In this document: positions 1 through 15,369 of the stretch, piece after piece
Position numbering within the stretch: the stretch's first letter is position 1
How the letters are laid out: each line of letters opens with the position of its first letter
IMG/VR virus record: IMGVR_UViG_2740892432_000001
Length of the DNA stretch: 15,369 nt
Strand: one strand, 5' to 3'
Source of the DNA: a virus
Taxonomy: Duplodnaviria; Heunggongvirae; Uroviricota; Caudoviricetes
Position numbers and translations under genes: made by a program
Notes under the pieces: model-generated
What the model was told of the DNA's origin: nothing
Database searches by the model: none
Seen by the model: the letters and a program-made list of their open reading frames with translations, nothing else

Positions 1-12
1 TGTCCATATTAC

Positions 13-801
13 GTGGGTAGGATCAAGATAGTCTATCGCCCATTACAAGAATTGTCACCGTATGCGCACAACGCCAGGACGCACAGTACTGAGCAGGTGG
101 CACAACTGGTAGAAAGTATTAAGCAATTCGGCTGGACTAATCCGGTGCTGATTGACGAAAAGGGCGAAATTATTGCGGGTCACGGTCGTGTTATGGCGGC
201 TGAAATGCTCAAAATGGATTCTGTTCCGGTCATTGTTCTGTCTGGCCTGACGGATGAGCAGAAAAAGGCGTACCGCCTGGCAGATAATCGCCTGCCGATG
301 AATGCTGGCTGGGATGAAGATCTGTTGCGGATGGAGCTGTCGGACCTAATCAATGCTGATTTTGATGTCTCCCTGACAGGCTTCATCCCGACAGAAATTG
401 ATGAACTGTTGACGGATGTTTTGCCCGGTACAGGAAATGAGGAGGAGCCGTATACGACGAAAATTGATACGCCTGTTTATGAGCCGTCGGGCGGTAAACC
501 GGATATCAGTGAACTGTACGACGATACGAAAACTCAGGAGCTGATCAGCCGGATACGTTCGGCGTCCCTTGAGCCTGATATTGAGAAATTCCTCCTGTGT
601 GCGGCAGAACGTCACACGGTGTTTAATTTCAGCAGAATTGCGGACTATTACGCTCACGCCCCCTCTGAAATTCAGTGTTTTTTCGAGGAGTCGGCGCTGG
701 TGATCATTGATTATCAGCAGGCTATTGAAAATGGATTTGTCCGGATGACGCAGCGCATGGTGGAGATCATGCATGGTGGTGAGGAGGAGGAATATGCGTG
801 A
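13..801 (+). CDS. ParB-like nuclease domain (ParB-N/sulfiredoxin fold) protein with an uncharacterised C-terminal domain; may be 5'-incomplete, since the frame is open to the window edge and the first in-window start is GTG at 13
   Basis: N-terminal ~100 aa (IKIVYRPLQELSPYAHNARTHS...IIAGHGRVMAAEML...AYRLADNRL) matches the ParB N-terminal domain pattern, including a GxGR-like motif. The C-terminal ~130 aa has no motif I recognise. Position just upstream of the terminase genes is common for ParB-like and HNH proteins in phages. Confidence 0.7.
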   Translation: MGRIKIVYRPLQELSPYAHNARTHSTEQVAQLVESIKQFGWTNPVLIDEKGEIIAGHGRVMAAEMLKMDSVPVIVLSGLTDEQKKAYRLADNRLPMNAGWDEDLLRMELSDLINADFDVSLTGFIPTEIDELLTDVLPGTGNEEEPYTTKIDTPVYEPSGGKPDISELYDDTKTQELISRIRSASLEPDIEKFLLCAAERHTVFNFSRIADYYAHAPSEIQCFFEESALVIIDYQQAIENGFVRMTQRMVEIMHGGEEEEYA

Positions 802-1726
802 TGATTTTTGCGCCTTTATTCTGACTCACGGGCGACCGGACAAAGTTCTGACTTACCGGACGTTGCGTCGTGCTGGCTATACCGGGAAAATTTTTATCGT
901 TGTTGATGATGAAGATAAGACACGGCATCAGTACATGGCTGAATTTGGTGAACAGGTGCTGGTGTTTTCCAAAGCCGATATCGCCAGTCGTTTTGACGAA
1001 GTCGATAATTTCTGTGACCGCCGCTCAATTTTTTACGCCCGTAATGCCTGTTTCGACCTGGCAAAACTGGTCGGGTGTAAATACTTCATTCAGCTCGATG
1101 ATGATTATCACGAGTTCCAGTTTCGGGTGGATCGCAACTATGACCAGGCCTATTTTCCGATAAGGAAACTGGATGCGATCCTTTCTGAAATGCTGGCGTA
1201 CTACGAATCAATACCTGCTCTTTCCATCGCTATGTCGCAGGGCGGGGATTTTCTTGGTGACAATGGCGGCCATGCTTCGTGGGTGAAACGCAAGGCAATG
1301 AACAGCTTTATCTGTTCGGTTGATCGACCGTTCTCATTCATGGGGCGCATTAACGAGGATGTGAATACGTACACGAATCTCGGTCGCTGTGGTGAATTGT
1401 TTATGACGATCGGTGCTGTCCAGTTAGGGCAGAAACAGACGCAGAAAAACAGCGGCGGAATGACCGAGCTGTATCTGGATTCCGGAACCTACGTTAAAAG
1501 TTTTTACTCCGTCATGTATGCGCCGTCGTGCGTAAAAATCTCACTGATGGGTGCCAGCCATAAACGCATTCACCATCAGGTCACCTGGAACAACGCTGCA
1601 GTAAAAATCCTTCACGAAAAATACAGGAAGAAGACACCCTGCATATCAATGGGGGTGACAAATGATTCCGTATTCGAAAGTCGAGTCTCTGGCAGCGTGC
1701 CGGATGACTGCACAACAAATCGCTGA
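794..1726 (+). CDS. Putative GT-A fold (GT2-like) glycosyltransferase, apparently cytoplasmic; target unknown
   Basis: ORF 773..1726 in the track. Preferred start is ATG 794, preceded by GGAGGAGGAA at 781-790. It has the GT2 N-terminal pattern (FILTHGRP ... KIFIVVDDEDKT) and a DxD-like motif (FIQLDDDY) about 100 aa in. No obvious transmembrane stretch. Family assignment is by motif only. Confidence 0.5.
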   Translation: MRDDFCAFILTHGRPDKVLTYRTLRRAGYTGKIFIVVDDEDKTRHQYMAEFGEQVLVFSKADIASRFDEVDNFCDRRSIFYARNACFDLAKLVGCKYFIQLDDDYHEFQFRVDRNYDQAYFPIRKLDAILSEMLAYYESIPALSIAMSQGGDFLGDNGGHASWVKRKAMNSFICSVDRPFSFMGRINEDVNTYTNLGRCGELFMTIGAVQLGQKQTQKNSGGMTELYLDSGTYVKSFYSVMYAPSCVKISLMGASHKRIHHQVTWNNAAVKILHEKYRKKTPCISMGVTNDSVFESRVSGSVPDDCTTNR

Positions 1727-1913
1727 CGTTCTGGATGTTGATCTGAACCGACTGAAAGAAAATCGGGAAGCAATGACAGATTTTTATGCGGCCATCCGTA
1801 AGGGCAGAGCGAAAGGTGAAGCCGAGTTACGAGCGGCATTGTTTAAGCTTGCCAGAAAAGGGGATGCCTTTGCTCTGCGCGAACTACTCAGGGTGGATAA
1901 AAATCAGGACTAA
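1662..1913 (+). CDS. Small helix-turn-helix protein upstream of the terminase; possible packaging-associated DNA-binding protein
   Basis: 83-aa ORF with a G-rich RBS (GGGGGTGA) before ATG 1662. Contains an HTH-like segment (MTAQQIADVLDVDLNRL). Overlaps the 3' end of the glycosyltransferase-like ORF by 65 nt. Confidence 0.45.
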   Translation: MIPYSKVESLAACRMTAQQIADVLDVDLNRLKENREAMTDFYAAIRKGRAKGEAELRAALFKLARKGDAFALRELLRVDKNQD

Positions 1914-1916
1914 CTG

Positions 1917-3011
1917 ATGAGCAGACCGGACTGGGGGGCGTTGCAGCAGGAGTATATTGCTGAATACACCCGCTCCGGTATATCTCCGGTGGCATGGTGT
2001 GAAGCAAGGGGACTGAATTACGCAACAGCCCGTCGTTACATCAAAAAAACTCCGAAAAATGCGCAGACAGAAATGTGCAAAACTGCGCAAAAAAGTGCGC
2101 AGAAAAAATCTGCGCAGACTGCACAAAAGCGGAACGAAAAATCTCAGGAAAAAAAGCCAGTATTCGATGCGGGCCTGAATGAGGGCGACGCGGAGGAATT
2201 TTCGTTCTGTCCCGATGAATTCGGCATTTCTGACCAGCAGGCTAAGTTTGCGATGCTTGTTGCTCAGGGTAAAAAGCCGACAGAGGCGTACCGACTAGCC
2301 GGTTATGAGGGGCAAGGTGCGACAGCTAACAGCAACGCCAGTCGTATGCTTAGAAATGCCAGGGTTTTTCGCGCTATCAGCTACTTCCGCAATCAGTACC
2401 AGAAACGCTATACCGCAGACCTGGATTTACTAGTGAGTCAGTTGATGGCTATTGTCCTGGCCGACCCCAATCAGCTTGCACAATTTCGCCGTGTTAACTG
2501 CCGTTATTGCTGGGGCGAGAATCATCTCTACCAGTGGCGCGATATAGCAGAATTCGACAAGGCAGCGGCGCAGGCTTCCAGAGATGGCAAACCCGAACCG
2601 GAATATGGAGGCCTCGGCTTTGTTGATAACGCCATACCCAATCCGGACTGCCCGAAGTGCTGCGGTGAGGGAACGGGACAGCTTTATATGGCTGATACCA
2701 CTCTGCTTGATGGGGATGCGCGGCAATTATATGCAGGGGCAAAATTCGGAAAATTCGGCGTTGAGATCCTGCTGGAGGATAAGGCTGCCGCCCGGCGTGA
2801 ATTGTTGCGTTTGTTTTCTGCTGGCGGGGCTTTATGTGCAGATAAACGGCTACAGGAACTGGAAATTGAACGGCGCAGAATGGAAAACCAGAAGCTGCGC
2901 AAAGAGATCGAAACGGTGGAAGATAATGAACATCCCCAGCCTGTGGCGATCAATATTAATGTGGTTGATGCCAGAGTAAGGAGTGATGAAGATGATCTCT
3001 CCGACGCTTAA
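1917..3011 (+). CDS. Terminase small subunit (TerS) with N-terminal HTH, low-complexity AQ/K linker and C-terminal Cys4 zinc-ribbon-like motif
   Basis: AGGA RBS before ATG 1917. Central segment (FAMLVAQGKKPTEAYRLAGYEG...ANSNASRMLRNARVFRAISYF) matches the terminase small subunit signature of the Terminase_2 type. Has CRYC...CPKCC cysteine pairs. Lies immediately upstream of and overlapping the large subunit. Confidence 0.7.
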   Translation: MSRPDWGALQQEYIAEYTRSGISPVAWCEARGLNYATARRYIKKTPKNAQTEMCKTAQKSAQKKSAQTAQKRNEKSQEKKPVFDAGLNEGDAEEFSFCPDEFGISDQQAKFAMLVAQGKKPTEAYRLAGYEGQGATANSNASRMLRNARVFRAISYFRNQYQKRYTADLDLLVSQLMAIVLADPNQLAQFRRVNCRYCWGENHLYQWRDIAEFDKAAAQASRDGKPEPEYGGLGFVDNAIPNPDCPKCCGEGTGQLYMADTTLLDGDARQLYAGAKFGKFGVEILLEDKAAARRELLRLFSAGGALCADKRLQELEIERRRMENQKLRKEIETVEDNEHPQPVAININVVDARVRSDEDDLSDA

Positions 3012-4293
3012 TGTGCCTCAGGCGCGATTTCTTTCAATGCCCCATAAATTTAAAGCCTATATTGCTGGTTTTGGCTCGGGCAAAACATGGGTTGGGTGTG
3101 GCGGCATATGCAAGGGGATTTGGGAGCATCCAGGTATAAATCAGGGATATTTTGCGCCAACGTATCCCCAAATTCGCGATATTTTTTACCCTACAGTGGA
3201 AGAAGTTGCTGCTGACTGGGGATTGAACGTAAAAATTAATGAGGGAAATAAAGAGGTTCACTTTTATTACGGACGCCAGTATCGGGGAACCACTATCTGC
3301 AGATCGATGGAGAAGCCACAAACGATCGTCGGTTTCAAAATTGGTAATGCGTTGGTGGATGAACTGGACATTTTGCCGAAGGAAAAAGCCAGAACGGCGT
3401 GGCGCAAGATAATTGCACGTATGCGTTATAAGATTGATGGACTTCGCAACGGTATTGACGTTACAACCACGCCGGAAGGATTCAAATTTGTCTACGAGCA
3501 GTTTGTTAAAGCCGTGCGTGAAAAAACAGAGCTGGCCTCACTGTATGGTCTGGTGCAGGCATCTACTTTCGATAATGAAAAGAACCTGCCAGCAGATTAC
3601 ATTCCTTCGCTTCTTGAATCATACCCTCCAGAGCTGATTAAAGCCTATCTTCGAGGACAGTTTACTAACCTGACAAGTGGTACTGTTTACCATCAGTTTG
3701 ACCGGAAACTGAATAATTGCGAAGAAGTGGAGCAGCCAGGGGAGCCGATTTATATTGGGATGGATTTTAACGTTGGAAAGATGGCGGGAATCGTCCATGT
3801 GCTGCGTTTGGGGCTTCCATGTGCGGTAACTGAAATCATCAATGCCTACGATACGCCGGATATGATCCGCATCATTAAAGAACGCTTCTGGCTGTATGAT
3901 GGGAATGATTACCGGAAAGTGAGGGAAATTTATATTTATCCAGATGCTTCCGGGGATTCCAGAAAATCAAGTAACGCAAGTACGACGGATATAGCCCAGC
4001 TTAAGCAGGCTGGTTTTAACGTTGTGGTGAACAGCTCGAACCCGCCAGTAAAAGATCGCGTTAACTCAATGAATGCAATGTTCTGCAATGCCAATGGTGA
4101 GCGTCGCTATAAAGTTAATGTGAAGCGTTGCCCGTTATATGCCGAATCTCTGGAGCAACAGGTCTGGGATGAGAAGGGGGAGCCTGATAAAAAATCTGGC
4201 AATGATCACCCGAATGATGCCGGAGGTTATTTCATCGTTAAGCAATTCCCTATTGTCAAACCGACCGGAAGAGTCACATCACTTCGGATTTAA
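2992..4293 (+). CDS. Terminase large subunit (TerL), ATPase/nuclease
   Basis: Walker A-like GFGSGKTW near the N-terminus; size and position are typical. The track ORF starts at GTG 2983. I prefer ATG 2992, 8 nt after the TAAGGAG RBS at 2977-2983, though 2983 or 2986 are possible. It overlaps the TerS stop. Confidence 0.8.
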   Translation: MISPTLNVPQARFLSMPHKFKAYIAGFGSGKTWVGCGGICKGIWEHPGINQGYFAPTYPQIRDIFYPTVEEVAADWGLNVKINEGNKEVHFYYGRQYRGTTICRSMEKPQTIVGFKIGNALVDELDILPKEKARTAWRKIIARMRYKIDGLRNGIDVTTTPEGFKFVYEQFVKAVREKTELASLYGLVQASTFDNEKNLPADYIPSLLESYPPELIKAYLRGQFTNLTSGTVYHQFDRKLNNCEEVEQPGEPIYIGMDFNVGKMAGIVHVLRLGLPCAVTEIINAYDTPDMIRIIKERFWLYDGNDYRKVREIYIYPDASGDSRKSSNASTTDIAQLKQAGFNVVVNSSNPPVKDRVNSMNAMFCNANGERRYKVNVKRCPLYAESLEQQVWDEKGEPDKKSGNDHPNDAGGYFIVKQFPIVKPTGRVTSLRI

Positions 4294-4295
4294 TT

Positions 4296-5702
4296 ATGGC
4301 TGATATATCAACACCCAACCTCGACTATAACGATATGCTGGAGGCGTGGGATATTAACGACGCACTGATGGGCGGTACGCTTGAAATGCGCAGGCAGGGG
4401 GAAAATTATCTCCCAAAATGGCCTAACGAAGATGAAGACGCTTATAAAAAACGCCTGTCTGTGGCTACGCTACTTCCTGTGTATGAAGAAAGCATCAAGC
4501 AAAATATTGGGCGCATATTTGCAGAGCCGACAGTATTGAGTGAGGAAACGCCGGCAAAAATCAGGGAATATGCAGAAAATATCGACATGGAGGGGAGCCG
4601 ACTGGATGTGTGGGCGCAGCAATTTTTCAGCCTCGCATTTCAGTATGGTGTGGCACATGCGCTGGTGGACTATCCACGAACGGATATGAAAGAGATTCGG
4701 ACAAAAGCCGATGAAAACGCGACCGGTGGTCGTCCGTACGTTACGATGCTGAATCCACGCCAGGTTATTGGATGGAAATCGAAAGTTGAAAAAGGGAAAG
4801 TTGTTCTCACTGATTTGCGTATAAAAGAGGTCATCATTATTGATGGTGATGATTTCGGGCAGAAGAAGGTGGAGCAGATCCGCCATATTATGCCCCGTCG
4901 AGTTGAAATTTATCGACGTAGCGAAGGCACTAATGGCGAATCTGTCTGGACGCTTCATGAGTCATGGAATACCAGCCGTGATGATATTCCTCTGGTAACA
5001 CTGTACACGAAGAAAACAGGATTTATGCGTGGTACACCGCCATTGCTTAATCTTGGCTTGCTGAATATCAAGCACTGGCAAAGCCAGAGCGAGCAGGACA
5101 ATATTCTTCATGTTGCCCGCGTTCCATTGCTGGTGGCCTACGGGCTGGACAGGAATGAAGAACTGACGGTTGGTGCATCCACCGCTACGATTTTTGAGGA
5201 CAGAACAAAAAATGGCCTCGAATATGTTGAACATAGTGGCGCAGCGATAGAATCTGGCGAAACATCACTTGAGAAGCTGGAAAATCAGATGCGTCATGCC
5301 GGCGCTAAACTTCTGCGTGCTGAAAATACATCCACCAAATCTGTTGATCAGACTAATGAAGAGCGAATGCAGGAAAACTCGCCGCTTTATACAATGGCGA
5401 ACTCCCTCGAAGATGCCCTCGATAATATTCTCCAGATAATGGCGGAATGGATCGGAGAGAGTTGCGGTGGCAATGTGGATGTGCGCACTGAACTGGATGT
5501 ATCTGCCCAGGTGTTTGACTCATCCTCCGCGCTGGCTGTTCAGTCATTGCGTCAGGGCGGTGATATACGTCAGATTGATGCGGTTCGGGTGTTGCAGGCG
5601 TTGAAATTTATCGATCAGGATTCCCGTCCAGAGGAAGTGATCGATGAATTAAAAAATCAGAGTGTAATGCTGATGGAAATCAATGATGCAAACCGTGAAT
5701 GA
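4296..5702 (+). CDS. Portal protein
   Basis: 468-aa ORF starting 2 nt after the TerL stop. Size and conserved position (TerL, portal, minor head protein) support the call. No specific motif verified. Confidence 0.65.
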   Translation: MADISTPNLDYNDMLEAWDINDALMGGTLEMRRQGENYLPKWPNEDEDAYKKRLSVATLLPVYEESIKQNIGRIFAEPTVLSEETPAKIREYAENIDMEGSRLDVWAQQFFSLAFQYGVAHALVDYPRTDMKEIRTKADENATGGRPYVTMLNPRQVIGWKSKVEKGKVVLTDLRIKEVIIIDGDDFGQKKVEQIRHIMPRRVEIYRRSEGTNGESVWTLHESWNTSRDDIPLVTLYTKKTGFMRGTPPLLNLGLLNIKHWQSQSEQDNILHVARVPLLVAYGLDRNEELTVGASTATIFEDRTKNGLEYVEHSGAAIESGETSLEKLENQMRHAGAKLLRAENTSTKSVDQTNEERMQENSPLYTMANSLEDALDNILQIMAEWIGESCGGNVDVRTELDVSAQVFDSSSALAVQSLRQGGDIRQIDAVRVLQALKFIDQDSRPEEVIDELKNQSVMLMEINDANRE

Positions 5703-6798
5703 ACGGCTGCGTGATGAATCAATTGCTCATGCAGTCTGGATATCCCGCTATAGCACTGGCGTGGCTGCCAGAATGGTGAAAATACTGAATGACAGCGATG
5801 CGGAACTTACTGCTCGCCTGCTGATAGCACTGGACAGCCTCGATCCAGGTAATTTTACCGTTAAGCGCCTGGAGTCACTTCTGGCGAGCGTCAGAGAGGT
5901 TAACCGCACTGCTATTAACAGCATGTTTACCAGTCTCTCCGGAGAGCTGAACGAGCTGGCAATTTATGAGGCTGGTTATCAGTTAAGTCTGTTTGATTCT
6001 ATGCTACCTGATTTTGTTGCTGATGTTCACCCTCTGGTTGGTATCTCTCCTGATGCACTTTATGCCGCTGCAATGGCGCGACCATTCCAGGGACGACTGC
6101 TCAGTGAGTGGGCCTCAGATCTTGAGGCGGATCGGCTCAGACGCATAACAAATACAGTGCGTCAGGGTTTTTTGCTGGGGGATACCAATGAGCAGATCGC
6201 AAGAAAAATTCGGGGACATGTCAGTAAGGGATTTCAGGATGGTGCATTGCAGATGAGCCGGGCTAATGCGGCCAGCATTGCAAAAACAGCGGTTGGACAT
6301 CTTGCTGCTACTGCCCGTGAGAGTTTTGCCAGCGCGAATAATGATTTGATTAAGGGTAAGCAATGGTTATCAACGCTTGATAATCGTACTACGCCACAAT
6401 GTCGAATCAGGGATCGCCTCAAATATACGCTGAATAATAAACCTGTAGGTCACAGCGTGCCTTATTTGCAGGGGCCGGGAAAAATTCATTTCTGCTGCCG
6501 CTCAACGGAAACGTTCATTCTGAAATCAGCGAAGGAACTGGGTATTGATGTTCGCGATATTTCCCCGGCTGAGCGGGCCAGCATGGATGGCGTGGTGGCC
6601 GGAGATACAACCTACAGGGAATGGTTTTTGCGTCAGCCTTACACCAGACAAAAACAGATTGTGGGGGAAACCCGAGCAAAGCTGATTCGGGATGGTGGTA
6701 TGTCGCCAGATGAATTTTACACCGATAAAGGCGAATGGCTGACGCTGAAGCAGCTCCGTGAGCGTGATGCACAGGTATTCAGAAAAGCAGGGATTTAA
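5683..6798 (+). CDS. Head morphogenesis / minor head protein (Mu gpF / SPP1 gp7-like)
   Basis: 371-aa ORF overlapping the portal stop by 20 nt. Position directly after the portal and overall composition are typical of the Mu F-like family. Followed by an intrinsic terminator. Confidence 0.6.
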   Translation: MMQTVNERLRDESIAHAVWISRYSTGVAARMVKILNDSDAELTARLLIALDSLDPGNFTVKRLESLLASVREVNRTAINSMFTSLSGELNELAIYEAGYQLSLFDSMLPDFVADVHPLVGISPDALYAAAMARPFQGRLLSEWASDLEADRLRRITNTVRQGFLLGDTNEQIARKIRGHVSKGFQDGALQMSRANAASIAKTAVGHLAATARESFASANNDLIKGKQWLSTLDNRTTPQCRIRDRLKYTLNNKPVGHSVPYLQGPGKIHFCCRSTETFILKSAKELGIDVRDISPAERASMDGVVAGDTTYREWFLRQPYTRQKQIVGETRAKLIRDGGMSPDEFYTDKGEWLTLKQLRERDAQVFRKAGI

Positions 6799-6817
6799 AT
6801 AAATCATTTATTACAAC

Positions 6818-6843
6818 AGGCTACCTTCGGGTGGCCTTTTTTA
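6818..6843 (+). terminator. Rho-independent terminator after the head morphogenesis gene
   Basis: AGGCTACC-TTCG-GGTGGCCT stem-loop (one G-U pair) followed by a T6 run, directly after the stop codon at 6798. Confidence 0.6.
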
Positions 6844-6902
6844 TTGCTGCGATCCGGATGGTGAGCAGCGTAACTGTCGGAAGACTTAAACCAGGTACTA
6901 AT

Positions 6903-7667
6903 ATGAAACTGAAAACGGTCGAGATTAACGGAAAACAATACGCAGAAATTGATACTGCTGGCCTGCCAGTTTATGTGCACGACGATGGTAAAGAAATTGG
7001 CTTCGATGCACCGCTGGCGACAAAAAAAATTACAGAGCTTAATGGCGAGGCAAAAAATCATCGCCTGGCTAAAGAAGCTGCAGAGGAAAAACTGGCTAAG
7101 TTTGCCGCTATCGAAGACCCGAAGAAGGCGATCGAGGCACTGGAAATGCTGTCAAAAATCGACCAGAAAAAGCTGCTCGATGCGGGACAGGTTGACCAGG
7201 TTAAGGCAGAAATTACGAAAAATTTTCAGCAGCAATTAGATGAAGAAAAGCAACGCTCTCAGATGCTGGAGAAGCAGCTTTACGATTCTATGATTGGCGG
7301 TAGTTTTGCGGGTTCAAAATATATTGCCGATAAAATTGCGATCCCGGCAGATTTATTACAAGCCCGCTTCGGGCAGGCATTCAAAGTGGAAGAAGGGAGG
7401 ATCGTTGCTTATGACGCTTCCGGCAACAAAATTTATTCCCGCGCGAAGCCTGGCGAACTGGCGCAGTTTGATGAGGCGCTGGAGTTCCTTGTCGAAAATT
7501 ACCCTCAGAAAGACTACATCCTGAAAGCCAGTGGCAACAATGGCGGCGGCTCCCGTCCGACACAGCATGATATTGGTCAGAAAACGATGAAACGCTCTGC
7601 TTTTGATGCACTGGATGTTGCAGGTAAGCAAAACGCATTGAAAGACGGTATCACAATCGTTGATTAA
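6903..7667 (+). CDS. Putative scaffolding protein
   Basis: Track ORF 6831..7667 begins with GTG inside the terminator. I prefer ATG 6903 (MKLKTVEINGK...). The product is charged, K/E/Q-rich and predicted helical, and sits between the minor head protein and the major capsid protein. Confidence 0.5.
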   Translation: MKLKTVEINGKQYAEIDTAGLPVYVHDDGKEIGFDAPLATKKITELNGEAKNHRLAKEAAEEKLAKFAAIEDPKKAIEALEMLSKIDQKKLLDAGQVDQVKAEITKNFQQQLDEEKQRSQMLEKQLYDSMIGGSFAGSKYIADKIAIPADLLQARFGQAFKVEEGRIVAYDASGNKIYSRAKPGELAQFDEALEFLVENYPQKDYILKASGNNGGGSRPTQHDIGQKTMKRSAFDALDVAGKQNALKDGITIVD

Positions 7668-7765
7668 CACATTTGTCAGCTTCCGGATGGGAGCTGGTGT
7701 CAGGGCTGGATAGCTCATTACTCCATCTATTCACAATTACGCAAATTTTTAAGGAATATTTAATT

Positions 7766-8905
7766 ATGGCTGGAAATACCCTGACCGGGTTGATCCCGAC
7801 TATTTATACCGCCCTGGATGTTGTATCCCGTGAGCAGGTAGGTTTTATCCCTGCGGTAGCAAAAAACGCAAAAGCTGACGCCGCAGCAAAAGATCAAACG
7901 GTAACCGCGCCAGTTGCGCCTGAGGCGAAAACCGAAGATATCGTACCGGGGCCGTCAGCTCCGAATACCGGTGATCAAAATATTGGCACTGTTGATGTAA
8001 AAATTACTAAATCCAAAATGGCACCGGTTAAATGGAATGGTGAAGAACAACTGGCTCTTGGCCCTTCAGGGACTTACAACACCATTCTGGCTGATCAGTT
8101 CAAGCAGGCTTTTCGCGCCCTTGCAAACGAGGTTGAGGCTGATCTTGGTGCGTTGTATTTCGGTGCTTCCCGCGCCGTGGGAACCGCAGGGACAACGCCG
8201 TTTGGTGTTAAAGATGATCTTTCTGATGCTGCTCTGGCTCGTCAGGTTCTGGAGGATAACGGCGCACCGACAACCGATCTGCAGATGGTGCTTGGCTCCA
8301 CTGCCATTGCTAATTTGCGCGGAAAACAGTCTGTATTATTTAAAGTGAATGAATCCGGCACTGAACAGCTACTGCGTGAGGGCGTGTTGGGGCGTCTGGA
8401 GGGATTCAATATTCACAGTTCGGCAGGTGTGAAACGAGCGCCAAAGGTTGCTGCAACTGGTTATCTCGTGAATGGAGAGAAAAAAGAAGGCGATGTTCTT
8501 ATTTCCATTGATACTGGTTCGGGGAGTATTTCTGCAGGTCAGATTGTTACGTTCGCTGGTGATCCGAATCAGTATGTTGTGGCAGCAGCGACCAGCAATC
8601 TGATTACTCTTGCAGCGCCCGGACTGCGTCAGGATCTGGCCGATGATACTGCCATCACAGTTGTTGGGGCCTTTACTGCAAATATGGCGTTTGATCGCAA
8701 CGCGTTTCTGCTGGCATCCCGTACTCCGGCAATGCCGGAAGGTGGCGATAATGCTGATGATGTAATGAATGTTACGGACCCGATTTCAGGGATTACGTTC
8801 CAGATTGCACTGTATCGTCAGTATCGCCAGGTGCGCTATGAAGTTGGACTGGCATGGGGTGTTTCATCAGTGAAGCCGGCACATGGTTGTCTGATTCTTG
8901 GTTAA
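7766..8905 (+). CDS. Major capsid protein
   Basis: Track ORF 7673..8905. Preferred start is ATG 7766 with an AAGGA RBS (MAGNTLTGLIPTIYTALDV...). About 380 aa, directly after the scaffold gene and followed by a strong terminator, the usual arrangement for a highly expressed coat gene. Confidence 0.7.
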   Translation: MAGNTLTGLIPTIYTALDVVSREQVGFIPAVAKNAKADAAAKDQTVTAPVAPEAKTEDIVPGPSAPNTGDQNIGTVDVKITKSKMAPVKWNGEEQLALGPSGTYNTILADQFKQAFRALANEVEADLGALYFGASRAVGTAGTTPFGVKDDLSDAALARQVLEDNGAPTTDLQMVLGSTAIANLRGKQSVLFKVNESGTEQLLREGVLGRLEGFNIHSSAGVKRAPKVAATGYLVNGEKKEGDVLISIDTGSGSISAGQIVTFAGDPNQYVVAAATSNLITLAAPGLRQDLADDTAITVVGAFTANMAFDRNAFLLASRTPAMPEGGDNADDVMNVTDPISGITFQIALYRQYRQVRYEVGLAWGVSSVKPAHGCLILG

Positions 8906-8915
8906 ACATTCAAAC

Positions 8916-8936
8916 GGGGCTTCGGCCCCATTTTTA
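8916..8936 (+). terminator. Rho-independent terminator after the major capsid gene
   Basis: GGGGC-TTCG-GCCCC hairpin followed by ATTTTT, 10 nt after the capsid stop codon. Confidence 0.7.
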
Positions 8937-8947
8937 ATGGGGGGCAT

Positions 8948-9124
8948 ATGGCCGGATTAACTAAAGAGCAAAGAGCACAGCGTGAAGCCGCACAAAAAAC
9001 GCAAATTGAGTTAGTGGTTATGGTGACCGATTATCAGATGTTTCCCGGCGCACCAACTATCGCTAATGTTCATCCTGATGAAGTTGACAACTGGAAGGCT
9101 ATGGGCTGGAAAACTCAGGAGTAA
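8948..9124 (+). CDS. Small hypothetical protein (58 aa) between the capsid and head-tail joining genes; below the ORF-track length cutoff
   Basis: Hand-translated as MAGLTKEQRAQREAAQKTQIELVVMVTDYQMFPGAPTIANVHPDEVDNWKAMGWKTQE, with a G-rich RBS (GGGGGG) upstream of ATG 8948. It fills an otherwise uncoded gap, and the next gene's RBS follows immediately. Confidence 0.4.
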   Translation: MAGLTKEQRAQREAAQKTQIELVVMVTDYQMFPGAPTIANVHPDEVDNWKAMGWKTQE

Positions 9125-9127
9125 CAC

Positions 9128-9523
9128 ATGATCACTTACGTGACCTGTGATGACGTTGATAATGCGTTTGGGAACGCCTGGACGAGTGAGAACGCTAAAA
9201 ATAAAGCTGTTTTAATGGCTAATGCCTGGCTTAATGGCTTCAACCTGAAAATTAACCCATCCCGTATTCCGGAAGAGGTAAAACTTGCGGGAGCATATGC
9301 AGCCAGAATTGCCTCATTCGGTAAGTTGTTTCAGCAGAAAAATGATTCTGGCGTTGTTATCAGTAAAGCCGTGTCGGCTGACGGGGTCAGTGTATCGAAA
9401 TCATTTTCTGAGTTGCCAGCAAACAGCACTGCATTGCTTGAACCCGATTTACAGCTTGCGATAGCACTGCTGAAACCGTACGGACTTAGTCGCTCACAAG
9501 TCAGGGTTGTGAGGGGGGGATAA
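9128..9523 (+). CDS. Putative head-tail connector / head completion protein
   Basis: 131-aa ORF with an AGGAG RBS 7 nt before ATG 9128. Size and position are typical of head-tail adaptor proteins. Family not verified. Confidence 0.45.
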   Translation: MITYVTCDDVDNAFGNAWTSENAKNKAVLMANAWLNGFNLKINPSRIPEEVKLAGAYAARIASFGKLFQQKNDSGVVISKAVSADGVSVSKSFSELPANSTALLEPDLQLAIALLKPYGLSRSQVRVVRGG

Positions 9524-9906
9524 TGGGGCTTCGTGAAGAGATTCAGTCAGAGGTTGCCGCTGCTTTTGATGAGGATTTAGCGGACGCCGTGAGTGATTTT
9601 TCTGGTTCTTACGTTACGCACCGGCACTGGGATCCTGTGACGGAAACTGGCGGCGAATCCACCGCAATCTATACCGGGCGAGGCGTGTTGACACGTTATA
9701 AGCTGGGCAGAATTGATGGGATTAATATTTTGCATGGTGACCTTAAATTAACCGCTCTGGTATGCGAGGTTACGGATAAACCAGCTGTCGACCATATTAT
9801 TGAGATTTATGATCCTGTATCAAGGCAGTTACAACGATACGAGGTAATTACAGCAAGTGTAGATCCTTCCGCATCAGTTTACTCTATCCAGTTAAGGAGA
9901 GCGTAA
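9523..9906 (+). CDS. Putative head closure / neck protein
   Basis: 127-aa ORF translationally coupled to the previous gene (TAATG overlap at 9521-9525) with a GGGGGGG RBS. Assigned by position in the head-tail joining cluster. Confidence 0.4.
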   Translation: MGLREEIQSEVAAAFDEDLADAVSDFSGSYVTHRHWDPVTETGGESTAIYTGRGVLTRYKLGRIDGINILHGDLKLTALVCEVTDKPAVDHIIEIYDPVSRQLQRYEVITASVDPSASVYSIQLRRA

Positions 9907-10287
9907 ATGGCAAAGGCATGGGATATAGAACCGTCAATATTTGCCGGGATGATTGAGGAAGATGTAGGGCTGAAGATTCGCTACATCGCTATTCAGATTC
10001 TTACTGCTATTGATATTGCTGCTCCGGTTGATACCGGACGTTTCAGAAATAACAACCTGGTGTCGTTACAGCATCCCGATTTTGGTATATCTGATAACGT
10101 GGATCCGAACGGTACGATTGCTGTTCAGCGTGGGATCGGGGTTATTTCGAAAGCTGCAAATTACGGGGTTATTTATATCCAAAATAACCTTCCTTATGCA
10201 GAGGCTCTTGAAAACGGTCATTCACAACAAGCGCCAACTGGCGTGTATGCCAACGCTTTTCATGGTGTTTTACAGGCTTACAAATGA
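9907..10287 (+). CDS. HK97 gp10-family protein (tail completion / head-tail joining)
   Basis: AAGGAG RBS and ATG immediately after the previous stop. Contains a PVDTGRFRNN motif resembling the DTGxLRxS signature of the HK97 gp10 family, recalled from memory. Confidence 0.55.
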   Translation: MAKAWDIEPSIFAGMIEEDVGLKIRYIAIQILTAIDIAAPVDTGRFRNNNLVSLQHPDFGISDNVDPNGTIAVQRGIGVISKAANYGVIYIQNNLPYAEALENGHSQQAPTGVYANAFHGVLQAYK

Positions 10288-10676
10288 AGTTTACTGAAAT
10301 CAGAAATACGGTTATTTCCAGAATGACGGCACAGACGATTATTGATGGAAAAGACGTATTGTATCCGAACGGGCCAACGTTCGATCCTTCCGGTAAGTTA
10401 ATCTGGGCGCGGTTAAGTAATATTCCCGGGCAGGCTGGAGTTAATGAAATTGGCGCGGGGCCGGTTGTTTATCGCACGGGGATAATCATTATTCAGTTAT
10501 TTGTCCCCGCAGGTTCTGGTTCAAAACTCATTACTGAGACAGCCGATAAATTGCGGGAACTGTTTGAGTTTCAGGATGACGATCGTCTCAGTTACCAGGC
10601 TGTTTCCTCAATAGCCGTCGGCGAAAAGAATGGCTGGTTCCAGCTTAATCTTCAAATTCCATATCACGCGCTCTAG
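10284..10676 (+). CDS. Putative tail terminator / tail completion protein
   Basis: 130-aa ORF coupled to the previous gene by an ATGA overlap at 10284-10287. Lies just upstream of the tail tube gene, the usual place for the tail terminator. Confidence 0.4.
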   Translation: MKFTEIRNTVISRMTAQTIIDGKDVLYPNGPTFDPSGKLIWARLSNIPGQAGVNEIGAGPVVYRTGIIIIQLFVPAGSGSKLITETADKLRELFEFQDDDRLSYQAVSSIAVGEKNGWFQLNLQIPYHAL

Positions 10677-10702
10677 CGCAATTAATGACATAGGAGGCTC
10701 CT

Positions 10703-11665
10703 GTGAGTTCAGGTGCAAAGGTTATCTCGGCATTTATCCGGGAGACAGTTGCAGGCACTACGCCAGCAAGTGGTGACTGGAGTTTATTAAAACGCACAAG
10801 CTGGGGAGTAAAACCCACCCAGAATAAAGGCGAAAATAATGAGATTGGTGGCTCCCGGATGGCTCAGGGGGCGACGCCTGGCACTGTGGATGTCGGCGGT
10901 GATGTTGGTACCAAATTTCGCTGGGGTCAACATGATGATTTTCTTGCATCCTGTTTCGGCGCGGAATGGTCAGGCGATTCTCTGACAATGGGGAATGAGC
11001 GAATAACATTTTCTCTGGCGACCTATGCGTCCGATGTCGGAATTGCCTCTGTCGTCAGAGGAGCGCAGGTTGGCTCATGGAAAATGCAGATCCCTAACGA
11101 CGGCGATATTACAGCGACCGTAACCTTTGCCGGGCTGGGCTGGGAATCAAAGGCCGATGATACGAATTTTATCAAAGGCGAACCTGTGGATAGTGCAGGA
11201 AAGTTACGCTATTCGTTTAAGGCGGTTTCAGCAGTAAGCCTGAATGGTGTTGCCGGAGGTAACGGTTTTTGTATCGACAGTTTTGATATTCAGTTCGATA
11301 ACAAACTCCAGACACAGCGTTGTATCGGGACTGGCTCGCCTTATGCAGGAGCAAATATTCCGACTACTTTTACACCGTCCGGTACGGTGACGCTTTCATG
11401 GTCTAAAGCCGCGTGGGAAATCTGGAGTAAAACACTGACTGGAGAAACAGTTCCGTTCAGCTTCACGCTTTCGAATGGAGAGGGGGCATACACTTTCAGT
11501 TTCCCGAAGGTTCAGGTGTCAGGTGAATGGCCTGATGGGGGTAATACTGACATTATCCAGGTTCAATTGAGCATTACCGCAGCAGATGAAGCACCTACGA
11601 TAACCAGAAAAAAATGCTCCCCGACTGCCGTGATCGCAAAAGCCAGTGCTGATGCGATTAGTTGA
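10703..11665 (+). CDS. Major tail tube protein
   Basis: GTG start 5 nt after a TAGGAGG RBS. 320 aa, G/T/S-rich and beta-rich, located between the head-tail joining genes and the G/GT chaperone pair. Confidence 0.6.
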   Translation: MSSGAKVISAFIRETVAGTTPASGDWSLLKRTSWGVKPTQNKGENNEIGGSRMAQGATPGTVDVGGDVGTKFRWGQHDDFLASCFGAEWSGDSLTMGNERITFSLATYASDVGIASVVRGAQVGSWKMQIPNDGDITATVTFAGLGWESKADDTNFIKGEPVDSAGKLRYSFKAVSAVSLNGVAGGNGFCIDSFDIQFDNKLQTQRCIGTGSPYAGANIPTTFTPSGTVTLSWSKAAWEIWSKTLTGETVPFSFTLSNGEGAYTFSFPKVQVSGEWPDGGNTDIIQVQLSITAADEAPTITRKKCSPTAVIAKASADAIS

Positions 11666-11677
11666 TTTTCCGTTATT

Positions 11678-11704
11678 CCCCCTGTGGTACTGCACTACAG
11701 GGGG
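11678..11704 (+). promoter_or_regulatory. Stable stem-loop without a U-tract downstream of the tail tube gene; possible transcript stabiliser or partial attenuator
   Basis: CCCCCTGT (11678-11685) pairs with ACAGGGGG (11697-11704) around an 11-nt loop. No T-run follows. Confidence 0.4.
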
Positions 11705-11713
11705 ACGCATTGA

Positions 11714-12175
11714 ATGAGGTTATGGATGTTTATTCTTAATCAGAAAATTATCATCGGTGGAGAACGCTGGTTTACGCCAATGAAGGACTTAAAACCTGTA
11801 GACGGGTTAAAACTGTTGGTGGCAAGCAGCGATAACGATCAGTATCGCTCCCGTAATGCATTAATCCGTCGTCACATTGAGAAAATGGATGCCAGTTTGC
11901 ACGTCGGAACGAAGGAGTTTGATATTTCAAAGGTTTCCGAGGTAGATTCTGTTGATGATTTACTCATTGATAATGCTGCTCGTTATCTGCTGAAAGACTG
12001 GAAAGGGGTTGGTGAACTGGTTAATGGTGCTGAGGTTGCACTGGAATATACGCCAGAACGAGGGATCGCGCTGCTTAAGCAGAATCCAGAGTTGTACTGG
12101 CAGATCCTTGCAGAAGCAGCCAGCATCGCCCAGGGTAAAGAGCAGCAGAAGCAGGATACGATAAAAAAGCCATAG
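11714..12175 (+). CDS. Tail assembly chaperone (lambda gpG-like)
   Basis: Acidic ~150-aa ORF between the tail tube and tape measure genes. It ends with the slippery heptamer A_AAA_AAG just before its stop, and an open -1 frame follows. The start is ambiguous (ATG 11714, 11726 or 11780). Confidence 0.6.
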   Translation: MRLWMFILNQKIIIGGERWFTPMKDLKPVDGLKLLVASSDNDQYRSRNALIRRHIEKMDASLHVGTKEFDISKVSEVDSVDDLLIDNAARYLLKDWKGVGELVNGAEVALEYTPERGIALLKQNPELYWQILAEAASIAQGKEQQKQDTIKKP

Positions 12176-12483
12176 CCGCCCAGCGGTGGTTATCGGAGTT
12201 CGGGGGAGAAAGGGGGGAAAAGGCAAGATGGAAGCGAGAAAAACTCAGGTTGCCACCGATACCGGAACCAGAAATAGACCCGGTGCTTAAGGAATTGTTG
12301 TACGCCTATTCGGTAATATCCCGTGCCCGACGTTATGCTGGAATGACCGGGGTGCCTTTGCCTTTATCTCTGACAGAGATAAATGAATATTTAGCCACTC
12401 ATCCGGTATTGATTGAGCGCGATGAGTTTGAAGCAGTGATCTTTGCACTGGATGACCAGTATTTTCAGGAGCAGTGTGTGTAG
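11714..12483 (+). CDS. Tail assembly chaperone -1 frameshift fusion product (lambda gpGT-like)
   Basis: The -1 frame is open from 12139 to the stop at 12483. Slipping at A_AAA_AAG (12163-12169) joins the gpG-like frame to it, giving ...IKK then AIAAQRWLSEFGGERGEKAR...FQEQCV. This is the conserved G/GT arrangement of long-tailed phages. Confidence 0.55.
12163..12169 (+). other. Programmed -1 ribosomal frameshift slippery site A_AAA_AAG
   Basis: The heptamer AAAAAAG is positioned in the zero frame as A AAA AAG (codons AAA 12164-12166, AAG 12167-12169), two codons before the chaperone stop (TAG 12173-12175). Confidence 0.6.
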
Positions 12484-12603
12484 TTGTTAATTACGTACAC
12501 TCTGTTACAGAGATGTGATGGTGTCTTTAATTAAATCGATGATGCTCCTGGAGAAAAGCATTGCGTGGCCTCGTAATCGCTATATCTACTATTATGTCGC
12601 CTG

Positions 12604-12630
12604 AAACCCACTTCGGTGGGCTTTTTGTTG
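12604..12630 (+). terminator. Rho-independent terminator-like hairpin between the chaperone and tape measure genes
   Basis: CCCAC-TTCG-GTGGG hairpin (12607-12620) followed by CTTTTTGTTG, then a GGAG RBS and the ATG at 12647. Likely a partial terminator lowering expression of the low-copy tape measure protein. Confidence 0.5.
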
Positions 12631-12646
12631 TCTGGAGTTTTAATAA

Positions 12647-14797
12647 ATGGCAGAGCAAACCTCGCGTCTCGCAATAATTATTGATAGCACTGGAGCAAAA
12701 AATAATGCTGACAATCTGACCTCCTCATTAGTCAAAATGACGCAGGCCGGGGAAACTGCTGCAAATAGCGCAGGGAAAGTGACTAAGGCAACAGAAGATG
12801 AGAAGAACGCGCTCGCAAAATTAAAAGCAGCTATTGATCCAGTTGGTGCCGCAATTGATACTGTCGGTCGACGCTATTCTGAATTAAAGAAATTTTTCGA
12901 TAAAGGGCTTATTGATAAAGAAGAATATGAATTTCTTGTCCGTAAACTTAATGAAACCACAGAGGAATTGAGCGGGGTTGCGCAAGCGCAGAGAGAAGCC
13001 GAGAAGGCCGGAAAACTTGCTGCCGCCCAGCAGGAAGCGCAGGCTCAGGCCTTTCAAAGAATGCTGGACAAGATCGACCCTCTGGCTGCGGCGCTAAGAA
13101 ATCTTGAACAACAGCAGGATGAACTTAATGCTGCGTTTGCATCCGGGAAAATAAATGGTTCTCAGTTTGAGAATTATAGCCGAAAAATGCAGGAAACACG
13201 GCGAGAGCTTACCGGAGAGGCTCAGGCAGAGCGAGAAGCAGCAAAAGCGCATGATGAACAGGTTGCTGCTTTGCAACGTCTGATTGCTCAACTTGACCCT
13301 GTCGGAACTGCTTTTAATCGTCTGGTAGAACAACAGAAACAGCTCAATGAAGCAAAAGCTAAGGGGATGCTCTCTCCTGAAATGTATGAGGAACTTTCTG
13401 GAAAACTTCGTGCTATGCGGAGTGAGCTTGAGGTTACTCAATCTCAATTAAGCAAAACCGGAATGTCGGCAAAACAAACGGCTTTTGCTATGCGCATGTT
13501 GCCTGCACAAATGACGGATATTGTTGTTGGGTTGTCCACTGGTCAGTCGCCTTTTATGGTGTTAATGCAGCAGGGCGGCCAGCTAAAAGATATGTTCGGT
13601 GGGATTGGCCCGGCGATCAAAGGTGTTGGTTCTTATGTGCTGGGATTAATTAATCCTTTTACCCTGGCCGCAGCAGCCGTTGGCGTCTTAGGGCTGGCTT
13701 ACTATAAAGGCTCTCAGGAGCAGGACGAATTTAATAAATCTCTTATTCTTACCGGAAATCAGTTGGGGACAACCAGCGGGCAATTGGCCGATATAGCTCA
13801 ACGTGCCGGGAATGCGGCTGATTCGACAACTGGCGCTGCGGCGGCAGTATTAAACCAGCTTGTGCGTTCGGGAAAGGTAGCGAGCAGTTCGCTGGAGCAA
13901 GTGACGACAGCGATAGTAAAAACGAGCGAAGTAACAGGAATATCAACCGAACAACTGGTTAATGACTTCAATGAAATTGCAAAGGATCCTGTCAGTGCCA
14001 TATCAAAACTTAATGATCAGTACCATTTTCTGACAATTGCGACTTATAACCAGATTAAGGCGCTACAGGATGAAGGGAACCAGCAGGAGGCCGCCCGCAT
14101 TGCGACAGAAGCATACTCATCCTCAATGATCCAGCGCACCAACCAGATTAAAGAAAATCTTGGTTATCTTGAGACTGCATGGAAAGCTGTCGCAGACTCC
14201 GCAAAATGGGCATGGGATTCCATGCTGGACATTGGCCGTGAGGCCTCCCTTGATCAAAAAATCTCAGATGTTCTCCGTCAAATTGATGAAATAGAAAAAA
14301 ATACCCAACCCGGAGTTTTCGGGTTAGGTGGCATTGGAGATGGCGGAGCTCAAAATAAAAGGCTGGCACGATTAAAGCAGCAATTGGGCGTACTTCAAGC
14401 AGAAAAAATTGGTGCGCATACCCATAGTTTAAGTGGCAGCACGAATGCAGCTGGTAATCACAGCCATAGAGATGGCCGTCGATTTAACCCCAGTGTTTTT
14501 AAAGATACTTATCAATATGGTTATACAAGCTCAGGTCAAAATACCTGGGGTGTACAAGGCTCAGTAGGTATGTCTACGGGGTGGTTAGCTAATACCAGTA
14601 CAGATGGTAATCATAGCCACTCACTGTCCGGCACAGCAGCATCTGCAGGTGCACACGCGCATACTGTCGGTATTGGTGCTCATACGCACTCCGTTGCGAT
14701 TGGTTCACATGGACACACCATCACCGTTAACGCTGCTGGTAACGCGGAAAACACCGTCAAAAACATCGCATTTAACTATATTGTGAGGCTTGCATAA
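12647..14797 (+). CDS. Chimeric protein: lambda gpH-like tail tape measure N-terminal region (about aa 1-585) fused in frame to a side-tail-fibre C-terminal HxH tip domain (about aa 586-716)
   Basis: The N-terminal part is coiled-coil rich and contains the gpH-family block [38 protein letters not shown]. From about nt 14400 the sequence switches to repeated GxHxHS motifs ([40 protein letters not shown]) and ends ...[18 protein letters not shown], matching the lambda Stf C-terminus as I recall it. Confidence 0.6.
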
Positions 14798-15369
14798 TGG
14801 CATTCAGAATGAGTGAACAACCACGGACCATAACAATTTATAATCTGCTGGCCGGAACTAATGAATTTATTGGTGAAGGTGATGCATATATTCCGCCTCA
14901 TACAGGTCTGCCAGCAAACAGTACCGATACTGCACCGCCAGATATTCCGGCTGGCTTCGTGGCTGTTTTCAACAGTGATGAGTCATCGTGGCATCTCGTT
15001 GAAGATCATCGGGGTAAAACGGTTTATGACGTGGCTTCCGGCGACGCGTTATTTATTTCTGAACTCGGTCCGTTACCGGAAAATGTTACCTGGTTATCGC
15101 CGGAAGGGGAGTTTCAGAAGTGGAACGGCGCAGCCTGGGTGAAGGATACGGAAGCAGAAAAACTGTTCCGGATCCGGGAGGCGGAAGAAACAAAAAACAA
15201 CCTGATGCAGGTAGCCAGTGAGCATATTGCGCCGCTTCAGGATGCTGCAGATCTGGAAATTGCAACGGAGGAAGAAATCTCGTTGCTGGAAGCATGGAAA
15301 AAGTATCGGGTATTGCTGAACCGTGTTGATACGTCAACTGCACAGGATATTGAATGGCCAGCACTGCCG
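14797..15369 (+). CDS. tfa: Tail fibre assembly protein (lambda Tfa-like), 3'-partial at the window edge
   Basis: Not in the ORF track because no stop falls within the window. Hand translation from ATG 14797 (TAATG overlap with the upstream stop) is open for 191 codons to the window end: [39 protein letters not shown]... This is near-identical in pattern to the lambda Tfa N-terminus as recalled. Confidence 0.7.

Follow-up and report, generated by a model that had tools for sequence, protein, structure and literature searches.

The window analyzed here, a 15,369-nt stretch of viral DNA, began with a ParB-like gene and a glycosyltransferase (GT) gene that were followed by the genes for the two terminase subunits. 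The features of this locus were as follows.

1..24, + strand: final 24 nt at the right end of an IS3 element, joined directly to codon 6 of the ParB-like gene
13..801, + strand: ParB-like partner gene from the open reading frame (ORF) list, 262 aa when read from GTG 13
25..417, + strand: ParB/Srx N-domain with a predicted NTP-binding-type fold, residues ~5-135 (PF02195, Foldseek, and conserved columns)
451..486, + strand: linear motif Y-T-x-K-I-x-x-P-x-Y-E-P (Y147..P158), seen in the alignment and located in a low-confidence stretch of the model
487..798, + strand: helical C-terminal domain (FLxxAAxRHxxFNxxxIAxYYAHA...SALVIID...AIxNG), conserved beside the GT
778..801, + strand: gene junction with Shine-Dalgarno sequence GGTGAGGAGGAGG and ATG 794 over TGA (799-801), read directly from the sequence
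794..1726, + strand: GT-A glycosyltransferase of the TAGT family, 310 aa (Pfam PF20691, phrog_842, alignment, and AF2/Foldseek)
1662..1913, + strand: small ORF resembling part of a small terminase subunit (phrog_309, E = 8e-23), outside the pair
1917..4293, + strand: genes for the small (364 aa) and large (436 aa) terminase subunits (Pfam Terminase_2, Terminase_6N, and Terminase_6C)

The initial annotation had described two co-directional genes just upstream of the terminase, and we found these ORFs at 13..801 and 773/794..1726 with the small and large terminase genes coming next. The details of the junction changed. Every GT homologue in the alignment began with MRDDFCAFIL, which placed the GT start at ATG 794 and shortened the protein from the 317 aa previously given to 310 aa. 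With this start, the two genes were not separated by 8 nt, as had been thought, but overlapped by 8 nt (ATGCGTGA, 794-801), and a GGAGGAGG Shine-Dalgarno sequence was located ahead of the overlap. This layout suggests that the ParB-like gene and the GT gene are translationally coupled; abutting or overlapping partner and GT genes were also found in most homologous loci. The C-terminal ~25 aa of the GT formed an E. coli-specific tail that overlapped the next ORF, which was 83 aa in length when read from ATG 1662 and 69 aa when read from ATG 1704 (as in the annotation of E. coli phage ON470614) and which was kept in enterobacterial loci only. The pair had also been placed at the 5' end of a late operon. 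In intact relatives, the gene order was Q, holin, endolysin, Rz, trkG, ParB, GT, terS, and terL, and the pair was not at the 5' end of that operon. One good terminator-like hairpin was identified downstream of trkG, and a promoter scan yielded no convincing promoter ahead of the ParB gene.

The ParB-like protein is the full-length form of K-12 YnaK, with a native length of 263 aa and a native N-terminus of MSEKLKIVYRP; the only literature that we found on K-12 ynaK was an overexpression screen of its 5' remnant. The window lacked this native start (MSEKL) together with the sequence upstream of it. The native ribosome-binding site and start codon had been replaced by the IS3 end, and GTG 13 was located within the IS3 right end. 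Positions 1-24 were identical to a 24-mer found 6 nt past the IS3 transposase coding sequence in two other genomes (L169:775-798 and L170:4578-4601), and every match between the window and E. coli or phage sequences started at position 25. Beyond position 14411, the window diverged from the intact phage, with the tape-measure gene joined to tail-fibre/tfaR sequence. This copy has lost its native ParB start and sits in a deleted prophage, and it may be silent. Indeed, we gave somewhat less than even weight to the reading that the module in this window is an inactive relic, whatever the role of the family. The IS3 end removed the upstream lysis region along with the ParB start, tail genes were lost at the tape-measure fusion, and the IS3-ParB junction was found in none of the 5426 complete E. 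coli genomes in the collection. However, both frames showed no other damage and shared 98-99% identity with widespread alleles, just five N-terminal codons were exchanged, and the frame was open to the window edge, such that expression from GTG 13 or by IS3 read-through could remain. Neither the IS3 truncation nor the conserved C-terminal partner domain described below appeared in the initial annotation.

The GT matched the TAGT profile (PF20691) with a score of 122.3 bits (gathering score, 27.5; E = 3.5e-35), with residues 8-222 aligned to profile positions 4-205 of 205, and it matched phrog_842 with an E value of 6.6e-104. In 18 sequences of 60-80% identity, R14, the DDD at residues 102-104 (nt 1097-1105), and E188-D189 were invariant. 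These residues agreed with R...DDD...ED[Y/F], the active-site motif of the phage GT-A 5hmC transferases and JGT (bioRxiv 10.1101/2023.12.21.572611). The AF2 model, which was confident at residues 1-180 and poorly resolved in the C-terminal third, had a GT-A fold, and a Foldseek search of the PDB matched it to SpsA, K4CP, glycogenin, and SunS with E values of about 1e-5. The pLDDT values for the two proteins were moderate (64 and 67.5). No TM-like segment was found in the GT (maximum KD19, 1.08). Thus, the earlier description of gene 2 as a soluble, GT-A-like transferase was supported, and profile, motif, and fold all pointed to a nucleotide-sugar transferase. Specifically, the enzyme is predicted to be a cytoplasmic, metal-dependent (DXD-type) GT-A nucleotide-sugar transferase of the TAGT/JGT lineage, a membership that the initial annotation did not record. 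TAGT, which was defined by Iyer et al. in 2013 (as relayed in PMC8256090 and PMC13229309), is the family of the second DNA glucosyltransferase of T2/T6, the base-J JGT, and GREB1. Characterized members of the TAGT/JGT lineage transfer sugar onto hydroxymethylated DNA bases or onto a DNA-attached sugar.

The mean identity of the GT was ~52% over viruses with differing hosts and structural modules, from E. coli to Haloarcula, and such conservation across hosts would imply a universal acceptor. It also made virion or surface glycosylation, which had been offered as a function, unlikely; surface-polysaccharide and virion-protein targets were set aside because of this cross-host conservation and the lack of membrane segments.

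The product of gene 1 matched ParB_N (PF02195) with a score of 29.3 bits (gathering score, 26.3; E = 9e-7) and phrog_620 with an E value of 2e-89, as expected from its annotation as ParB-like. Foldseek confirmed the ParB N-domain fold; the top matches were Noc (7nfu), ParB (6sdk and 7bnr), PadC (6ryk), and KorB (8qa9), with E values of 6e-7 to 1e-4, and the domain matched CTP-bound ParBs in structure. The conserved residues were N20-x-R22, S35, G56-H-x-R59, and D91-N92 (window numbering). N20, R59, and D91-N92 were invariant in the partner alignment, and across 46 sequences drawn from many phyla, conservation of the N, R, G-h-x-R, and DN positions was 80% or higher despite a mean domain identity of 30%. 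Hence, the nucleotide-binding residues of Box I (N/Q-x-R), Box II (G-x-x-R), and Box III (N) appear to be conserved. Over residues 5-143, the domain also matched the N-terminus of DNA methyltransferase fusions (phrog_498, E = 2e-50; PADLOC MTase_II, E = 1.5e-38), and the latter was the only match when PADLOC was searched for a role in a defense system. A BFVD search of the partner produced ParB-N matches only. A Pfam search of the ParB-like protein detected no nuclease domain such as HNH, and "ParB-like nuclease" is a historical name.

Downstream of the N-domain, Y147, T148, K150, P154, Y156, E157, and P158 of the linear motif were invariant in the partner alignment, and the motif was retained in stand-alone partner proteins. 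The pLDDT of the partner model was below 50 over residues 135-168, save a short strand. The C-terminal domain, which is ~110 aa in length, adjoined the GT in 71 of the 72 evaluable loci and in one partial case. It was also found as a stand-alone protein of ~133 aa beside the GT and without ParB-N, and 1180 representative clusters matched it. The C-terminal domain was better conserved than ParB-N (mean identity of 45% versus 30%), and its divergence was more strongly correlated with that of the GT (r of 0.63 versus 0.42). The universal partner of this GT subfamily is the motif plus the C-terminal domain and not ParB-N. Searches with the C-terminal domain produced no Pfam match (a sub-threshold match to PF23887, L5 gp47-like, recurred with E values of about 0.03-0.05), no significant PDB sequence match, and no PADLOC match, and the AF2 confidence was too low for a fold assignment.

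We examined 77 homologous loci, of which 72 had readable upstream DNA and were evaluable. The partner gene abutted the GT gene, upstream and on the same strand, in all 72, and each of the five partner proteins that were sampled had a GT of this type directly downstream. The loci came from Proteobacteria, Bacteroidota, Bacillota, Desulfobacterota, Planctomycetota, Acidobacteriota, and Saccharibacteria. The pair was also found in an archaeal virus (HHTV-2 gp21/gp22) and in Lactobacillus phage phi jlb1, and it was complete in ~16% of finished E. coli genomes (865/5426). When all ORFs were clustered across loci, two families alone were universal, namely, the GT (68 loci) and the partner (62 loci). 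BLAST clustering and Pfam scans of the loci revealed no third conserved gene and, packaging genes aside, no further family was present in more than 9 of 68 loci by BLAST clustering. Two loci (L058 and L070) carried tandem partner-GT repeats. The downstream terminases belonged to at least four or five unrelated families, and loci without an adjoining terminase had PolA, beta clamp, RecA, and primase genes as neighbors. The ParB-like and GT genes are an obligate two-protein module, and their linkage is not due to chance; no evaluable locus supported the possibility, raised in the initial annotation, that the genes are not conserved neighbors. Further GT genes were located near capsid genes in some loci (L166 and L168). 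Searches for parS-like or palindromic repeats in window positions 1-2000 and the matching phage region yielded only short, chance-level repeats. A literature search on ParB with TAGT or glycosyltransferase, the coverage of which stopped short of Iyer et al. 2013, found no paper describing the pair.

What might such a module do? The reading that we favored, and to which we gave about even chances, was that the pair is a late-expressed, two-protein DNA glycosylation module in which the ParB-like protein loads or activates the enzyme on DNA. DNA-targeted glycosylation was among the functions that had been offered for the pair, and it is the one that we would retain because of the DNA context (unrelated terminases or, otherwise, PolA, beta clamp, RecA, and primase) and because ParB-N resembles CTP-binding ParBs and the N-terminus of the ParB-methyltransferase fusions. 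ParB-assisted loading of the GT was proposed because there is a precedent in a ParB-dependent thymine dioxygenase: 5mYOX176 acts on double-stranded DNA only in the presence of a phage ParB (ParB176), which has an NBD-linker-CTD organization and lacks a DNA-binding domain (O'Toole et al. 2026, PMC13229309). This experimental precedent was absent from the initial annotation. As a point against the proposal, activation survived mutation of the nucleotide-binding residues of ParB176. An earlier proposal that ParB directs modification enzymes during packaging comes from Iyer et al. 2013, as relayed in PMC8256090 and PMC13229309.

In the proposed mechanism, the YTxKIxxPxYEP motif and the helical domain would bind the transferase, and this putative binding module is fused to the ParB/Srx NTP-binding domain in most temperate phages. 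The ParB-like protein would load or hold the transferase on replicated, double-stranded phage DNA, such that glycosylation would follow replication and roughly coincide with packaging. In intact lambdoid relatives, the pair is part of the late transcription unit and sits directly ahead of the terminase genes. The probable benefit would be shielding from host nucleases.

The source of an acceptor base was the weak point of a DNA role. In Pfam group scans, no TET/JBP protein (PF12851) or thymidylate-synthase-type hydroxymethylase was among the 25 commonest neighbor families listed per set, outside which single occurrences could stay hidden; the flanks covered ~8-10 kb. The annotated contigs contained no TET/JBP protein, hydroxymethylase, or primary alpha/beta-GT. 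In the near-complete E. coli phage ON470614 (38.7 kb), no oxidase or hydroxymethylase was found when all proteins of at least 120 aa without clear annotation were scanned, and two of the scanned proteins (167 and 189 aa) had no Pfam match of any kind. A C5-methyltransferase was present in only 7 loci. Thus, the association of TAGT enzymes with a source of acceptor (5mYOX, a dCMP/dUMP hydroxymethylase, or a primary alpha/beta-GT) was not observed in the scanned neighborhoods. Because no acceptor-forming enzyme was found near the pair, the only known acceptors of the enzyme family were unaccounted for, and we know of no glycosyltransferase for which direct sugar transfer to canonical DNA has been described. 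Contigs that carry a GT-A gene but neither 5mYOX nor ThyS have been viewed as less obviously DNA-modifying (bioRxiv 10.1101/2023.12.21.572611).

This gap counts in favor of the main rival, protein glycosylation, which we judged to be unlikely. Here, the sugar would be placed on Tyr or Thr of the partner's YTxKIxxPxYEP motif, in a glycogenin- or GREB1-like manner, or on another DNA-bound protein, and the ParB-like protein would be a substrate or scaffold; the partner's Tyr/Thr would be the most economical candidate acceptor. The superfamily includes GREB1, which attaches O-GlcNAc to a protein (PMC7968844), glycogenin was among the structural matches of the GT, and the invariant, probably unstructured Tyr/Thr/Pro motif accompanied every GT. 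As the only other component common to all hosts, the partner would also satisfy the argument for a universal acceptor. However, DNA is the target of the characterized phage and kinetoplastid family members, ParB-N is of the subfamily that occurs in DNA methyltransferase fusions, the genomic surroundings are those of DNA replication and packaging, and a conserved linear motif is equally explicable as a docking peptide. In two loci (L053 and L078), two GTs were found with one partner, an arrangement that would fit glycan extension on DNA or on protein and that does not discriminate between them.

A classical TAGT role, in which 5-hydroxymethyl-pyrimidines are glycosylated or have their sugar extended and the enzyme that makes them is unrecognized or distantly encoded, was considered to be improbable. 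This role would match the activity of characterized family members, and thousands of 5mYOX-like sequences carry no TET/JBP Pfam annotation (PMC13229309); the group scans, with their 25 commonest families per set and ~8-kb flanks in most loci, are compatible with it. In contrast, the unannotated ON470614 proteins of at least 120 aa yielded no candidate, no added family beyond packaging genes exceeded 9 of 68 loci, and the C5-methyltransferase was confined to the 7 loci noted above. Finally, we rejected, with very little credence left to it, the suggestion that the ParB-like protein acts with the terminase as an accessory nuclease of packaging and that the GT is an unrelated moron that modifies, for example, surface polysaccharide or the virion. 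The position directly ahead of terS/terL, the historical nuclease name, and the GT genes near capsid genes are outweighed by an absolute GT linkage that holds with unrelated terminases, in replication modules distant from the terminase, and without ParB-N, and by a GT that has no membrane segment and is too conserved over unrelated hosts for a host-surface acceptor.

The proposed DNA glycosylation module was compared with known systems. The window GT shares PF20691, the GT-A fold, and the R...DDD...ED motifs with the T2/T6 beta-glucosyl-HMC-alpha-glucosyltransferase and other TAGT enzymes (PMC13216743; bioRxiv 10.1101/2023.12.21.572611), and it is phage-encoded and cytoplasmic like the T2/T6-type enzymes. 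However, the TAGT members of T4-like phages (Aeromonas phages 65 and Ah1) are only ~22-24% identical to it, and it has an obligate ParB-like/CTD partner where the T2/T6-type systems have an alpha-/beta-GT, TET/5mYOX, or hydroxymethylase, none of which was found. The window GT corresponds to the "solitary TAGT" class, which was reported in 288 of 753 phage genomes with no function given (PMC13216743).

The partner resembles ParB176 of the ParB176/5mYOX176 system (PMC13229309) in being an NBD-linker-CTD ParB homologue with no HTH DNA-binding domain. ParB176, too, is encoded beside a post-replicative DNA-modifying enzyme, often near terminase genes, and its N14, R16, S29, and R56 correspond to N20, R22, S35, and R59 in the window, with similar spacing. 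The architecture of a ParB-dependent modification enzyme, namely, NBD-linker-CTD, no DNA-binding domain, and adjacency to the enzyme (72 of 72 evaluable loci), was therefore found here. The client of ParB176 is a dioxygenase, whereas the client here would be a glycosyltransferase that we propose to depend on its partner, and the linker, which is described as non-conserved in 5mYOX-ParB, carries a strongly conserved motif here. The ParB-N/DNA methyltransferase fusions (phrog_498 and MTase_II), which are reported to be enriched in prophages (Kaljevic et al. 2025, PMC12704722), have the same ParB-N subfamily as the window protein; they differ in that the enzyme here is separate, is probably recruited via the C-terminal domain, and would transfer glycosyl rather than methyl groups. 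JGT and GREB1 belong to the same GT superfamily, based on the literature and the NCBI name "GREB1-related protein," but JGT requires JBP-made 5hmU, GREB1 acts on protein, and neither has a ParB-like partner. Chromosomal and plasmid ParB, Noc, and KorB have the N-domain fold and nucleotide-contact residues in common with the window protein. Unlike canonical ParB, the window protein scored below the TIGR00180 cut-off (38.1 bits versus 58.45) and had no detectable HTH domain. ParA was absent from the listed neighbor families and from the ON470614 annotation.

A bolder reading, which we regarded as doubtful but worth stating, is that the pair makes up a self-sufficient system for glycosylation, with no need for bases to be oxidized or hydroxymethylated beforehand. 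The sugar would be placed directly on canonical DNA, or a glycan would be built on the DNA-bound ParB-like protein, and the ~110-aa domain, which had no name before, would be a dedicated adaptor between the GT-A enzyme and the nucleotide switch of ParB. Many temperate bacteriophages and at least one archaeal virus would carry such a system, and its expression would accompany that of the genome-packaging genes.

Our findings indicated that this GT subfamily is never solitary; it is always found with a specific partner domain, which is usually fused to a ParB nucleotide-binding domain, and the pair travels with packaging or replication genes over bacterial phyla and an archaeal virus. Hence, the question of the solitary TAGT can be put to a concrete test in E. 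coli with just two genes. If the target is a protein, the pair would be a prokaryotic-virus counterpart of GREB1. If the target is DNA, many temperate phages and prophages would carry an unmeasured DNA modification, with a bearing on restriction and defense evasion, sequencing artifacts, and phage engineering, and the activator role of ParB would extend from oxidases to glycosyltransferases.

The window opened with a ParB-like gene (gene 1) followed by a glycosyltransferase (GT) gene. The features needed to follow the pair, in the window and in the collected loci (L numbers), were as follows.

Window 1-24: sequence assigned to the IS3 right terminal repeat, running straight into ParB-like gene codon 6
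Window 13-801, + strand: ORF of the ParB-like gene
Window 773-1726, + strand: ORF of the GT gene
Window 1662-1913: small ORF (83 or 69 aa) matching the middle of the small-terminase PHROG phrog_309
Window 1917-3011: 364-aa protein with a Terminase_2 domain at residues 122-321
L001:19935-19958: strong terminator-like hairpin (10-bp stem, 7 GC pairs, T-rich tail) 3' of the trkG moron
L058:6460-8906, L070:17-3267, L029:2970-5117, L053, and L078: viruses with two GT paralogues

A degenerate-pattern scan, with one genome kept per species, yielded 77 loci with GT identities of 39 to 100%. These came from Enterobacterales, Bacteroidota, Clostridia, Veillonella, Desulfovibrionaceae, Planctomycetota, Acidobacteriota, Alphaproteobacteria, Saccharibacteria, and other groups. 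The initial annotation had proposed the two genes as a pair, and conserved neighbours they proved to be: a gene 1 homologue lay immediately upstream of the GT gene on the same strand, usually overlapping it, in 72 of the 77 loci, and in the other five the GT was cut by a contig end or was a fragment. The same arrangement was present in the cultured Lactobacillus phage phi jlb1 (jlb1_024/025, then terS and terL), in L. delbrueckii phages, and in the archaeal Haloarcula virus HHTV-2 (gp21/gp22). When all ORFs in the loci were clustered, the only universal families were those of the GT (present in 68 loci) and of the partner (in 62); the next clusters were large terminase (20 and 15 loci), portal (14), and small terminase (14).

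The real partner of the GT is the C-terminal module of gene 1. Some loci carried "short ParB" ORFs (~133 aa) that aligned to gene 1 residues ~145-255 and not to the ParB domain; this region contained a YTxKIxxPxYEP motif and then a helical domain (FLxxAAxRHxxFNxxxIAxYYAHA...SALVIID...AIxNG). The N-terminal ParB domain (ParB-N) was fused to the module in 52 of the 72 loci and split from it in three or four, and the module alone was detected in 16, about eight of them true stand-alone proteins and the rest cut by contig ends or divergent at the N terminus. When 1.84 billion representatives were searched exhaustively, the module was found in 1180 clusters, always C-terminal, with ParB-N present in 131 of the best 149 scored clusters, and a TAGT-family GT was directly next in five of five sampled module proteins. 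Mean pairwise identity among 41 diverse loci rose from 30% in ParB-N to 45% in the module and 52% in the GT, and the GT identity matrix correlated more strongly with that of the module (r 0.63) than with that of ParB-N (r 0.42). GT paralogues either had a partner module each, in tandem module-GT arrays (L058 and L070), or both followed one ParB-like gene (L053 and L078), which hints at stepwise glycan building and cognate partner specificity. The module had no significant match in Pfam, PDB sequences, or PADLOC. Three independent module sequences (window 445-798 and stand-alone homologues) gave a sub-threshold Pfam match (E 0.03-0.05) to PF23887 (mycobacteriophage L5 gene 47-like) over the IAxYYAHA region, a similarity that could reflect a distant relationship or chance.

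The ParB-like assignment of gene 1 was upheld by a Pfam ParB_N score of 29.3 bits (cut-off 26.3) and by a ParB-N model that matched CTP-bound ParB, Noc, KorB, and PadC; gene 1 also matched phrog_620 (E 2e-89), and the nucleotide-contact positions of ParB-N were conserved across phyla. Gene 1 failed the partition-ParB equivalog, no HTH domain was detected in it, no ParA family was among those listed for neighbouring genes, and no palindromic repeat was found nearby. In other phages, ParB-N domains of this subfamily occur fused to DNA methyltransferases (phrog_498, E 2e-50; PADLOC MTase_II, E 1.5e-38; PMC12704722).

The GT, which NCBI names "GREB1-related protein," matched Pfam TAGT ("TET-associated glycosyltransferase") with 122 bits (cut-off 27.5) and phrog_842 with an E value of 7e-104. 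An alignment of 18 homologues at 60 to 80% identity had 78 invariant columns, including R14, D102-D103-D104, and E188-D189, the R...DDD...ED[Y/F] signature of phage GT-A 5hmC transferases and the base-J JGT (bioRxiv 10.1101/2023.12.21.572611). The AF2 model was confident over residues 1-180 and matched only GT-A nucleotide-sugar enzymes in the PDB (K4CP, SpsA, glycogenin, and SunS). Profile, motif, and structural matches all agreed with the GT-A transferase first suspected, and no membrane-like segment was found in the protein. One TAGT family member is the T2/T6 enzyme responsible for the second glucose on glucosyl-5hmC (PMC13390438, PMC13216743); T4-like-phage members of the family were only ~22-24% identical to the window GT.

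Because all GT homologues begin with MRDDFCAFIL, the GT starts at ATG 794, as initially preferred, and is a protein of 310 rather than 317 aa. Its C-terminal ~25 residues (window 1640-1726) formed an E. coli-specific, non-conserved tail overlapping the next ORF; most relatives were ~288 aa and ended ~22 residues earlier. ATG 794 was preceded by GGAGGAGG and overlapped the gene 1 TGA (ATGCGTGA), which leaves no room for the 8-nt gap once assumed and suggests translational coupling.

In the intact Escherichia phage vB_EcoS-666R9 (ON470614), the gene order was Q, holin, endolysin, Rz, trkG, ParB, GT, terS, terL, with the trkG hairpin 28 nt upstream of the ParB start. The pair thus headed the packaging block and not, as supposed, the late operon, and given the hairpin its expression would depend on antiterminated late transcription. 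Downstream of the GT in the window were the small ORF, conserved in enterobacterial loci only, the 364-aa small terminase subunit, and the large terminase subunit; the small ORF and the 364-aa protein may together represent a small terminase that is split or built of two parts. A 371-aa protein (window 5683-6798), labelled "NAD+--asparagine ADP-ribosyltransferase" in ON470614, had Phage_Mu_F (head morphogenesis; residues 154-275) as its sole Pfam domain.

The pair's DNA was detected in 1569 of 5426 complete E. coli genomes, with coverage of at least 80% in 865, and K-12 ynaK is a gene 1 remnant homologous to window 25-285. In a 2026 overexpression screen, this YnaK remnant (a ParB-N fragment only) raised the MIC for six antibiotics (PMC12924614). 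Window 25-14411 was 99.8% identical, gap-free, to the Rac-like lambdoid phage ON470614. Two other E. coli genomes carry the exact sequence of window 1-24 as the 24 nt 3' of an IS3 transposase gene; by this identity window 1-24 is IS3 DNA, not phage DNA, with the IS3 end abutting gene 1 codon 6. GTG 13, taken initially as the gene 1 start, therefore falls within IS3, and the native start, MSEKLKIVYRP, was missing from this copy. The IS3-gene 1 junction occurred in 0 of the 5426 genomes. E. coli strain E1, otherwise identical, had an IS3 ~3.4 kb upstream of this position, ahead of the holin gene; an IS3-adjacent deletion has therefore probably removed holin, endolysin, Rz, and trkG from the window source. 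Past 14411 (window 14412-15369), the tape-measure gene was fused to tail-fibre 3'/tfaR sequence, as in E1, and the departure from the intact phage fell inside the tape-measure gene (ORF 12647..14797, 716 aa versus 1077 aa in ON470614). The tail-tip genes are therefore deleted and the prophage is defective, and the window's IS3-damaged copy of the pair may be silent.

Strict two-way linkage, overlapping reading frames, and correlated divergence argue for partner and GT forming a putative two-protein machine. The enzyme lineage, the methyltransferase-associated ParB-N subfamily, and the packaging and replication context point to DNA as its probable target. Downstream terminases belonged to Terminase_6N (17 loci), Terminase_3 (13), T7-type (6), GpA (3), and TerL_ATPase (3), and the genes upstream were heterogeneous; stand-alone-module loci neighboured PolA, beta clamp, RecA, and primase, and the Vibrio phage pv27 copy was flanked by primase, exonuclease, and helicase genes. 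Two stand-alone-module replication loci (among L029, L033, L058, L070, L074, L025, and L011) also encoded a dATP/dGTP diphosphohydrolase N-domain protein (PF18909), and enzymes of this type are linked to genomes containing 2-aminoadenine. A radical-SAM gene lay 3' of the GT in L162 and three other loci, sugar-nucleotide enzymes lay near the pair in a few, and two viruses with the pair had extra, unrelated GT genes (GT4, GT2, TOD1/MUCI70-like) beside capsid genes (L166:2444-6276, L168:17837-20316).

A direct precedent for ParB-assisted DNA modification is the thymine dioxygenase that requires, on dsDNA, phage ParB homologues with an NBD-linker-CTD layout and no DNA-binding domain (PMC13229309). 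Iyer et al. (2013), as cited in PMC13229309 and PMC8256090, put forward the idea that modification enzymes are guided by ParB at the time of packaging. On lineage, context, conservation, and this precedent we favour, at about an even chance of being right, a late-acting DNA glycosylation module in which the ParB-like protein would load or activate the GT. A protein target for the GT is unlikely; the simplest candidate would be the invariant Tyr/Thr motif of the partner itself, and GREB1, a protein O-GlcNAc transferase (PMC7968844), fits such a target. The weak point of the DNA reading is the acceptor, as no source of hydroxymethyl-pyrimidine was found: no TET/JBP or thymidylate-synthase-like family was among those listed in Pfam scans of the neighbourhoods or among the unannotated proteins of ON470614, and a C5-methyltransferase cluster occurred in only seven loci. 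An unrecognised oxidase supplying the acceptor seems quite improbable, and new acceptor chemistry is the remaining option. Conservation of the GT from E. coli to haloarchaeon hosts argues for a universal acceptor and against the virion-protein or host-surface targets offered initially. The earlier suggestion of a packaging nuclease beside an unrelated moron is effectively excluded by the strict pairing and the several unrelated terminase families downstream.

The components of the pair belong to known kinds. The proximity of ParB genes to GTs and 5mYOXs (TET/JBP-type dioxygenases) of phages had been noted in earlier surveys, and a 2026 paper explicitly left "solitary TAGTs" unexplained (PMC13216743). 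Undescribed in the literature searched are the obligate link between this TAGT subfamily and an unnamed adaptor domain dedicated to it, the independence of the pair from any detectable oxidase, and its occurrence in an archaeal virus as well as in bacterial phages.

Follow-up and report, generated by a model that had tools for sequence, protein, structure and literature searches.

The locus described here raises the question of why a phage would carry an unusually long terminase small subunit (TerS) with a Cys4 motif and, directly in front of it, a separate small gene for a helix-turn-helix (HTH) protein. The window, i.e., the whole stretch of DNA analysed (15,369 nucleotides, from the tailed-phage record IMGVR_UViG_2740892432_000001), had previously received a sequence-only reading, in which the two genes were proposed to form a split or elaborated DNA-recognition apparatus for packaging or, alternatively, to reflect a moron insertion that displaced a gene boundary. 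Both ORFs are present as claimed and are real genes, located on the + strand at 1662–1913 (83 aa) and 1917–3011 (364 aa, RefSeq WP_000089447.1). On the same strand, they are preceded by a ParB_N (YnaK-like) gene (13–801; Pfam ParB_N, 29.3 bits; phrog_620, E 2e-89) and a TAGT/GREB1-related glycosyltransferase gene (773–1726; Pfam TAGT, E 3.8e-35; PGAP start at 794), and they are followed by the genes for the large terminase (TerL; 2992–4293, PGAP start; Pfam Terminase_6N and 6C; AAGGAG Shine-Dalgarno) and the portal protein (DUF4055; 4296–5702; phrog_145, E 3.5e-165). The last 20 nt of terS, up to 3011, are shared with the TerL gene, which begins at 2992. The possibility that the 83-aa gene has a transcription unit of its own was considered and rejected, as the scan for promoters and terminators gave nothing convincing on the + strand between the genes. 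The 364-aa protein is best explained as the TerS of a lambdoid prophage that is Rac-like and packages by the headful mechanism, and a Rac-like prophage carrying both ORFs occurs in ~29% of the complete E. coli genomes (1583 of 5426).

As judged by profile comparison, the 364-aa protein is a genuine Terminase_2 (SF6/SPP1-type) small terminase. It scores 34.5 bits with Pfam Terminase_2 (PF03592; cut-off 26.1) and matches phrog_51 with an E-value of 1.7e-75, while the profile of its family aligns with the whole chain of the solved SF6 TerS (3zqp, E 4e-17) in two stretches around an insert (chain residues 21–103 and 117–154) and also matches 4zc3, 2cmp, and the TerS proteins of Pam5, NV1, and PaP3. 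The AF2 model used here was built on a 97-sequence alignment (a single-sequence AF2 model with a pLDDT of 45 was discarded), and its Foldseek matches are small terminases without exception. The whole-chain Foldseek search of the model against the PDB returned nothing at E ≤ 0.001, probably due to its multi-domain nature, and a PDB sequence search with TerS as single query gave generic HTH matches or noise.

The length of the protein is indeed out of the ordinary, with 364 aa compared to 164 aa for the solved SF6 chain and 240–260 aa for most relatives. The excess is made up by the Cys4 insert, the HTH at the N-terminus, the K/Q-rich linker, and the tail. The protein would consist of four modules: the N-terminal HTH, a disordered linker, an SF6/SPP1-type core with the Cys4 insert, and a coiled helix with an acidic tail. 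The core would comprise the HTH, the oligomerisation helices, and the beta-barrel strand of the SF6/SPP1 type. Its first part, the canonical Terminase_2 HTH and oligomerisation helices, is assigned to residues 102–184 (2220–2468, + strand; match to 3zqp 21–103; pLDDT >94), whereas residues 263–336 (2703–2924, + strand; match to 3zqp 117–154) hold predicted beta strands (272–286) and a long charged helix (289–336), the latter agreeing with the charged coiled-coil tail that had been read from the sequence.

The Cys4 insert (residues 185–262; 2469–2702, + strand) lies between these two parts. The PF03592 match extends over TerS residues 122–321 but covers only profile positions 19–129, which places an insertion within the Terminase_2 core, and the two stretches aligned to 3zqp flank it. 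The cysteines had been placed after the conserved core and therefore have to be moved inside it. The insert is about 80 residues long and takes up ~94 profile positions where the SF6 TerS has 13 residues. Its CRYC (C195/C198; 2499–2510) and CPKC (C245/C248; 2649–2660) motifs contain four cysteines that are invariant in an alignment of 97 homologues of 26–53% identity and that are present in 111–124 of 130 representative clusters. Conservation far beyond chance thus bears out the Cys4 motif, with the exception of the fifth cysteine (C249), which is not conserved. Neither is the motif a peculiarity of this locus: it is a hallmark of the whole TerS family, in which 1,253 clusters at 50% identity match at E ≤ 1e-10 and the cysteines are kept among the matches listed. 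Phage members of this clade, which we call Zn-type TerS, include F116, Bcep22, PEp14, and Parlo. The insert marks a very large TerS clade of more than 1,250 clusters, with F116, Bcep22-like, and many enterobacterial phages.

Residues 185–262 match no Pfam family even at E-values up to 10, residues 189–261 match no PHROG family, and no solved structure carrying the insert was found. Likewise, no account of zinc or CxxC motifs in small terminases of phages turned up in the literature searches, and a 2022 review on TerS proteins mentions zinc fingers for herpesvirus subunits only (PMC9611059). As judged from sequence and model, the module probably binds zinc: two CxxC/CPxC knuckles ~46 residues apart, with a predicted beta strand beside each (pLDDT 97–98, model with alignment), form a classic zinc-ribbon-like arrangement. 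The same CxxC spacing is also that of thiol-disulfide motifs, so the four cysteines might instead form disulfides or a redox switch; we consider this quite unlikely, as TerS operates in the reducing cytoplasm and all four positions are invariant together. The putative zinc module would sit between the oligomerisation helices and the strand of the core. Lineages with different pac motifs and TerL types all have the module in invariant form, and for this reason its most likely role is to stabilise the ring, to decorate it, or to contribute generic contacts with DNA; it is unlikely to set specificity.

A role in partner choice may lie with the C-terminal end. The acidic tail (residues 337–364; 2925–3008, + strand) carries a motif that tracks the TerL cluster, while HTH classes are mixed across these clusters. 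Its variation with TerL type leads us to infer that the tail acts as the TerL-binding adaptor, and the coiled helix and acidic tail would together dock TerL.

At the opposite end, TerS residues 1–45 (1917–2051, + strand) form an extra HTH, predicted by AF2 as three helices (6–20, 24–31, and 35–41; pLDDT 88–96) with the recognition helix ..YATARRYIKK and related to phrog_370 and phrog_1711 (E 3.8e-5 for the latter). It is followed by a K/Q-rich linker of low model confidence (residues 46–101; 2052–2219, + strand; pLDDT 46–67), whose coding DNA contains six hexamers of the type TGYRCA(R)A within 2060–2127, starting at 2060, 2074, 2084, 2096, 2111, and 2120 with a spacing of 9–15 bp and A-tracts in between. 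The 15.4-kb window, searched on both strands, contains 10 matches to TGYRCARA, 6 of which (7 counting both strands) fall within these 68 bp.

The hexamer repeats are under selection at the DNA level. When codons were shuffled synonymously for the array of the window, the mean hexamer count was 1.58 and none of 5000 shuffles reached the observed 6. For 19 of the 21 lineages, all 2000 synonymous-codon shuffles stayed below the observed count of the motif, a statistic that is somewhat inflated because the tested motifs were picked after inspecting each lineage. It is unlikely that the array is only a by-product of a low-complexity xAQK repeat peptide generated by replication slippage, with no role in cis and the true pac site elsewhere. 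The hexamer sites do coincide with the AQK/AQT peptide repeats of the disordered linker, and Tandem Repeats Finder reports periods of 12 and 36 nt. However, the shuffles that never match the observed count in those 19 lineages keep the amino acids fixed, and a given hexamer is read in two or three frames and then encodes different residues (for example, ATG CGC AAA versus xxT GCG CAG). In the window the sites occupy two reading frames; across lineages they are found in different frames and on both strands, and the inverted copies encode unrelated peptides. Furthermore, the site positions are identical in L077 and L057, two lineages whose TerS proteins share only 49% identity.

Selection on the DNA thus fits the repeats better than peptide slippage, and the motif follows the HTH in front of it. 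Across lineages, six recognition-helix classes of the N-terminal HTH pair with six motif classes (for example, ARRYIKK with TGCGCA and AKRYIK[IV] with TGCGAA, i.e., TTCGCA), which corresponds to about six independent events, not dozens. The HTH and the array are less than 100 bp apart, and tight linkage alone would give co-segregation. By analogy with P1, the array is probably a pac array: the linker-coding DNA at 2060–2127 with its six phased TGYRCA copies would be the recognition array and TerS-binding site, and the N-terminal HTH would be its sequence-specific reader. A host factor or the ring of canonical HTHs could bind the repeats instead. A candidate pac array of 68 bp is herewith defined and testable, and the simple code linking recognition helix to hexamer class allows one to predict, in testable form, packaging specificity and which prophages can cross-package. 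As packaging is of the headful type, the pac site sets the start of lateral and generalised transduction, which gives it relevance in a prophage type this common in E. coli.

Turning to the 83-aa gene, its overlap of 65 nt with the glycosyltransferase gene, pointed out in the sequence-only reading, is real, as the glycosyltransferase ORF ends at 1726 and the small ORF starts at 1662. The last 22 codons of the glycosyltransferase are a lineage-specific frameshift extension. An alignment of the junction shows that the glycosyltransferase stop codon (TGA) of a homologue lies inside GGGGGTGA and that the window has a 4-nt indel, which shifts the glycosyltransferase frame, adds the 22 codons, and thereby creates the overlap. 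In relatives, the glycosyltransferase gene ends inside or just before the ribosome-binding site of the small gene. A moron insertion that displaced the gene boundary is not supported, since relatives have the same glycosyltransferase gene and the indel explains the overlap.

The same GGGGGTGA (1651–1658, + strand; conserved in L016) is a Shine-Dalgarno-like sequence 6 nt upstream of ATG 1662. The RefSeq and GenBank annotations give the small gene only 69 aa, starting from ATG 1704. In homologues, the 14 residues upstream of that ATG are conserved and Met15 is often Leu, which, together with the Shine-Dalgarno-like sequence, favours the length of 83 aa; annotation pipelines currently mis-call the gene as a 69-aa 'hypothetical' protein.

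Profile comparison identifies the 83-aa gene as derived from a small terminase of the phrog_309 type; it is a separate gene, old, and still under selection. Residues 3–77 match positions 145–218 of the 319 positions of phrog_309 (E 8.3e-23), and residues 2–72 share 35% identity with the sole TerS candidate (129 aa) of phage Pmp13. Full-length phrog_309 members have 110–133 aa, extend to profile positions 267–290, and stand directly upstream of TerL. In other phages they occur in the order ParB, (modification enzyme), TerS, TerL, where they are the sole TerS candidate. Aligned with them, the 83-aa protein ends before or at the WKET motif, and its gene is separated from TerL by the 364-aa TerS. 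The 83-aa protein is thus a C-terminally truncated small terminase paralogue: the HTH and the helices after it are retained, and the WKET...beta-strand part at the C-terminus is gone. It is not a paralogue of either HTH of the 364-aa TerS (hhalign of the families, probability 0.9%). Searched against PDB sequences, neither the profile of the 83-aa family nor the TerS of Pmp13 returned more than generic HTH matches or noise.

Whether such a fragment does anything can be judged from its evolution. The 83-aa gene has a median dN/dS of 0.10 over 49 pairs, and its family keeps a length of 83–90 aa and 23 invariant columns in Enterobacterales hosts of eight genera (Escherichia, Citrobacter, Serratia, Pantoea, Erwinia, Yersinia, Klebsiella, and Cronobacter). 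The gene directly precedes that of a Zn-type TerS at 12 of 12 genome loci. On the other hand, it is absent from isolated Yersinia phages that have the same TerS architecture, missing in about half of the distant lineages, and deleted in the E. coli variants L055, L065, and L066. We therefore weighed the possibility that the ORF is a functionless remnant, truncated when recombination introduced the Zn-type terS and persisting only because it is short and recent. This would be in keeping with the alignment of only the first two-thirds of the full-length phrog_309 proteins, with the recombination or deletion junctions in or beside the gene in L055, L065, and L066, and with the viability of the Yersinia phages without it. 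The purifying selection and the constant length with its invariant columns across eight genera nevertheless make a remnant very unlikely. Versions of only 33–40% identity are still 84–86 aa long and still followed by a Zn-type TerS, and the gene has a good Shine-Dalgarno sequence and is tightly coupled to terS. The 83-aa gene is hence better read as a clear example of a packaging protein that was displaced but is maintained by selection.

Retention leaves its role to be considered. As half of a split recognition apparatus, the 83-aa protein is weakly supported: its sequence does not co-vary with motif class or TerL type, and it is absent from the Yersinia phages and around half of the distant lineages. 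A function as pac-specificity factor was rejected, as near-identical copies accompany TerS proteins of different HTH and motif classes. Its putative recognition helix is acidic (QQIADVLDVDLNRL), an uncommon property in proteins that read specific DNA sequences. With regard to a late activator of the RinA/ArpU type, the 83-aa protein matches no Pfam or NCBIfam family. A Q antiterminator gene is found in the related prophage L003.

A further possibility is that the protein serves the ParB-like/DNA-modification cassette (ParB with a glycosyltransferase or methyltransferase) and not the terminase. In that case, it would be a small HTH partner of the ParB-fold protein, placing it on DNA or regulating it there in the way KorA does with KorB. 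Among dereplicated loci, a ParB_N gene lies at most 3 kb upstream in 40 of 40 with the 83-aa gene versus 1 of 19 without it, and this co-occurrence holds across N-terminal HTH classes and TerL types. ParB_N is also the sole Pfam match of YnaK (residues 22–89 of 262), and phage ParB-like proteins activate DNA base-modifying enzymes, a finding reported together with the clamping of KorA on DNA by KorB (PMC13229309). Set against this are the homology of the 83-aa protein to phrog_309 small terminases, which directly precede TerL, and its position beside a Zn-type TerS at all loci sampled through the small gene. Moreover, ParB followed by a phrog_309 TerS is itself a conserved gene order, so the association can be inherited synteny. 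We regard a role confined to the cassette as possible but doubtful. The perfect association between ParB and the 83-aa gene may itself be inherited in this manner. In the reading that we prefer, the protein would be a non-essential DNA-binding accessory, acting in packaging initiation or with the ParB/DNA-modification cassette.

Taken together, the elaborated version of the apparatus is upheld by the extra HTH of TerS and by a motif array that tracks its recognition helix, while the split version fares poorly. With moderate confidence, we propose a four-module TerS with a pac array and a Cys4 module, accompanied by a truncated phrog_309 derivative as accessory. A more far-reaching proposal, which seems improbable to us, is that a large class of enterobacterial prophages uses two small-terminase-derived genes, i.e., a mosaic Zn-module TerS whose portable N-terminal HTH reads a hexamer pac array located in its own linker-coding DNA, and a domesticated, C-terminally truncated second TerS that forms a physical link between the ParB-like/modification cassette (glycosyltransferase or methyltransferase) and the initiation of packaging. 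If true, DNA would be marked or modified while it is selected for encapsidation.

Several known systems share parts of this arrangement. Like the SF6/SPP1 G1P proteins (Terminase_2; 3zqp, 4zc3), the 364-aa TerS has an HTH, a helical oligomerisation core, and a C-terminal strand and helix, and its gene directly precedes and overlaps that of TerL. It differs from SF6 by the ~80-residue insert with four invariant cysteines in place of ~13 residues, by ~100 extra N-terminal residues (second HTH and linker), and by a longer C-terminal helix and tail. The TerS proteins of the Bacillus phages Sam46 and Sam112 are also of the Terminase_2 type with an added N-terminal, sequence-reading DNA-binding domain; there, however, the addition is an FtsK_gamma winged helix, a kind of domain that other phages may encode in an ORF of its own, and no Cys4 insert has been described (PMC8190038). 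The 83-aa protein has the HTH and following helices in common with phrog_309 TerS proteins such as gp50 of Pasteurella phage Pmp13 (129 aa), and its gene has the same upstream context with a ParB-like gene. In contrast to these, it lacks the C-terminal 25–45 residues (IFWLKT.AGWKET...beta-strand), and a second, unrelated TerS stands between its gene and TerL.

Skorupski and Sternberg reportedly located the hexamer repeats of P1 within pacA. Similar to P1 pac, which has hexanucleotide repeats (PMC11260489), several hexamer copies lie inside the gene for the recognition subunit, downstream of an N-terminal HTH. For the pac site of P22, synonymous recoding has been carried out (pac-wobble; PMC11260489). 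The HTH itself is weakly similar to PacA of the P1-like phage D6 (tblastn, 33% identity over 42 residues, E 0.2). The hexamer here is TGCGCA and not TGATCA/G, and as it contains no GATC, Dam control is not expected; the remainder of the protein is of the Terminase_2 and not the PacA type. Finally, although the TerS of the Stx phages 933W and VT2-Sakai (phrog_370) belongs to a different phrog family and, in 933W (269 aa), its remainder has no Cys4 insert, its N-terminal HTH is 39–42% identical over 43 residues to the one described here and, in 933W, is likewise followed by repeats in the coding DNA (four GATCAT copies at 12-bp spacing).

The window corresponds to the late region of a Rac-like lambdoid prophage. 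The first 5.7 kb of the window find a match in 1583 of 5426 complete E. coli genomes (with a query coverage of ≥80% in 742 of these) and also, with an identity of 99.8-99.9%, in ten "vB_EcoS" records of induced phages. On the plus strand, a ParB_N/YnaK gene (13-801) is followed by a TAGT/"GREB1-related" glycosyltransferase gene (773 or 794 to 1726), the 83-aa ORF (1662-1913), the 364-aa small terminase TerS (1917-3011), TerL (2992-4293), and the portal gene (4296-5702). A scan of the window revealed no convincing plus-strand promoter or terminator between the genes from ParB_N to portal. The labels of an ORF at 5683-6798 conflict, as it is a "NAD+--asparagine ADP-ribosyltransferase" in phage record ON470590 and a "phage minor head protein" according to PGAP. 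Public records already contain annotations of both the small gene and terS, and TerS belongs to a known family. The sequence-only reading had placed the two ORFs at these positions; its observation is confirmed, and its interpretation was partly right.

The 364-aa protein is indeed a small terminase, and it carries a Cys4 insert found throughout its family. It passes Pfam Terminase_2, and a profile of 97 TerS homologues matches the solved SF6 small terminase 3zqp (E 4e-17) over two separate segments, with profile positions 11-94 aligned to chain residues 21-103 and positions 189-226 to residues 117-154. Some 94 profile positions thus stand against 13 SF6 residues, so that the insert falls after the oligomerisation helices and before the C-terminal strand; the cysteines are therefore inside the conserved core and not, as had been claimed, after it. 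The cysteines of CRYC (C195/C198) and CPKC (C245/C248) are invariant in the 97 homologues at 26-53% identity and present in 111-124 of 130 representative clusters, while C249, the fifth cysteine of "CPKCC", is not conserved. An exhaustive HMMER search with TerS delivered 1,253 clusters at E <= 1e-10, most of them 240-260 aa long and matching TerS residues about 104-300. Named phages sharing this core include F116, Bcep22, BcepIL02, DC1, PEp14, Parlo, SopranoGao, and Itty13, as well as the Yersinia vB_YenM phages.

Structure prediction with an alignment gave a pLDDT of 84 overall and 94-98 over residues 100-300. In the model, a strand (188-193) leads into the CxxC knuckle, a helix (210-222) and the conserved YGGLGF loop precede the CPxC knuckle, and a strand (253-258), further strands (272-286), and a helix (289-336) follow. 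Foldseek matched the model to small terminases only (PaP3, NV1, 2ao9, and the SF6 DNA-binding domain in the PDB; Itty13 TerS in BFVD, E 5e-19), and the insert was absent from every solved structure matched. The isolated Cys4 segment matched no Pfam family. We found no literature on zinc in phage TerS, and in a 2022 review of TerS, zinc fingers come up only in connection with herpesvirus pUL28 and pUL56 (PMC9611059).

The length of TerS is explained by three additions, namely ~100 N-terminal residues (an HTH at 1-45 followed by a K/Q-rich linker predicted with low confidence), the Cys4 insert of about 80 residues, and a longer C-terminal helix with an acidic tail. The N-terminal HTH, which matches phrog_370 and phrog_1711, is a portable module. 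Comparison of 108 loci (L003-L182) shows that the C-terminal end of TerS (its last ~12 residues, in 2925-3008) tracks the TerL cluster and that the HTH classes are shuffled among TerL clusters; terS thus shows a three-part mosaicism of specificity head, conserved core, and TerL adaptor. Of the proposed "split or elaborated DNA-recognition apparatus", the elaborated reading fits TerS itself, and a split apparatus that includes the 83-aa protein is weakly supported. The TerS of an LT-IIa toxin prophage (phage Rac-SA53, KU052037, 2755-3783) is without the N-terminal HTH and is labeled in its record as an O-TerS fusion produced by deletion; heat-labile enterotoxin genes lie directly upstream, at the position of ParB/TAGT in the window.

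The DNA encoding the linker carries six plus-strand TGYRCA(R)A hexamers (2060-2127), spaced by 9-15 bp with A-tracts between them. Over both strands of the 15.4-kb window the pattern has 10 matches, of which 7 (the six sites and one overlapping minus-strand match) fall inside this 68-bp stretch. When codons were redrawn with the amino acids fixed, the window's hexamer count was reached in 0 of 5000 shuffles, and the same test on 21 divergent lineages, using motifs picked after inspection of each lineage, gave 0 of 2000 in 19. The sites occupy different reading frames (e.g., xxT-GCG-CAG and ATG-CGC-AAA) and in several lineages lie on both strands, encoding unrelated peptides. In the lineage comparison, motif class and recognition helix of the neighbouring N-terminal HTH change together, in about six independent class changes, with the limitation that HTH and array would co-segregate anyway because they are tightly linked. 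Helix ..ARRYIKK goes with TGCGCA, ..AKRYIK[IV] with TGCGAA (often as the palindrome TGCGAATTCGCA), ..ALRYMA.K.GW with GGGGCA, ..STLMDMAKKYGW with GGACGG, ..HTAINQKAKAEGW with GTGGAAAC, and ..GAIRKRAKKNGW with GTACGC. Neither the canonical Terminase_2 recognition helix (ASRL.RN.KV) nor the 83-aa protein varies with motif class; the latter was considered as pac-specificity determinant and is not. The hexamers probably form a pac-type recognition array inside terS that would be read by the N-terminal HTH. At 2096-2116, two palindromic TGCGCA hexamers and their A/T-rich spacer form an 8-bp inverted repeat that scored terminator-like on the minus strand, probably as a side effect of the array.

Coding constraint indicates that the 83-aa gene is real (median dN/dS 0.10 over 49 pairs; a constant 83-90 aa in at least eight enterobacterial genera). 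RefSeq/GenBank start it at ATG 1704 (1704-1913, 69 aa). The evidence favours the 1662 start and 83 aa, as the 14 upstream residues are conserved (K6, L10, A11, A12, and R14 in 22 homologues at 49-82% identity), Met15 is often Leu in these homologues, and a GGGGGTGA Shine-Dalgarno lies at the right distance before ATG 1662. The protein matches no Pfam or NCBIfam family, and comparison with the TerS family found no relation to either HTH of the long TerS. It matches positions 145-218 of 319 in phrog_309 ("terminase small subunit"), and among named phages the closest relative is found in Pasteurella phage Pmp13, a 129-aa small terminase that is the sole TerS candidate before TerL there. Many phages found by sampling loci through a ParB-like protein encode, in this order, ParB(-methyltransferase), a 110-133 aa phrog_309 protein, and TerL; one locus (L126) has ParB, TAGT, a 133-aa protein, and TerL, i.e., the window order minus the long TerS. 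In the alignment, the full-length proteins continue into an IFWLKT.AGWKET...strand motif, just short of which the 83-90 aa proteins end; the small gene thus encodes a phrog_309 small terminase with a truncated C-terminus.

The 65-nt overlap with the glycosyltransferase ORF is confirmed, yet it is not a conserved design. In Pantoea (L016) the glycosyltransferase gene ends with a TGA located within the GGGGGTGA of the small gene, and two further relatives show a 4-nt overlap of the two genes. In the window, a 4-nt indel about 25 nt upstream shifts the glycosyltransferase frame past that stop and adds 22 codons; the overlap is a local accident, not the scar of the moron insertion once proposed to have displaced the gene boundary. 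Structural variants occur at the junction of the small gene and terS: trkG is joined to the 3' remnant of the small gene in one locus (L055, 2657-3001), and two 565-aa predicted TAGT-TerS fusions (P0025 and P0033) lack it.

All 12 loci found through the small protein have its gene directly upstream of a Zn-type TerS of 329-377 aa, followed by at least four TerL types; in one (L022, 4304-4966), a 220-aa gene is inserted between the two. Of 80 viral contigs retrieved with the long TerS, 59 have the small gene and 21 do not; it is missing from the whole Yersinia-type lineage (isolated phages included) and from deletion derivatives in E. coli. This TerS architecture thus does not depend on the small gene, whose product would most likely be a DNA-binding accessory that the phage can do without and that stems from a displaced terminase. 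Alternatively, it may serve the ParB/DNA-modification cassette. Of 40 dereplicated loci with the small gene, all 40 have a ParB_N gene no more than 3 kb upstream, as against only 1 of 19 loci without it, and recent work shows phage ParB-like proteins to activate enzymes that modify bases and to occur together with glycosyltransferases and terminases (PMC13229309). The ParB_N (YnaK) gene and TET-associated-type glycosyltransferase just before the packaging genes (13-1726) may form such a module; the ORFs of the window that were examined showed no noticeable TET/JBP-type dioxygenase. Relatives carry a ParB-methyltransferase fusion at this position (L003).

We did not find descriptions elsewhere of a Cys4 insert that marks a clade, of TerS as a head/core/tail mosaic, of the hexamer array tracking the HTH, or of a truncated second TerS tied to ParB. 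The N-terminal HTH resembles the N-terminus of Stx-phage TerS (e.g., 933W; 39-42% identity) and, weakly, PacA of the P1-like phage D6 (33% identity, E 0.2). In 933W (AF125520, 1642-1683), the same HTH type is followed by four GATCAT repeats at an exact 12-bp spacing, which are Dam sites, encode "IDHEIDHKTDHEIDH", and likely constitute a pac array resembling P1 pac. The hexanucleotide repeats of P1 pac lie within pacA. P1 pac, for which such repeats are mentioned in the literature (PMC11260489), is the nearest precedent for a hexamer array inside terS.

Follow-up and report, generated by a model that had tools for sequence, protein, structure and literature searches.

Results

The terminase locus of a Rac-like prophage

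The DNA analyzed here, which we call the window, is a stretch of 15,369 nucleotides from a virus (IMGVR_UViG_2740892432_000001). Comparison with near-identical records identifies it as a Rac-like lambdoid prophage of Escherichia coli, and in those records the Rac backbone carries, in order, trkG, a ParB-like gene, a TAGT-like gene, an 83-aa open reading frame (orf83), terS and terL (Table 1). The prophage family is present in 913 of 5426 complete E. coli genomes (about 17%), where the window allele is the commonest, being found at ≥99% identity in 549 genomes. The vB_EcoS records were produced by a study of phages located in clinical isolates of E. coli, and one such record that we examined includes ~14 kb of flanking host genes.

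An earlier note on this DNA, made from the sequence alone, had assigned the gene containing the feature under study to the small terminase subunit, and the assignment holds. The TerS product matches Pfam Terminase_2 (PF03592) with 34.5 bits against a gathering score of 26.1, residues 122-321 being aligned to positions 19-129 of the 141 in the profile, and it matches PHROG 51, "terminase small subunit", with an E value of 1.7e-75; the near-identical records likewise carry a terS annotation for the same gene. From its N-terminus, the protein comprises a helix-turn-helix (HTH) domain resembling that of P1 PacA, a low-complexity linker, a Terminase_2 core with a Cys4 insertion, and a coiled coil with an acidic tail. 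The downstream TerL belongs to the T4-like Terminase_6N family, its nearest named relatives being those of Jersey-like and Kagunavirus siphoviruses, and a DUF4055 portal-like gene follows (Pfam). We take a TerL of this type to be compatible with headful packaging, although it is not proof of it. A scan for sigma-70 promoters between 1500 and 2500 returned none.

Table 1. Features of the terminase locus, in window coordinates
Feature	Position	Strand	Evidence or remark
ParB-like gene	13..801		upstream of terS
orf83 (83-aa ORF)	1662..1913		just upstream of terS; encodes a small protein similar to a TerS fragment
terS, small terminase subunit, 364 aa	1917..3011	+	ORF list, translation, Pfam, PHROG
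N-terminal HTH coding region, residues 1-45, MSRPDW...GLNYATARRYIKK	1917..2051	+	proposed hexamer reader
Linker coding region, residues 46 to ~100	2052..2216	+	low-confidence/disordered prediction
Hexamer array, proposed pac recognition element	2060..2125	no strand	inside terS; sequence and pattern search
A-tracts alternating with boxes	2043-2049, 2055-2059, 2079-2082, 2089-2094, 2103-2108, 2125-2128, 2137-2141, 2149-2155	+	
Terminase_2 core of TerS	2280..2879	+	Pfam; own HTH near residues 105-160 and oligomerisation region
terL, large terminase subunit	2983..4293	+	Pfam Terminase_6N (E 3.7e-33) and Terminase_6C

A cluster of palindromic hexamers in the linker coding region

The earlier note had also drawn attention to palindromic TGCGCA hexamers within terS, and its positions proved exact. 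Reading of the sequence and pattern search both place perfect copies at 2060-2065, 2084-2089, 2096-2101 and 2111-2116, and degenerate copies lie at 2074-2079 (TGTGCA) and 2120-2125 (TGCACA). The six boxes, which together take up 66 nt and are numbered here from the 5' end, begin 14, 10, 12, 15 and 9 nt apart, in agreement with the 9-15 bp reported previously. The array invariably begins shortly past the HTH coding region, with the first box 3-5 codons after it, and in the window the array stretch encodes KNAQTEMCKTAQKSAQKKSAQTAQK.

Across the whole window, TGCGCA is not significantly enriched, with 11 copies compared to 7.0 ± 2.8 expected and at least 11 copies in 18 of 200 shuffles. The clustering of the copies is a different matter, as the four perfect boxes fall within 57 nt and four copies per 70 nt occurred in none of 1000 first-order Markov simulations of the window, in which the maximum was three, reached in 5 of the 1000. 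No other cluster of at least three TGCGCA is present in the window or across 50 kb of near-identical Rac-like prophage with its flanks, and a search of 1700-2600 allowing one mismatch found no second box cluster.

The boxes alternate with A-tracts, and the top strand of region 2043..2155 is 49% A. These tracts may bend the DNA between the boxes. As homopolymer runs they are prone to frameshifts, and frameshifted variants at the A-tracts are found among database copies. A minus-strand open reading frame (1884..2126; 80 aa, TTG start) also spans the array, which we regarded as an incidental result of the T-rich complement. In most relatives all six boxes are perfect, and both near-copies in the window differ from these intact boxes by a single base. 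The window allele, having lost two of six boxes, could thus represent a weakened site.

Conservation of the hexamers across reading frames

The stretch that contains the boxes encodes an AQ/K-rich peptide, and the earlier note had allowed that the DNA repeat might merely mirror the peptide repeat. Considered on the window alone this idea looked viable, because the four perfect boxes are all read in the same frame (xxT-GCG-CAR), as N, T, S or S followed by A-Q. We therefore turned to relatives, gathering 82 related loci from collections of genome and viral contigs together with 120 homologous proteins; the scan of genome contigs gave only two loci, whereas viral contigs were far more productive.

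Within the alignable family, boxes 1 and 3-6 read xxT-GCG-CAR (x-A-Q), whereas box 2 lies in another frame, where it reads ATG, GTG or TTG followed by CGC-AAA and encodes M, V or L followed by R-K, so that its amino acid varies only through a base outside the box. Similarly, the residue preceding A-Q varies (N/D, S/G, S/T/P/F) through changes in the first two bases of its codon, whereas the T in third position, which is box position 1, is fixed. Among 56 distinct relatives, 5 of 36 box columns (14%) are polymorphic compared to 83 of 135 columns in the rest of the linker (61%), although the low value for the boxes is due in part to a generally conserved 5' cassette. The earlier note had proposed synonymous positions as a means of telling the two apart, and at third codon positions the same relatives show polymorphism at 2 of 12 sites in the boxes and 32 of 45 elsewhere in the linker. 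Because the relatives share a phylogeny, these counts are not of independent events. Codon choice in the window itself points the same way: x-A-Q is spelled T-GCG-CA in four of five instances in the array and in one of 24 elsewhere, and with an expectation of 0.075 from codon usage, the probability of at least four in five is ~1.5e-4.

More distant relatives, whose spacers cannot be aligned with those of the window, retain the hexamer in still other contexts. A contig locus with 43% N-terminal identity (L084) has four TGCGCA encoding S-A-Q, T-A-Q, M-R-N and C-A; Klebsiella phage 5 LV-2017 (60% N-terminal identity) has six in three frames; Aeromonas phage phiARM81mr (49%) has seven in frames 2 and 3; and a group more distant still (L173-L178) has six or seven per locus, in frames 1, 2 and 3 taken together. 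Altogether, the boxes of these distant relatives encode A-Q, L/M/V-R or C-A. These comparisons indicate that the hexamers are conserved as DNA and not as protein, regardless of reading frame.

The predicted structure of TerS is in keeping with this view. The AlphaFold model of the full-length protein has a mean pLDDT of 48.5, and we drew on it for two regions only, the N-terminal helices and the linker, where confidence is low. Over linker residues 46-94 the pLDDT is below 50, so that this segment is probably disordered and would place little protein-level constraint in opposition to selection on the DNA. Since the boxes occur in differing frames and between unalignable spacers, the AQ-rich peptide is the translation of a DNA signal and did not give rise to the repeat, and the linker peptide is a by-product of boxes and A-tracts.

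Two versions of the opposite explanation, namely that selection for an AQ/K-rich linker passively produced the DNA repeat or that a 12- or 36-nt unit was recently duplicated in tandem, can draw on the periods of 12 and 36 that Tandem Repeats Finder assigns to the array, on the shared frame of the perfect window boxes, and on the wide occurrence of AQ repeats downstream of the HTH domain. Box 2 and the many boxes of other lineages that encode M/L/V-R or C-A contradict them, however, as do the fixed T before a variable residue, the low third-position variability of the boxes relative to their flanks and the predicted lack of structure in the linker. We reject the peptide-repeat idea raised by the earlier note on the grounds of multiple frames and third-position constraint, and find either version hardly credible.

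The palindromes might instead act as RNA, by forming hairpins in the terS mRNA or, through a hairpin followed by a minus-strand T-run, by serving as an intrinsic terminator of antisense transcripts. Region 2040-2140 folds at -29.8 kcal/mol (z = -4.8), and two terminator-like sites are present on the minus strand (2116-2096 and 2127-2109). However, any set of identical palindromes yields such a z-score, which makes it uninformative, and box number, box spacing (7-27 nt) and pairing partners all differ among lineages, so that the hexamer alone is kept. The array also covaries with a DNA-binding domain, as described below. A role as RNA is thus very unlikely.

Homology of the N-terminal domain to P1 PacA

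Immediately upstream of the array, terS encodes a 45-residue domain that AlphaFold models as three helices with pLDDT values of 67-78. By tblastn alone its similarity to D6 pacA is weak (E 0.5). When a profile of nine such N-terminal domains was compared by hhalign with the N-termini of P1 and D6 PacA, the probability was 98% and the E value 1.9e-13. TerS residues 1-75 also match PHROG 1711, the P1 PacA family, with an E value of 4e-5, and the cross-matches are reciprocal, with D6 PacA matching PHROG 51 and P1 PacA matching PHROG 370. Judged by these profile comparisons, the N-terminal HTH of TerS and the N-terminus of P1 PacA are homologous.

The domain is widespread, forming 197 clusters at 50% identity, and among the single-copy matches listed it stands at the N-terminus or within ~50 residues of it. 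It is joined to a Terminase_2 core in the window and in phages of Klebsiella and Yersinia, and elsewhere to TerS bodies of the 933W/phiARM81mr type (PHROG 370) or of P1/D6 PacA (PHROG 1711). Within E. coli alone, the HTH-plus-array cassette is found with at least two TerL types.

Linkage of the array to the N-terminal domain

TerS proteins that share the Terminase_2 core of the window but differ in their 5' parts separate the contributions of the two regions. The core, including its own HTH, is 89-93% identical in DNA between the window and both Actinobacillus phage pPE4 and Rac-SA53. The pPE4 terS begins with an unrelated N-terminal HTH followed by other repeats (GTTTCCAC twice, and GGAAAC and GTGGAAA inverted), and the cassette boundary relative to pPE4-type terS lies near 2211. 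In Rac-SA53, a gpO-terS deletion with its junction between boxes 1 and 2 has removed the HTH and box 1, and three of the five remaining boxes are mutated. As the core is shared while the boxes are replaced in one case and decaying in the other, the boxes follow the extra N-terminal domain and not the Terminase_2 core. The same comparison came out against the Terminase_2 family's own N-terminal HTH as the pac reader, since the core does not covary with the boxes.

Across 80 loci with related TerS cores, the N-terminal HTH and a cluster of at least three boxes also occur together. Loci with the HTH have the cluster in a ratio of 19:2, and those lacking it in a ratio of 2:57 (Fisher P = 4e-14, for loci that are not phylogenetically independent). 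The two loci with three TGCGCA but no HTH (L144 and L160) carry two of the copies as an operator-like intergenic pair and the third at a distance, which we do not count as an array. Taken together, the comparisons indicate that HTH and array travel as one cassette across TerS cores and TerL types.

This linkage bears on two further explanations. The array could be a functionless low-complexity stretch prone to slippage or recombination, or a cluster of FspI-type restriction sites, and variants in A-run length, the frequency of frameshifted linkers in database copies and the position of the Rac-SA53 junction would all fit such an origin. Yet the hexamer is retained exactly across lineages that are 38-70% identical and whose spacers have diverged, and the association with the HTH would go unexplained; we give this origin next to no credence. 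Binding by another protein, whether the ParB-like protein, orf83 or a host factor, is also highly improbable. The ParB-like gene and the small TerS-fragment-like protein are encoded just upstream, and ParB proteins bind clustered short repeats. However, many loci with the HTH and five to seven TGCGCA boxes (for example, L035-L037, L043, L046, L051, L084 and the Klebsiella and Aeromonas phages) lack the ParB-like gene, the TAGT-like gene and full-length orf83, and we rejected all three as binding partners on this co-occurrence. In addition, the range of hosts extends over Escherichia, Klebsiella, Yersinia and Aeromonas, and the type of hexamer tracks the subtype of the TerS HTH.

Covariation of the hexamer with HTH subtype

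Four pairings of HTH recognition helix and repeat were found. Helices of the form ...T/S-A-R-R-Y-I/L-K accompany TGCGCA in the window family and its relatives, whereas ...A-K-R-Y-I-K helices accompany TGCGAAT, including the 12-bp palindrome TGCGAATTCGCA, in Yersinia phage vB_YenM_210.17 and two contig loci (L081 and L085). The 933W-type helix is found with four (C/T)GATCAT in an exact 12-nt period in 933W, and the helix type of L179 and L180 with five copies of TGATCA. The peptide footprints follow the same division: at least three AQ occur within the next 55 residues in 63 of 84 "RRY" representatives, none of which has AN[S] repeats, compared to 0 of 12 "KRY" representatives, 7 of which have AN repeats. 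"AKRY" helices thus pair with TGCGAAT(TCGCA) and AN[S] footprints, and "ARRY" helices with TGCGCA and AQ. On this evidence the hexamer sequence changes with the HTH subtype.

Discussion

Our results support a model in which the TGCGCA array within terS is probably the recognition part of a P1-type pac site that uses a new hexamer, lacks Dam sites and consists of a single cluster. The model draws on the frame independence of the boxes, their synonymous constraint, their linkage to the N-terminal HTH alone, their covariation with HTH subtype, the homology of that domain to PacA, the precedent of P1 and the uniqueness of the cluster. The earlier note had put forward the array as a candidate pac or TerS-binding site, and the frame-independent boxes, the HTH linkage, the PacA homology and the P1 precedent all favor that proposal; its packaging part is one that we infer.

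P1 provides the closest comparison. Its pac site is a 161-bp segment within pacA with seven TGATCA/G repeats that carry Dam sites, and methylation controls binding and cleavage by the pacase (PMC10028697; see also PMC11260489). The underlying work on pac and PacA (Sternberg and Coulby 1987-1990; Skorupski et al. 1992, 1994) is summarised in PMC10028697, where it is also reported that synonymous mutation of the hexamers reduced packaging about 9-fold. From the annotation of the P1 pacA record and our own mapping, four TGATCA lie at nt 194-233 of the gene and further TGATCA/G at nt 324-380, with the primary cleavage sites at nt 276-285 and an IHF site at nt 256-268. As in the window, the array is within the small-subunit gene just 3' of the coding region for the homologous N-terminal HTH. 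Both arrays consist of many close copies of a palindromic TG-NN-CA hexamer in several frames, with spacings of 9-15 nt in the window and 7-15 in P1, and both leave a dipeptide footprint, AQ in the window and DH in P1.

The two sites nevertheless differ in several respects. The window array lacks GATC, so that the timing control that Dam methylation exerts on P1 pac would not apply to it, although (C/T)GATCA is found in relatives of the 933W type and in L179/L180. The boxes of the window form one cluster (4+2), whereas in P1 the HEX4 and HEX3 clusters flank the cut and both are needed; bipartite arrays are found in Klebsiella phage 5 LV-2017 and at loci L094-L113. In P1 an IHF site lies between the clusters, whereas the IHF consensus WATCAANNNNTTR has no match on either strand of window positions 1700-2600, which is weak evidence of absence given how degenerate the consensus is. 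Finally, the body of the window TerS is a Terminase_2 core in place of the C-terminal region of PacA, and its partner is a Terminase_6N/6C TerL in place of PacB. A pac site of PacA-recognised hexamers inside the small-subunit gene is therefore a known kind, and what is new here is the hexamer, the lack of methylation sites, the single cluster, the chimeric TerS and the wider cassette family.

The earlier note had drawn its analogy to P22, SPP1 and Sf6. That analogy stands as far as the location of the site inside the small-subunit gene is concerned, but none of these is the closest system, as P1 shares both the PacA homology and the hexamer array. The pac region of SPP1 and SF6 (pacL, pacC and pacR) overlaps the terS region and combines multiple short repeated contacts with bent A-rich DNA, and the window TerS core is in the same Pfam family as G1P, the founding Terminase_2 small subunit. 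In SPP1, multiple contact points flank the cut, and the Terminase_2 HTH is taken to be the DNA reader, although its binding in vitro is weak or non-specific (PMC9611059). In the window lineage, by contrast, the boxes covary with the additional N-terminal domain and not with the Terminase_2 core.

P22 pac is a single 22-bp asymmetric site inside gene 3, and P22 and Sf6 thus differ from the hexamer array of the window; to our knowledge, their TerS proteins are unrelated to that of the window and have no PacA-like domain. The R-elements of lambda cosB are repeated sites for the N-terminal winged HTH of gpNu1, beside the cut, and in having several repeated sites for a small-subunit N-terminal HTH lambda resembles the window, although the window array is inside the gene. 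Lambda packages by a cos (unit-length) mechanism, and its 16-bp sites lie upstream of Nu1, outside the gene, and are bound in an IHF-dependent manner. That a packaging site can share its DNA with a coding sequence is clear from P22 and Sf6, where pac is embedded in terS and mutations at wobble positions separate the site from protein function (PMC11260489, PMC9611059).

Several steps can be proposed for how such a site would work. Late in infection, a TerS oligomer would bind several hexamers cooperatively through its tethered N-terminal HTHs; Terminase_2 proteins form rings. Bound TerS would then mark phage concatemers and recruit TerL, which would cut near the array and start a headful packaging series.

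Of the five rival explanations considered, four are contradicted by the data, the exception being a regulatory TerS operator. On this account the hexamers bind TerS for regulation, for example autoregulation of terS/terL expression, and not for the initiation of packaging. Because the boxes are part of the terS coding sequence, a protein bound to them could block transcription or translation, and the computational evidence, which shows linkage to the HTH, is silent on the purpose of the predicted binding. However, the homologous P1 array is a pac site with a mapped cleavage and a packaging phenotype upon synonymous mutation, and this precedent makes an operator less likely; in addition, four to eight sites are typical of packaging-site recognition and not of a simple operator. 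We therefore regard a purely regulatory role as unlikely, though less so than any of the other rivals, and favor the array as a pac element.

A broader possibility is that HTH and array form a self-contained, mobile packaging-specificity cassette. Such a cassette would sit on at least three unrelated TerS cores (Terminase_2, 933W-type and PacA) with several TerL types, and its TG-NN-CA/TGCGAAT code would be re-programmable, tracking the residues of the recognition helix. We consider the arguments for and against this generalization evenly balanced. We searched the literature for TGCGCA arrays, Rac-like or 933W-type terS and PacA-like domains on Terminase_2 proteins in connection with packaging and found no paper linking them, and a search on the vB_EcoS records and on Stx with PhageTerm found no experimental results on the TGCGCA array. 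A 2022 review of TerS proteins makes no mention of PacA (PMC9611059).

Specific binding of TerS in vitro has been hard to demonstrate for P22, Sf6, SPP1 and SF6 (PMC9611059). Because the cassette offers a small dedicated HTH, a short exact repeat and natural specificity variants, recognition can be tested directly by EMSA, by swaps of domains and boxes, or by a single R39K change. If the cassette reading is true, the sequence itself would reveal the pac sites of hundreds of phage lineages, among them Stx phages and the prophages carried by some 17% of the complete E. coli genomes, and structural work would gain a TerS-DNA pair with true sequence specificity. The array would supply a predicted packaging start for a common E. 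coli prophage family, for 933W-type Stx-converting phages and for Klebsiella, Yersinia and Aeromonas phages, which would be of use in predicting generalized and lateral transduction and in designing packaging-defective helpers and phagemids of the kind already built for P1 (PMC10028697). The linker also illustrates, beyond packaging, that what looks like a low-complexity repeat in a protein can reflect a signal in the DNA.

Box arrays in other small terminase genes

A parallel to the pac site of P1 comes from phage 933W (NC_000924.1), in which nucleotides 141-182 of terS, directly 3' of the region coding for the PacA-like helix-turn-helix (HTH), hold four (C/T)GATCAT boxes with an exact 12-nt period, encoding the peptide IDHEIDHKTDHEIDH. 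The Dam GATC is common to this array and to P1 pac, and its presence in every 933W box leads us to predict, from the sequence comparison, that Stx-converting phages carry a Dam-sensitive pac site within the small terminase gene.

The bipartite layout of the P1 clusters HEX4 and HEX3 is likewise matched among relatives: Klebsiella phage 5 LV-2017 (L087; terS nucleotides 348-391) and loci L094-L113 have a second cluster of two to four TGCGCA boxes, 54-152 nt downstream of the first. The window array has no second cluster.

Actinobacillus phage pPE4 (PP818812.1, ~2850-2915) combines a nearly identical terS core with an unrelated N-terminal HTH, which is followed by short repeats of its own, spread over several frames: two copies of GTTTCCAC and, after them, an inverted GTGGAAA/GGAAAC. 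Since an unrelated recognition domain also precedes its own repeats, a layout with the site array behind its recognition domain may be general, extending beyond PacA-like domains. Domains related to the PacA-like HTH also occur as four to seven tandem copies in some proteins (P0140, P0180, P0225, P0227, P0242, P0245, P0265 and P0269), and a single copy bears a weak likeness, below the cut-off, to the HTH of IS66-family TnpA (NCBIfam NF047593).

Variation within the array

In Rac-SA53 (KU052037.1, ~2990-3060), annotated as a 'gpO-terS fusion by deletion', the right-hand junction falls between boxes 1 and 2 of the array, possibly marking a break at the candidate pac site. Boxes 4-6 are substituted there (TTCGCA, TGCGCT and TGCCCA), which fits decay once the HTH was lost.

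Copies in the databases carry A-runs of varying length between the boxes (window 2043-2155; loci L077-L079; proteins P0010, P0021, P0023, P0029, P0031 and P0036), so that the linker is read in another frame, sometimes restored downstream, or TerS is truncated. These variants may be sequencing errors at homopolymers, the decay of cryptic prophages into pseudogenes or genuine slippage. On the minus strand, boxes 4-6 and the adjoining A-runs (2096-2127) give rise to terminator-like hairpins with T-runs behind them, probably a by-product of the palindromes and A-tracts.

TerS insertion and upstream genes

Features of the terS region and the genes upstream, in window coordinates
Feature	Position	Description
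ParB-like gene	13..801	PHROG 620, E 2e-89
Glycosyltransferase, TET-associated TAGT family	773..1726	Pfam PF20691, E 3.8e-35; PHROG 842 'beta-glucosyl-HMC-alpha-glucosyltransferase'
83-aa ORF	1662..1913	immediately 5' of terS; PHROG 309 'terminase small subunit' match
Four-cysteine motif CRYCWG ... CPKCCG	~2499-2663	TerS residues 195-249; inserted in Terminase_2 core

The four-cysteine motif is invariant among relatives and is also found in the proteins of the Klebsiella and Yersinia phages; the insertion looks like a zinc ribbon, in a region where the structure model is of low confidence.

The terminase genes lie directly downstream of the ParB-like and TAGT-family pair, which overlap by 29 nt. 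No TET/JBP dioxygenase or C5-methyltransferase is visible within the window. The match of the 83-aa ORF to PHROG 309 is confined to internal positions 145-218 of 319, and the C-terminal half of the ORF still stands beside the HTH-plus-box cassette in relatives without the ParB-like and TAGT-like genes; the ORF may be vestigial, or it may encode an accessory protein for packaging.

What the first reader, a model, noticed from the sequence alone, without database searches (positions are those of the whole stretch)
12139..12483. Tail chaperone -1 frameshift can be read directly from the sequence
The gpG-like ORF ends two codons after a textbook A_AAA_AAG heptamer. The -1 frame is open from 12139 and runs another ~105 codons to 12483. 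A rho-independent terminator-like hairpin at 12604-12630 then precedes the tape measure gene. The ORF track reports the downstream part only as a separate 77-aa ORF with a TTG start, which is almost certainly wrong. The extension is the 'T' domain that would bind the tape measure protein.
Basis: partly seen in the sequence, partly recalled or inferred. Interest (0 to 1): 0.4.

Follow-up and report, generated by a model that had tools for sequence, protein, structure and literature searches.

The report
Unannotated tail-chaperone frameshift in Rac prophage
This is an ordinary phage tail-assembly chaperone gene pair (G and its frameshift-extended form GT) in a Rac-type E. coli prophage; the signal is real and conserved, but public annotations miss it.

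Summary
An in-phase A_AAA_AAG heptamer lies at 12163-12169. The 0-frame stop follows at 12173-12175. The -1 frame is open from 12139 to 12483, which gives 104 sense codons after the slip.

The window is a Rac-type E. coli prophage, and the upstream ORF is the full-length form of K-12 'ydaY'. It matches PHROG 313 'tail assembly chaperone'. The conceptual fusion matches that profile in one stretch across the junction.

All 98 related loci from at least ten enterobacterial genera carry a heptamer at the same codon position: 93 A_AAA_AAG, 4 G_GGA_AAG and 1 degenerate. In those aligned, the -1 frame is conserved at the amino-acid level from the first codon after the heptamer and shows third-position periodicity. 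The 0-frame stop position varies.

There is no start codon before TTG 12250, and that TTG is not conserved. No conserved downstream stimulatory structure was found.

In lambda the G part binds the tape measure and T binds the tube protein.

This copy lies in a prophage missing about 11 kb of tail genes, so it is probably idle here. It is a new, unannotated member of a well-known kind, and interest is low.

The parts
10703..11665 (+). Major tail tube gene. By analogy with lambda gpV it is the presumed binding partner of the T domain.
   Evidence: Pfam PF18906 Phage_tube_2, E=1.9e-32. phrog_290. RefSeq names it 'phage tail tube protein'.
11677..11705 (+). 12-bp hairpin between the tube gene stop and the G start. 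Its 3' arm contains the GGGGGA Shine-Dalgarno of ATG 11714.
   Evidence: Fold of 11663-11730: -24.2 kcal/mol, z=-2.49. Function not tested.
11726..12175 (+). Gene G, the tail assembly chaperone: the full-length form of 'ydaY', 149 aa, 16.9 kDa. An alternative upstream ATG at 11714 would add 4 residues.
   Evidence: phrog_313 'Tail assembly chaperone', E=8e-47. PF27119 Phage_YdaY on all homologues. The start MFIL/MIIL is shared across genera. Mass.
12163..12169 (+). Slippery heptamer A_AAA_AAG, in phase with G.
   Evidence: Sequence. A heptamer occupies the same position in all 98 related loci: 93 AAAAAAG, 4 GGGAAAG, 1 GGGGAAG.
12173..12175 (+). 0-frame stop (TAG) that ends G for ribosomes that do not shift.
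   Evidence: In relatives the 0-frame stop lies 10 to 112 nt after the heptamer start.
12169..12483 (+). T extension in the -1 frame: 104 sense codons plus stop. It is reachable only by the shift. The GT product is residues 1-148 of G plus these 104, giving 252 aa and 28.8 kDa.
   Evidence: Translation. Conserved at the amino-acid level from the first codon. Substitutions by -1-frame codon position are 910/589/1864, and there are no stops in 16 diverged sequences. The fusion matches phrog_313 in one stretch, residues 5-249.
12170..12196 (+). Local hairpin directly after the heptamer. It is specific to this lineage, and a stimulatory role is not supported.
   Evidence: Predicted (91-nt fold z=-1.12). 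Absent from the consensus structure of 16 relatives. Downstream 50-nt folds have z between -1.2 and +1.0 in all 16.
12518..12604 (+). 28-codon ORF in the 163-nt spacer between T and the tape-measure gene. Its coding status is unresolved.
   Evidence: Read. No family hit. Among 62 loci carrying this spacer, the start is ATA in 7 and one has an internal stop.
12604..12630 (+). Intrinsic-terminator-like hairpin plus T tract, upstream of the tape-measure gene.
   Evidence: stem 12607-12620. Kept in 62 related loci, most with a better stem and T run.
12647..14797 (+). Tape-measure gene, truncated and fused by an ~11 kb deletion (junction about 14410) to the 3' end of a tail-fibre gene (stfR).
   Evidence: PF06791 TMP_2, E=5e-82. 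Residues 586-716 hit tail-fibre PHROGs. Blast against the undeleted prophage L002.

Best explanation
This is the G/GT tail-assembly-chaperone pair of a Rac-type siphovirus prophage, expressed by programmed -1 ribosomal frameshifting.

**Mechanism (inferred).**
- Most ribosomes translating G (11726-12175) read ATA AAA AAG CCA and stop at TAG 12173. This gives a 149-aa G protein.
- A minority slip back one base on A_AAA_AAG (12163-12169). The tRNA-Lys in the P and A sites re-pair from AAA-AAG to AAA-AAA.
- Those ribosomes continue with GCC at 12169 and read 104 further codons to 12483, giving a 252-aa GT protein.

**Function (inferred from lambda).** The shared G part binds the tape-measure protein. 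The T part recruits the tube protein (10703-11665). Both leave the finished tail.

**What is shown:** the anatomy, the family assignment, and conservation of the heptamer and of -1-frame coding in relatives.

**What is inferred:** that shifting occurs, its few-percent efficiency, and the binding partners.

In this window the prophage lacks its tail-tip genes. The signal is therefore intact but probably has no role in this host.
For: - **Gene order.** Tail terminator, tube, G, T, tape measure.
- **Family.** G matches phrog_313 'tail assembly chaperone' at E=8e-47. The T frame matches the C-terminal part (positions 174-246) of the same 258-position profile.
- **Fusion.** The conceptual fusion matches phrog_313 in one stretch, residues 5-249 to profile 20-246, E=1.7e-51. 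Its match to phrog_8233 improves from E=0.0099 to 1.1e-7 and spans the junction.
- **Heptamer conservation.** All 98 related loci have an in-phase heptamer at the homologous codon: 93 A_AAA_AAG, 4 G_GGA_AAG (the lambda site) and 1 degenerate. The loci include Escherichia, Shigella, Citrobacter, Raoultella, Pectobacterium, Serratia, Pantoea, Providencia, Dryocola and Scandinavium.
- **Frames.** The -1 frame stays open for 104-119 codons in 94 of the 98 loci (four short copies, 39-100 codons). The 0-frame stop moves between +10 and +112 nt.
- **Coding signal.** Amino-acid conservation begins at the first -1 codon. The first 27 residues are 59-96% identical in relatives. Substitutions peak at the third position of the -1 frame (910/589/1864). 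The 0 and +1 frames carry stops in 15 and 13 of the 16 sequences, the -1 frame none.
- **No independent start.** There is no start codon in the -1 frame before 12250. That TTG is not conserved, and the candidate starts have weak Shine-Dalgarno pairing. Gene callers give the downstream piece many different N-termini.
- **Annotated relative.** Acinetobacter phage TRS1 has a homologous T part (36.5% identity, E=6e-8) and a curated joined CDS whose 746-nt span fits a -1 shift.
- **Fold.** The AF2 model of GT gives BFVD hits to full-length fused tail or tape-measure chaperones of phages Loki, CcrColossus, Seurat and K1H.
Against: - There is no direct evidence of the two proteins.
- No conserved or statistically significant stimulatory RNA structure lies downstream, and there is no conserved upstream SD-like element. 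Efficiency would rest on the heptamer alone.
- The heptamer by itself is no more frequent than chance.
- No detectable sequence similarity to lambda G or T and no solved structure.
- The G half of the model has low confidence, pLDDT below 50. The binding roles are therefore borrowed from lambda.
- This prophage copy is tail-defective.
Confidence: 0.9

Rival explanations
1. Two independent genes. The downstream ORF is translated on its own from TTG 12250 (77 aa) or GTG 12283 (the 66-aa RefSeq model), with no frameshift.
For: GenBank and RefSeq records annotate it this way: ON470595 has a 61-aa 'hypothetical protein' and NZ_CP050047 a 66-aa one. phrog_1189 is a family of such stand-alone calls. 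TTG 12250 has modest SD pairing, -5.0 kcal/mol.
Against: The 27 codons upstream of 12250 are as conserved as the rest and show -1-frame periodicity, yet they contain no start codon. The TTG is CTC/CTA/CTT/CTG/TTA in other genera. Called N-termini differ from record to record. The heptamer is conserved or swapped for another slippery heptamer.
Confidence: 0.04
2. A decayed gene. One ancestral 250-aa chaperone gene was broken by a 1-nt deletion in an A run in a defective prophage, so the split is a pseudogene lesion rather than a signal.
For: The prophage is defective and related copies carry pseudogenes. A-run indels do occur: P0025 has A7 instead of A6, and P0001 is an in-frame deletion variant.
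Against: The split, at the same codon and with a slippery heptamer, is present in all 98 loci across many genera, including complete prophages and phage records. Four loci have G_GGA_AAG, which is not a homopolymer lesion. The one 'fused' database protein examined at DNA level comes from an assembly with a second indel upstream, which suggests assembly error.
Confidence: 0.03
3. Transcriptional slippage. RNA polymerase adds or skips an A in the A run, so some mRNAs carry the fusion in frame.
For: The site contains a run of six A. Transcriptional realignment is known on long A or T runs (PMC3711429).
Against: The run is only six A, whereas that paper cites runs longer than seven for realignment. 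Relatives with G_GGA_AAG have only three A and three G, yet keep the same two-frame layout. That fits tandem tRNA slippage rather than polymerase slippage.
Confidence: 0.03

Closest known systems
Phage lambda G / GT tail assembly chaperones (Levin, Hendrix & Casjens 1993; Xu, Hendrix & Duda 2004, 2013, 2014, as summarised in PMC5009743)
   Same: The position between the major tail gene and the tape-measure gene is the same. So is the layout of two ORFs with the second in the -1 frame and lacking its own start. The slippery heptamer lies near the 3' end of G. Four relatives use lambda's own heptamer G_GGA_AAG. The sizes are similar: lambda G 140 aa and T 144 aa, against 149 and 104 here.
   Different: There is no detectable sequence similarity to lambda G or T. 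The heptamer here is A_AAA_AAG. The 0-frame stop comes one codon after the site, whereas in lambda the G and T ORFs overlap by 19 nt. A terminator-containing 163-nt spacer separates T from the tape-measure gene, whereas in lambda T overlaps H.
Acinetobacter phages vB_AbaS_TRS1 / Loki tail assembly chaperone (annotated joined CDS TRS1_19)
   Same: The T part is homologous (36.5% identity, E=6e-8). The tube-G-GT gene order is the same. The CDS is curated as joined. The Loki protein is the best structural match to the GT model. Extra small genes and a terminator also lie between GT and the tape measure.
   Different: The host is distant and the sequences are far apart. TRS1 has an in-phase G_GGA_AAG about 80 nt before the G stop, but the tool did not show the exact join coordinate in the record.
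HK97-like tail assembly chaperone frameshift cluster of GeneTack (Antonov et al. 2013, PMC3711429)
   Same: It is a prophage-borne G/GT pair found in bacterial genomes. Measured reporter efficiencies of 6-7% give the expected order of magnitude.
   Different: It is a different protein family. No measurement exists for the YdaY family.
E. coli dnaX A_AAA_AAG frameshift
   Same: The heptamer is identical and the tRNA-Lys slippage mechanism is the same.
   Different: dnaX has an upstream SD-like stimulator and a downstream hairpin, and shifts at about 50%. Neither stimulator is conserved here. Here the shifted product is the longer one.

Membership tests
G/GT-type tail assembly chaperone pair with programmed -1 frameshift (Xu, Hendrix & Duda 2004 class) | Located between the major tail (tube) gene and the tape-measure gene | tested here: met
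   Tube gene 10703-11665 (PF18906). Tape-measure gene 12647- (PF06791)..
G/GT-type tail assembly chaperone pair with programmed -1 frameshift (Xu, Hendrix & Duda 2004 class) | Two overlapping ORFs, the second in the -1 frame and without its own conserved start | tested here: met
   The -1 frame is open 12139-12483. The first start codon, TTG 12250, is not conserved and has a weak SD.
G/GT-type tail assembly chaperone pair with programmed -1 frameshift (Xu, Hendrix & Duda 2004 class) | In-phase slippery heptamer X_XXY_YYZ within the overlap | tested here: met
   A_AAA_AAG at 12163-12169. It is the only such heptamer in the 36-nt overlap.
G/GT-type tail assembly chaperone pair with programmed -1 frameshift (Xu, Hendrix & Duda 2004 class) | Layout and heptamer conserved in diverged relatives, with protein-level selection on the -1 frame right after the site | tested here: met
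   97 of 98 loci have a canonical heptamer and one has GGGGAAG. Conservation and periodicity are shown.
G/GT-type tail assembly chaperone pair with programmed -1 frameshift (Xu, Hendrix & Duda 2004 class) | Two proteins, G and GT, made in a fixed ratio; both needed for tail assembly and absent from virions | not testable with these tools
   Needs protein-level and genetic experiments.
G/GT-type tail assembly chaperone pair with programmed -1 frameshift (Xu, Hendrix & Duda 2004 class) | G part binds the tape measure and T part binds the major tail protein | not testable with these tools
   The roles are taken from lambda (PMC5009743). There is no interaction data for this family.
PHROG 313 'Tail assembly chaperone' (family containing full-length fused products) | Significant profile match, collinear over both halves | tested here: met
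   G alone: E=8e-47, profile positions 13-149. Fusion: E=1.7e-51, one stretch, profile positions 20-246 of 258.
Pfam PF27119 Phage_YdaY | Match of the G part to the family model | tested here: inconclusive
   The precomputed annotation lists PF27119 on every homologue, including 98-100% identical proteins. The model is not in the local Pfam copy, which returned no family for G.
Lambda gpG and gpT protein families | Detectable sequence homology to lambda G or T | tested here: not met
   hhalign probability 0.1-0.2%. No Pfam hit to a lambda-type family. T gives only a sub-threshold hit to PF23812 Phage_TAC_18: 20.3 bits against a cut-off of 27.
Tail assembly chaperone fold (solved or predicted TAC structures) | Structural similarity of the product to known chaperones | tested here: inconclusive
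   The AF2 model has mean pLDDT 62.9; the G half is below 50 and the T half about 85. BFVD top hits are fused chaperones (E 2.6e-5 to 5.6e-4), but TM-scores are only 0.31-0.42. A PDB sequence search found nothing.
Stimulated frameshift cassettes of the dnaX type | Conserved upstream SD-like element and downstream stem-loop | tested here: not met
   Consensus fold is -2.09 kcal/mol with no covariation. Per-sequence z-scores range from -1.2 to +1.0. The upstream CAGGA is absent in Providencia.

The most novel reading that the evidence does not exclude
The G/GT cassette survives intact (slip site plus 104-codon T frame) in tail-defective and heavily deleted Rac remnants, including E. coli K-12, where it lies in 'intergenic' DNA between ydaY and ynaA. 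It might be retained because a remnant chaperone made in the wrong amount or ratio interferes with tail assembly of related superinfecting siphoviruses. That would make it a domesticated decoy rather than dead DNA. Nothing here tests this. The identity between copies is high enough that simple recency of the deletions explains the intactness.
Probability: 0.04. Interest if true: 0.5.

Novelty: new member of a known kind. Interest (0 to 1): 0.15.

Why it matters
The main value is for annotation.

- The same region is found in 1074 of 5426 complete E. coli genomes.
- In every record I looked at, the chaperone is named only 'protein YdaY'. Where I checked the coordinates (NZ_CP050047), the gene model is a truncated 119-aa form copied from the K-12 remnant.
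- The T frame is either called as a 61-66-aa 'hypothetical protein' or not called at all.
- No ribosomal slippage is recorded.
- Even the K-12 reference genome holds the intact slip site and T frame in what is listed as a 474-bp intergenic gap.

Correcting this would give a proper name and product to a very common prophage gene. It would also add a clean natural example of A_AAA_AAG and G_GGA_AAG exchanging at one site.

It does not change what is known about frameshifting or tail assembly.

Tried and rejected
- **Downstream stimulatory structure.** A hairpin at 12170-12196 is predicted in this lineage. The folds are no better than shuffles, and there is no consensus structure or covariation in 16 relatives. 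Rejected as a demonstrated stimulator.
- **Upstream SD-like stimulator.** CAGGA at 12152-12156 is weak and absent in Providencia.
- **Rfam.** Nothing at the site.
- **NCBIfam.** No family for G or T.
- **PDB sequence search.** No hit with the G profile.
- **Lambda G and T.** No similarity.
- **In-frame 'fused' database protein P0025 (Providencia).** I first took this as support. Its DNA has A7 instead of A6 and a second frame change upstream, so it is an assembly error or pseudogene, not independent evidence.
- **AF2 model.** The G half is too uncertain to test the chaperone fold.
- **Literature.**
  - No searchable paper links ydaY or Rac to frameshifting.
  - I could not obtain Gurvich et al. 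2003 (EMBO J). From memory, it assayed A_AAA_AAG sites in K-12 genes, so whether ydaY was among them is unknown.
- **28-codon ORF 12518-12604.** There is too little variation to judge, and the start is lost in 7 of 62 loci.

Full report
**What is at the coordinates.**
- The ORF 11714..12175 (an in-frame ATG at 11726 is the start shared with relatives) ends ...ACG ATA AAA AAG CCA TAG.
- A_AAA_AAG (12163-12169) is therefore in the X_XXY_YYZ phase, and the 0-frame stop is at 12173-12175.
- The -1 frame has a stop at 12136-12138 and is then open to the TAG at 12481-12483. A shift on the heptamer adds 104 codons.
- The mechanical ORF list shows only a 77-aa ORF from TTG 12250, the first possible start in that frame.
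- A terminator-like hairpin (stem 12607-12620, then CTTTTTGTTG) precedes the tape-measure start at 12647.

**Is it more than chance?**
- The bare heptamer is not enriched: 5 copies against 4.94 expected.
- Only 1.9% of codon positions in the + strand genes have 104 or more open -1 codons.
- Of 22 in-phase X_XXY_YYZ heptamers, only this one and an ordinary gene overlap at 9514 lead into a long -1 frame.
- For example, the in-phase A_AAA_AAG at 2150 in the small terminase gene runs into a -1 stop after 8 codons.

**Where the window comes from.**
- It is 99.8% identical to a Rac-type prophage of E. coli strain 90-1, and the region occurs in 1074 of 5426 complete E. coli genomes.
- The upstream ORF is what RefSeq calls 'ydaY'.
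- K-12 ydaY is a remnant. The K-12 Rac deletion joins window position 263 to 11824, so the K-12 gene lacks the first third of G.
- RefSeq copies that 119-aa model, with a TTG start at 11816, onto the full-length gene in NZ_CP050047, the one record where I checked the coordinates.
- The window's own prophage is also defective. Window 14410 onward continues about 11 kb further along the reference prophage. The tape-measure ORF is thus fused to the 3' end of stfR, and the tail-tip genes are missing. Residues 586-716 hit tail-fibre PHROGs.

**What the proteins are.**
- Gene order is tail terminator (PF13554), tube (PF18906), G, T, tape measure (PF06791).
- G matches phrog_313 'Tail assembly chaperone' at E=8e-47, over profile positions 13-149 of 258. 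The -1 extension weakly matches positions 174-246 of the same profile, and strongly matches phrog_1189, a family of stand-alone calls of this piece.
- The conceptual fusion matches phrog_313 in one stretch (residues 5-249, profile 20-246, E=1.7e-51). Its match to phrog_8233 'tail assembly chaperone' improves from E=0.0099 to 1.1e-7 across the junction.
- Homologues carry the newer Pfam family PF27119 Phage_YdaY.
- There is no similarity to lambda G or T, no NCBIfam model and no solved relative.

**Comparative evidence.**
- I fetched 17 loci from species genomes and 80 from viral contigs.
- All 98 sequences, counting the window, have a heptamer at the homologous codon: 93 A_AAA_AAG, 4 G_GGA_AAG (Raoultella, Serratia, two Pantoea) and 1 GGGGAAG (Pectobacterium).
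- The 0-frame stop lies anywhere from 10 to 112 nt after the heptamer start. The -1 frame is open for 104-119 codons in all but four short or decayed copies.
- In an ungapped alignment of 16 diverged sequences, the -1 frame has no stops. The 0 and +1 frames carry stops in 15 and 13 of the 16 sequences. Pairwise differences by -1-frame codon position are 910, 589 and 1864, the signature of coding in that frame.
- The amino-acid sequence is conserved from the first codon after the slip: AIAAQRWLSEFGGERGEKARWKREKL here against VIEAQKWLTEFGGERSEKAKWKRKQL in Providencia.
- These first 27 residues lie upstream of TTG 12250. They are 59-96% identical in relatives, at least as conserved as G or the rest of T.
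- The TTG itself is CTC, CTA, CTT, CTG or TTA elsewhere.
- Candidate starts have weak SD pairing, and database gene calls for this piece begin at many different places.
- A distant relative, Acinetobacter phage TRS1, has a T part 36.5% identical to this one. It carries a curated joined CDS whose 746-nt span fits a -1 shift.

**Stimulators.**
- A hairpin at 12170-12196 is predicted, but the 91-nt fold has z=-1.12 and the 181-nt fold z=-0.03.
- The consensus structure of 16 relatives is four invariant or one-sided pairs at -2.09 kcal/mol, with no compensatory change.
- Single-sequence folds of the 50 nt after the heptamer have z between -1.2 and +1.0 in every relative.
- The upstream CAGGA is not conserved.
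- The site therefore seems to rely on the heptamer itself. [quoted passage not shown] A 3' CC, as found here, was the most favourable neighbour tested.

**Structure.**
- An AF2 model of the 252-aa fusion has mean pLDDT 62.9. The G half is below 50 and residues 140-250 are about 76-90. One long helix (121-159) runs through the junction.
- The best BFVD matches are full-length fused chaperones of phages Loki, CcrColossus, Seurat and K1H. E-values are 2.6e-5 to 1.4e-2, but TM-scores are only 0.31-0.42.
- I treat this as weak support only.

- The best explanation is the standard one. G (149 aa, 16.9 kDa) is the main product and GT (252 aa, 28.8 kDa) a minor -1 product.
- Comparable prophage chaperone sites gave 6-7% in reporters (PMC3711429). 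Lambda makes G and GT at about 30:1 (PMC5009743).
- In lambda the G part of both proteins binds the tape measure, and the T domain binds the major tail protein.
- For this family the partners are inferred, not tested.

**Rivals.**
- Independent initiation is contradicted by the conserved, start-less 27 codons.
- A pseudogene lesion is contradicted by conservation of the split across genera and by the heptamer swap.
- The 'fused' protein P0025 that seemed to show a natural fusion has A7 instead of A6 plus another frame change upstream. It is therefore an assembly error or a dead gene.
- Transcriptional slippage is unlikely on six A. It cannot explain the G_GGA_AAG relatives.

**Novelty.**
- The kind is textbook.
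- The instance appears undescribed. No ribosomal slippage is annotated in the phage, RefSeq or K-12 records, and no searchable paper links ydaY or Rac with frameshifting.
- The library is incomplete, however, and I could not read Gurvich et al. 2003.
- K-12 MG1655 keeps the heptamer at 1425968-1425974 and an intact T frame ending at 1426288 within its listed ydaY-ynaA gap.

**Verdict.** This is a new, unannotated member of a known kind, and interest is low.

Noticed in passing
window 12647-14797 (junction about 14410): The tape-measure ORF is a deletion fusion. Window 25-14411 matches the reference Rac-type prophage up to the middle of its tape-measure gene, and 14410-15369 continues about 11 kb further on inside stfR. 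The tail-tip genes (M, L, K, I, J, lom) are missing, and the last ~130 residues are tail-fibre sequence.
   Followed up: partly
window 11816-12175; K-12 NC_000913.3 1425621-1426288: In the RefSeq record I checked (NZ_CP050047), the full-length chaperone gene is named 'ydaY' with a TTG start at 11816 (119 aa). This copies the 5'-truncated K-12 remnant, whose deletion junction corresponds to window 263/11824. K-12 still has the in-phase heptamer (1425968-74) and an intact 104-codon T frame in its listed intergenic gap.
   Followed up: yes
window 11677-11705: A 12-bp hairpin lies between the tube gene stop and the G start (z=-2.49). It has no T tract. Its 3' arm covers the GGGGGA Shine-Dalgarno of ATG 11714, so it could lower G translation relative to the tube protein or stabilise the upstream transcript. 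Providencia has a terminator-like hairpin at the same place.
   Followed up: partly
window 12484-12646: The 163-nt spacer between T and the tape-measure gene contains a 28-codon ORF (12518-12604) that ends in the terminator. The terminator is kept in 62 related loci. The ORF's ATG is ATA in 7 of them, and one has an internal stop. In other genera the same gap is 29 nt to 1.4 kb and holds inserted genes, some with signal peptides, so it appears to be a moron insertion site. Phages TRS1 and Aurca01 show the same.
   Followed up: partly
window 2150-2156: A second in-phase A_AAA_AAG lies in the small terminase gene (1917-3011). The -1 frame closes after 8 codons, so any slippage there would only truncate the protein.
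   Followed up: partly
window 15140-15338 (+): Rfam IS009 (RF02111) matches at 220.9 bits, full length, inside the tfaR-like tail fibre assembly ORF at the end of the window.
   Followed up: no
L014 2920-2926 (Pectobacterium odoriferum): This is the one relative whose heptamer is GGGGAAG instead of GGGAAAG. The site is non-canonical and may reduce or abolish shifting in that copy.
   Followed up: no
L002 8086-9199 and 19316-20059: The otherwise undeleted reference prophage in strain 90-1 has a frameshifted minor head gene and an internal stop in the C40 peptidase (gpK-like) gene, so it is also decayed.
   Followed up: no

Follow-up and report, generated by a model that had tools for sequence, protein, structure and literature searches.

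An in-frame tape-measure and side-tail-fibre chimera in a defective Rac prophage of Escherichia coli

The 15,369-nt stretch of DNA analysed here (the window) raises the question of how the tape measure protein (TMP) gene of a lambdoid prophage came to run, without a break in its reading frame, into the tip of a side tail fibre (Stf) gene, and whether a prophage so arranged can still make a tail or has been put to some other use. Taking the evidence as a whole, we are highly confident that the answer lies in a deletion within a Rac prophage, which by chance gave an in-frame chimera and left a defective prophage in the course of decay.

The chimeric reading frame and its neighbours

The 716-aa ORF at 12647..14797 (+ strand) was read by the first-pass annotation as a tape measure followed by a fibre tip bearing His-x-His (HxH) motifs, and Pfam, the PHROG profiles and a match to PDB 2XGF likewise split the protein in two. 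On the N-terminal side, the Pfam domain TMP_2 lies at aa 267-471 (E=5e-82), the PHROG tape-measure profile phrog_24 spans aa 182-587, and the PHROG tape-measure profiles taken together cover aa ~100-587; Pfam finds no domain in the ORF C-terminal to TMP_2. Residues 587-716 correspond to the C-terminal ends of PHROG tail-fibre profiles, and the final 128 aa match the tip of T4 gp37 (PDB 2XGF) over its C-terminal 114 residues (E=8e-24). DNA comparison, together with Pfam for the one part and the 2XGF match for the other, resolves the ORF into a TMP-derived part (12647..14411, +), comprising codons 1-588 of a 1077-codon gene, and an Stf-derived part (14410..14797, +), comprising the final 128 codons of a 1023-codon stf gene. 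The RefSeq entry for the chimera, WP_077882953.1, has as its sole annotation 'phage tail length tape measure family protein'.

The domains TMP_4 and Tape_meas_lam_C, found at aa 671-748 and 858-932 of the TMP of the rac-like prophage in E. coli M18, are absent from the 716-aa ORF in the Pfam search, as are phage_tail_N, the fibre repeats and Collar, which occupy aa 1-134, 506-546 and 798-845 respectively of M18 Stf. The tip retains six HxH motifs against seven in the parent Stf, the first having been lost. In comparison with T4 gp37 (2XGF) and lambda Stf, the needle/head region, the HxH motifs and the extreme C-terminus align, and here as in lambda Stf/Tfa a Tfa-type chaperone gene lies directly 3' of the tip; the difference is that the tip here has no fibre shaft, collar or tail-attachment domain. 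That a Tfa-like gene follows the ORF directly had been noted at the outset, and a Caudo_TAP match (Pfam, E=4.6e-43) and the strain annotations identify it as tfaR, encoding a tail fibre assembly chaperone (14797..15369, +). Its start overlaps the stop of the chimera (TAATG at 14797), and all of its 191 codons are in the window, the stop codon falling just past the window end. At its other end, the chimeric ORF retains the tape measure's own ribosome-binding site. A scan of the window against Rfam gave IS009 inside tfaR as its sole match, unrelated to the junction between the two parts.

Upstream of the chimera, the tail tube protein gene (10703..11665, +; PHROGs and strain annotation), the terminator gene and the gene for tail assembly chaperone G, a ydaY homologue (11714..12175, +; phrog_313, E=8e-47), are intact. 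A slippery heptamer A AAA AAG (12163-12169) leads into a -1 frame T extension that is open to 12483 (12163..12483, +), and the classical G/GT programmed frameshift is preserved. The window's head and packaging genes share their protein accessions with intact relatives, so the first-pass description of an intact packaging and head module holds for the structural genes; it fails for ynaK (ParB-like), the start of which is cut off by the end of an IS3 copy, whose terminal inverted repeat occupies 1..24 (+), a few codons into the gene. The IS3 in ynaK is a sign that this copy of the prophage has decayed further. Since the upstream tail, head and packaging genes are intact, the lesion is specific to the distal tail, with the addition of IS3 in ynaK.

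A Rac prophage and its intact relatives

The chromosome of strain E1 is 100% identical to positions 25-15369 of the window, and those of PRO_A-1462-6M-A (hereafter PRO_A) and RM9513 are nearly identical to it. The left end of the prophage in E1 is ttcA-intR-xisR; there follow an early region, ralR-recT-recE-kilR-sieB, and then the lysis genes, trkG, ynaK, the terminase, portal, head and tube genes, ydaY and the fusion ORF. On sequence similarity and gene order, the window can be assigned to the late (head-tail) region of Rac, or of a rac-like lambdoid prophage of E. coli, at ttcA. Published work depicts Rac as a prophage of long standing and wide distribution, integrated at ttcA, to which rac-like elements in O157 strains are related (PMC4632033). 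The first-pass annotation had allowed that gpM-, gpL- or gpJ-like genes might be found immediately downstream of the Tfa gene, beyond the window. In 3/3 complete genomes carrying the fusion, tfaR is followed instead by pinR, ydfK, ynaM and then the host gene uspF, so that there are no tail-tip genes beyond the window; nor do the annotated complete genomes with the fusion have tail-tip genes elsewhere in the prophage.

The cryptic prophage Rac of K-12 MG1655 (ynaA/tmpR'-lomR'-stfR-tfaR-pinR) shares with the prophage described here the ttcA site, the early genes intR, xisR, ralR, recET, kilR and sieB, the trkG-ynaK-ydaY landmarks and the right end tfaR-pinR-ynaE/ydfK-ynaM, and it has undergone a deletion of its own whose left end also lies in the tape-measure gene. 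In K-12, however, the entire head module is gone, ynaK being joined to ydaY, whereas the head module here is complete; and in K-12 a TMP fragment (nt 1-935) is joined to lom and stfR is full-length, whereas in the fusion Rac the deletion reaches from TMP nt 1765 into stf and yields an in-frame chimera.

The parental arrangement is seen in structurally complete rac-like prophages (E. coli M18 and CEC15; Sp10/CP-933R type), which are 99.8-99.9% identical in DNA to window positions 25-14411, have a stf tip that is 100% identical and a tfaR that is nearly so, and differ in carrying the 10.7 kb with the TMP C-terminus, M to J, Lom and the Stf N-terminus. The order in M18 Rac is TMP (1077 aa)-M-like-L-K (C40 peptidase)-I-J-Lom-Stf (1023 aa)-TfaR-PinR. 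An in-frame deletion of the gpH C-terminus, M, L, K, I, J, lom and the stf N-terminus had been proposed from the window, and M18 holds exactly those between the two flanks. Between M18 and the window there are 3 differences in 1765 nt of TMP, and 6 in 960 nt of stf tip plus tfaR, all of them inside tfaR. The segment missing relative to M18 is 10,685 bp long (positions 16175-26859 of locus L004); with it went the last 489 residues of the tape measure, the first 895 residues of Stf and, as whole genes, lom and those homologous to lambda M, L, K, I and J. Of the 5,426 complete E. coli genomes, 526 retain 80% or more of the deleted segment in one place.

The deletion junction and its origin

Three-way alignment places the junction at 14410..14411 (+), at a TG common to both parents (2-bp microhomology), a few bases from the first-pass estimate of about nt 14400 (14395-14410). 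At the join, the window reads CAGAAAAAATTG followed directly by GTGCGCATACC, the parental TMP gene reads CAGAAAAAATTGCTCAGGACG and the parental stf gene reads CGAATAACACTGGTGCGCATACC. Intact TMP genes from hundreds of E. coli genomes are 99.8-99.9% identical to window positions 12647-14411 and divergent beyond, while the stf 3' ends of many E. coli prophages are 100% identical from window position 14410 (query position 81). The T of the junction is in third and the G in first codon position in TMP and in stf alike; because the two genes are thus in the same codon phase at TG, the join is in frame, linking TMP residues 1-588 to Stf residues 896-1023, and the 716-aa ORF survives. Over the 11 nt flanking the join the parents agree at 6/11, in an A-rich context. 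The short direct-repeat homology sought at the junction comes to only 2 bp, an overlap within chance: by our own calculation ~15% of random joins have a microhomology of at least 2 bp. A longer microhomology, suggested by one database hit (H34) whose match begins 12 nt earlier, was rejected, the additional matches being scattered chance identities with a different stf allele.

A single deletion of ~10.7 kb, from TMP codon 589 to stf codon 895, fused the two genes. Since the parents have only TG in common at the join, homologous recombination between direct repeats was rejected, and site-specific recombination would be disfavoured on the same ground; we infer that illegitimate recombination, at the level of microhomology, or end joining is the most likely event. 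That the outcome is in frame is most likely due to chance, the chance expectation for an in-frame join being one in three.

It is very unlikely, in our estimation, that a dedicated enzyme made the deletion, whether the serine invertase PinR acting on pseudo-sites or an IS element by adjacent deletion. The gene for PinR is close by, ~100 bp past tfaR, and serine recombinases exchange at a 2-bp core, the same length as the overlap at the junction. The core consensus of the Hin/Gin/Cin/Pin crossover sites is AAACC-NN-GGTTT, however, and neither parental junction resembles it; a search of the whole parental locus with ≤2 mismatches gave 12 matches, against 15.4 expected from shuffled sequence, and none in stf or at the TMP breakpoint. 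As for an IS, another lineage (P0002) has IS1 in its TMP gene only 10 bp from the junction, the C-terminus of P0002 being presumably a read-through of the IS1 end. This argument is countered by the fact that no IS sequence is left at the junction here, that the window keeps 10 bp of TMP beyond the IS1 point, which adjacent deletion would remove, and that the IS1 allele is on a different TMP haplotype (P0002/P0003); an IS1-mediated deletion was therefore rejected.

Consequences, decay and inheritance

In lambda-type tails, the tip complex of J, I, L, K and M together with the tape-measure C-terminus is the initiator for tube polymerisation. A prophage without the tail tip/baseplate hub and the hub-docking TMP C-terminus would form no siphovirus tail unaided, and because both the tip genes and the TMP C-terminus are missing here, we infer by analogy with the lambda assembly pathway that this one cannot assemble a tail by itself. 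Heads or other partial structures could form, given late transcription, the head, tube, terminator and G/GT genes being intact. Defective lambdoid prophages of O157 can sometimes be mobilised with the help of co-resident prophages (PMC2669165), and in the same way M, L, K, I and J homologues in other prophages might provide tails, either in trans or through recombination. An indirect hint on this point comes from a similarity search listing the top-ranked records, in which E1 and RM9513 each had a single place matching the window, even with the widely repeated stf-tip/tfa sequence included.

The locus is a defective prophage, an ordinary case of prophage decay. This much of the first-pass interpretation is sustained by the comparison with intact relatives, in which the M18 order shows the tail genes to have been deleted; its alternative suggestion of a domesticated head-maker finds no support, and the state of other copies in the same lineage gives some evidence against it. 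It is very unlikely that the remnant has been domesticated, to make heads or tail-less (GTA-like) particles, or that the chimera has a function of its own. In favour of domestication it can be said that the fusion is in frame, that the window and E1 both retain intact genes for the head, portal, terminase, tube and G/GT chaperones, with accessions equal to those of intact relatives, and that the Tfa chaperone needed for the folding of HxH tips is still present. In RM9513, however, the large terminase gene terL has a nonsense codon (E370*), and 4/5 of the SNPs that separate this genome from the window alter protein. In E1, the early region carries an IS1 and sieB is frameshifted; there is also an IS3, accompanied by loss of the Q-type late antiterminator region (DUF1367/DUF1364/DUF1133), which in RM9513 and PRO_A lies upstream of the lysis genes. 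PRO_A for its part contains IS1 and, in addition, IS3 twice. Across the fusion lineage, then, the structural genes are not uniformly kept intact, in a sample of three complete genomes which gives limited power, and the allele is limited to 3/5,426 complete genomes. Nor does the in-frame join itself weigh heavily for domestication, being expected by chance in one case in three. In AH65/AH62 a comparable deletion joins TMP at ~nt 1228 to stf in the wrong frame, and an ORF of 411 aa is what remains, so that the reading frame is not conserved in such deletions. K-12, AH65 and the fusion lineage represent at least three independent deletions from inside TMP to lom or stf, all of which spare the stf tip-tfaR-pinR end. 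Enterobacterial prophages, as Bobay, Touchon and Rocha are said to have reported in PNAS in 2014, are inactivated fast by deletion and then eroded by IS elements and point mutations. From decaying prophages of that description, and from the defective pool of O157 (PMC2669165), the fusion Rac differs in nothing of kind.

In all likelihood the chimeric protein is a by-product without function. A stable chimera could possibly be expressed, to judge from the retained frame, the ribosome-binding site and the adjacent Tfa gene. The tape measure and the fibre tip are both trimeric. It is nevertheless a slender prospect that TfaR folds the chimera into an active trimer with a receptor-binding tip, or that DNA-filled heads are given the tails of another lambdoid prophage; if so, a trimeric chimera might nucleate aberrant tubes or interfere with related phages.

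The fusion occurs in 3/5,426 complete E. coli genomes, sampled from wastewater (Panama), a human (Tanzania) and a crow (California). In a large protein collection, 35 contigs encode the exact 716-aa protein and 2 further contigs a variant differing at 2 residues. Between each of the three complete genomes and the window there are 0-5 SNPs in 15.3 kb, and all three genomes have a frameshifted ompN nearby, which together suggest a single clone. The TMP part shows 2-3 nt differences in 1765 from the closest intact alleles and the stf tip shows zero from M18, and this near absence of divergence points to a recent event. Judged from these comparisons, the deletion is a young one, clonally inherited in one E. 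coli lineage.

That a functional phage instead encodes the 716-aa protein by design, as a tape measure naturally ending in a receptor-binding HxH tip, is exceedingly improbable. Only the existence of the open reading frame speaks for it, whereas both flanks are nearly identical in hundreds of genomes in which they belong to two full-length genes 10.7 kb apart, and the prophage has no tail-tip genes anywhere else. The first-pass annotation had pointed to functional relatives with a collinear tape measure and HxH C-terminus as an observation that would overturn its own deletion reading; a 236-aa query spanning the junction matched 517 phage records, the two halves always on separate tape-measure and fibre genes, and no collinear protein was found among 50,697 phage records. 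Several records named as phages, the vB_EcoS-...R series and Salmonella phage SPF_0923, match window positions 25-14411 and were considered as evidence for a functional phage; they were rejected, since vB_EcoS-683R6 at least is a prophage prediction with the host flanks abgA...ttcA. The chance that the fusion is an assembly artefact, a mis-join of two repeated prophage regions, is practically nil: most E. coli genomes contain repeats of the stf tip and tfa sequences, and such repeats are known to cause mis-assembly, but one and the same junction is present in three independently made complete genomes from three continents, with the flanking host genes in normal order, and the protein recurs, exactly or as its variant, on the contigs counted above.

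Rac being a well-known element, the finding has little importance beyond annotation. WP_077882953.1 should be read as a TMP::Stf deletion chimera, and its presence as a flag of a non-infective copy of Rac. The fusion adds one more precisely mapped case to the pattern of Rac decay, and its junction is usable as a clonal marker of the lineage that carries it.

Independent deletions beginning in the tape-measure gene

The deletion that created the TMP::Stf fusion of the window is one of several in Rac prophages that begin in the tape-measure gene. Two further Rac lineages carry independent deletions whose left end lies within this gene: in K-12 (locus L007, 5455-6600) the deletion connects TMP nt 935 with lom, and in AH65 and AH62 (L003 of AH65, 8001-10246) it connects TMP ~nt 1228 with stf, out of frame. 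The stf tip-tfaR-pinR end survives in all three cases. A different Rac TMP haplotype, represented by proteins P0002/P0003 (E. coli HVH 188 and 16 contigs), has an IS1 inserted after codon 585, and its ORF continues by read-through into GNDSNLLIVFYVQIMPDDFVMQLHRF, the end of IS1. The insertion site corresponds to window ~14401 and is separated from the deletion junction by just 10 bp, so the A-rich sequence here may be fragile or targeted.

Provenance of the window and variation among Rac copies

Window positions 1-24 are an IS3 terminal repeat; an identical 24-mer borders the IS3 copies in E. coli E1 and PRO_A, two genomes bearing the fusion. The element inserted ~15 nt into ynaK, a ParB-like gene, at the window start, so that the 262-aa ORF with a GTG start at 13-801 is ynaK truncated at its 5' end. 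None of the complete genomes examined has an IS3 at this ynaK position, so the window is from a fourth member of the fusion-bearing lineage. RM9513, which carries the same fusion, has in addition a GAG to TAG change (E370*) in its large terminase gene (L010, 11968-13269; window position 4099). The cargo between the replication and lysis genes varies among Rac copies: E1 encodes an 'anti-phage deoxyguanosine triphosphatase', a hypothetical protein and an MBL-fold hydrolase, adjoining an IS3 (L006, 21475-27269), and strain 266917_2 the S8 peptidase IteS (L002, 1-1334). In the GenBank 'phage' record vB_EcoS-683R6 (ON470595.1; L008, 1-14278), ~14 kb are host chromosomal sequence (abgT ... ttcA); the record is a prophage prediction, not a virion genome.

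Sequences flanking the fusion gene

Upstream of the TMP gene, a -1 programmed frameshift of the classical G/GT type is found on the plus strand at 12163-12483. The ydaY-like chaperone gene has its slippery A AAA AAG two codons ahead of the stop, and beyond it the -1 frame stays open for ~105 more codons; RefSeq lists the T part of the pair on its own, as a hypothetical protein of 66 aa. The spacer that separates the GT chaperone and TMP genes contains a hairpin resembling a terminator, CCCAC-TTCG-GTGGG and then CTTTTTGTT (12607-12630, plus strand). It is located ~17 nt before the TMP start codon, in a stretch matching intact relatives at 99.8% or more. Downstream, a match to Rfam IS009 (RF02111) on the plus strand at 15140-15338 (220.9 bits; gathering score 117) falls wholly inside the tfaR coding sequence. 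In M18, whose tail region is undeleted, the serine invertase gene pinR is retained beside stf-tfaR (L004, 24174-28508), and because this interval holds neither an alternative inverted stf'/tfa' cassette nor a recognisable crossover site, PinR looks like an orphan invertase in these copies of Rac.
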